Below are positions 1 to 46,651 of a DNA stretch of 46,651 nt, one piece after another (position 1 is the first letter of the stretch; each line of letters begins with the position of its first letter). The stretch is from an uncultured Candidatus Poseidoniales archaeon (GTDB taxonomy: Archaea; Thermoplasmatota; Poseidoniia; Poseidoniales; Poseidoniaceae), in the NCBI GenBank assembly GCA_905182635.1, contig CAJJCM010000002.1, positions 1-46,651 of the forward strand, given 5' to 3'. The position numbers and the translations under genes are program-made. The notes under the pieces were generated by a model. It was not told the origin of the DNA, did no database searches, and was given only the letters and a program-made list of their open reading frames with translations.

Positions 1-3000
1 CTCGGTGGGGGCCCTGCTGTTCGCCAGTTGGTCCAAGACTCAGCAACAGGAGGCATGGGTGTTGAAAACTTAGCGATTTCTCCTGTCAGCGGTCAGAGCG
101 GCCTGCTTGGAAGAACGATGGGGCAAATCTTTGCTAATTTCTCAATTGCGGCTGTTTTGGATTCATCGCAAGGGATTTACGGATTTTCGAATCTTGATTT
201 GACGGCTTCCTGCTCTGCCGCTTCATTCTGTCGAGTTCAGCCTGCAGATACCAACAGTGATTGGGCAGGGCCGTGGTCATCGACTGGGCATACTGTTGAA
301 GGATGGGGCATTCGAGCGTTCAAGTTCACACCTGGCATCTCCTCGCCTGCTCCCTTAACCATGCGATTAACTGCAGATGTAAGTCAATTTGACGGTGTCG
401 TCGTTTCACGTGCCACTACGGATGGTTTGTGGACTGCTACAGATTTAAATTTCCAAAACAACGTTGCTACTGCACTCATTCCCGGTTTCGGAAATTTAAC
501 CGATGAAGTCTGGGCCATCACTTGGTATGCCAGCACAATCGCCGATTGCGATCGGACCAGTTGCGGGCCATCGTATCCACAAGGCACCGTAGATATCGAA
601 GCCGCCCGCATCACATCCCCTGCTACATTGACTCTCAATACGACCACGCTGAGTGATCGTGATGGTGACGGTTCACCTGACACTGCTCAAGTAAATTTCG
701 AAGTATTTTCAAACGCCTTCTTCGAAGACCTTGATGTCACAACCAAGGTTCTTGACAACAGTGGAGTTGTTGTTGATACCCAAACTAAGCGAGTTTCGGC
801 TGGTGGCGGTACGGCTACAGAAGAGAGTATTTGGTTCACTGCACCCTACAATTCTCAATATACCTTCCAAATGGAAATGCAAGATATGATTGGCATAACC
901 GCCGATACGTTATCCACTTCTCCTCAAGTGCTCAACAACATGATGCCAACGGCAAACGGCACACTTTCACCAAACGAATCCCAAACTTGGGAGAACATTC
1001 AATTTTCGGGTGATGGATTCGATGCATGGGGTCTATCATTTGACAACAATTCGTTGCCTTACCTCGATGCACCGATTGCATATGCTTGGGATTTCGGAGA
1101 TTCAACAACCTCTGGCTTGAAATCGCCGTACCGTTCCTACCAATCTATTGGCTTATACAACGCAACTCTGCGTGTCCAAGACCAAGGTGGCTCATGGTCT
1201 GATGTCGATGTTCTACCGTTGAATATCACCGACACCACTCCACCAATTCCTTTGATTACGGTTAATAATTTATTAATCGAGGAGGAAATCACCATTCTCA
1301 CCAATCAAATGATTTTGTTTTCAGGCTCTTTGACCGTCGACAATGTTCCAACTCAGAATTTATCATTCCAATGGGATTGGGGCGATGGAATGACCGATGG
1401 TGGAATCGGTATGTTTGACGCACCTCACGGATGGGGAGATATCGATGGAGTCAATGCTACTTACGACCTGACACTGACCGTTTCAGATGGCATCAACATC
1501 GGTGTCAAAAGTATTCTTGTTCATGTCAACAACCGAATTCCGTATCAAATCTTTTCGGAAAACTTGTCGACGTATACCTATACTGCAATCGTGATGCCAG
1601 ATGTGTTCAAAGATTCTGATGGTAGCATCGTCTCTTATTCGTGGGTTTTCCCTGATGGCGTCAATCTTGACGGTGGAGTGACGATGCGAGACGATGAATT
1701 CACACTTACGACTTCGAATAATCCCAATCCGATGCCATCATGGGATACACCCGGAATAAAATCAGCTGAATTAACCGTGACGGATGATGATGGAAGTTCG
1801 GCATCTGCAGTGTTGTTGATCTCTGTTTTGAATCAAATCCCAGTTGCAGATTTTATTGTTAAAACAACCACTTCCGGAACTTCAATTATTGATTTCAGAG
1901 TTGAAGACGGCCAAGTCGAAACTCCATACACCTTTGATGGGCGCACTTCATTTGACCCTGATGGCACAGTTGGAGATTCAAGCGATTTGACCTATAACTG
2001 GAGTTTTTCTGATGATGAATCCTTTGGCGCAAGTCCGCAAGTCACTCATTCCTTTTCTCTGCCGGGCGTTCACACGGTGACTCTTATCGTGACCGATGAG
2101 GCCGGTGCACAAAGCACTGCCAGAGTGTTGACGGTTGAAATTGCCAACCCTTTGCCAATCATCGCTGTTCAAATCCTCGATGCTTGGTCGAACGGCGAAC
2201 AAATAACTGATTCCAGTGTTCTTCCTGAAGTGACCGATTTAGATTGGTCTCGAACCTTTAACGAACAAGAAGAAACGTTTGCAGCACCGCATTCTTTACT
2301 GTATTTCGATTCCGATGGAACCCGTGATGGTGACCAATCATTTGAAGGGAAATATGTTCCATTGGATGTCAATTCACCCGATTGGAACGGTCTTGTCCAA
2401 TACAGTTGGGATTTCGGTGATGGTTCCCCACTTGACCATGAAGCAACACCTTGGCATGCCTATTCACTTCCTGGTAAATACACGGTGTCACTCACAGTTC
2501 GAGATGCATTTGGTACGGGAGATGTCACTCGTGCATATTTCACGGTCATCATCGATCATCCGCCGGTGATTCACGACATCTTCACTCCAGAGGATGTTAT
2601 TGTTTCAGATTCACACTCTTTCTCAGCAAACATCTCAGATATTGAAACAGACCTTGGTCTTGCAATCTATCGCGATACGAACATCAATGATGGTTCAATC
2701 TCCGACCGGGATGAAACGCTCAGTCCAGTCTTGCAGATTCGCTGGGACATGGATATTGAAACCGATGCAGATAACAACGGAAATCCCGCAGATGACTGGA
2801 TTGAACCACAGGCTGGCACTGAGACTCGTGTTGCTGGAAGATGGACTGAAGTCGGCACCTATACACTTCGTTTGGAAGTTTGTGACAGCGTCGGCATCTG
2901 TGATTCCATGGACCGAGAACTCGATGTCAATCCCGAACCTACTGCACCACCATCTTTGTCAGATTTCAGTGTTGAAGAATGGAAGAGTTGGCTTGCTGAT

Positions 3001-3264
3001 GCCGGTTCTGACCTTGCAACCTTTGTTGCTCTGATTGCGGTGGCGTTGATACTTGGTTGGCTTGTCATGCGAGACAAGTCTGAACTTGAGGATGAAGCAA
3101 AGCAAGCAGCAGAGACCTATACCGATGTCGAGCATGTCGAAGACCAAGGTGGTTTACTTGGCATGGACCACCATGCCCCACCGCCTGTACCGGGAATCTT
3201 ATCGAAAGACGAACGTAGAAGTGATGACAGTGGATATATTCGGCCTCTTCGACGAAGAGGTTGA
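1..3264 (+). CDS. Large extracellular multi-PKD-domain protein with C-terminal membrane anchor (5'-truncated; possibly a peptidase-PKD fusion)
   Basis: The frame is open from base 1, so the true start lies upstream. Repeated PKD signatures (YAWDFGDS, WDWGDG, YSWVFPDG, YNWSFSD, YSWDFGDG, each followed by a 'Y/H-x-V-x-L-x-V-x-D'-like strand), DxDGDG Ca-binding-like motifs, and a C-terminal hydrophobic helix (LATFVALIAVALILGWLVM). Confidence 0.85.
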   Translation, partial: LGGGPAVRQLVQDSATGGMGVENLAISPVSGQSGLLGRTMGQIFANFSIAAVLDSSQGIYGFSNLDLTASCSAASFCRVQPADTNSDWAGPWSSTGHTVEGWGIRAFKFTPGISSPAPLTMRLTADVSQFDGVVVSRATTDGLWTATDLNFQNNVATALIPGFGNLTDEVWAITWYASTIADCDRTSCGPSYPQGTVDIEAARITSPATLTLNTTTLSDRDGDGSPDTAQVNFEVFSNAFFEDLDVTTKVLDNSGVVVDTQTKRVSAGGGTATEESIWFTAPYNSQYTFQMEMQDMIGITADTLSTSPQVLNNMMPTANGTLSPNESQTWENIQFSGDGFDAWGLSFDNNSLPYLDAPIAYAWDFGDSTTSGLKSPYRSYQSIGLYNATLRVQDQGGSWSDVDVLPLNITDTTPPIPLITVNNLLIEEEITILTNQMILFSGSLTVDNVPTQNLSFQWDWGDGMTDGGIGMFDAPHGWGDIDGVNATYDLTLTVSDGINIGVKSILVHVNNRIPYQIFSENLSTYTYTAIVMPDVFKDSDGSIVSYSWVFPDGVNLDGGVTMRDDEFTLTTSNNPNPMPSWDTPGIKSAELTVTDDDGSSASAVLLISVLNQIPVADFIVKTTTSGTSIIDFRVEDGQVETPYTFDGRTSFDPDGTVGDSSDLTYNWSFSDDESFGASPQVTHSFSLPGVHTVTLIVTDEAGAQSTARVLTVEIANPLPIIAVQILDAWSNGEQITDSSVLPEVTDLDWSRTFNEQEETFAAPHSLLYFDSDGTRDGDQSFEGKYVPLDVNSPDWNGLVQYSWDFGDGSPLDHEATPWHAYSLPGKYTVSLTVRDAFGTGDVTRAYFTVIIDHPPVIHDIFTPEDVIVSDSHSFSANISDIETDLGLAIYRDTNINDGSISDRDETLSPVLQIRWDMDIETDADNNGNPADDWIEPQAGTETRVAGRWTEVGTYTLRLEVCDSVGICDSMDRELDVNPEPTAPPSLSDFSVEEWKSWLADAGSDLATFVALIAVALILGWLVMRDKSELEDEAKQAAETYTDVEHVEDQGGLLGMDHHAPPPVPGILSKDERRSDDSGYIRPLRRRG

Positions 3265-3312
3265 CCGTTAGTTTGTATAACCCCCTTTTGTATCGCTGTA
3301 TGAGGAGAAGCC

Positions 3313-4479
3313 ATGTCATCGCATATACGAGTGAGTTCAATTACGTTGACCTTGCTCTTACCGATGCTTTTGGTGTTACTTTCCAGCCCAATCTCTATGC
3401 AGGTTCAAGCTGCGGATTCTTGCGCGGGTGATACTTCCCCGATTCGCTGGAATGAGACGGCTCAGCGAACGGCTTTGGTCCCCCATTACAACGGCAATTG
3501 GTGGAATAGTTGGCTCGAGGAGGACGGTAGAGACGATGGAAGAAGGGGTAATGGGAATAACAACGGGGATAACAATGACGATATGGCGGAAGAACCTCAA
3601 ACACCTTCAGATGTGGTTGTGGGTCCCGAAGAACCCTGGATGTATGAATCTTGGATGTTGCCTCGCCTTGAACCACTTGAGGAAAACCATTACACAACGA
3701 TGTTAATTGGTAACGACAGCGTTGGTGCTTTGAGGGTAAATCTTTCAGCCGATTATCGGACGACGGTTTGTGTCCGCCTTCAAGATACCAATCTCAATGC
3801 GGTTGAAGGGGACGTCTATCTCTTCACGACTGAGGAATATGAGAGTTATACTCAATCGTATAATACGGCTCATGAAACATCCGACTTTCGGTTCGACGAA
3901 ATCGAAGAGTCGCTTTCGAATATTCCACCTGAATGGAGAAGTTTAAATTTTTTAGGTTGGAAATCGTATCGAGATTCACATGAATATGAGCGGACTTCTG
4001 AAGTAAATTTCGCCTTGAACCTCGACGGTCCAGAGATCTACTCGTCACTCTTTTCAGGAACGGATTGGCAGGATTTCTATATCGTCATCGACACTTGGGA
4101 TAATGTCCATGATAACGACGCAGTCGCTCCGAATTCAATTATCGCAGCGGACGTTACCATCATTACCACTGAACGAAGTTTCATCCTCCCTCCATTCACA
4201 GTATCTCTTGTATTCTTGGTGACATTTCTCGGAACACTTGCCATCCCGTTTATCCTCAATGCAAAGTATATGAAAGCAGGATTGATCGCTGAGATGCCAC
4301 AAAACATAGTCCCCTCACTGGATACTCCTGCTGAATATCCACAGCCACATCCTCCGGTAGTCCCGCCTCAAAAAGAGGTCGTCAGCCTTCCCGAACCAGC
4401 ACGAATTGAGCCTTCTGGATATCAATCGGTTTCAGAAGGACTTGATGGGCAAGTCCGTGTAGAATCAGAGTTGCCCTAA
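3313..4479 (+). CDS. Hypothetical secreted/membrane-anchored protein
   Basis: 388-aa ORF with GAGGAG SD, N-terminal signal peptide, acidic ectodomain with a G/N/D-rich patch, C-terminal TM helix and Pro-rich tail. Confidence 0.75.
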   Translation: MSSHIRVSSITLTLLLPMLLVLLSSPISMQVQAADSCAGDTSPIRWNETAQRTALVPHYNGNWWNSWLEEDGRDDGRRGNGNNNGDNNDDMAEEPQTPSDVVVGPEEPWMYESWMLPRLEPLEENHYTTMLIGNDSVGALRVNLSADYRTTVCVRLQDTNLNAVEGDVYLFTTEEYESYTQSYNTAHETSDFRFDEIEESLSNIPPEWRSLNFLGWKSYRDSHEYERTSEVNFALNLDGPEIYSSLFSGTDWQDFYIVIDTWDNVHDNDAVAPNSIIAADVTIITTERSFILPPFTVSLVFLVTFLGTLAIPFILNAKYMKAGLIAEMPQNIVPSLDTPAEYPQPHPPVVPPQKEVVSLPEPARIEPSGYQSVSEGLDGQVRVESELP

Positions 4480-4509
4480 AAACGCCGTTTGTGAGGGCTA
4501 TCTTCGAAC

Positions 4510-5436
4510 TTAATACTCAAGGAGTCTCCAAGCATCTTGGAGGTCTCGAACGTTCACAAGGCCCTTGTCAGAGAGGCGGAATTCATCTCGCATGGTTGCG
4601 TAGACCAAATCTTGCCCAAGTGTTGGGGCGTGAATCCGAGTCCAATCGCCACCGTTTCCAAGCGCCATGATGCTGTAAGGGGGGGTCGAATCTTGAGCAC
4701 TCAATGTGTTTGCTGCATCGACGAGTTGGAGTGCGTCTTGGTGGTCTTTGAGTGTGCTGCAGAATTTGACGAGATCTCCACTGTCTGCGTTTGAAGTGAC
4801 AAAAGAGACGATATCTTCAGAACTTGGTGTCCCATTCATATCATGCTGCGATGCGATAATTTGACATTTTGCTGCTTGAGCGGCTTCAACAAGAGCTTTA
4901 CGATCTTTGGCTTTAATCGATAATTCGAGGTCAATCCATTTGACCTCTGACTCGATAGCGGATTGAAGAATGACAAGGCGTTGCTTCTCATCACCTGAGA
5001 AATGGCCGCCGTCACGAACGGAGCGAACTGAAAAAATAACTGGGAGGGCGATTGCTTCTTTGAGTGCGGCGATGGATTTTTCGACATCGACTTCTTCAAA
5101 GTCCATAACAGGCCATTCATTGACTGAAGGCATGGTCGAGATACGCTTGCCTTCCGCATCCTCGGTAATAGTTGCTTGAGGCTTTTTGAGATACAGCCGG
5201 TCAAAACGAACTTCAATCATATTGGCGCCTTGAATTCCTGCACGAGCAGCTTCGTCAACCATTGCTTTCACGGTTGTTTCTTCAAGAGATACGCATATCT
5301 TGGGGTTGGGCATACTTTCGGCGACTTTGGCACGCTTCTTAACGCTCTCGCTTGTATTGTTTTGAGGATTCAGTCCTAATGCGGAGGTTTTCCGGCTTTT
5401 TTTTGACCGCATTTGTTGGTGATTTTTCCGGCTCAA
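4510..5436 (-). CDS. aroD: Type I 3-dehydroquinate dehydratase
   Basis: Motifs IEVRFD, FSVRSVRDGGHF, WIDLEL, SQHD (catalytic His), DLVKF (Schiff-base Lys), MALG...TRI. The real start may be the ATG at 5313 (MPNPKICVSL). Confidence 0.85.
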   Translation of the reverse strand: MSRKNHQQMRSKKSRKTSALGLNPQNNTSESVKKRAKVAESMPNPKICVSLEETTVKAMVDEAARAGIQGANMIEVRFDRLYLKKPQATITEDAEGKRISTMPSVNEWPVMDFEEVDVEKSIAALKEAIALPVIFSVRSVRDGGHFSGDEKQRLVILQSAIESEVKWIDLELSIKAKDRKALVEAAQAAKCQIIASQHDMNGTPSSEDIVSFVTSNADSGDLVKFCSTLKDHQDALQLVDAANTLSAQDSTPPYSIMALGNGGDWTRIHAPTLGQDLVYATMRDEFRLSDKGLVNVRDLQDAWRLLEY

Positions 5437-5616
5437 AAGAGTGTTCTTGAACGCGAAAAGTTAGCCTGAAATGCAGGTGGTTTGACACCCCTTTTGGAGT
5501 ACCTTTATACCCCCTCGGCACAGGGTATAGTTGTAGAGGGGCGTGAGGAGAGCGGAATAGGGGACTGCGGTCCAAAATTATCCTGTCAACTGCCTCATTT
5601 TTCAACTCATTTCTGA

Positions 5617-10330
<4,714 letters not shown>

Positions 10331-10416
10331 TCTTCCTAACGAAGCGACGCCTTCAAACATGATTCCATACTGTGCGTGTTTGTACCGGCCCCCGTCGGCC
10401 GTTGCGGTGATGTTTT

Positions 10417-11673
10417 ATGGATGAGCGCTCATTGATTTATAATTGGAATACTGTAGACTATGAACTCAACCGAAAACCAGCCAATCACCCCCATGGAGTT
10501 TGGTTCGATGATGAGACTCTTCGAGACGGATTGCAAAGCCCAAGCGCTCGAAACCCAACCATTGAACAAAAAATTGAATTACTCACTTTTATGGAAAATC
10601 TTGGCATTCAAAAGGTGGACCTTGGCCTGCCTGGCGCAGGTCCATACCATTTGGAACACATCGATGCATTGATGTCTCATATCACTGAAAATGATTTCAA
10701 AATCCGACCCGGTGCTGCAGTTCGAACACTCATGAATGACATCGAACCTTTGGTTGAGTTACAAGTCAAACATGGCACTCCAATCCAGGCCAGCGCTTTC
10801 TTAGGCACCAGCCCAATACGTCAATATACAGAAGGGTGGACAATCGAAAAACTTCTTACAACGATGGAAAAACCAGTTTCTTTTGCGATTGAAAACGATG
10901 TACAGGTTATGTTTGTCACCGAAGACACAACCCGTTCGAAACCGGAAGATGTCAAAATCATCTACCAACGTGCAATGGAATTGGGAGTCCGCCGTCTTTG
11001 TATTTGCGATACATGCGGTCACGTCACTCCAAACGGGGTCAAAAAGTTGTTACAATTCATCGATGAAGAAGTCATCAAAGATGCAGGCTACAAGCGTGCA
11101 GAAATCGAAGTTAACTGGCATGGTCACCAAGATCGTGGCTTGGGTGTTGCGAACAACATCGCTGCTGTTGAAGCAGGTGCAGACGTTATTCACGGAACCG
11201 CGTTGGGTGTCGGGGAACGCGCCGGCAATGCTCCACTTGACCTGACTTTGGTCAATCTCAAACTTCTCGGAGTGATTGATAACGACCTTACCCAACTGGG
11301 TGCTTATGTGAAAAAGGCAAACGAATACATCGAAGTACCTCTTCCTCGTAACTATCCCGTCTTTGGTATGGATGCTTTTGAAACTGGAACTGGTGTTCAC
11401 GCTTCTGCCGTGATCAAGGCCATGCGGAAGGGCAACAATTGGTTAGCAGACCGAGTGTATTCTGGTGTCCCTGCTGGAGATTTTGGACTGAAACAAGTTA
11501 TCCGTATTGGACATATGGCCGGTCGTTCAAACATCATTTGGTGGCTTGAACAAAACGGCTATGAAACTCCAGATGACCTTGTAAACCATATTTTTGAAGT
11601 GGCCAAAAGCCAGCGACGAAACATGGAAGAGATTGAAGTGAAGAACGCAGTTGATGCTTTCCTAAACGCTTGA
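10417..11673 (+). CDS. 2-isopropylmalate/homocitrate/citramalate synthase family (DRE-TIM) enzyme without C-terminal regulatory domain
   Basis: DETLRDGLQ, ICDTCG, HGHQDRGLGVAN, GVGERAGNA, GVHASA. At 418 aa it is short for LeuA; substrate cannot be resolved. Confidence 0.85.
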   Translation: MDERSLIYNWNTVDYELNRKPANHPHGVWFDDETLRDGLQSPSARNPTIEQKIELLTFMENLGIQKVDLGLPGAGPYHLEHIDALMSHITENDFKIRPGAAVRTLMNDIEPLVELQVKHGTPIQASAFLGTSPIRQYTEGWTIEKLLTTMEKPVSFAIENDVQVMFVTEDTTRSKPEDVKIIYQRAMELGVRRLCICDTCGHVTPNGVKKLLQFIDEEVIKDAGYKRAEIEVNWHGHQDRGLGVANNIAAVEAGADVIHGTALGVGERAGNAPLDLTLVNLKLLGVIDNDLTQLGAYVKKANEYIEVPLPRNYPVFGMDAFETGTGVHASAVIKAMRKGNNWLADRVYSGVPAGDFGLKQVIRIGHMAGRSNIIWWLEQNGYETPDDLVNHIFEVAKSQRRNMEEIEVKNAVDAFLNA

Positions 11674-13005
11674 TTAGGCTTCAGCCTCTTCTTCGTTTTC
11701 GGAGAATGTGTCACCTTTGACAGCGTTCAATTCCTTTGTTACCGTCCATTCGGACTCAACACTTCCGCCACTCCATTCTGCATCGACAGCGACTTCGTCG
11801 ACTTCAGTCTCCTCTCTCCAAACGGGTTCACTTTGTGAGCCGCACACAAGGAAACGGCCATTGTCATCAATTTGGTCGTTCAACAGACGGAGATGCTTCG
11901 AAATCGGTAAGAAATGCCCAACAGGCATTCCTGCTGCAGTAAAGGGATTCGTGGCTGCGCCAATGATCAATCCATCTTCAGGGGCAACCACATCGACGGT
12001 AATACCCGGTGTCCCTGGGTCTGAGATGGTTGCGATGACTTCACCTTCACGCATTACTGAGCCTGCTGAGACAAACATGTCCAACAAGCCACTCTCGCCT
12101 GCTCGTAGCCAGTGTGAACCACTTGCGAGCATTCGGAATCGTGGGCGATGAGGATTACCATCGATCATACGCAGCGAACGAAGAACATTCAAGACACCAT
12201 GCATGGCGACCTTGACCGCTTCGTGGTCAAGGGAATTCGCCCCGCCACCTTCGTAGGTAATGACTGGGATGTCAAGTTCGATTGCTGCTTTGCGCAAAGA
12301 CCCAGAGGGTGGTTTTGAATCGAGAATAATTTCAATTCCAAAAGCTTTCGCAAGAATATTTGAACCAGCATGAGTTAATTTTGCACGAAGTTGTGGCATA
12401 TTGGAGCGACCTTTTCCAGCACTGTGCAAATCGACAATTGCGTCAACGTCGGAGAACAAATACTTCCATGTTTGAGCCGCCACCCGCCTTGTAGTGGAGC
12501 CTTTCATGTCTCCAGGGAAATTGCGATTCAAATCACGACCATCGGGGAAGTATCTCGATTTCGACCGATATCCGGGTAAGTTGACAATCGGCACAATACG
12601 AATGGTTCCAGCCAATTGCATAGGGTCGAGAGGTTTTCCAGAATCTGTAAAGTTGTTTGAAAGTAAGTGTGTACATGTTGAGGGGCCGGTCAACTCATCG
12701 CCGTGTACACCACCGAGAATGGTAATGGTTGGGCCAGGTCGAATGCCATGTAGAATCGTGACTGGAATCGGCCATGAATCCCCCAAATTGGTATTGAGGA
12801 GTGGGAGATGAACGGTTCGCATTGTACCCGGTTTGATGATTTTACGATAGAAGCGTGCATTGGGCCATTTTGCACTTCGATCCCATTCGGGCCGGTCTTC
12901 TAATTTGTGTGCCGCCATTGCTTCTTGAATGGCGTTTCTTCTTCGTTTTGGAAGTTCATGGGCAACACGAATTTTGGACTTCGTCCGTGGTTTCTTTGCT
13001 GCCAT
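11674..13005 (-). CDS. Succinylglutamate desuccinylase/aspartoacylase (M14-like) family protein
   Basis: GGVHGDELTG, DLNRNFPG, VDLHS, YEGGG zinc-carboxypeptidase motifs, plus a C-terminal hybrid-motif-like domain. Basic N-terminal and acidic C-terminal extensions. Confidence 0.88.
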   Translation of the reverse strand: MAAKKPRTKSKIRVAHELPKRRRNAIQEAMAAHKLEDRPEWDRSAKWPNARFYRKIIKPGTMRTVHLPLLNTNLGDSWPIPVTILHGIRPGPTITILGGVHGDELTGPSTCTHLLSNNFTDSGKPLDPMQLAGTIRIVPIVNLPGYRSKSRYFPDGRDLNRNFPGDMKGSTTRRVAAQTWKYLFSDVDAIVDLHSAGKGRSNMPQLRAKLTHAGSNILAKAFGIEIILDSKPPSGSLRKAAIELDIPVITYEGGGANSLDHEAVKVAMHGVLNVLRSLRMIDGNPHRPRFRMLASGSHWLRAGESGLLDMFVSAGSVMREGEVIATISDPGTPGITVDVVAPEDGLIIGAATNPFTAAGMPVGHFLPISKHLRLLNDQIDDNGRFLVCGSQSEPVWREETEVDEVAVDAEWSGGSVESEWTVTKELNAVKGDTFSENEEEAEA

Positions 13006-13096
13006 GGTGTTGGCAGTGAACCCCCCTCAATAAGAATGCTCATATATTCGTACAAACAAGCAAAGAAAACAAGTGCTTACAGGTGAGCCCAAGGTT

Positions 13097-13564
13097 ATGG
13101 AAGAAGTCGGTGTACAACGTCAATATGCTCCAAGTTCGATATGTTTCGGATGCGGTCCAGCCAATCAACAAGGTTTGCAAATCAACAGTATTCGTATTGA
13201 AAACGGACTTTCAATGGAGTTTCTGCCCGAACAGCACCACCAAGCCTTCCCCGGTATGATTAACGGAGGAATCATTGGAACCCTTTTGGATTGCCATGGG
13301 AATTGGACGGCGGCTGTTGCGCTTATGGATGCACAAGGTCTCGAAGAGCCACCGTGTACCGTTACAGCCTCTTATACGGTTAAATTACGCCGCCCTACAC
13401 CGACAGATACCGTTCTCAAAGTGACCAGTCAAATCAAAGAATTAAGTGATGACCGAGTAGAAATTGAATTGCTCTTGGAAGCGAATGACAAAGTCTGTGC
13501 AACGGGGAGTGGACTGTTTGTTGCGGTGAAAGAAGGGCATCCTGCTTATCACCGATGGAGTTGA
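13097..13564 (+). CDS. PaaI-family hotdog-fold thioesterase
   Basis: CFGCGPANQQGL, FPGMINGGIIGTLLDCH, VTASYTVKLRRPTP. ATG at 13097 preferred. Confidence 0.88.
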   Translation: MEEVGVQRQYAPSSICFGCGPANQQGLQINSIRIENGLSMEFLPEQHHQAFPGMINGGIIGTLLDCHGNWTAAVALMDAQGLEEPPCTVTASYTVKLRRPTPTDTVLKVTSQIKELSDDRVEIELLLEANDKVCATGSGLFVAVKEGHPAYHRWS

Positions 13565-13572
13565 GCCAAACA

Positions 13573-14103
13573 ATGGCAAAACCAAGCAAAGAGCAGGTTC
13601 TTCTCTTGGATGAGTTGAGAAACTTCGTCATTGAGGTCATGCGAGATATGCCTGAGTGGGTTGATGCAAAAGTTGAGCGTTTGCGCTCAATACCATTGGG
13701 TGTGCTTCGTAGGAATGCAACCCAACGTCATGGAGTTACTCGTTGGCGACGAGGTGTTGACCTTCGTTCCCTCAACCCAGAAGATGTTGAAGTGATTGAT
13801 ATTCATCCTCAAATGTTGAATCCACAGTGGAAGGCATATTCTGCCTTTGTCTTACACCATGAATACATTCATGCGCTTGGATTACGTGCTCATAATACTC
13901 TTTTTCGAACACTTGAGGCGGCTTGGCCTGGCCGTACAGCCGGTGGACATGGTACTCAGTTTACCGAACACCTGCGTCGCGAAAAAGCGATTTGGCTATG
14001 GTGTTGCCCAGATTGTCAACAAGAATTCCCACGACAAAAACCATCTCGTAGAAAATATCGATGTCGTAAATGCAATACGATTCTTATCGATAAAAAAATC
14101 TAA
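13573..14103 (+). CDS. SprT-like zinc metalloprotease with C-terminal Zn ribbon
   Basis: HEYIH (HExxH) followed by a third His (AHNTLF), then CPDC...CRKC. Confidence 0.75.
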   Translation: MAKPSKEQVLLLDELRNFVIEVMRDMPEWVDAKVERLRSIPLGVLRRNATQRHGVTRWRRGVDLRSLNPEDVEVIDIHPQMLNPQWKAYSAFVLHHEYIHALGLRAHNTLFRTLEAAWPGRTAGGHGTQFTEHLRREKAIWLWCCPDCQQEFPRQKPSRRKYRCRKCNTILIDKKI

Positions 14104-14159
14104 ATATCGCCTTAGCATCAAACCATTGAATTGAAGGGAGATGATGAATACGGCAATCT

Positions 14160-16214
14160 ATGGGCTGTCGTCATGGTGGTGAACAGCGGCCAATCCGTCC
14201 ATTACTTCTTCTTCTCAGTGTGTTGCTGCTGCCTCTTTTAATCTCAGGAGTCCAAGCGAACTTGAATCAATCAAGCGATGGTGGCGAACTTTTTTTATCA
14301 TGTATTCAAGACAATGAATGCTTCTTAACTCCAGTTGCCACCGGAGAAGAAGTCATTTCAGATACGGTATTCGCCTCACCTGCACAACCCGATACGGTCA
14401 CACTTGAATTTGAAATGGACCCGCAGCAAAAAGAGTTGGCCTTACTCCCGAGTCTTCTCAAATCGATGGTTGTTGATTTGCGATTCACCGGTGAATTCTC
14501 AGGCGCTAATAAACCAGAACTCGAAGTTTCGTTGATTCTTGCTTCAACGGTCACGACATGGAACTTTGATGCAGAAGTCTTACCCTCAGCAACCACTTCA
14601 AATCCCTATACCTTGGAGGATGAAGCACTCAATTTGAACGGAGAACGATTACTGTGGCCAGAGCAAACTGTACGATTGCGATTGACGTTTGTTCTTGACC
14701 GACCGGGGACATGGGAATTGCACCTTCGTGGAGCTTCATCCTTGTATTTAGAAATTCCATGGTCCGAAGATATCGATGCTCGAAATACCGACGAGCCATC
14801 CAGCGACCTCGAACCTCAGTCCACCATTTTTGAAACGATTCATTACGGGGCCTTACTCGAGAACGATCGAGATTGTTGGACCTTTACGATTGAACAACAC
14901 GAACTGTTAAACATCTACCTTGAATGGGAAACTGTTCCAATCGAAATTCAACAAAGTCATGGTTTACCCGACCTCATTCAACCCTCTGGGCGCCTATCGG
15001 CTTCACCGGATGTAATTGTCAAAGAAAACGATGATTCGACTCGAATTACTTACCGTTGGCGTGCTCTTCCTCTTGGAGAATATATCTTCTGTATTGGAGG
15101 GACTGCAGGGAAATTCCAACCCTATATTTGGACCGGCCAACTTTCATATGAAGGTTCAGGCCCTCTCAATCCAAATGACTTTGATGGCAAGGCTTTCTAC
15201 CCCTCAGGTACTGCGCTCTTAGGCGATGAGAATGAAGCAGTATCCCTCACACAATCTGGCTTTGGCCTTCTCTTCCTTGGCTTTTTAGCATTGATTGGAT
15301 TTGTGATTGATGGCCTTCGTAATTCAACCTCTACTTTGCTTCGGTTTGGGGTTTTCACGCCAGGTGTAATTTTCTTACTCGTTGGAGGCATTTTACATCC
15401 GATGTGGGTCTTGGGCGATGAAGTTCAAACCGAATCCGAAATACAACTTGATGATTTGATTGAGATGCGACTCCAACAATTGTGGGATGTTTCGTATCCT
15501 GGTGTCCCCGAACAAGTCTTAGTAACTCATACAGGTTCAACTTGGGGCATGCTCGATGGTGATAATTTACAACTCAGACTTCTTGTTGAGGAGGCACATC
15601 CACTCCCCGATGGCCGATGGCAATTGATTGTACCAGAATTACAAGACCTACGTCTCGACCAAGCCATTTTCTCTCAAGTCGCTCAAGGAGGCGGTCAAAC
15701 GACCGACCAAGGTATGCTTGAACAACAAACAGTTCGCTTTATTCTACTCGCTGGGCGTTCTCTGCTTCTCGATATGCTGATGCTCGAAGCAATGATGGTG
15801 GTCGATGAACTTCCAAAGTCTTCCGTCTTCCATGTTGATTTTGATATGGTGAATGCTCCAGCAACTGGTTCAGTCAATGTTCCTGCTTGGTCAACACGCC
15901 CGGCATCAGTGAGTGTAAACGACTGGGTTCTGCTTCAAGGGGCTTTATTCCCAGAACAGATTTCTGTGAGTCTTTGCGATTGTGATTTAGACCTCTTAGA
16001 TGTCCGTTTTATCGAATCGCCTGGCTTTGATATCGGTGATGTCCCGCAAAACATCAACATCGAGAATGCTTCAGGACTCATTGGTTATTCGACACAAGTT
16101 GCTCTTTTTGGACTGTTCCTTTGTGTATTCGCAAGCCGAACTGAATATCAACGCCGTCAAAAAGCAAAAGCTCTCGCAACAACATTCTTTGGTCAAGAAT
16201 CAAAGTGGGATTGA
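14160..16214 (+). CDS. Hypothetical multi-pass membrane/surface protein
   Basis: Signal peptide, large acidic ectodomain with a PPC-like 'DRDCWTF' segment, two central TM helices and one C-terminal TM helix. Confidence 0.7.
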   Translation: MGCRHGGEQRPIRPLLLLLSVLLLPLLISGVQANLNQSSDGGELFLSCIQDNECFLTPVATGEEVISDTVFASPAQPDTVTLEFEMDPQQKELALLPSLLKSMVVDLRFTGEFSGANKPELEVSLILASTVTTWNFDAEVLPSATTSNPYTLEDEALNLNGERLLWPEQTVRLRLTFVLDRPGTWELHLRGASSLYLEIPWSEDIDARNTDEPSSDLEPQSTIFETIHYGALLENDRDCWTFTIEQHELLNIYLEWETVPIEIQQSHGLPDLIQPSGRLSASPDVIVKENDDSTRITYRWRALPLGEYIFCIGGTAGKFQPYIWTGQLSYEGSGPLNPNDFDGKAFYPSGTALLGDENEAVSLTQSGFGLLFLGFLALIGFVIDGLRNSTSTLLRFGVFTPGVIFLLVGGILHPMWVLGDEVQTESEIQLDDLIEMRLQQLWDVSYPGVPEQVLVTHTGSTWGMLDGDNLQLRLLVEEAHPLPDGRWQLIVPELQDLRLDQAIFSQVAQGGGQTTDQGMLEQQTVRFILLAGRSLLLDMLMLEAMMVVDELPKSSVFHVDFDMVNAPATGSVNVPAWSTRPASVSVNDWVLLQGALFPEQISVSLCDCDLDLLDVRFIESPGFDIGDVPQNINIENASGLIGYSTQVALFGLFLCVFASRTEYQRRQKAKALATTFFGQESKWD

Positions 16215-16217
16215 AGT

Positions 16218-16844
16218 TTACTTCTTTCCTTTCTTTGCTTTTTCTTTAGCATCTTGAATGACGTCATCAGAATCAACGCCTGCCTTTTTAGCAGCCTCTT
16301 TGATGATTTCTTCCTCTCGTGTAGAGATTTCTCCATCTTTGGAAGCGGACTTGACTACAGCATCGATGTTCATCTTTGCGGCTTCTTCATCGGTAATGCC
16401 CAATGCGTCTTGGAATGATTTCAATTCAGCCAATTCTACTTCGGTGATGATTCCATCTTCCCAAGCGGCTTCATAGGATTCCAAAAGGAAGGAACGGTAT
16501 GCGTCTGGATTGACAAGAACATCTCGGATCAGGCCATGATTCGGGCCGTCATCCTTTTGTGACATCTCAAGGATAGCAATCGAGCGACGCATTTCCTTGA
16601 CTGCCATATCTTTGAGGCCGTGTCCAGCCCAAACTGCACCTGCTGCGATGACAGCAGCAGCAAACCAACGCATGACGTCAGGATTAACAAATTCCCAAGG
16701 TGCGACAAGGTGGAAAATACCGAGCACAGCCATTGCTGCACCACACATAACTTCGACCCAGTCATTCATATCCGGTTCATCTTGAAAAATCGAAAGTCGT
16801 TCTTCAACCATGGTTTCAACATCATCGCCCATGTGTAAGGACAT
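16218..16844 (-). CDS. Membrane protein with two TerB-like 'DG-I-x-x-x-E' helical repeats
   Basis: Two TM helices, then AAWEDGIITEVELAELKSFQDALGI and ASKDGEISTREEEIIKEAAKKAGV. Confidence 0.65.
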   Translation of the reverse strand: MSLHMGDDVETMVEERLSIFQDEPDMNDWVEVMCGAAMAVLGIFHLVAPWEFVNPDVMRWFAAAVIAAGAVWAGHGLKDMAVKEMRRSIAILEMSQKDDGPNHGLIRDVLVNPDAYRSFLLESYEAAWEDGIITEVELAELKSFQDALGITDEEAAKMNIDAVVKSASKDGEISTREEEIIKEAAKKAGVDSDDVIQDAKEKAKKGKK

Positions 16845-16923
16845 GAGAAGCCGGGTCTTATGGGTGTCGGATTGAACCTATCCAAGCGTTGTCCTTTTGG
16901 ACTGTTGGCGCGGTTGAGGATAC

Positions 16924-19539
16924 ATGGAGGCGACCGAGCGGGCAGTGATGGCCTTAGATTTGCCTCCAAAGGTGCTCAAGTTCTTGACAGAAACGTGGGG
17001 AATCAAACACCTCCATCCCCCTCAGCACGAGGCGATGCCGAGTGTTTTGTCAGGTGCCAACACTTTACTCGCAATTCCAACTGCAAGCGGCAAGTCATTA
17101 GTTGCTTACCTCGGTATTGTGCGGCGTTTACTCGTCGATGAACCGGGTTCAAAGGCCGTGTATATTGTCCCTCTCAAAGCCCTTGCAAGTGAGAAGCATG
17201 AAGACTTGGTTGCCTTGGGTGGTTCGGTCGGATTAACCGTTGGGCTTGGCATAGGTGATGCTTCGGGAGAAGCCAAAAAAATCGACGAATGCGATATTCT
17301 GGTATGTACTTCAGAGAAACTCGATTCATTAATGCGAAATCGGTCTGAACTTATGGCAAATGTATCGATTGTAATCGCCGATGAATTTCATCTTATGAAT
17401 GATTCAACTCGAGGCCCAACCCTGGAAATAAACCTCACGCGATTACGATACCTTCGCCCAAAAGCACAAATTATCGCTCTTTCAGCCACGGTTGGCAATT
17501 GTGAAGAATTGGCTACCTGGCTCGATGCAAACCTCGTCATTTCATCATGGAGGCCCGTCGCTTTGGAATACAGCACCTTTCATGATTTACACCTTGAACC
17601 TCGACTTGTTCAAGCCGCAGGTCTGTCGACAGAAGCAGATGTACTCCAACCTCCACGTGACCTCGAAGGGCCAAAATCGCACCCGAGTTGGGTGGTTGTC
17701 AATGATGCAATCGACCAAGAGGGGCAAGTGCTGATCTTTGTCGGAACTCGACGCAGTGCTCAGTCCGAGGCTTTGAAACTCTCCAAACGAGTTGAAAAGC
17801 GACTCAAAAAAGAAGACCCTGACCGGCTGAAACGCTTGGAACTCTTCGCTTCAACACTTGAAGGGCGTAGTCAAACGGCCATGGCGGAGCGCCTTGCCGA
17901 ATCAATACGGGGCGGTATTGCATTCCACCACGCAGGCCTAACCCACGGCCAAAGAAAGGCCATCGAAGGCGCTTTTAAAGAGGGTTTACTCATTGGATTA
18001 ACAGCAACACCAACGTTGGCAGCAGGTGTCAATTTACCTGCTCGCAGAGTCTTGGTTCGAGACCTCAAGCGTTGGCATGATGGAATGAGTCGTCCACTTC
18101 CAGTGATGGAGGTTCGCCAAATGCTTGGCCGGGCTGGCCGTCCAAAGTACGATACTTTTGGAGAAGCATGGGTCTTGTGTAAGGGGACGGATGGCTGGAG
18201 TATTGCTGATGATGTCAGCGAACGGTATTTCTTTGGACCCGTAGAATCGATTTCCTCAAAATTAGCAAGTGAACCAGCATTACGCGCTCACCTTTTGGCT
18301 TCAATTGCAACTGGAGGATTTCGTCATCGTGGTGAAATTGGTGATTTCTTTTCAGCTACTTTCCTTGGATCCACCATCTCGAAAATGCAACTCAATGAAC
18401 GCCTTGATGAAATGCTAAATTGGTTGGTTGAAGAACGATTTATTCGTAAAAAAGGCATCGATGAAGCCTATGCTCAACGTCGTGCAGATGCTCAAGTAAG
18501 CAGTGATGAAGAAGAAAACTGGGACGATGAAATGCCAATATGGGCAACCATCGCCCAATCAACGGGTGGGGTTGAATTGCGTTCAAGTCGTTCAGAACAA
18601 ACTCCGCTGCCCAAGTCATCGACTGCGTTTACACAGGCCTCCTTAGGTTTTACTTCCGCTTCGGATTTGGCTCAAGTAGGAGGTTGGTCTGCGCCTTCAG
18701 CGAACGACCATTCCTCGATGGAATATGAAGCGACTCTGATGGGTGAGCGGATCACACAACTCTATCTTGACCCACTTTCGGCATCGGTCTTGCGGACAGG
18801 CCTTCGAAGGGCAGTTCGTCGGAAAGTACGTCAAAACGGTCCAGTAACCGACTTTGGCTTGATGCATTTAGCGTCTTCAACCCCTGATTTCTTACCACTT
18901 TGGGCTAAGAACTCTGAAATGGAACGAAGTTCTTCTCTTTGGCTCAAAACCAATGCTGTAGAAGATGAATTGCTCGCGGATGATTCGTTGGAAGAACGAT
19001 TACTGGGTAAGGTCAAATCAGCATGGATGCTTGAAAAGTGGATTGAAGAGGAAACACTGCGCACCATCGAAAGTGATCTTGATGTTAGCCCTGGAGATGT
19101 CAATCATCGTGTCGACCTCATGGGATGGCTTCTTGCTGCTGCCCAGCAAGTTCTTCTGACGGATGACGCCTTTGCTGAGGAACACCTTCCAATCATTGGA
19201 GAGATTGCTACCATTCTCGATATGTTGAGGCAACGAGTCCGGCATGGTTGTAAAACTGACTTGCTGCAATTGGTCAACATCAAGCATATTGGGCGTGCGC
19301 GTGCACGAGAATTGGCCGGTATGGGCATCAGAACACCGAAAGGGGTCATTTCAATGGACCGCCCGACGCGAAACAAAATCTTGGCAAAACGAGGATGGGG
19401 CCCACAGTTACTCGAAAAAATTCACAAAGAAGTCGAAAAAGTCCTCCGTCGCCCCGAATCGCCAGAAAAGCGGAGTAAGGCAATCACTCAACGTGATGAC
19501 GATGTTCCACTTTCGGATGAGACTCCATCGGATAATTGA
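16924..19539 (+). CDS. hel308: Ski2-like ATP-dependent DNA helicase Hel308/Hjm
   Basis: PTASGKS (Walker A), DEFH, LSATV, FHHAGL, TPTLAAGVNLPARRV, QMLGRAGRP, LYLDP, GRARAR motif. Followed by cgi121. Confidence 0.95.
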   Translation: MEATERAVMALDLPPKVLKFLTETWGIKHLHPPQHEAMPSVLSGANTLLAIPTASGKSLVAYLGIVRRLLVDEPGSKAVYIVPLKALASEKHEDLVALGGSVGLTVGLGIGDASGEAKKIDECDILVCTSEKLDSLMRNRSELMANVSIVIADEFHLMNDSTRGPTLEINLTRLRYLRPKAQIIALSATVGNCEELATWLDANLVISSWRPVALEYSTFHDLHLEPRLVQAAGLSTEADVLQPPRDLEGPKSHPSWVVVNDAIDQEGQVLIFVGTRRSAQSEALKLSKRVEKRLKKEDPDRLKRLELFASTLEGRSQTAMAERLAESIRGGIAFHHAGLTHGQRKAIEGAFKEGLLIGLTATPTLAAGVNLPARRVLVRDLKRWHDGMSRPLPVMEVRQMLGRAGRPKYDTFGEAWVLCKGTDGWSIADDVSERYFFGPVESISSKLASEPALRAHLLASIATGGFRHRGEIGDFFSATFLGSTISKMQLNERLDEMLNWLVEERFIRKKGIDEAYAQRRADAQVSSDEEENWDDEMPIWATIAQSTGGVELRSSRSEQTPLPKSSTAFTQASLGFTSASDLAQVGGWSAPSANDHSSMEYEATLMGERITQLYLDPLSASVLRTGLRRAVRRKVRQNGPVTDFGLMHLASSTPDFLPLWAKNSEMERSSSLWLKTNAVEDELLADDSLEERLLGKVKSAWMLEKWIEEETLRTIESDLDVSPGDVNHRVDLMGWLLAAAQQVLLTDDAFAEEHLPIIGEIATILDMLRQRVRHGCKTDLLQLVNIKHIGRARARELAGMGIRTPKGVISMDRPTRNKILAKRGWGPQLLEKIHKEVEKVLRRPESPEKRSKAITQRDDDVPLSDETPSDN

Positions 19540-19564
19540 AAGAGAATATCCATCTGGAATCACC

Positions 19565-20122
19565 ATGGCACAACCTCCGTTCCCATGCTTTGCTTGGTGT
19601 TCAGAGCAGCCAGTTGATGCCAAGAGGCTCCTCCAAACATTCCTTGAACTCCGTCCAAACTCTCAATGGGTAATGGTCGGTGATGGATGCGTGCAATCCA
19701 ATCTCCAATTGTGGACCGCGTGGATGTGTGCATCTCGAAGATGGATTCGTAAGACTTCATTGGCTCGCTCGCTCGACGCTGAGTTCTTGCGCTATCTTTC
19801 GGGAACCCACCATGTTTCTGAAGCCTTCAAACGGTCGGGTGTTCGAGACGATGACAATGCGGGTTTTGTTGTTTTTTTACCCGAGGCCATCGCTACTGAT
19901 GAAACTCAAGCGGATTGCCAAGTGGTCGAATATGACTTTGAAGATATTGAACTCCAAGCAACTTCGATGCTTTCCCGTCTTGAACTCGAAACGAATTCGG
20001 ATGAATATATTCTTTCAAAATTAGGGGCACTCCGGCTGGGAATGAAATTTGAATCCGAACAAGAAGTCCTTACCGAATCTGCACTTATTGGACATATTCT
20101 CTCTTCTGAATTTACTTCGTGA
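19565..20122 (+). CDS. cgi121: KEOPS complex subunit Cgi121
   Basis: LARSLDAEFLRYLSGTHHVSEAFKRSG resembles the Cgi121 core, and hel308-cgi121 adjacency is known in archaea. ATG at 19565. Confidence 0.8.
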   Translation: MAQPPFPCFAWCSEQPVDAKRLLQTFLELRPNSQWVMVGDGCVQSNLQLWTAWMCASRRWIRKTSLARSLDAEFLRYLSGTHHVSEAFKRSGVRDDDNAGFVVFLPEAIATDETQADCQVVEYDFEDIELQATSMLSRLELETNSDEYILSKLGALRLGMKFESEQEVLTESALIGHILSSEFTS

Positions 20123-20173
20123 GCAAAACGAAATAGAGTAGAGTTCAAACACCATTGCTTCTACCGCCTTTGT

Positions 20174-21616
20174 ATGGTGATGAGCGCAAGTCCAACTGAT
20201 GAGCACAGACCGAGTACAGGTCGCTACCTCGATCAATCGAAAATACAAGCTGCACTTGACCATGCACAAGACCTTGGTGCATCGTATGCGGAAGTTCGAT
20301 TGATGGCAATTACCGATTCGAGTGTCGCTCTTCGAGATGCAAAACTTGAGCGAGCAATTCCTGGACAAGAAGTTGGCGTCACCTTGAGAATTTTGGCGGA
20401 CGGTGCGTGGGGTGTTCATTCGACCACGGACTTAATCTCTTTACCATCTCAAATTGAATCGACGGTTCGACTGGCAAAAGCAGTTGCTGCTCGCCGTTCC
20501 TCTAAAGACAGACCCGTTCAGTTGGCGGAAGTCCCCATTTTGCAAGACGAGATTCATTGGAAACCAAAGCAAGATGTTCGTAACACGGAGTTACAAACTA
20601 AAATTGATTATTTGAACACACTCCATGACAGTGCGGCAGACGATGACCGCATTATTTCAGTGACGTGTGGCTGGAGCGATGAGCACCTCCATACAGAACT
20701 GATGACCAGTGAAGGAATGAACCGAGTTTGGTCATTCCAACGTTCACTCATCAATGCAAGCGTCACCGGTCGAGATGGTGACGAGGTAGTATCCTATAGA
20801 ACAAGACACGGCGGAGAAGGTGGGCTTGAAGTTATCGAAGCATGTGACCTCGGACAACTCGGTGAATCAGCCCGAATTGCCACATTACGTCTCCTCAAAG
20901 CAGAACGAGCACCTTCTGGTAAATTGCCACTGATCGCCGACCGCGATTTGACAGGTGTCTACATTCACGAAGCACTGGGCCATCCATGTGAAGCCGACCT
21001 TGTGGCTGCTGGTGATTCATGTCTTGCTGGGAAACTCGGTCAGACCATCGGAAATGATATTGTATCGGTCGTTGATGACCCTACAATGCGTGGTGGCTAC
21101 GGAGCCCATCCAATCGATGATGAAGGACTCGACACTCGTGAGAAAAACCTCATCAAGAAAGGTGTTCTTACAGAATACCTCAATCATCGAGAGACTGCGC
21201 ATCACTTTGGCATAGAGCCAAATGCAGGTGCACGAGCCCAAGATGGCTTGCACCATCCACTTGTTCGCATGTCGAACACAATGATCAAGGGTGGAACGCA
21301 CAATGACATCGATGAATTGATGGAAGACATTCAGTATGGCGTTTTTGCTTGTGGCTCTCGTGGCGGTCAAGTCGATACAGGTCGTGGCTCATTCCAATTT
21401 GCAGCCCAAGAAGCTTGGTTGATTGAAAACGGAGAAATCACTCGTCCATTGAAAGATGTAAGCGTAAGTGGTTTGACACTTCAAATTCTAAAAGATGTTG
21501 ATGGATTAACCCGGGATGCACGCCTTGCAGCCCCTGGATTCTGTGGCAAAGGACAAACTGTCCCTGTCGGTGACGGCGGCCCAATTATGCGAATTTCTCA
21601 GGCTCTGGTGGGCTGA
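20174..21616 (+). CDS. tldD: TldD family metalloprotease
   Basis: YAEVR, HEALGHPCEAD, DDEG, RMSNT, CGKGQTVPVGDGGP. Confidence 0.93.
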   Translation: MVMSASPTDEHRPSTGRYLDQSKIQAALDHAQDLGASYAEVRLMAITDSSVALRDAKLERAIPGQEVGVTLRILADGAWGVHSTTDLISLPSQIESTVRLAKAVAARRSSKDRPVQLAEVPILQDEIHWKPKQDVRNTELQTKIDYLNTLHDSAADDDRIISVTCGWSDEHLHTELMTSEGMNRVWSFQRSLINASVTGRDGDEVVSYRTRHGGEGGLEVIEACDLGQLGESARIATLRLLKAERAPSGKLPLIADRDLTGVYIHEALGHPCEADLVAAGDSCLAGKLGQTIGNDIVSVVDDPTMRGGYGAHPIDDEGLDTREKNLIKKGVLTEYLNHRETAHHFGIEPNAGARAQDGLHHPLVRMSNTMIKGGTHNDIDELMEDIQYGVFACGSRGGQVDTGRGSFQFAAQEAWLIENGEITRPLKDVSVSGLTLQILKDVDGLTRDARLAAPGFCGKGQTVPVGDGGPIMRISQALVG

Positions 21617-21618
21617 AA

Positions 21619-23022
21619 ATGCTTCCAGATGATGCAGTCGACCGTATTGTAGCGGGTTGCCGAAGCATTGGTGCTCTCTGTCAAAGCCAAGGTGTTCAAC
21701 AATGGGAAATCGTGGCCACACAATCGTATGGGCACAGCATAGACATTGAAGCGGGTAAAATCGCCCTTGCTGCCGGAGGCGGTGAAGGTGGCTATGGTAT
21801 TCGGATTGTCGAAGATGGACGATTTGGTTATGCATATCTTGTCGATTTAGGCTCTGCAGATTATGCCATTCAACAAGCACGCGATATTGCTAAAGTATCG
21901 CCTTCTGTGAAGGGTTTTGTCCTTCCGAGTGAACAAGAGGCGAAAAAAGTAGGAGGATTGTTTGACAAGAACATCCTCAGTATTGGTCCCGAAGATTTAC
22001 TTGAACAGGCTGATGCGATTTTGAGTGAAGTTGCTTCCCTTGATGAACGAGCCGTCGTTACTGGCGGTGGCTTAGGCGTTGGAGCAAGTGCTGATGCGAT
22101 TTTTTCCAGTGAAGGGATCGAGTCCAGCGGTGTGACGACTTCACATGGAATTGGTGTTCAAGTTTCCATCGATGCCGATGATGAGTTGACCAGTTCATAC
22201 GAAGGTGATTCAAGTTGTCAACGCCTTCAGAATGTACCTGATTGTATTGCTGTTGCTGTTGATTGGGCACAGAAGACCCGTGGGCCTATTGAAGTCAATA
22301 CCGAAGCACATGACACTCCAGTTTTGATGACAAGTGAAGGTTTTTCACCGTTGTTTTCAATGGTCGTTCCTTCTGCTGTTCGTGGTGACCGGTTGGTTCG
22401 AAATGAATCATTCTGGTCTGGAAAGCAAGGTGAACTTGTGCTTGCAGACGACCTTTCACTCATCGATGATGGAAGAATGGAGGGCGGAAAATCGGCTTCT
22501 TCTCGAGATGGAGAAGGCGTTCCAACTCGCCGCCAAACCTTAGTCGAAAACGGCCGTCTTGTTGGTTCATTGTGGTCGACAAGAGATGCTGCACAACAAG
22601 TGGCTGAAGGCCGTATCGAACATGCAGAAACCAACGGTTGTGCAGTTCGAGGTAGTCATCAAAGTCCACCGGGTACTGGCTGTGCTGATTTACAAATGGT
22701 TTCCTCTCGAAAAAGCTCCTCGCAAGAGGCACTTCTTGAGCGAATGGAAGACGGTTACATCGTCCATAGCGTCATGGGGGCGCATACTGCGAATCCAACC
22801 AGTGGTGATTTCTCGGTTACATCGAGTACGCTCTTGCGGGTCGAGGGTGGAGAAATTCTAGGACCGGTTAAGCAAGCTGGGCTATCTGGTAATCTTGCTA
22901 AGGCTCTTTCTAAAGAAGTGTACCTTGGGAATGATGTTCGTATCCAAGGATCTTATTCATCCGGCAACATGCACCTTCCTGACGTCCTGTTGATGCAAGG
23001 ATTACGAATCAACCCCGCATAA
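21619..23022 (+). CDS. tldE: TldE/PmbA family protein
   Basis: GYGIRI, DGEGVPTRR, GAHTANPTSGDFS. No HExxxH. Directly follows tldD. Confidence 0.9.
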   Translation: MLPDDAVDRIVAGCRSIGALCQSQGVQQWEIVATQSYGHSIDIEAGKIALAAGGGEGGYGIRIVEDGRFGYAYLVDLGSADYAIQQARDIAKVSPSVKGFVLPSEQEAKKVGGLFDKNILSIGPEDLLEQADAILSEVASLDERAVVTGGGLGVGASADAIFSSEGIESSGVTTSHGIGVQVSIDADDELTSSYEGDSSCQRLQNVPDCIAVAVDWAQKTRGPIEVNTEAHDTPVLMTSEGFSPLFSMVVPSAVRGDRLVRNESFWSGKQGELVLADDLSLIDDGRMEGGKSASSRDGEGVPTRRQTLVENGRLVGSLWSTRDAAQQVAEGRIEHAETNGCAVRGSHQSPPGTGCADLQMVSSRKSSSQEALLERMEDGYIVHSVMGAHTANPTSGDFSVTSSTLLRVEGGEILGPVKQAGLSGNLAKALSKEVYLGNDVRIQGSYSSGNMHLPDVLLMQGLRINPA

Positions 23023-23161
23023 GTCTCTCAGTCGCTTGATTCGATAATCAACGGAAAGGAACAAAGTCCACGGCATTCTTTATGTCCTGTCGTCTCTCCT
23101 GTAGTTATCCATGGAGGTCAAGGGAGTGTACAGTCTCAACCAAACCGCACGAAAGCCCGCA

Positions 23162-23205
23162 GCCTGTTCTCCGTACAGGCCCCGAACGAACACGTCTGGC
23201 GGAGG
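23162..23205 (+). promoter_or_regulatory. Putative SD-sequestering RNA pseudoknot in the rpa leader
   Basis: Stem GCCTGT(23162-67)/ACAGGC(23175-80). The loop TCTCCGT is complementary, with G-U pairs, to GCGGAGG(23199-205), which overlaps the SD. Confidence 0.35.
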
Positions 23206-23213
23206 TCTTTGCA

Positions 23214-24908
23214 ATGTCTGAAAAATACGAAACGCACGTTAAATCGATACTCGCAGAATGTCCTGATGCCAATCCGGAGGAAGTATCTGCAGCCTTTGCA
23301 AAATACGAAACAGAATTCTTTATTCCGCCACAAGATGCTATGCGTTCGATTCTTCGACGCTTCAAGGGTGAAACAACACCTACTCCATCAGCAGGGACCT
23401 CTGGTTCATCCTCTTCAGCACCTAAACCCACACGTAAGGTGAGCCGATTAAGCGAATTGAAAGGCGACGACCGAGAAATCGAGATTGAAGTGGAAATTAT
23501 TTCCCACAATATTCGTGACCAAACGATTCGAGGCGAGGAAAAGCAAATCGCCTTTGGACTTCTTGAGGATAACCCTTGGGAAGAGAATGGTGAGAAAAAC
23601 CGTTGGGAATACAAAGATTGGGGCCCGAACTCCAATATTACTCCCGGTTCAGTCGTTCGTATTGAAGGTGCTTCAGTCAATGAATATCAGGGGAAGATGT
23701 CGTTGAACATCAATCAATCCACCCGTATCGCTGTTATTCGTGAAGGAACACGCCCTGTGACCGCCCCTGGCGAGGCTCAAGACATCTCGAGTTTGCCATC
23801 TGAGGGCTATGTCTGCATTGTTGGACGAATTCTTGCCACTCGCCCCGACCAGATTCACCGTAAGGATGGTACGGGCTCAATTGATATCATTCGAGGCCGC
23901 CTCGCAGATGAAACAGGTACTATTGGTTTCCTTTCATGGGAGCCTCTTGAACACGAAGTAGGAACGCTTCTCAAGATTGAAAGTGCACAAGTTCGAACGT
24001 TCCGAGATACACCTGAACTCAACTTCGGGCGGACAACAAAAATCGAAGTCTATCACGATAAGAATTTTGCAAATGTCGACGCACTCTCTGAACAGACCGT
24101 ACTGACTTTATCTGAACTCCGAGACGGAGCACGAGATGTTGACGCAGTCGTTCAAATTACTGAATGGGCAAAACGTTCGTTCACCCGTGATGGTGAAGAG
24201 CGCTTCCTCTGGTCGGGTCAAATCGCTGACCCAACCGGCCGTTGCAGAATGAGTGCATGGAGTGAATTGCCCATTACTGAAGACCAATTGCCGTTAACTG
24301 TTCGTCTCAAAGGCGTACGTGTGCGTGCCTGGCAAGGCATCCCCGATATCACCATTGACACAATCGATCAAGTCGAAATACTCGATGCACCTCCTTGGGA
24401 CAGCGAATTGGATTTGAAAAACCATACCGTTGAAGTCGCTTTGCATGAACTTTCTACCGGTGCAAGCCGAATCGGAATCTCGACCAGTGCAATTGTGGTT
24501 AGTGTTCGAGAAGATTCTGGCTTTATCAAACGGTGCACAGAATGCCGTCGAGTTCTCCGAGAAGGAGCTTGTGCTGATCACGGACCAAACGATGGTAACA
24601 ACGATATACGCCTGCGTTTGGCTATTGATGATGGACGTGCTAGTGTCTCTTTGTTGACGAATAAGGACGCAACATTGAGTCTTCTTGGAATGAATGAATC
24701 CGAACTTCAAGGTGCTATTGACGATGCTGGACAGATTGCTTTTGTTCAGTCCTTGCGTGAAAAGATGCTCGGGCGTAAAATCAATGCTTCAGGCCGTACC
24801 ATTGTCGATGAACAAGGTGCTATGCTGCTCGCAGATGGTGCTTCAATGATTGACGAAGATGCAGGATTACGGGCGACTGAAATCCGTGCTCAATGGAGGG
24901 TTGCTTGA
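23214..24908 (+). CDS. rpa: Replication protein A large subunit (multi-OB-fold ssDNA-binding protein with Zn finger)
   Basis: Repeated OB strands (LADETGTIGFLSW, IADPTGRCRMSAW, IDDGRAS) and CTEC...CADH Zn finger. GGAGGT SD precedes ATG 23214. Confidence 0.88.
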   Translation: MSEKYETHVKSILAECPDANPEEVSAAFAKYETEFFIPPQDAMRSILRRFKGETTPTPSAGTSGSSSSAPKPTRKVSRLSELKGDDREIEIEVEIISHNIRDQTIRGEEKQIAFGLLEDNPWEENGEKNRWEYKDWGPNSNITPGSVVRIEGASVNEYQGKMSLNINQSTRIAVIREGTRPVTAPGEAQDISSLPSEGYVCIVGRILATRPDQIHRKDGTGSIDIIRGRLADETGTIGFLSWEPLEHEVGTLLKIESAQVRTFRDTPELNFGRTTKIEVYHDKNFANVDALSEQTVLTLSELRDGARDVDAVVQITEWAKRSFTRDGEERFLWSGQIADPTGRCRMSAWSELPITEDQLPLTVRLKGVRVRAWQGIPDITIDTIDQVEILDAPPWDSELDLKNHTVEVALHELSTGASRIGISTSAIVVSVREDSGFIKRCTECRRVLREGACADHGPNDGNNDIRLRLAIDDGRASVSLLTNKDATLSLLGMNESELQGAIDDAGQIAFVQSLREKMLGRKINASGRTIVDEQGAMLLADGASMIDEDAGLRATEIRAQWRVA

Positions 24909-25837
24909 TGCAATCTGGAACACGTGCAAAGCGCCAACCTGCTTGGCACATGCTTGCCTCTGAATACAGTGAAGCTACGCTCAATGAGAAAGGCTCAGGT
25001 GAATATGACCCTTCCTTTGTCATCACGAAACTTGGCGCTAAAGTCAACAGAGTGGTCGTAGCGGGACTTTTGGAACGACTTGAAGTTCGAGAGACATCCA
25101 ACGGTTCAACACTCCACCAGGGACAAATGCGTGACCCATCAGGGGTCCATTACTTTTCAGTTGGAGATTATGCAACTGAATCAATGCGTGAACTTACGTT
25201 GGTTTTGGCTAAGAAACTCGAAGCTGGAGAGCCGGTACTTCTCCTCATGGTGGCTAAATCAAAATGGTATCAAACCGATGAAGGAGCAATCTATACTTCA
25301 CTTCGTCCTGAGGAAGCATGTGAGATTGATGCGCAACAGTATGCTCTTTGGCTGACTCGAACCTGTGAAGACACTCTACAGAGAATGAAGCATTTTTCTG
25401 ATTCGTTGTCGGCTGAACCTACACGAGAAGGATTGATTGGCGCAGGAATTCCGGAACACATGGTCGATGGGCTGCTTGTGTCTCGAAATCATTATGGTGA
25501 GATTGATATTGAGAATTATACCCTCAACATCATGCAAGCTTTGGATATTGCTGAAGGACGCATGGAGGCAGCCAGCCAGCCAGTCGCCGCACCTGCTCCA
25601 AATCAAGATGCAGATGCAGGTGAAGTTGCTACAGGTGACGAATCTGAGGTAAAGGAGACGATTATCTCGATTATTGAGCAACTTGACCAAGGCGATGGTG
25701 TCGATTTTGAAACTGTGTTAACCAATACAGTCGCACGTGGATTTGACCGAAGTTTGGCTGAAGATAAACTCGATGAACTCTCAAATGAAGGCACACTCCA
25801 CGAACCAAGATTTGGTTGGTTTAGAATCGTAGCCTGA
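24908..25837 (+). CDS. RPA-associated protein (RPA32-like: OB fold plus C-terminal winged helix)
   Basis: RQPAW...SE, TKLGAKVNRVVVAG, RDPSG, LRPE, C-terminal LHEPRFGWFR. TGATG stop/start coupling with rpa. Confidence 0.82.
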   Translation: MQSGTRAKRQPAWHMLASEYSEATLNEKGSGEYDPSFVITKLGAKVNRVVVAGLLERLEVRETSNGSTLHQGQMRDPSGVHYFSVGDYATESMRELTLVLAKKLEAGEPVLLLMVAKSKWYQTDEGAIYTSLRPEEACEIDAQQYALWLTRTCEDTLQRMKHFSDSLSAEPTREGLIGAGIPEHMVDGLLVSRNHYGEIDIENYTLNIMQALDIAEGRMEAASQPVAAPAPNQDADAGEVATGDESEVKETIISIIEQLDQGDGVDFETVLTNTVARGFDRSLAEDKLDELSNEGTLHEPRFGWFRIVA

Positions 25838-25897
25838 TGATTTTGACCCCCAACATTGAAGTCCTTACCACTGCGTGGGTAGAATAGAGGTCAACAT

Positions 25898-26251
25898 ATG
25901 GCTGGCATAGATTTTTTTATTCGCCCCGCATCAGGAACTACAAGCGCAGATTGGGTGCGTATACCCAATTGTGACATGAAAGTCCGTCTTACACGTCGCC
26001 TTACACGCACAATTATTCGTGGTGAGGAGGGCGACGACCTGCATGATGAAGGTTCCGAATCAGCCGTTTATACCGTTAAAGGAGAAATCGTGCTTGATGA
26101 TTACAAGCGAGTCCTTACCATGTTCCGGTCTGGCCAACCTTACATTCATGATCCATTTGAAGAACGAGATGTCAAAGTAATATTTGCATCGCTGGAATAC
26201 GATGGTTCAAATGAAATGTTCAAATTTGAATTACTCGAAGATATTGTGTGA
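25898..26251 (+). CDS. Small hypothetical protein resembling the DNA-circularization N-terminal / phage tail-hub fold
   Basis: GAGGT SD. Pattern RRL...RG..GDDLHDEG....YTVKG...DDY...G...HDPF...V...F.FEL.E. Ends 9 bp before the next gene. Confidence 0.6.
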   Translation: MAGIDFFIRPASGTTSADWVRIPNCDMKVRLTRRLTRTIIRGEEGDDLHDEGSESAVYTVKGEIVLDDYKRVLTMFRSGQPYIHDPFEERDVKVIFASLEYDGSNEMFKFELLEDIV

Positions 26252-26260
26252 GATGAGATT

Positions 26261-26842
26261 ATGCGAAAATTGGATGAGCAGAGAGAAGTTCTCTATGTCA
26301 TCCGAACATTGGATGTCTTGATGTCCTCAGGGGTTGGTCTTGAAGCAGCGATTCACACCATTGGAAGTGGCGGTTACGGCATCATTTCAGAAGATTTCTC
26401 AGGCATAATGACCCGTTTACAAAAAGGAAGCAGCCGTGGGTTAGGGTCTGAGTTGAAGAGTATGATGAACAAAGCAGGTTCGGAAGGCTACCGCCGACTC
26501 CTCAATACAATGTACACCAACGTCACACAGAACACTGACATCATTGAAACTATTCGAAAGCAAGGCGCACGTATGGAAAATGAACGTTCCGAGTCAGTCA
26601 CAAAATACATTGAAGAACTCGGTTCAGTCCCTGAAACTCTTCTTTCCATTGGTATGATTGGACCGATTATCTTAGCGATTGCCGGACTTATTCCACAGTT
26701 GATGAGCGGTGAGATGGGTGCATTCATGAAATTACCACCGACCGCCACCATCAACATCGTGGTAAATGTCGGACTCGCTTTGACATTGTTTGGGATGTTC
26801 ATGATTGGCTTGAAAGCCCATACGAAGGACCCGGGGTTGTGA
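26261..26842 (+). CDS. Type II secretion F-domain (TadB/TadC/PilC-like) platform protein
   Basis: LMSSGVGLEAAI...YGIISEDF T2SSF pattern followed by two TM helices. Confidence 0.8.
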   Translation: MRKLDEQREVLYVIRTLDVLMSSGVGLEAAIHTIGSGGYGIISEDFSGIMTRLQKGSSRGLGSELKSMMNKAGSEGYRRLLNTMYTNVTQNTDIIETIRKQGARMENERSESVTKYIEELGSVPETLLSIGMIGPIILAIAGLIPQLMSGEMGAFMKLPPTATINIVVNVGLALTLFGMFMIGLKAHTKDPGL

Positions 26843-27579
26843 TTTTCATGATATACGGGTTGATTGAAACATTCAACGAGAATCTCTTGTTGCTGGTGCT
26901 GCTTGTATTCGGTATAGCAAGTGCTGCTGGTGGAGTCCCTCCAATGCTTGAGCGCAAAAGGCGCCGTTCTATAGAAAACACACTCCCCTCTTTACTCGAA
27001 TCCCTCTCGGATTCAGTTGGTGCAGGACGTGGCATTCAAGAAGCGATGATGGAGCAATCCCGAACGCTTCCTGGCGTGCTTGGACAATTACTAAAAGAAA
27101 CTCTTGAAGAAAGCCATTCTTCCTCATTTGATGCTGCACTTGCTGCGTTTGCTGCAAAAACGCGCTCATCACAAGTCCAACGTGTCATGGTCTTGATTGA
27201 GACTGCGATTGAACAAGATGCCCCTCTCCAAGGCATCCTTTCGGATTTAGCAATGGATTACGAACGCTTGAACGATCTAATGAATAAGCGAGAAGAAGAG
27301 TTATTGGGCAAAGGTATACTCATCGTTCTCTTCATCAGCATCGGTTTGCCAGTGCTTATCGCCTTCATCGTTGGATTATTTACACCTGCGAACAAGGGTT
27401 TTCAAATCGATTCATTCAATGTCACCTTTTCACTTTTCTTTGGAGCAGCATCTGCAATTGCTATTGGCGTTTCAGGTCGAATGCTCGGGCGATTTAAAGA
27501 TGCACTTTGGTGGATGCCAGGGTGGGTTGCACTTTCAATGGGCCTCTATCTCGGGGCAGTCATAATGATTGGAGGATGA
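26839..27579 (+). CDS. Type II secretion F-domain (TadB/TadC/PilC-like) platform protein
   Basis: IENTLPSLLESLSDSVGAGRGIQEAM, SFDAALAAFAAKTRS, several TM helices. GTGA overlap with the preceding gene. Confidence 0.85.
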   Translation: MIFMIYGLIETFNENLLLLVLLVFGIASAAGGVPPMLERKRRRSIENTLPSLLESLSDSVGAGRGIQEAMMEQSRTLPGVLGQLLKETLEESHSSSFDAALAAFAAKTRSSQVQRVMVLIETAIEQDAPLQGILSDLAMDYERLNDLMNKREEELLGKGILIVLFISIGLPVLIAFIVGLFTPANKGFQIDSFNVTFSLFFGAASAIAIGVSGRMLGRFKDALWWMPGWVALSMGLYLGAVIMIGG

Positions 27580-27583
27580 AAAA

Positions 27584-28822
27584 ATGAGTGAACTAGTCTT
27601 AGCGCAATACGGTCGAGTAACAATTTATACTGAAGAGAATCATCCATCGCCGATTTATCACGTCGATGGAGCAATTGAACCAAATCCCTATGGAGACCTC
27701 GCGGTTCTTTTGGAAGATGATGCACTTGAAGAAGTGATGTACAATGGTGGAACACAATGTGTGAAAGTCGCCCACCGTGATCATGGTATGTGCCGAACAA
27801 ACCTTTGGGTTGATGACGATTCAGGAATTCAAATTGCCAAGAACATCGCCGCCTTTACCAACGTACCACTTGGTGATGGACCCGGCCTTGTTCCCATCTT
27901 CGATGGACGACTTCCCGATGGTTCCCGTGTCAACGGCACTATTCCACCGGTGACTCCTGATGGCCCTACGCTCACCATCCGTAAATTCAGAGAAGACCCA
28001 TTAACTATGATTGATTTAGTAAAGTTCGGTACGGTCAACTCCCGTCTTGCAGCAATGATGTGGGTCTGGATTGAAGGTCTCGACAGCCGCCCAGCAAACT
28101 TTGTTATTGCTGGTGGAACAGGTTCTGGTAAAACTACCACACTCAATTGTCTCGGGATGTTTATTCCATGGGACCGCCGTTTGCTCACAGTAGAAGATAC
28201 CGCTGAATTGCAAGTCTATCACGACCACTGGCTTCGTATGGAGACTCGCCGACAACGCGCAGATGGAACCCCTGAAGTCGATATGAATGATTGTCTCAAG
28301 TCAAGTCTTCGTATGCGACCTGATCGAATCATTGTAGGAGAAGTTCGTGGACCTGAAGCAGCAACATTGCTTACAGCCATGAACACCGGCCACGATGGTT
28401 CCTTCGGTTCACTGCACGCTAATACGGCTCAGGAAACGGTCACTCGTATGATTAACCCTCCAATGAATGTCCCCCCAATTATGCTCGGCGGACTTGATTT
28501 AATCATCATTCAAGCACGACTCCACGTCAATGGAAAAACGGTTCGTGTCATTACTGAAGTCGCTGAGGTTGCAGGTATGGAGGGTGACAAACCTCGTTTA
28601 AACATCATCTGGAAGTACAATGCTGCCACTGGTCAAATCGAGGAAACTGGAATACCTTCCAAACTTCGCGAAGTAATTTGTTCAGCTGCAGGTATCTCAC
28701 CCGATGTGTTTGAAAAACACGTTGCACAACGTCAAGCGATTATCAAAGACTTGGCACGCCGTGATATTCACGACATCCAAACAGTAACACAAGTTATCCA
28801 AAACTTCTACGCATCGCGTTGA
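27584..28822 (+). CDS. CpaF/TadA/archaeal PilB-family secretion ATPase
   Basis: [59 protein letters not shown]. Confidence 0.95.
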
Positions 28823-28828
28823 AGAGAA

Positions 28829-30703
28829 TTAACCACGTAAGCGGGCGAGTAAGTCATCGATAGCATCGATTTTTCCGCGAGCGGAATTGAGTCGGTCAGA
28901 TGCATCACTGACGGATTCAGCAATGACGATTTCCACATCCGGTTGTTGTTCAGTTTTCGGCTTGAATGCTTCTGCAAGTGCTTTCAGTTCAGTCACAATA
29001 GCGTCGACTTGATTATCTGATATCATGATTCCAGGTGCAATCCGAGGAATTTCCGAAGGGGAAATAAAACCTAATTCAGCGCCAATGATTCCAGCACAAG
29101 CAAGAACCCGTGGTCGTAGGTCAATCGTGTTGACCTCATAGCCTTTCGATTCAAGGAATCGAATCACCAAGGCTTGTTGTGAGTCTGAGAAACTTCCTTC
29201 ACTTGATTCAAGGATAGTTTCCACCAATTCTTCAAACCCAGCAATGTTTCGTTCAAGGCGGTCAACCGTCATTCGTTCAATATCGGTGAAATGAACAGCA
29301 CCATGTTGGAGGACACGAAGAATACGATTACGACGTGCAATCGATGGGTCTTGTAGTGCTTCTTCTTGATGGATTTCTATATGCAGGTCGAAAAGGGCAT
29401 GGAGTCTTCCAGAAATACTTGGGATTCTCAAATCGAGACCCATGTCATGTCCAATTTGTTCAAAAGTCATTCGTGCACGAACTAAATCACCATCCGAAGA
29501 TGCGAGGGTATTATTCAACTGACCGCGGAGCACATCACGAGCGTTTTCAAAATTACGCAGTGCTTCACGCTCTCTCCAAGAGTTTGGCATTGCAAAGACT
29601 GCATCCTTTTCAGTTTGAGATCGGAACTCAAGTTCCATCAAAGTATTACGAATTCCGTCGCTTACCGCAGGGATTTCAACTGCAAAACCATGGCTGGAGA
29701 GGCTGCGGATGAAAGCTTCGAGGTCTTCTCCATCACTGGTGCTGCTCACTGCTAAGAAATCTCTACCTGCTGATTCAATTTCTGCTGCCCGAGCTGTCAA
29801 CTCAAGTAAGACTGCTTCAACTTCGAGGCTATGTTCGACAACCTCTGCAACATGAGCACTTTGAACCATTGCTGGTGTGCTATCAGTGTCGATTTCCCTT
29901 TGTCCTGCTCGAAGAACATCATCGATTGAGGCAGCAAGTGGGGCGCGTGAGATTGGAATGCCTTCTTGAGCAAGTTCAGTTCGCATTTCAGTTTCTTCTT
30001 CGAACGTCCATCCTTCTGGATGTTGAGACACAAATGTCTCGGCCGTTTCGAGTACGACATCCTGTTCATCAATGTGAGTTTGTCCGGGCGATTCATTCTT
30101 AGAATCTTCAGTTGGACTCGGTATTTCAACGGCTGAATCGCCACTTCGTGGCCGACGCAGACTCTTCTTGACTTTACCCCAGCCACCTTGTTGATAGGCC
30201 AAAACGCCCGCGATACGAACAAGTAAAGCCTGTTTATTCCCAGAGAGGGGTAATTCCAATGTCTTACACAATTCATGCAATTCATCGCGAGTCAATGAGT
30301 CCAGTGATTCAGGAACGAATTGTTTTGGGTCGTGATTAAGATGCAGATACAGGCGTTGACGCCGAGCACGAACAGAGCCTGATTTTTTGATACCAAATAT
30401 TCCAAGAATTTCACCGATTTCGGCGTTCATGAGGTTTTTAATTCCATTTGGTGAAAGGTCCCATTCGTCCAATATAAGTTGTTGAATCAATCGTCCTCTG
30501 ACCACTTCAACAGAGCCATTTTTTGGTAAGTTGTAAGTGACCGCTAGCTCTTTGAGTCCATCAAAACGCGCTTGATAGAGTTCGTTCAAGAGTTCGCCTT
30601 TTGCAGTCACAGTCTCACCTACAGTGGAGTTTCGGTTCAAAGGGGTATATGTGTCTTCGCTGTGTTGCGATGCGGAAAAGGGCAATTCTTCGACTGTTTT
30701 CAT
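28829..30703 (-). CDS. Protein with three N-terminal SAP-like motifs and a long acidic helical C-terminal region
   Basis: LKELAVTYNLPKNGSVEVVRGRL, IGEILGIFGIKKSGSVRARRQRL, LTRDELHELCKTLELPLSGNKQALLVRI (best SAP match). GGAGG SD precedes ATG 30703. Confidence 0.75.
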   Translation of the reverse strand: MKTVEELPFSASQHSEDTYTPLNRNSTVGETVTAKGELLNELYQARFDGLKELAVTYNLPKNGSVEVVRGRLIQQLILDEWDLSPNGIKNLMNAEIGEILGIFGIKKSGSVRARRQRLYLHLNHDPKQFVPESLDSLTRDELHELCKTLELPLSGNKQALLVRIAGVLAYQQGGWGKVKKSLRRPRSGDSAVEIPSPTEDSKNESPGQTHIDEQDVVLETAETFVSQHPEGWTFEEETEMRTELAQEGIPISRAPLAASIDDVLRAGQREIDTDSTPAMVQSAHVAEVVEHSLEVEAVLLELTARAAEIESAGRDFLAVSSTSDGEDLEAFIRSLSSHGFAVEIPAVSDGIRNTLMELEFRSQTEKDAVFAMPNSWREREALRNFENARDVLRGQLNNTLASSDGDLVRARMTFEQIGHDMGLDLRIPSISGRLHALFDLHIEIHQEEALQDPSIARRNRILRVLQHGAVHFTDIERMTVDRLERNIAGFEELVETILESSEGSFSDSQQALVIRFLESKGYEVNTIDLRPRVLACAGIIGAELGFISPSEIPRIAPGIMISDNQVDAIVTELKALAEAFKPKTEQQPDVEIVIAESVSDASDRLNSARGKIDAIDDLLARLRG

Positions 30704-30775
30704 CCCTCCATTTGTGTGTAGAGTGTAGATTCTACGGGCAATGGTTTGAAGAGTATGAAGCACTGGAGAGTCGTG

Positions 30776-31357
30776 ATGGCAAGAACTGTGAAGGCTACAA
30801 AACTCGCTCTCAAGGAAGCGAATGGGCTTGTCGAATCCCTACGGGAACTGGTTTGGTCAGATTTGAAAACTCAGTATGCTGGTTTTGAAGAAATACTTCA
30901 TTCACGAACAAGTGATGCTGAAGAAGCAATTCTTGATGCCACCAAAGGAAAGTTGGCAATTATTGCTGGAATTGGCGTGATGCGAACAGAACTCGAACGA
31001 GCTCAACGTCGATTTTCCCGCTCAAATGACCCCAATGAGTTACGAGAACTTTTAGTCGATTTAGGAGGTCGAATCTCCCGTTTGAGAGAAGCCAATGACA
31101 ACATTGTTGAATCGCTTAAATCAGTATTGAACCCAAACTTGTCCGGCGTTGAAATTGTTGAAAAGTTTGCTTCTGACCTTCAACGCTCAGCCGGGACATG
31201 GGAGCGTAACGGCCGCGAAATCGATGAATCGATTCTCGAATTATGCGATGGTAATGAACCGGCTGAACTGGGTGACTTTGAGCAACACATTACCAAACAA
31301 GGGTATGGAGCATTACTCGAACATCCTTCTCATTCCTCTTCTGATGAAGAGGCTTGA
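30776..31357 (+). CDS. Hypothetical alpha-helical/coiled-coil protein
   Basis: Heptad-like charged helical sequence. Divergent from the SAP gene. GGAG SD precedes ATG 30776. Confidence 0.65.
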   Translation: MARTVKATKLALKEANGLVESLRELVWSDLKTQYAGFEEILHSRTSDAEEAILDATKGKLAIIAGIGVMRTELERAQRRFSRSNDPNELRELLVDLGGRISRLREANDNIVESLKSVLNPNLSGVEIVEKFASDLQRSAGTWERNGREIDESILELCDGNEPAELGDFEQHITKQGYGALLEHPSHSSSDEEA

Positions 31358-32517
31358 AGTGAATGGAGATTCAATAAAGCGGGCCTTGCAAGGCTGTATT
31401 CTTCGGGAAGTCCAGGGTATTTCCTCACCATTTCTTCATGTTCAGTTTGCATATTTTCAAGCAGGATTGAAAATTCTTTGAGAACGTTAACCATTCCCAT
31501 GTGGCTTTCTTCAAGTTCGCAAATACGTTCTGCACTTGCAGTTACAGTCCCAGAAAAGTTCAACGTTTCAATTTTTATTTCCAAGCGTGGACTCGTAGAC
31601 AAACCCTTCTTTGGAACTGACCGGGCCCATTTTTCAGCCCCAATTAAACGCTTACCACTTACTTTCCCTTGAGTAAGCGTTGAGTCAAGTAATGAATCAT
31701 TGGTGAAGTCGTCATTCGAGCGCTGTGCTTCGTTGAGAATCGTCTTAAATTTACGCTGTTCGACAAAGATGCCAACAATTGGATGAATTTCTTCAGGCAA
31801 CGAGTCAAGTAAGGCCCCTTCGATTCTATGAGCGAGGTATGCACTTGGATCGAACATCGGCAGAACAATCGCACTCGGGAATCCCGTACGGCTGACCAGT
31901 AAAGTGAATCCATACAATGGTGGTGGGATGAAATGGGTGCGTTCAGGGTTTTCACGTTGCAGGCCAAGTGTATGACGGCGTGATTTGAACTTCAATGCCG
32001 AATGTTCACCTCGTGAGACGATGAATCCTTCCAATAATTGATCTTGGCGACATTCTTCAATCCAATGGATTCTATCTTCTTCATCTAAATTGAGATACGC
32101 ATCAAGTTTGCCAATACGGTCAGCAAATTGTTCACTCGTCAGTAGGATGAGGTCGTTACGAAGACGGCGCATTTGCCGTCGAAGCAGTTCATTGTCACAG
32201 ACGACTAAGGCCTGTGAACACAAATATTCTGGTTTGTCACCAGAGACGAGGACCCATGTTGGTTCTCGGCGTGGTAGGATTCCAACGATCGATAATCCCT
32301 CAACATCGAGGTTTCTCCAATCCAAGGCACTCATTGCTACAAGGTCGCCAGTACCCTTTTGGAGAGTTTCAATTGCTGATTCAATATGGGGGAGTTGGAC
32401 CAATTTGAAATCAAATTCCTTGCGGTTTTGTTCGATGGTTCGTTCAATTTGAAGACGTACACCATCACGGCGTGATGCAGTGGTTAGGACTTCAAGTCGA
32501 ACCTTCTCTGTCAACAC
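31330..32517 (-). CDS. Divergent porphobilinogen deaminase (HemC)-like protein
   Basis: DLVAMSALDW resembles DLAVHSLKD, GLSIVGILPRREP resembles GL...REDP, and LLRRQMRRLRNDL resembles SLRR..QL...RPDL. The GGC cofactor motif is absent. Start at GTG 32517 or TTG 32514 after GAGGTGA. Confidence 0.65.
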   Translation of the reverse strand: MLTEKVRLEVLTTASRRDGVRLQIERTIEQNRKEFDFKLVQLPHIESAIETLQKGTGDLVAMSALDWRNLDVEGLSIVGILPRREPTWVLVSGDKPEYLCSQALVVCDNELLRRQMRRLRNDLILLTSEQFADRIGKLDAYLNLDEEDRIHWIEECRQDQLLEGFIVSRGEHSALKFKSRRHTLGLQRENPERTHFIPPPLYGFTLLVSRTGFPSAIVLPMFDPSAYLAHRIEGALLDSLPEEIHPIVGIFVEQRKFKTILNEAQRSNDDFTNDSLLDSTLTQGKVSGKRLIGAEKWARSVPKKGLSTSPRLEIKIETLNFSGTVTASAERICELEESHMGMVNVLKEFSILLENMQTEHEEMVRKYPGLPEEYSLARPALLNLHSLQASSSEEE

Positions 32518-32595
32518 ATCACCTCGGCGAGGATGAATCCTCACATTACAAGGCCGGAGACTACGGGTTAAGAAGGACACCCCTGTAGGAGAGTC

Positions 32596-33579
32596 GTGGC
32601 CAGTGTTGAGTTGAAAGCCAGTGACCGCCTCGAAACAATGAGGTTTTTGGTCGATGCCGAGCTTGAGGCGTTGATTGAAAATGAAATCAAGAACGGCTCG
32701 GGACAAGTTGCTGAACTGTGTGGCTCAGTACTCCTTGCAGGTGGTAAACGCCTTCGCCCATTATTGATTCTCCTGGCCCATGAAATCGCTGGAGGTACTG
32801 ATGTCGAGGAGATTATGCCGCTTGCACTGGCATCTGAAATGATTCACACAGCAACCTTAGTCCATGATGATATCAATGATGAAGCCTCACATCGACGAGG
32901 AATCGAAACAATTCATTCTCGAGTCGGTCTTCCAAAAGCTGTAATTGCTGGTGATTGGTTATTTACACAAGGTTTCGCACTTGGTGGGCAATATGATGAA
33001 CGAATTGTCCGTATCTTAGCCCAATATTGTGCTGACCTTGCAGTTTCAGAATTCGAACAACTTGACCATGTTCTTGACCTTACGACTTCTCCCGAGGATT
33101 ATCTCAGTATTGTTCGAGGAAAAACGGCTGGACCTTTTGCAGCTGGGTGCTATGCTGCGGGCTTAGTAGCGGGACTTTCTGAAGAGCAAGCATCTTCGCT
33201 CAAATGTTTTGGAATGGAACTCGGAATCGCCTTCCAATTGGTCGATGATTTACTTGACTTACGAGGTGATGAACGAATGGGTAAACCCAGAGGAGCGGAC
33301 GTCATTGAAGGGAAAATGACACTCCCCTTGATTCATGCATTGACTCTTTCCCACGGTGAAAAGCGACAACGTCTCGCCTACATCATAGAAAATTTTACCG
33401 ATGATTCGTTTGATGAATTGATGGTGTTGCTCAATCATTCTGGCAGTTTGCATTATGCAGAAATATTAGTGAGTACTCATTTAGAACGAGCAATCGCAGC
33501 ACTCGAAATTTTTCCAGAAAGCGATGCAAAGAGATTGATGTTCCATGTCACTGATTATGTCATGCGTCGACATGTGTGA
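32596..33579 (+). CDS. trans-Polyprenyl diphosphate synthase (IdsA/IspB family)
   Basis: GGKRLRP, HTATLVHDDIND...RRG (FARM), KTA, FQLVDDLLD (SARM), GKPRGADVIEGKMTLP. Confidence 0.95.
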   Translation: MASVELKASDRLETMRFLVDAELEALIENEIKNGSGQVAELCGSVLLAGGKRLRPLLILLAHEIAGGTDVEEIMPLALASEMIHTATLVHDDINDEASHRRGIETIHSRVGLPKAVIAGDWLFTQGFALGGQYDERIVRILAQYCADLAVSEFEQLDHVLDLTTSPEDYLSIVRGKTAGPFAAGCYAAGLVAGLSEEQASSLKCFGMELGIAFQLVDDLLDLRGDERMGKPRGADVIEGKMTLPLIHALTLSHGEKRQRLAYIIENFTDDSFDELMVLLNHSGSLHYAEILVSTHLERAIAALEIFPESDAKRLMFHVTDYVMRRHV

Positions 33580-33587
33580 GGGATTAT

Positions 33588-34733
33588 ATGGCTCGTAAAG
33601 AGGTCGAACATCGCCAAGTGATCGTCATTGGTGCAGGGCCTGCAGGTTCCGCATGTGCGCAACGACTTGCTGAAGATGGCATTGATGTTCTGATGTTAGA
33701 ACGTAGAGAGATTGTTGGAAACCCTGCTCAATGCGGTGAATGTATACCGAATTGGGGTGAGGTTGTTGGTACTTTTTCTCATCTTGATGACCATCAATGG
33801 CTAAAAGATTATTTTGAATTCCCTGACCGTTTAAGACTTCATGATCTTGATAATATGCGAGTCTTCCTTCCTTCGGGAAAAGCCTACCATTTCGATTTGG
33901 ATGCTTTCGCAGGTCATCGTTTACACTTTGATGGATTCCTTTGTGACAAGGCGATTAACGCTGGTGCTGAGATTCATACCGGTGAAGCACTGACTCGGAT
34001 TCAACACCAATCAAAACTTGACCGAGACCTTTTGATTACGAGCCATGGCCGGTATTCGTTTGATTTCTTGATTGATGCAAGTGGTTCATTGGCACATGTT
34101 GCTCGGCTACGCCATGGTGGCGATGAACGCTATAGACCAAAAGACCAAGTTCCTACTGTCTATGCTCAAGTCCAGGGAAAAGTACCAGAAACCTTTGATG
34201 TATTTTTGGGTTCAGTTGCCCCCTCTGGCTATGCGTGGATTATTCCAAAGGGTCCAGACACTGCAAATGTTGGTATTGGAGTGCGTGCAGGATATTTGGA
34301 AGGTAATTTGAAAGACCATTTGATTGAATTTTGTGCCTCTTTAGATTTTGAAATACTTTCTTGGGGTGGAGGCTGGATTCCGATGGGTGGTCCAGTGAAA
34401 ACAATGGTTGATGGAACAACATTGGCTGTTGGTGATGCGGCTGGACTCGTCATGCCAAGTAACGGTGGCGGTATTTCTCAAGCGATTATTTCTGGATGTT
34501 TTGCAGCAGAAGCGATTCTTGACAATCTTCGAGATGGAGCGTCTTTGACCATGTATGAGACTCGAGTTCGGGCCTCGATGGGGAGGGCGTTGAAGAATTC
34601 CCTTCGTTCCAAGAATATGGGCTATGCGTTCTTCAAAGGGGACTTGGTTACAGAAGCGTTGTTGAGAATCCTTGGTCCAATCGGTGGAATCAAACGAGCC
34701 ATGGAGTGCGATAAGCCGATGTGGCTTTTCTGA
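33588..34733 (+). CDS. Geranylgeranyl reductase family flavoprotein
   Basis: VIGAGPAG, CGEC, APSGYAWIIPKG (PxxYxWxFP-like), ANVGIG, VGDAAGLVMPSNGGGI. Confidence 0.92.
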   Translation: MARKEVEHRQVIVIGAGPAGSACAQRLAEDGIDVLMLERREIVGNPAQCGECIPNWGEVVGTFSHLDDHQWLKDYFEFPDRLRLHDLDNMRVFLPSGKAYHFDLDAFAGHRLHFDGFLCDKAINAGAEIHTGEALTRIQHQSKLDRDLLITSHGRYSFDFLIDASGSLAHVARLRHGGDERYRPKDQVPTVYAQVQGKVPETFDVFLGSVAPSGYAWIIPKGPDTANVGIGVRAGYLEGNLKDHLIEFCASLDFEILSWGGGWIPMGGPVKTMVDGTTLAVGDAAGLVMPSNGGGISQAIISGCFAAEAILDNLRDGASLTMYETRVRASMGRALKNSLRSKNMGYAFFKGDLVTEALLRILGPIGGIKRAMECDKPMWLF

Positions 34734-34807
34734 AAGGGCGCAAAAGGGGTATTCTGACCTTCTTTTGAAACGGTTGGTTCAAGTCCTATCGATACTTCAG
34801 TCGTTTC

Positions 34808-35305
34808 ATGCGCAATGTGCGGAGGTCACTTGACAATGAGGCAGTCAGCCCCGTTATCGCCACCGTATTGCTGCTTGCAATCACAGTTATGCTTTCGAGC
34901 ATGGTCTTCGTTTTGATGCAAGGTACACTTACCACGACTGAGAAACCACCTGCACAAGCGACCGTCAGTGTTCGTGGATTGTCAAACGGTTTCCACGTGA
35001 TTCGTATGACGTCTCTAGACCAAACAATAGACCCAGCTAAGATTCAATATGACCTTTATCCGGAGAATTTAGATGACGGTGACCCGATTCGTGGTACAGT
35101 CAGTGACTCGAATGTCTATGGGTTGATTGGAGCCAACGTTTCTTTCCATGATCGTGATGCAGGTTATTCTGTGAGTCAAGGTGATTATTTTGTCATCGAC
35201 TCGACGACGGTAGGCTCTGATTCAGGCACCTGGCGATTCAAACTCGTTGATTTATCCACCAATTCGGTAATGATTGATGTTATTTTACCGCCGATAGAAA
35301 TTTAG
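34808..35305 (+). CDS. Archaeal type IV pilin (Pilin_N, class III signal peptide)
   Basis: Short charged leader, then EA/VSPVIATVLLLAITVMLSSMVF. Confidence 0.9.
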   Translation: MRNVRRSLDNEAVSPVIATVLLLAITVMLSSMVFVLMQGTLTTTEKPPAQATVSVRGLSNGFHVIRMTSLDQTIDPAKIQYDLYPENLDDGDPIRGTVSDSNVYGLIGANVSFHDRDAGYSVSQGDYFVIDSTTVGSDSGTWRFKLVDLSTNSVMIDVILPPIEI

Positions 35306-36310
35306 TTAGCCACCGATGAATGACATCTCTACGGGATGTCTTGTTTCTTTGAGTTGAGTTCTCAATTCTGAATACCGGTCTTCTCGATGTAGCCAGATAT
35401 CTCGAATAATCGTTGCAATCTCTTGTTCATCCGCACCAAAGCGAAGGATTCCACGTAAGTCAAATCCTTGTTCTGAAAATAAGCATGTGTAGATTGAACC
35501 ATGTGCAGAAAGGCGTGCACGAGAACAATCCCCGCAAAACGGTTTGGTCACCGATTCGATGAAACCAACGGTTGAACCATCAACGAGGCGCCATAATCGG
35601 GCAACATCAGAGGGGTGAGCAGCAGCTCTTGGTTCAAGTGGTCCGAAATGGTCTCGTAGAACCTCCCTCATCTCTTGTCCACTCATTACCGAATCGAGGT
35701 TCCAATTATTAGTGGTTCCAACATCCATGAATTCAATGAACCGGACGATTATGTTGCGTTCGCTACAGGCTTTTGTTAAAGGGACTATTTGAGACTCATT
35801 GACGCCTTTTTTGACGACGCAATTGACTTTAACTGGTAAGCCAATCTTTTGAGCAACATCAATTCCCTTGAAGACATCTTCAGGCGAACTTTTACTGTCT
35901 GTAATCGTTTGAAATAATTCTGTATGCACAGCATCAAGGCTAACGGTGATTCGGTTGAGACCACTTTTGAACAGTATCTCTGCATGACGTTCAAGCAGCA
36001 CACCGTTGGTGGTTAATGCGATATCAAGTTCAGAATCAAGGTCACGTAGTAAAGCGATAAAGACATGTAAATCTCTTCGAAGAAGTGGCTCTCCACCGGT
36101 GATTCTGACTTTTGAAAGCCCCAAAGGGAGCAACGATGCAACCACACTTGTCATTTCTTCGTAACTCAAAATCTCCTCTTTTGCCAAAAAAACATGCTCA
36201 GGACCAAAGTTTTCTCTCGGCATACAATATGTGCATCGGAAATTGCATCGGTCAGTGATGGAGATTCGAAGGTCCCTCAATGGGCGACCGAGTGAATCCT
36301 GCAACGACAT
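35306..36310 (-). CDS. moaA: GTP 3',8-cyclase (molybdenum cofactor biosynthesis radical SAM enzyme)
   Basis: LRISITDRCNFRCTYCMP, TGGEPLLR, RFIEFMDVG, FCGDCSRARL...TCLF, C-terminal MSFIGG. ATG 36310. Confidence 0.96.
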   Translation of the reverse strand: MSLQDSLGRPLRDLRISITDRCNFRCTYCMPRENFGPEHVFLAKEEILSYEEMTSVVASLLPLGLSKVRITGGEPLLRRDLHVFIALLRDLDSELDIALTTNGVLLERHAEILFKSGLNRITVSLDAVHTELFQTITDSKSSPEDVFKGIDVAQKIGLPVKVNCVVKKGVNESQIVPLTKACSERNIIVRFIEFMDVGTTNNWNLDSVMSGQEMREVLRDHFGPLEPRAAAHPSDVARLWRLVDGSTVGFIESVTKPFCGDCSRARLSAHGSIYTCLFSEQGFDLRGILRFGADEQEIATIIRDIWLHREDRYSELRTQLKETRHPVEMSFIGG

Positions 36311-36366
36311 AGTGCAGGCTATGCGACTGAGGCTTTTTATTCTGTGTTGCAAGGGTTGATGGGTGC

Positions 36367-37818
36367 TTGGAGTCTGGGACCATCATGGGGAGAGGTTGGG
36401 TGAAGCGTTGGACCTCATCTGGCAAAGATCACCGACGTAACGACCTTCGTATTCTTCGAATCACGCCGAGGTCGAATTCGACTCCGATTCAATGGCGGTT
36501 ACCGCCTTCAAAGAGCCACTTAATTCGTGCACTTGCTTTGTTTTCTCAGACCCAACAACACGTCACATTGGAGAACGTCGCCTCTGCAGGTGACGATGTG
36601 AGGGCAATGCGTTGCAGCCTTGCGCAAATGGGTGTTCATTTCGATGACTATGACCGTGAAGGTCAGTTACTTCAGCAAAAGAATCCGATGGACCTTGGCC
36701 CACACCCCAATTCGGTACAGTGGGTCCTTACCGGTGTCGGTCCGTTCGGTTTCAAACGTCCAGCCAGCGTACTCAATGCTGCGAATTCAGGCACAGCCCT
36801 CCGGTTTTTAGCAGGTATTGCAGCCCGAATGGAAGGTCCAATCATGTTGGATGGTGACCATTCACTGCGTCAGAGAGACTCTGATGCCCTGTGGGATTCG
36901 CTCAAACAGGCTGGGGTAGAGGTCTCGATTGGCCAAGGAAAAGAACGTTTACCTGTACTTCTCAGTGGTCCTTGGAAAAAGGAGAAACTTGAACAAGGCA
37001 TCGAACTTGACATCACCCGTTCAAGCCAACCGCTTTCGTCATGGATGCTGGCATCCGCAGCACTTCCAGTGGACATACAACTCAACCTTCAGGGTAAAGG
37101 TGTCTCAAACCGTCATTCAAAATTGACGGCTGAAATGATTCATCTCACCGGTGGAAAGGTTGAACTGGAAGGCGGCCAGTGTATGCTTTCACCTTGGGAA
37201 CCATCGTTCGAGGGGACCTACACGGTCCCTGGTGATGCTTCAATGGCTTCGTTTGCATTCTTGGCGACTCATTGCCTCGATGCAGAAGTAGAACTCCACG
37301 GTTGGCCGGGCGATGAACAAGCCATCGGGCATGAACTTCTTTCCAAATACGCTATAGAATGTGGCATTAAGTGGGATGGTGACCTGTTAAAAAGTATTGG
37401 TTCAACCCTCCCAGTTACGTTGGATGTCATCGATTCAAATGACATTCTACCCCCTCTTGCTGCATTGCTTTCACTAGGGCCTGGTGGGCGAATCAGCGGA
37501 GCTGCACATGCGGTTCACAAAGAGAGTGACCGCTTATCTCGAACAGTAGAATTGCTCAGTTTCTTTGGAATTCACGCAACCTTGCACGATGATGGAATCG
37601 AAGTCGAAGGCAATCAAAAGCCAACCATGCCCCAACAACCAGTGCCGACATTCAACGACCATCGTTTATTCATGACAGCAGTACTTCTTGCCTCAAAAAC
37701 AGGTGGTGAAGTGATTGGACATACACTTCATCATGTTGCTGATGAAGCCTTTGTGCAGCGTTTACAAGAGGCTGGTGTTCAAATTGAAGCGACTACAACA
37801 CCCTCGCTTGCTGATTAA
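36367..37818 (+). CDS. aroA: 3-phosphoshikimate 1-carboxyvinyltransferase (EPSP synthase), divergent
   Basis: PPSKSHLIRAL, NSGTALRF, SSQ, PGDAS, KESDRL, DHRLFM. Exact start uncertain. Confidence 0.88.
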   Translation: MESGTIMGRGWVKRWTSSGKDHRRNDLRILRITPRSNSTPIQWRLPPSKSHLIRALALFSQTQQHVTLENVASAGDDVRAMRCSLAQMGVHFDDYDREGQLLQQKNPMDLGPHPNSVQWVLTGVGPFGFKRPASVLNAANSGTALRFLAGIAARMEGPIMLDGDHSLRQRDSDALWDSLKQAGVEVSIGQGKERLPVLLSGPWKKEKLEQGIELDITRSSQPLSSWMLASAALPVDIQLNLQGKGVSNRHSKLTAEMIHLTGGKVELEGGQCMLSPWEPSFEGTYTVPGDASMASFAFLATHCLDAEVELHGWPGDEQAIGHELLSKYAIECGIKWDGDLLKSIGSTLPVTLDVIDSNDILPPLAALLSLGPGGRISGAAHAVHKESDRLSRTVELLSFFGIHATLHDDGIEVEGNQKPTMPQQPVPTFNDHRLFMTAVLLASKTGGEVIGHTLHHVADEAFVQRLQEAGVQIEATTTPSLAD

Positions 37819-39839
37819 CCGTGACGGCCAAAATGGTGGTCGAGAGAATCTAAAGGAAGTCGTAATGCGGTCGGACGCCCATGTACGCAAGCCCATGGAT
37901 TGGTGATACGTCGCATGTCATCGACCAATCTCCGCATTTCAGGTAAAGTCAACTTTTCATTCGCTTTGACTGCACCTCGGCATGCATTGAGAAATGCGAG
38001 GTGGTCTTTTCGTCGGTCAACCGTTTCCAGTGGTGCTCCATCTTCGGCGGTGTCTTGCAGTAAGTCGAGTAGAAATGGAATCAATTCTTCACCCGCCAGC
38101 AAGTGAGGTGCGGCGTCAATCACCCATCCATTGTCATTTTCACGCAACGAAAACCCAACATCACTCAACGTATCCACCGCTGCAGACATTCGTGCTGATT
38201 GGCGGGCATCGAGGTCGAGTTGAATCGGTTCAAGTTTGGTTTGACTCTCCCACAATGAGGCATCGTGCCGCAAACGTTCGTATCGAATACGCTCATGGAG
38301 TGCATGTTGGTCGATCAACAGCAATTCACCTTCGGCTTGAACTAAGATGTAAGAATCTGCGAATTGAGCCAAAGGTTCCATTTCAGGTAATTCATTGATT
38401 ATGCCAGTGAGAGGTTGTTCCTCATTCGGAGAACTTCGATGCCCACAGCCTGCATGACGATGAAGGGTCCTTTCAGCAGGTGATAATGCCGGAGCGGTTG
38501 GTTTCTCATCCATTCCAGGTAATGTTTCTTGGGCTTCTGGAGCCGTTGATTGGGGGCGCTTCTTTTCAACAGACTCAAGTTCAGTTGCTTCTTTTCCATG
38601 AAGATTCAATTGCGCACCTGCAGCAATTGCCCATGCTGGAGGTGCTTCGATTTTCGATTCATTGGGAAGCACAAGGGCAGGAGCGCCTGCAGCCGCGTCC
38701 AATGGGTTGACTGAAGGCGTATCTACAGCAGAAAGGTGTTCTTGAATCGAAGTCACTTTCTGCATGCCAAGGCCTTGTAGCCCGGGAATGCCACCGGCAG
38801 CATCAGGTTGAGTCGGGACGGATTCAAGTGTGTGAGCGATGGCACGTTCAAGACGCTCCAATACACGCCAGGAATGGCGAAGACGAACTTCTCGCTTGGT
38901 AGGGTGGACGTTAACATCGACTTCTTCGGGTGGTAAAGTCAGTGAGAGGACGGCAATGGGGTGTCTTCCTTGCATCAATCGGGTGCGGTAACCTCGGCGT
39001 ATGGCTTGAAGGAACGGTCCTGCAGCAACGGGGCGTCCATTGATGAGAATATGGATGTCATCGCCTTTACCTCGGGTGATATCTGGCGTACTGATCCATC
39101 CACTCCACCGTTCTTGACCCGGTGCTTCAGCATCGTTTCCAGGTGGGGTTATTTCGAGCATTGACTCAACTTGGCCACCGAGTAAGTCGAAGAGCCTGTC
39201 CATCATAGATTCAGCCGGAGGAATGTCGAGCATGACTCGTTCATCGATGACCAGGCGGAATCCAGTGAATTGGTGGGCCATTGCATGTGCTACGACCACA
39301 TCGACGACTCGAGCGTTTTCAGTGGCAGGGCGTCGCTGGAATGCCAAACGGGCGGGAGTATTACGGAACAGGTGCTCGACATCAACACGGGTGCCATGTT
39401 GCATGCCAAAAGGTTCTACAAGCCCTTTTTCACCGTTCTTCATCGCTATTGATTTTCCTTCTTTTCCCTTGGGGCGACTTGAAATTGAGAGATGAGATAC
39501 CATGCCGATACTCGCCAAAGCCTCACCGCGGAATCCGAGCGTATGAATCGAATTCAAATCCTCGGCCTTTTGCAATTTTGAGGTTGCATGTCGGTCCAAT
39601 GCTAAACGCAAATCTTGTTCATCGATTCCGTTTCCATCATCTTCAATACGAATCAGGTCAAAACCTCCACGCTCAACGGTAATTACAAGACGAGTAGCAC
39701 CTGCATCAAGGCTGTTTTCAAGCAATTCTTTGACCACTTGTGCTGGTCGTTCAACGACTTCTCCAGCTGCAATATGCCCGATGGTTTTTTCATCAAGTTG
39801 TTGAATTCTGTTCGGTTCAGACATCATGTGTTCCTCCAA
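37815..39839 (-). CDS. mutL: DNA mismatch repair endonuclease MutL
   Basis: IAAGEVVERPAQVVKELLENSLDAGA, TLGFRGEALASI, VDVNVHPTKREV, endonuclease motif DQHALHERIRYE, ACR, CVHGRP. Confidence 0.97.
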   Translation of the reverse strand: MEEHMMSEPNRIQQLDEKTIGHIAAGEVVERPAQVVKELLENSLDAGATRLVITVERGGFDLIRIEDDGNGIDEQDLRLALDRHATSKLQKAEDLNSIHTLGFRGEALASIGMVSHLSISSRPKGKEGKSIAMKNGEKGLVEPFGMQHGTRVDVEHLFRNTPARLAFQRRPATENARVVDVVVAHAMAHQFTGFRLVIDERVMLDIPPAESMMDRLFDLLGGQVESMLEITPPGNDAEAPGQERWSGWISTPDITRGKGDDIHILINGRPVAAGPFLQAIRRGYRTRLMQGRHPIAVLSLTLPPEEVDVNVHPTKREVRLRHSWRVLERLERAIAHTLESVPTQPDAAGGIPGLQGLGMQKVTSIQEHLSAVDTPSVNPLDAAAGAPALVLPNESKIEAPPAWAIAAGAQLNLHGKEATELESVEKKRPQSTAPEAQETLPGMDEKPTAPALSPAERTLHRHAGCGHRSSPNEEQPLTGIINELPEMEPLAQFADSYILVQAEGELLLIDQHALHERIRYERLRHDASLWESQTKLEPIQLDLDARQSARMSAAVDTLSDVGFSLRENDNGWVIDAAPHLLAGEELIPFLLDLLQDTAEDGAPLETVDRRKDHLAFLNACRGAVKANEKLTLPEMRRLVDDMRRITNPWACVHGRPTALRLPLDSLDHHFGRHG

Positions 39840-42471
39840 GCATTTTCTTTAGTCTGTAGAGTGCTTCATGTGCTTGTCGTGGCGAAAGTTCATCAGCATC
39901 GATCTGTGAAAGATAAGCCAGCGTTTCTTTCTCTTCGGAACTGATGCTCGGCACAGGTTGCGTCGTTCCATTTTTTTGTGTCAGGGCGGCTGCAGCAAAA
40001 TATCCCATCAAACTGGATTGACCATCAGCACGAGCAGAAGGTGTTCCCGACTCTCCTGCCTTGGCGCCGTGGGCTTGTTGTTCTAGGAACGCAAGAAGGT
40101 CACTTGCCCGTTCGACAACCGGGCGTGGTAATCCCGCTAAAGCGGCGACTTGCACTCCATATGAATCGTCACATGGCCCATCTGCAACCGTGTGAAGGAA
40201 TCGAAGTTCGCCGTCTGCTTGCGCCACTTGAACATGGACATTGACCAACCCATCGACTTCGCCTTCCAAGCCAATCAATTGATGATAATGAGTGGCGAAT
40301 AAAGTGCGCGAGCCAATTCTCTTACAGATGTCTTCAGTCACTGACCAGGCGATTGACAAACCATCAAATGTTGAAGTTCCACGACCAATTTCATCGAGTA
40401 AAACGAGAGATTGCGAAGTTGCTCTCCGAAGAATGTGTGCGACTTCAATCATTTCCATCATGAAGGTTGAACGTCCACGACGCAGGTCATCACTTGCTCC
40501 AACTCGAGTAAATATACGATCGACTAATCCAATTCTTGCTTTCTTAGCAGGGACAAAACTTCCGGTTTGGGCAAGAATAGTCAGCAGCGCAGTTGTCCGA
40601 AGGTAGGTCGATTTACCACCCATATTCGGTCCAGTAATCAATAGGAAGTTCCGTTTCTTTTGCATTTGAATATCATTGGGGACAAATCCAGATTGCATTT
40701 CGAGGGCTGGGTGTCGGGCCCCCTCCACCTTGAAGTGGTGACCGTCGGTTAATTCTGGTCGAGTCCATGAACGGGAGCGTGCGATAGAGGCAAAACATTG
40801 GAGGACGTCGATTGCAGCAACCCGACCAGCAATATTCGCCAGTGCTTGTGCATGTATTCGACTCCGCTCACGCAGAGAAGTAAATTCGCGATATTCCAAC
40901 TCTTTGACCTTGGTATCAGCAGTGAGCAATAGGTCGTCTCTTTGTGACAATTCCTCAGTCACGTATCGTGAACCATTGGTCATCTGTTGCTTTCTGCGCC
41001 ATTCTTCGGGAACTTTTACTTCATTGGATTTGGTCACTTCGATAAACCAACCAATTTGTCGATTCATTCGTACTTTCAGAGAAGGTATCTCCAATTCAGC
41101 ACGTAACTTGGATTCTAAATCACTGAACCACGAATGTCCGGATGCTGAAGTCTCTCGGAGTTCATCAATCGCCGAATGTAAGCCAGGGCGGATCAATGAG
41201 CCATCACGAATACTGAGAGGTGGTTCATCGACGAGTGTTCGGCGAATATCTTCTGCAAGGTCGCTCAAGGCATCTAATTCATGAGAAAGGTGTCCTAAGA
41301 GTGGATTTTCAGTTTCGTTGCAGAGGTTGATGATTGCCGGCATACGTTCCAAGGCATCGGAAACGGCCAGTAAGTCGCGACCGTTTGAACGGTTATAGGC
41401 GAGTTGAGTTGCCAAACGTTCCATATCTCGAAGTCCACGGAGCGCTTCTCGTATCCCATCAAGGCGTCGAGCAGAACGCGAAAGTGAACCAACTGCTTCA
41501 TGGCGAGCACTGATCGCTTCAAGATTGCAAAGTGGCCGTAGAATCCAAGTTTTCAACAATCTTCTTCCCATCGAACTCCGGCATGCATTCAATGTTGAAA
41601 GTAGGCTGCCTTCGAATTCACCAGCAAGTGTCGATGTTAATTCCAAGTTCCTCAAAGTTGTTTGGTCCAGTACCAGGTGTCCAGATTCATCGATGATTTC
41701 GATCTCACGAAGTGGAATCTCATCAGCAATATGCATGGTCGCAAGATAGTCAGCGGCTAAACCAGCAGCCGCCAAAGCAAGTGGGGCGTCATCTAAATCC
41801 AAATGCCCTAAATCAGCGACTTTGAGGACTTTTTCAAGTCGATCCCTGCGTTTATTTTCACTGGCTCTGTGCTGACTGATGAGCACGCTATCGAGGTGTG
41901 AGAAGAGGGCGCACAAGGCAGTATCTTCAGCATCTTGAGGTGAAACTACGATTTCAGTTGGTCGCCAACGCATGATTTCATCCAGTGCTCGAGCAAATCG
42001 ATCTTCGCCATTCAAGTGTGATGCCCATGCCTGTCCTGTAGACGCGTCGACAATGCCGAGGCCAAGTGCAGACTTTCCAAGTGTTACAGATACCAAGAGG
42101 GAACGTTCATCTGTACCGAGTAATGATTCCTCATACAAACTTCCTGGGGTGTAGACTCTCGCAACGATACGTTCCAGTAACTTCGCCCCTTCTCTGAGTT
42201 CTTGTTCTTGCTCTGCCACAGTGACTTTGTGTCCTGCTTTGAGCATCACCCGTATATTATCTTCAAGTGCATGCCAAGGGAATCCAGCCATTTGAATCGG
42301 CTTATCGGCTTTTTTATCACGTGAAGTTAATGCGAGACCGAGGACTTCAGAACCAACCACAGCATCCTCGTGAAACAATTCATAGAAGTCACCCATACGA
42401 AAGAAAAGAATAGTGTCGGGATGTTCCTCCTTGATGTCCATAAATTGGTCCATCATCCCCCTTTTTTCCAT
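39817..42471 (-). CDS. mutS: DNA mismatch repair protein MutS (MutS1)
   Basis: FRMGDFYELF, TGPNMGGKSTYLR, STFMMEM, DEIGRGTST, FATHYHQL, SYGVQVA. Overlaps the mutL start. Confidence 0.97.
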   Translation of the reverse strand: MEKRGMMDQFMDIKEEHPDTILFFRMGDFYELFHEDAVVGSEVLGLALTSRDKKADKPIQMAGFPWHALEDNIRVMLKAGHKVTVAEQEQELREGAKLLERIVARVYTPGSLYEESLLGTDERSLLVSVTLGKSALGLGIVDASTGQAWASHLNGEDRFARALDEIMRWRPTEIVVSPQDAEDTALCALFSHLDSVLISQHRASENKRRDRLEKVLKVADLGHLDLDDAPLALAAAGLAADYLATMHIADEIPLREIEIIDESGHLVLDQTTLRNLELTSTLAGEFEGSLLSTLNACRSSMGRRLLKTWILRPLCNLEAISARHEAVGSLSRSARRLDGIREALRGLRDMERLATQLAYNRSNGRDLLAVSDALERMPAIINLCNETENPLLGHLSHELDALSDLAEDIRRTLVDEPPLSIRDGSLIRPGLHSAIDELRETSASGHSWFSDLESKLRAELEIPSLKVRMNRQIGWFIEVTKSNEVKVPEEWRRKQQMTNGSRYVTEELSQRDDLLLTADTKVKELEYREFTSLRERSRIHAQALANIAGRVAAIDVLQCFASIARSRSWTRPELTDGHHFKVEGARHPALEMQSGFVPNDIQMQKKRNFLLITGPNMGGKSTYLRTTALLTILAQTGSFVPAKKARIGLVDRIFTRVGASDDLRRGRSTFMMEMIEVAHILRRATSQSLVLLDEIGRGTSTFDGLSIAWSVTEDICKRIGSRTLFATHYHQLIGLEGEVDGLVNVHVQVAQADGELRFLHTVADGPCDDSYGVQVAALAGLPRPVVERASDLLAFLEQQAHGAKAGESGTPSARADGQSSLMGYFAAAALTQKNGTTQPVPSISSEEKETLAYLSQIDADELSPRQAHEALYRLKKMLGGTHDV

Positions 42472-42579
42472 GCACAATACACTCCTTGCTCTCGCTGGAG
42501 TTTACTGTCATTGCCGAGAGCACATGAAGGTTCTCGCGCAGGCTTGAAAGAACAGTTGTTTTCAAGCGTTAAGCGTGAA

Positions 42580-43830
42580 TTATTGATTCTGCCGTATTCG
42601 CTTAGATGCCGTCCACAACATCACACCAATGACGACGGTGGATGCAGTGACGAAAAGGAAGTTCAAGAAACCTCTCCCACTCTCTATAGAGCCAATCGCT
42701 AAGGTGTCAATCGAGTAGGTTGCAGCGTCTCCATTTGCATTTATCCCATAGGCATAAACGACATCATTAGAGACATCTGAAGTTTCGATCGTCAAAAGCA
42801 AAGGTTGTGCCAAAGGCATTTTCTCAGCAACGCCATCAACCATACGAACGACAGAGGTACTTCCTGCGCTTCCGAACAGCCAAACTGCTCCGTTTTCATC
42901 GAGTGTTGCTGAAACACTGGAAAAGTCCACAGTTGTCGTCGTTCGGTCTTTGGCGATATGGACTGCCGAATCCGTTCCTGCTGCAAGCAAAGTTCCGTTG
43001 TCAAGTCGAACCAATGAGTGAATCTCTCCCTTGTCCAGTTCTTCAATAGATGTAAGCATTGGCGAGGTAGGTCCAGCCGACCAAGAAATGAAGCCGATAA
43101 CGGGGTGCTTTATTGGTGCAGCAGGGCTATCTTCATCGGCACCAAAGGCATTGGTCGTCAAACCAATTGCAATCCAGGTGCCATCATCTAACGCTTCAAC
43201 CATATTCCAAGCGATGTTGCCGGAATTCACCATTGCAGCGGTCAATGTCGCATTTCCAAAAGCATCTTGAGCTGGTAAAAGTTCTGAGCCTACGGAACCA
43301 AAACCACGAAGACTGGTCGAGTCTCCTTCATCGGTAACCATCAGCCAGCGGTACGAATCACCATTTGGTTGTTCAGCAACATCAACGACATCAAAAACTT
43401 CTTGGTTGCTGTTGAGAGGGAGAATGGTGCGTTGTGATACCTCAGCATTGACATGGATGATTTCAAGGGTATTGTTTGAAGGAGAGACAACAATACTTCC
43501 GTCGTGCAGTTCAGTCATGAATGTCATTCCTAACACATCATCATAATTTGCACCGATATCATTGAGGATACCCGCATCATCTTGATGCAAGATAATTCCA
43601 CCTTCATCGCCGAGGATTAAAGCGGTGTAGGTGCCAGAATCACCGTAGATAATGTCCAATACTCGTCCATCGACTGCATCGAGTCCATTACTTCTGTATT
43701 CGACACCAGGGAGCGAGGATGTGCCTTGTATGGCGAGAGCGCCGATAATTATAAAGACGAAAAAGCCGGTTATAGCAAGCCATTGATGTTCCGATTCTTC
43801 TTCAAGAAGACCGCGCCAACCCTTCGCCAT
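42580..43830 (-). CDS. Hypothetical membrane-anchored beta-rich (possible beta-propeller) protein
   Basis: N-terminal and C-terminal TM helices flank an acidic, beta-strand-rich domain. Likely start is ATG 43830 (MAKGWRG). Confidence 0.7.
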   Translation of the reverse strand: MAKGWRGLLEEESEHQWLAITGFFVFIIIGALAIQGTSSLPGVEYRSNGLDAVDGRVLDIIYGDSGTYTALILGDEGGIILHQDDAGILNDIGANYDDVLGMTFMTELHDGSIVVSPSNNTLEIIHVNAEVSQRTILPLNSNQEVFDVVDVAEQPNGDSYRWLMVTDEGDSTSLRGFGSVGSELLPAQDAFGNATLTAAMVNSGNIAWNMVEALDDGTWIAIGLTTNAFGADEDSPAAPIKHPVIGFISWSAGPTSPMLTSIEELDKGEIHSLVRLDNGTLLAAGTDSAVHIAKDRTTTTVDFSSVSATLDENGAVWLFGSAGSTSVVRMVDGVAEKMPLAQPLLLTIETSDVSNDVVYAYGINANGDAATYSIDTLAIGSIESGRGFLNFLFVTASTVVIGVMLWTASKRIRQNQ

Positions 43831-43979
43831 GATTACAGGATGCGAAACGAGCACATGAAACCTTTTATCGAACCATGAGCCAAGTATCTGTTCTCTAATT
43901 CGGGATTTCTTGCGGCAAGGCTTGAGGCGGAGAGATGATAAAGGGAATATAGGTGGCAAGAATGCTTGGAGAGAGTATC

Positions 43980-44519
43980 ATGGCACGTAAACCAGCATCA
44001 ATGTATCGCCGCCTTAAGGGGCCTGCCTATACCCGCCGTAAGTACATTGGCGGTGTTCCGAACAACAGAATTCAGTCATTCCACTCAGGAAACCGTGTTG
44101 CTGCTGAGACTGGGCAGTTCAAAGTCATCATGGAACTCCGTGCTGACAACGACTGTCAAATTCGACACACTGCCCTTGAAGCAGCCCGTGTTATTTCAAA
44201 CTCCACCATCCGTAATATTGCAGGAACTCAAGGCTACGCTCTTCGAGTCCACACCTTCCCTCATCACGTGCTTCGTGAAAATAAGCAAGCAACTGGTGCT
44301 GGTGCTGACCGTGTTTCTCAAGGAATGCGCTGCGCATTCGGAAAGAATGTCGGAACAGCCGCTCGTGTCAGACGAGGACAACGAGTTATGTCTTTGCAAG
44401 TCAATCCAGAGCACTACCTCACTGCCCGTGATGCAATGCGTAAGGCCAGCATGAAGTTCCCTACTCCATGCACCGTCCGCTTGATTCAAGGACACGAGCA
44501 CCTCAAGGGTCTCATTTGA
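43980..44519 (+). CDS. rpl10e: 50S ribosomal protein uL16 (L10e)
   Basis: MARKPASMYR, QIRHTALEAAR, FPHHVLRENKQATGAGADRVSQGMRCAFGK. Confidence 0.97.
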   Translation: MARKPASMYRRLKGPAYTRRKYIGGVPNNRIQSFHSGNRVAAETGQFKVIMELRADNDCQIRHTALEAARVISNSTIRNIAGTQGYALRVHTFPHHVLRENKQATGAGADRVSQGMRCAFGKNVGTAARVRRGQRVMSLQVNPEHYLTARDAMRKASMKFPTPCTVRLIQGHEHLKGLI

Positions 44520-44523
44520 AATC

Positions 44524-44573
44524 CATTGGGTTTTGCCCAATGTCGGACAAACCTCTGTTTGTTGAGGCTTTTT
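44524..44573 (+). terminator. Two hairpins followed by a T-tract downstream of rpl10e
   Basis: CATTGGG/CCCAATG stem (44524-44542), then a short CCTC/GAGG stem followed by a T run. Confidence 0.35.
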
Positions 44574-44635
44574 GGGCGTGAGTTCCATAAGTCTGAATAA
44601 AAATCAATCGTTGAAGCAAACAAGGAGGTGGATGA

Positions 44636-46414
44636 ATGAGAGTCGCAGTTCTAAAGGAAGATCATTGTCAACCGAAGAAATGCAACGATGAATGTCAAGT
44701 TTTCTGCCCACCGGTTCGTAACGGTCAAGAATGCATCATCATGGATGATAAGACTGGTAAACCTCACATTTCTGAGAGCCTCTGCATCGGTTGTGGTATT
44801 TGTATTAACAAATGTCCGCATGATGCTTTAATTATCGAACAATTGCCAAGTGAACTGGAAACCGATATGATTCACCGGTATTCTATGAATGGTTTCCGTC
44901 TGTTTCGTTTACCAACACCTTCGAAGGAAAGTGTCGTTGGAATTCTTGGGCCAAACGGGATGGGGAAATCAACTGCAATCAATGCACTTTCAGGTCGAAT
45001 GGTCCCCAACCTTGGCGATTGGATGAACAAAGATGCCGATTGGGATGATATTATTGAATCACTTCCCCGTGGCGAATTACGAGATTTCTTTATTTCGGTT
45101 GAAAAGGGTGACATCAAAGTGGCTTTGAAACCACAGAATGTCGATCGCTTACCAAAGAAAATCCAAGGCACAGTCCGAGACTTGCTTACAAGGGTGGACG
45201 AGAGGAACATGTTCGAAGAGCTGACCAAAGAACTGGCAATCGACCACTTGCTCGACCGAACTGTACAGCAACTTTCTGGCGGTGAATTACAACGAATGGC
45301 AATTTGTGCTACACTGTTGCGTGATGTGGATGTTTATTTCTTCGACGAACCCTCATCCTATCTGGATATTCACGAACGTATGCGTATTGTAAGAATCATA
45401 CAAAAATTAGCAGAGACAAAGCGTGTGATTGTAATTGAACACGACCTCGCAGTTCTCGACGTACTTGCAGACTTGGTCCACATCGTCTATGGTGTAAAGG
45501 GTGCTTTTGGAATCTTCACACCCGCGCGAACGACTCGCCAAGCCATCAATACCTATCTCGATGGTTTCTTGCCAGAACAAAATGTTCGTATTCGTGATAA
45601 ACCAATCAAGTTCCTTAATCACAGTGACCGTGTATCTGAAACTGGCAGTGAAGTCGTTTCTTGGGGTGGCCTTTCGAAGAAACTTGGCGAGTTCCAACTC
45701 ACCACAGGCGAAGGCGCAGTACATCGTTCAGAAGTGGTTGGTGTCGTCGGTCCAAACGGCACAGGCAAAACTACGATGATCAAAATTTTAGCAGGTGAAC
45801 ACGGTTACGATGAAGGATGGGTCACTGAAAATGCGACGGTTTCATACAAGCCTCAACACATCGATGTCGACATGGATTGCAGTGTGCAACTATGGCTTGA
45901 CAGCGAGATTGGTCCAAAGTGGCGTGTTGGTGAATACAATGTCAACGTCATTCGTGCATTAGGTGTTGACCAATTACTTCCAAAACGAGTTAAGAAACTC
46001 TCTGGAGGTGAACGCCAAGCCGTTGCTATCGCAATCTGCCTTGGAAGAGATGCCGACCTTTACCTGTTGGATGAACCTTCAGCCCACCTTGATGCAAACG
46101 CTCGAATGGAGGCTGCGAAGGCAATACGAAGAACGATGGAAGCCAATGAGAAATCAGCATTTGTCATTGACCACGATGTTTACTTTATTGATATCGTGAG
46201 CGATTCTCTCCTTGTCTTTGAAGGCGAAGGTGGAATTCACGGTAAGGCGGAAGGCCCGTTCAAACTTCGTGAAGGAATGAATCGTTTCCTTGAAGGAGTC
46301 AACGTCACGTTCCGGCGTGATCATGATTCAAAGCGTCCACGAATCAACAAAATCGAAAGTCGAAAAGACCGAGAACAACGAGGAGTCGGAGACTTCTATT
46401 CCTTTGACCATTGA
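44636..46414 (+). CDS. rli: Ribosome recycling ATPase ABCE1/RLI
   Basis: N-terminal Fe-S cysteines (CQPKKC...C...CP, CIGCGICINKCP), two ABC cassettes (GPNGMGKST/LSGGELQR, GPNGTGKTT/LSGGERQ), C-terminal TFRRD...RPRINK. Confidence 0.97.
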   Translation: MRVAVLKEDHCQPKKCNDECQVFCPPVRNGQECIIMDDKTGKPHISESLCIGCGICINKCPHDALIIEQLPSELETDMIHRYSMNGFRLFRLPTPSKESVVGILGPNGMGKSTAINALSGRMVPNLGDWMNKDADWDDIIESLPRGELRDFFISVEKGDIKVALKPQNVDRLPKKIQGTVRDLLTRVDERNMFEELTKELAIDHLLDRTVQQLSGGELQRMAICATLLRDVDVYFFDEPSSYLDIHERMRIVRIIQKLAETKRVIVIEHDLAVLDVLADLVHIVYGVKGAFGIFTPARTTRQAINTYLDGFLPEQNVRIRDKPIKFLNHSDRVSETGSEVVSWGGLSKKLGEFQLTTGEGAVHRSEVVGVVGPNGTGKTTMIKILAGEHGYDEGWVTENATVSYKPQHIDVDMDCSVQLWLDSEIGPKWRVGEYNVNVIRALGVDQLLPKRVKKLSGGERQAVAIAICLGRDADLYLLDEPSAHLDANARMEAAKAIRRTMEANEKSAFVIDHDVYFIDIVSDSLLVFEGEGGIHGKAEGPFKLREGMNRFLEGVNVTFRRDHDSKRPRINKIESRKDREQRGVGDFYSFDH

Positions 46415-46429
46415 GAGGCTGATGATACA

Positions 46430-46651
46430 ATGCCCGTAGGAATACCACCACTTGGAGGCCCATTGGGGCGCTCACGTTCACGAATTTCTGCGAGCGGCTT
46501 GACCACCTTTCTTCGTTGTAAACGTCAATGGTTCCTTGGTTCTAAAGTTGGGATTTCAGGACCATTGCGGCCATCCCAAGTGATTGGAATTGTACTTGAG
46601 GATGCATTCTGTAGTTTGATGATGCAACGTCCAACAGTACACATTGAAACG
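46430..46651 (+). CDS. PD-(D/E)XK nuclease family protein (AddB/Cas4-like N-terminus), 3'-truncated
   Basis: Translated by hand (not in the ORF track): MPVGIPPLGGPLGRSRSRISASGLTTFLRCKRQWFL...IGIVLEDAF. The 'SxSxL..F..C.RQW...G' pattern is typical of this family. Open to the window end. Confidence 0.6.
   Translation, partial: MPVGIPPLGGPLGRSRSRISASGLTTFLRCKRQWFLGSKVGISGPLRPSQVIGIVLEDAFCSLMMQRPTVHIET

Follow-up and report, generated by a model that had tools for sequence, protein, structure and literature searches.

According to PMC6461757, the Poseidoniales (Marine Group II) are uncultured and represent the most abundant archaea of the surface ocean, and attachment to particles is considered a factor in their ecology. 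In the accessible text of 10.64898/2026.04.22.720090, a platform split over two genes is given as the hallmark of archaeal TFF system 1, and system 2 is described as having its platform encoded by one gene and N-terminal extensions in its ATPases; the Thermoplasmatota are not named for system 1 in that portion of the source. Pilin-less loci with an ATPase and TadC, as well as split platform genes, are common in euryarchaea according to the available parts of the literature (PMC4858521; 10.64898/2026.04.22.720090). The PilB3-PilC3 type loci of Haloferax volcanii are likewise described as operons without pilin, the pilins being encoded elsewhere (PMC4858521).

The window analysed here, a stretch of 46,651 nucleotides of Poseidoniales DNA, contains four consecutive genes on the + strand which are separated by 9, -4 and 4 bases. 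Their positions and spacings, as reported in an earlier note made from the sequence, were confirmed from the ORF list. The first gene (25898..26251, +) is coding for a protein of 117 aa, hereafter p117. It is followed by the genes of two platform proteins with a single T2SSF domain each, the TadB-like F1 (26261..26842, +; 193 aa; Pfam T2SSF E 7e-8, residues 14-140) and the TadC-like F2 (26839..27579, +; 246 aa; E 1e-8, residues 53-177), the start of F2 overlapping the end of F1 by 4 bases. The last gene encodes a compact CpaF/TadA/FlaI-like assembly ATPase (27584..28822, +; 412 aa from the ATG; Pfam T2SSE E 5e-41), for which a TTG at position 27569 is an alternative open start. All four are conserved ORFs in relatives. 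The T2SSF scores of the two platform genes (32.9 and 35.3 bits) exceed the Pfam cut-off of 25.2, and among solved structures the ATPase has its best matches in CpaF (E 7e-64), the Archaeoglobus GspE (2oap) and FlaI, in line with the two single-domain T2SSF proteins and the compact CpaF/PilB-type ATPase announced in the earlier note. The Walker A motif (GTGSGKTT) and the Asp, Walker B and His boxes of the ATPase are present and invariant in 19 orthologues, with a mean column identity of 83%. ATPase orthologues are 72-95% identical within the order, a value that drops to 49-55% for sister lineages; F1 orthologues are 35-90% identical and always have p117 as neighbour. Judged by its domains, the cassette thus has the core of a type IV filament system, namely a T2SSE ATPase with adjacent T2SSF platform proteins.

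As far as the available descriptions go, the cassette resembles the Epd system of Methanococcus and the bacterial Tad system (CpaF-TadB-TadC) in combining an ATPase with a platform split over two single-T2SSF genes. It also resembles Tad in its compact ATPase with CpaF as the best solved relative; the likeness of the ATPase to Tad/Epd is based on TadA/FlaI profile scores and on the best PDB match, and both NCBIfam scores are below the cut-off (FlaI 242 bits for a cut-off of 550; TadA 209 bits). Unlike Epd and Tad, the cassette comes without pilins, peptidase and other accessory genes, and starts with an extra gene whose product has a predicted tail-tube fold. An operon without pilin gene is shared with PilB3-PilC3 of H. 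volcanii (clade 2/system 2), whereas the split platform and the compact ATPase distinguish the cassette from system 2 as characterised in the accessible text. The genome additionally holds a separate system of system-2 look on contig C29. Identity with the archaellum was rejected, as the ATPase falls far below the FlaI cut-off and the archaellum operon is located elsewhere, on contig C4, with a FlaI of 677 bits and below-cut-off ArlJ, ArlH, ArlG, ArlF and two flagellins. A type IV pilus core beside DNA-metabolism genes recalls the Ups pili of Sulfolobus and bacterial competence pili. However, an Ups-type or competence DNA-exchange pilus was also rejected: F2 gave a weak match to NCBIfam UpsF (26 bits against a cut-off of 400), ComGA reached 57 bits (cut-off 300), and the DNA-binding neighbours, which are linked independently of the cassette, are bystanders.

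These neighbours lie outside the system. On the 5' side, RPA1 (23082-24908, +; 608 aa) matches the RPA large subunit (NCBIfam PRK07218, 263 bits, below cut-off) and RPA2 (24893-25837, +; 314 aa) is weakly RPA32-like (Pyrococcus RPA32 structure, E 9e-4), so that the rpa genes of the earlier note stand as RPA-like, the second one weakly. On the 3' side, a SAP-motif protein of 644 aa is encoded convergently with the ATPase (28829..30763, -); it had been presented as a triple-SAP protein, of which a single SAP motif passes Pfam (E 1e-6) and the two further SAP-like repeats are recognised by eye only. The arrangement with RPA1 and RPA2 codirectional 60 nt 5' of p117 and the convergent SAP gene 3' is found in three families. 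The gene order p117-F1-F2-ATPase is present in 28/28 other Poseidoniales loci with an operon-type p117, again from three families, and the linkage of p117 to the T2SSF and ATPase genes, on which the earlier note relied, is conserved across the order. In all five genomes without the ATPase that were examined (four genera, which are non-independent samples and may represent one single loss), precisely the four genes of the cassette are absent, with the RPA32-like gene directly beside the SAP gene; RPA1, RPA2, SAP, a 458-aa gene, GGPPS and GGR are kept. The joint absence of exactly these four genes indicates that p117 belongs to the pilus cassette. p117, F1, F2 and the ATPase are gained or lost as a unit.

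Neither a pilin nor a peptidase gene is present within the four-gene operon, as the earlier note had remarked. The lone pilin to which it had pointed was confirmed as a PilA-like type IV pilin of 165 aa (34808..35305, +; Pilin_N E 1e-8) encoded 6 kb downstream, and this protein is most likely the candidate substrate of the cassette. Of 100 genomes, 62 have both the pilin orthologue and the ATPase orthologue (the latter at 72% identity or more), 38 have neither, and none has just one of them. On the same contig, the pilin gene is located 0.08-6.0 kb 3' of the ATPase gene in 47 of the 49 genomes of the family, and a distant lineage (G177) harbours a 30%-identical pilin 2.6 kb from the module. 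The cassette-less genomes still have the genes which in the window separate the cassette from the pilin, implying separate losses of cassette and pilin if the ancestor had the layout of the window. The second non-archaellum pilus system on contig C29, which displays a weak PilB3_C hint, has a phyletic pattern much like that of the pilin; the pilin could therefore belong to that system. No Peptidase_A24 match turned up in G000 (66.5% complete) or in five related genomes. An Arc_PepC_II ORF of ~340 aa, a candidate prepilin peptidase, was detected elsewhere in each of the five related genomes, two of them above cut-off.

The spacer between RPA2 and p117 contains the motif CCCCCAACATTGAAGTCCTT with a palindromic CTTSAAG core (25847..25866, +), ~45 nt 5' of the p117 start. 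The motif is kept in 12/12 same-genus loci, and its core is recognisable in four of six loci of other families. The 12-mer of the motif occurs only once in the 1.33-Mb assembly; the 10-mer shows no enrichment (8 found for ~5 expected). Conservation in this spacer suggests that the cassette has its own control site, and the motif may be a promoter or regulator site. Reading the sequence further revealed a Shine-Dalgarno-like element, AGAGGT (25886..25891, +), 7-12 nt 5' of the p117 ATG and shared by most of the 12 loci of the genus; in ten of the 12, the p117 stop codon TGA overlaps the F1 ribosome site GAGGTGA. All four genes are covered by contigs from four metatranscriptome runs (four studies) with every gene junction bridged, and the RPA2-p117 gap is bridged by RNA-library contigs in two runs. 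As to the transcript from rpa to the ATPase considered in the earlier note, contigs thus bridge all junctions, but they are no proof that there is one common transcript, and carry-over of DNA is possible.

p117 is acidic (pI 4.7) and soluble, and neither a signal peptide nor a membrane segment was found in it. Sequence searches against Pfam, NCBIfam, PHROG and PDB gave no match. The earlier note had assigned p117 by eye to the DNA_circ_N/gpU tail-hub family, an assignment that failed at the sequence level: none of 29 p117 family members matched Pfam DNA_circ_N (PF07157) or Phage_P2_GpU (PF06995) even at E up to 10, and hhalign of the family profile with P2 gpU and gpD gave probabilities of 0.1% and 0.2%. 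The language model placed GpU (0.91, 163 shared features) and DNA_circ_N (0.90, 155) among the neighbours; as both are below the guide of 170 shared features, they are leads only. At the fold level, the assignment found support. The AF2 model (pLDDT 90.1, pTM 0.78), obtained from a shallow alignment of 29 rows (Neff 2.9), predicts a beta-sandwich with a long beta-hairpin and one helix, in the order of three strands, helix and further strands. Best Foldseek matches in the PDB were the tail tubes of monocin, diffocin, lambda gpV and GTA as well as Mu and Milano baseplate chains (E 4e-5 to 5e-4, TMq 0.52-0.71), with tail tubes leading the list (E 4e-5, TMq 0.63-0.71); tail proteins were also the best matches in BFVD. 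VIA-align, a search of 48,161 chains independent of Foldseek, aligned 100-116 residues at Z 10.3-7.1, and 48 of 50 entries among the matches listed are titled phage-tail, injection-system or Hcp. Pyocin PA0626 (6u5b_h), the solved homologue of P2 gpU (E 3e-13), was found at rank 11 (Z 9.4, rmsd 3.4 A, 114 residues). As the best rows exceed it by no more than 1 Z unit, the gpU-type match is inseparable from tail tubes. p117 is therefore predicted with high confidence to have the tail-tube/hub/Hcp fold, and the match of the model does not single out DNA_circ_N/GpU from tail tubes and Hcp.

In the model, the tail-tube likeness spans nearly all 117 residues, including the long beta-hairpin and the single helix, and extends to tail tubes, tube initiators and hubs of phages and tailocins, namely lambda gpV, monocin MttP, diffocin, GTA, P2 gpU/pyocin PA0626 and the Mu and Milano chains, and to T6SS Hcp (Z 8-10, rmsd 2.4-3.6 A). 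The tip of the hairpin is acidic and invariant (GxEGDDLxDEGxES). Other known occurrences of the fold are in viral tails, tailocins, injection systems and T6SS. p117 displays no sequence similarity to the tail proteins of phages and tailocins, and unlike them it is not accompanied by tail-module genes (no sheath, baseplate, tape-measure or capsid gene near p117 in the ORF list), has no relative found on viral contigs, and occupies a chromosomal position that is stable across an order.

Operon-type p117 orthologues are 41-94% identical. Stand-alone paralogues (45-53% identical) occur in many Poseidoniales without conserved neighbours, and these paralogues and distant homologues (26-34%) are located away from any T2SSF/ATPase gene in 15/15 loci. 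One genome (G030) has a paralogue and no ATPase. The p117 family can thus work alone. The distant homologues of other Thermoplasmatota are never adjacent to T2SSF/ATPase genes (0/7), and four of the seven, from two families, are encoded directly 3' of large signal-peptide surface proteins, i.e. an S8 protease with CARDB and PKD/NosD or Big_13 proteins. The earlier note had held that clustering of the ATPase with ordinary adhesion-pilus PilB lacking this partner would speak against its reading, and this applies in part: in sister lineages, the p117 gene is absent beside the orthologous ATPase in all nine loci examined, seven of which retain platform genes, and a p117 profile search of five of the sister-lineage families found nothing. 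The motor consequently has no need of p117.

The preferred reading, judged to be probable by a modest measure, is that the four-gene cassette encodes the cytoplasmic-membrane core of a Tad/Epd-like type IV pilus resembling archaeal system 1, with a p117 ring docked on its motor. A hexameric CpaF/FlaI-type ATPase would drive a platform of two single-domain TadB/TadC-like proteins, which would lift pilins from the membrane into the filament. Pilin and prepilin peptidase would be supplied from elsewhere, as in other euryarchaeal pilus loci, and the output would likely be adhesion. p117 would be a cytoplasmic addition made in Poseidoniales as the first gene, translationally coupled to the platform genes. 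Via its long beta-hairpin it could assemble as a ring, which may dock on the motor from the cytoplasmic side, at either the ATPase hexamer or the platform, by way of the invariant acidic tip and serve as scaffold, adaptor or gate. The bolder proposal of a domesticated tail-tube/Hcp ring that has become a fixed part of the motor in the cytoplasm, stacked coaxially on the ATPase/platform as a new stator, adaptor or gated conduit, is considered unlikely.

Alternatively, p117 could be a self-sufficient tail-tube/Hcp-like ring or chaperone unrelated to the motor, the operon copy of which rides the cassette transcript. Its Hcp-like lumen might then hold or stabilise another client, such as a surface or secreted protein. 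The position of the four distant homologues behind surface-protein genes, the lack of T2SSF/ATPase genes beside all seven, the stand-alone paralogues and the p117-free motor modules of the sister lineages fit this explanation, which is nevertheless held to be somewhat unlikely: the loss of the operon copy coincides with that of the other three cassette genes in 5/5 genomes while the flanks stay, its position and its coupling to F1 are constant in the 28 loci of three families, and its divergence is similar to that of the platform proteins (41-57% identity outside the window's own family, versus 34-54% for F1 and F2). Bacterial PilB-type ATPases are bound by PilZ proteins, and p117 might in the same manner be a small beta-barrel regulator of the ATPase and not a structural ring. 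The RxxxR motif is indeed nearly invariant across the p117 family, and a PilZ-domain chain (3kyf) was retrieved by VIA-align at rank 47 (Z 7.1, 85 residues). Tail-tube/Hcp chains however score higher and over 100-116 residues (Z 10.3-7.9, ranks 1-31), the second PilZ motif D/NxSxxG is absent by eye, and to our knowledge c-di-GMP signalling is not established in archaea; such a regulator is regarded as quite improbable.

Two further explanations depend on the flanking genes. As a possibility, the earlier note had combined the cassette with RPA and SAP into an undescribed DNA uptake or transfer machine. In such a machine, DNA would pass through the tail-tube-like ring. Tail tubes do conduct DNA, and both the gene arrangement conserved in three families and the RNA contigs across the RPA2-p117 gap could be read in this sense. 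However, RPA2 and SAP abut in the five cassette-less genomes as neighbours in their own right, indicating that RPA and SAP are flanks only and removing the basis for DNA uptake. In one genus (genome G289), the pilin instead of SAP is encoded directly 3' of the ATPase, and the module of the sister lineages sits amid the housekeeping genes PPDK, PurM, Csl4, FabG and Trm5-like. The spacer motif suggests separate control of the cassette, p117 without signal peptide or membrane segment cannot span the envelope, and no nuclease, helicase or ComEC-like gene is present among the ORFs of 22000-36500. The DNA machine is held to be barely credible. The RPA of Pyrococcus is a trimer which includes a 14-kDa subunit, and p117 could be taken for a replication gene encoding an RPA14-like third subunit, given its size of 117 aa, its position right after the RPA32-like gene and an order of elements that superficially recalls an OB fold with helix. 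This is extremely doubtful: RPA1 and RPA2 persist without p117 in the five cassette-less genomes and in lineages where the p117 homologue search found none, no RPA14 or OB-fold chain appeared among the matches listed in either fold search or, with E values of up to 10, in a profile search of the PDB, p117 is spaced by 9 nt from F1 versus 60 nt from RPA2, and p117 paralogues never adjoin RPA genes.

Overall, the cassette appears to combine a Tad/Epd-like pilus core with a new accessory protein of predicted tail-tube fold, p117, and the appealing DNA machine reading arose from bystander genes at its borders. Besides the archaellum, the cassette may be the adhesion-pilus core in all Poseidoniaceae and in 12 of 50 sampled Thalassarchaeaceae-like genomes. 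p117 is a concrete target for structural work. If the p117 ring is part of the motor, the cassette would be a hybrid machine, joining two lineages that have so far not been seen in combination. The wider p117 family, if the predicted fold is true, would consist of cellular, non-viral tail-tube proteins of Thermoplasmatota, and such a family with one copy locked in a pilus operon would represent a new recruitment of a viral building block.

Four tightly packed ORFs on the forward strand compose the cassette at 25898-28822. They encode p117 (25898-26251; 117 aa), the platform proteins F1 (26261-26842; 193 aa) and F2 (26839-27579; 246 aa), each with one T2SSF domain, and an ATPase of the T2SSE family (27584-28822; 412 aa from the ATG). 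Consecutive genes are spaced by 9, -4 and 4 bases. An RPA large subunit gene (RPA1) and a weakly RPA32-like gene (RPA2) are located upstream of p117, and a convergent gene downstream codes for a 644-aa protein with a single Pfam-supported SAP motif (hereafter SAP). A pilin with a Pilin_N match is encoded at 34808-35305. At the gene level, the description in the earlier note was confirmed. The best NCBIfam models for the ATPase were FlaI (242 bits, with a cut-off of 550) and TadA (209 bits), and its closest solved relatives were CpaF, Archaeoglobus GspE and FlaI. An Rfam search of the whole window gave no match, and a scan for bacterial-type promoters and terminators, using models ill-suited to archaea, returned signals at or below the shuffled background. 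Contigs from RNA libraries bridged every junction of the region, including RPA2-p117 in two runs, which is no proof of a single transcript.

The structure of p117 was predicted with AlphaFold2 from a 29-row alignment (pLDDT 90.1, pTM 0.78). In the model, a short strand is followed by a long hairpin (residues 20-39 and 46-63), a single helix and a further three strands. Foldseek searches against the PDB retrieved the tail tubes of monocin, diffocin, lambda gpV and GTA at E-values of 4e-5 to 5e-4, a range which also takes in Mu and Milano baseplate chains, and matches in BFVD were tail proteins, among them 'DNA circulation, N-terminal' and DUF6046. Independently of Foldseek, VIA-align was run with the model against the full set of 48,161 representative chains; among the 50 entries listed, 48 carried phage-tail, injection-system or Hcp titles (Z 10.3-7.1, with 100-116 of the 117 residues aligned). 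Pyocin PA0626, a solved homologue of P2 gpU, scored Z 9.4. At the level of sequence, no match was obtained for p117 in Pfam, NCBIfam, PHROGs or PDB profile searches, none of the 29 family members matched DNA_circ_N or GpU in Pfam at E-values up to 10, and hhalign of the family against P2 gpU and gpD gave probabilities of 0.1-0.2%. A language model placed GpU (0.91) and DNA_circ_N (0.90) nearby, which gives no more than leads. The earlier assignment of p117 to DNA_circ_N/gpU therefore holds for the predicted fold class, but not for family membership by sequence.

The p117 family is narrow. Only 59 clusters at 50% identity were found in 1.84 billion representatives. There are 181 close relatives, all of them unnamed or 'hypothetical'; the 120 listed are 65-91% identical, and the named sources are Poseidoniales-type archaea. 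Across the phylum, matches occurred in 60 of 301 genomes: in all 42 of the family to which the window belongs, in 9 of 21 of a second family in the order, and outside the order in only eight genomes, one of them marginal (E 0.008). Conservation is highest in an acidic hairpin tip, GxEGDDLxDEGxES, and in GQPxIHDPFEERDVK. In the family tree, the Poseidoniales copies form a clade (100/99) separate from the distant homologues; the branching between operon-type and stand-alone p117 has no firm support in the tree, so that recruitment may have run in either direction.

The linkage of p117 to the T2SSF and ATPase genes was confirmed by synteny across Poseidoniales. Other genomes provided 28 loci with an operon-type p117, covering three families and p117 identities of at least 41%; F1 and F2 directly follow it in all 28, and the ATPase comes next wherever the fetched stretch extends that far. 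At one of these loci (L010, G022:C41) the F1 orthologue aligned as two pieces about 400 nt apart, and F2 exits the fetched stretch; the split may reflect an assembly fault, a disrupted gene or an insertion. The stop codon of p117 is embedded in the F1 ribosome site (TGAGGTGA) in 10 of 12 loci of the same genus. Orthologues of the ATPase (at least 72% identity) were detected in 49/49, 1/1 and 12/50 genomes of three families. Operon-type p117 was found in ATPase-bearing genera and in none of the four ATPase-less genera sampled (g5, g7, g8 and g10), this comparison resting on genome samples separate from the ATPase count. The RPA region was also fetched from five ATPase-less genomes of four genera (91-97% complete). 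In all five, RPA1, RPA2, SAP, a 458-aa gene, GGPPS and GGR are kept in the order of the window, SAP directly adjoins RPA2, and what is missing is precisely the set of four cassette genes. The four genes behave as one insertion/deletion unit. Synteny, the ribosome-site overlap, the co-distribution with the ATPase and the joint absence from five genomes indicate that p117 belongs with the pilus genes.

The proposal that the cassette forms a DNA uptake or transfer machine together with RPA and SAP was not sustained. RPA and SAP are neighbours whether the cassette is present or not, and their adjacency in the five cassette-less loci identifies them as its borders, not its partners. In another genome (G289), the ATPase is followed by the pilin and not by SAP. 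In sister lineages of the phylum, the neighbours of the orthologous ATPase (49-55% identical) are PPDK, a Frag1-like membrane protein, PurM, Csl4, a PIN-like protein, FabG and a Trm5-like protein; the names of the last five come from inspection of the translations rather than from a family search. Platform genes precede the ATPase in seven of nine loci examined. The spacer between RPA2 and p117 contains a 20-nt motif at 25847-25866 (CCCCCAACATTGAAGTCCTT) with the palindromic core CTTSAAG. The motif is conserved at 12 of 12 loci within the genus, and its core at 4 of 6 from other families; this conservation suggests a control site specific to the cassette, which also counts against the DNA-machine idea. 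It may be a promoter or a regulator site. Its 12-mer version is unique in the assembly, and a regulon search in the genome of the window (G000) with the 10-mer version showed no enrichment (8 found versus about 5 expected). A reading of p117 as an RPA14-like third RPA subunit was rejected, since RPA1 and RPA2 persist without p117; OB-fold chains were also absent among the listed fold matches. A prophage remnant was rejected in view of the lack of other phage genes, a position stable across an order and strong conservation. Scanning IMG/VR viral contigs with the p117 family alignment gave 18 pattern matches, none of which was confirmed.

As a separate observation, the SAP-motif protein measures only about 310-335 aa in the cassette-less genomes (L060-L064), versus 644 aa for the one encoded at 28829-30763, and its aligned stretches fall within residues 51-285 of the latter (about 57-224 in most).

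The layout, with a compact ATPase and a platform in two genes, makes a Tad/Epd-like ('system 1') pilus core the most likely identity of the cassette. A split two-gene platform is given as the system 1 layout in the main text of a recent survey (10.64898/2026.04.22.720090), and PMC4858521 describes ATPase/TadC loci that lack a pilin gene and draw on pilins from elsewhere in the genome as common among euryarchaea. Among candidate substrates, the 165-aa pilin encoded at 34808 ranks first. Pilin and ATPase orthologue occurred in the same 62 of 100 genomes and neither was found in the remaining 38, these genomes being related and not independent. Within the family of the window, a comparison of coordinates by hand placed the pilin on the contig of the ATPase, 0.08-6.0 kb downstream of it, in 47 of 49 genomes. 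The cassette-less genomes lack the pilin as well and retain the genes that in the window separate it from the cassette, indicating separate losses if the ancestor had the layout of the window. A distant genome (G177) encodes a 30%-identical pilin 2.6 kb from its ATPase module; an archaeal Nre gene, associated with DNA repair, adjoins this pilin (L052:265-1521), probably by coincidence.

A candidate prepilin peptidase with Arc_PepC_II, an ORF of about 340 aa, was found elsewhere in the genome in five of five related genomes. The Pfam model Peptidase_A24 detected no prepilin peptidase in six genomes (G000, G003, G009, G016, G075 and G289; five of them 91-97% complete), all of which contain pilins, and G000 also archaellins. 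The catalytic part is probably too divergent for the Pfam model. Many Poseidoniales genomes also contain open frames of 4,500-5,500 aa with a type IV pilin-like N-terminus (e.g., G105:C19:25946 and G033:C9:8720), which may be giant adhesins handled by a pilus machine; a similar frame of 1,553 aa lies on a short contig of G000 (C31:4127).

Two other type IV filament systems are encoded in G000. Contig C29 (L057:8019-12195) carries a 508-aa ATPase with a weak PilB3_C hint and two large T2SSF proteins; the distribution of this non-archaellum system is much like that of the pilin and the ATPase cassette, a caveat to the pairing of the pilin with the cassette. Contig C4 (L058:2223-9729) carries an archaellum operon, in which FlaI passed its cut-off, and the matches to two flagellins, ArlF, ArlG, ArlH and ArlJ were weaker and below theirs. 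An archaellum-type ATPase (36-37% identical, frames of about 580 aa) persists in two genera without cassette and pilin, and the pattern is thus not simply one of all appendages lost. In one sister family, the orthologous cassette ATPase is tandem-duplicated in a single frame of 862-903 aa (L054, i.e., G060:C40; G050:C325 and G050:C98), with no adjacent platform gene detected by BLAST.

From its fold, p117 would assemble as a tail-tube-like ring and dock on the cytoplasmic face of the motor, where it could act as a lineage-specific scaffold, adaptor or gate. A role at the motor is favoured by the cassette-level inheritance, the translational coupling and a degree of divergence close to that seen in F1 and F2. 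Several observations count against a necessary motor role. No p117 was found beside the sister-lineage ATPases (0/9 loci), and the p117 profile found none in five of those families. In none of 15 loci with a stand-alone paralogue or distant homologue is there a T2SSF or ATPase gene close by. One genome (G030) has a p117 paralogue and no ATPase cassette. Stand-alone paralogues, about 45-53% identical, occur in many related genomes (also L014-L017, L022, L032 and L033); that of G000 (L013, C43:6-371) is followed by a 544-aa ORF, SelO-like by eye, and no conserved neighbour was found among such loci. A further point against necessity is that four of seven distant homologues, from two families of other Thermoplasmatota (L025, L026, L030 and L031, in G044, G055, G177 and G203; 26-32% identical, about 100 aa), lie directly downstream of large surface proteins. 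These are same-strand signal-peptide proteins of 860-1260 aa, an S8 protease with CARDB in one family and proteins with PKD/NosD or Big_13 in the other, which hints at a link of the distant homologues with cell-surface biology. A four-chain complex prediction with aligned p117, F1, F2 and ATPase returned 'no answer' (score 0.00, mark 0.32) and speaks neither for nor against binding. The docking of a p117 ring on the motor is considered roughly evenly balanced on the basis of the modelled fold, and the whole explanation, a pilus core with a docked p117 ring, is given slightly better than an even chance.

A literature search turned up no description of this cassette, nor of any archaeal pilus locus with a protein of tail-tube fold. 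The supplements of PMC4858521 and of the survey preprint may list Thermoplasmata loci. The main text of the latter (10.64898/2026.04.22.720090) contains no occurrence of 'tail', 'Hcp' or 'Poseidoni'. The finding amounts to an ordinary pilus core with an accessory protein of unexpected fold, the fold being well supported at the level of the predicted model.
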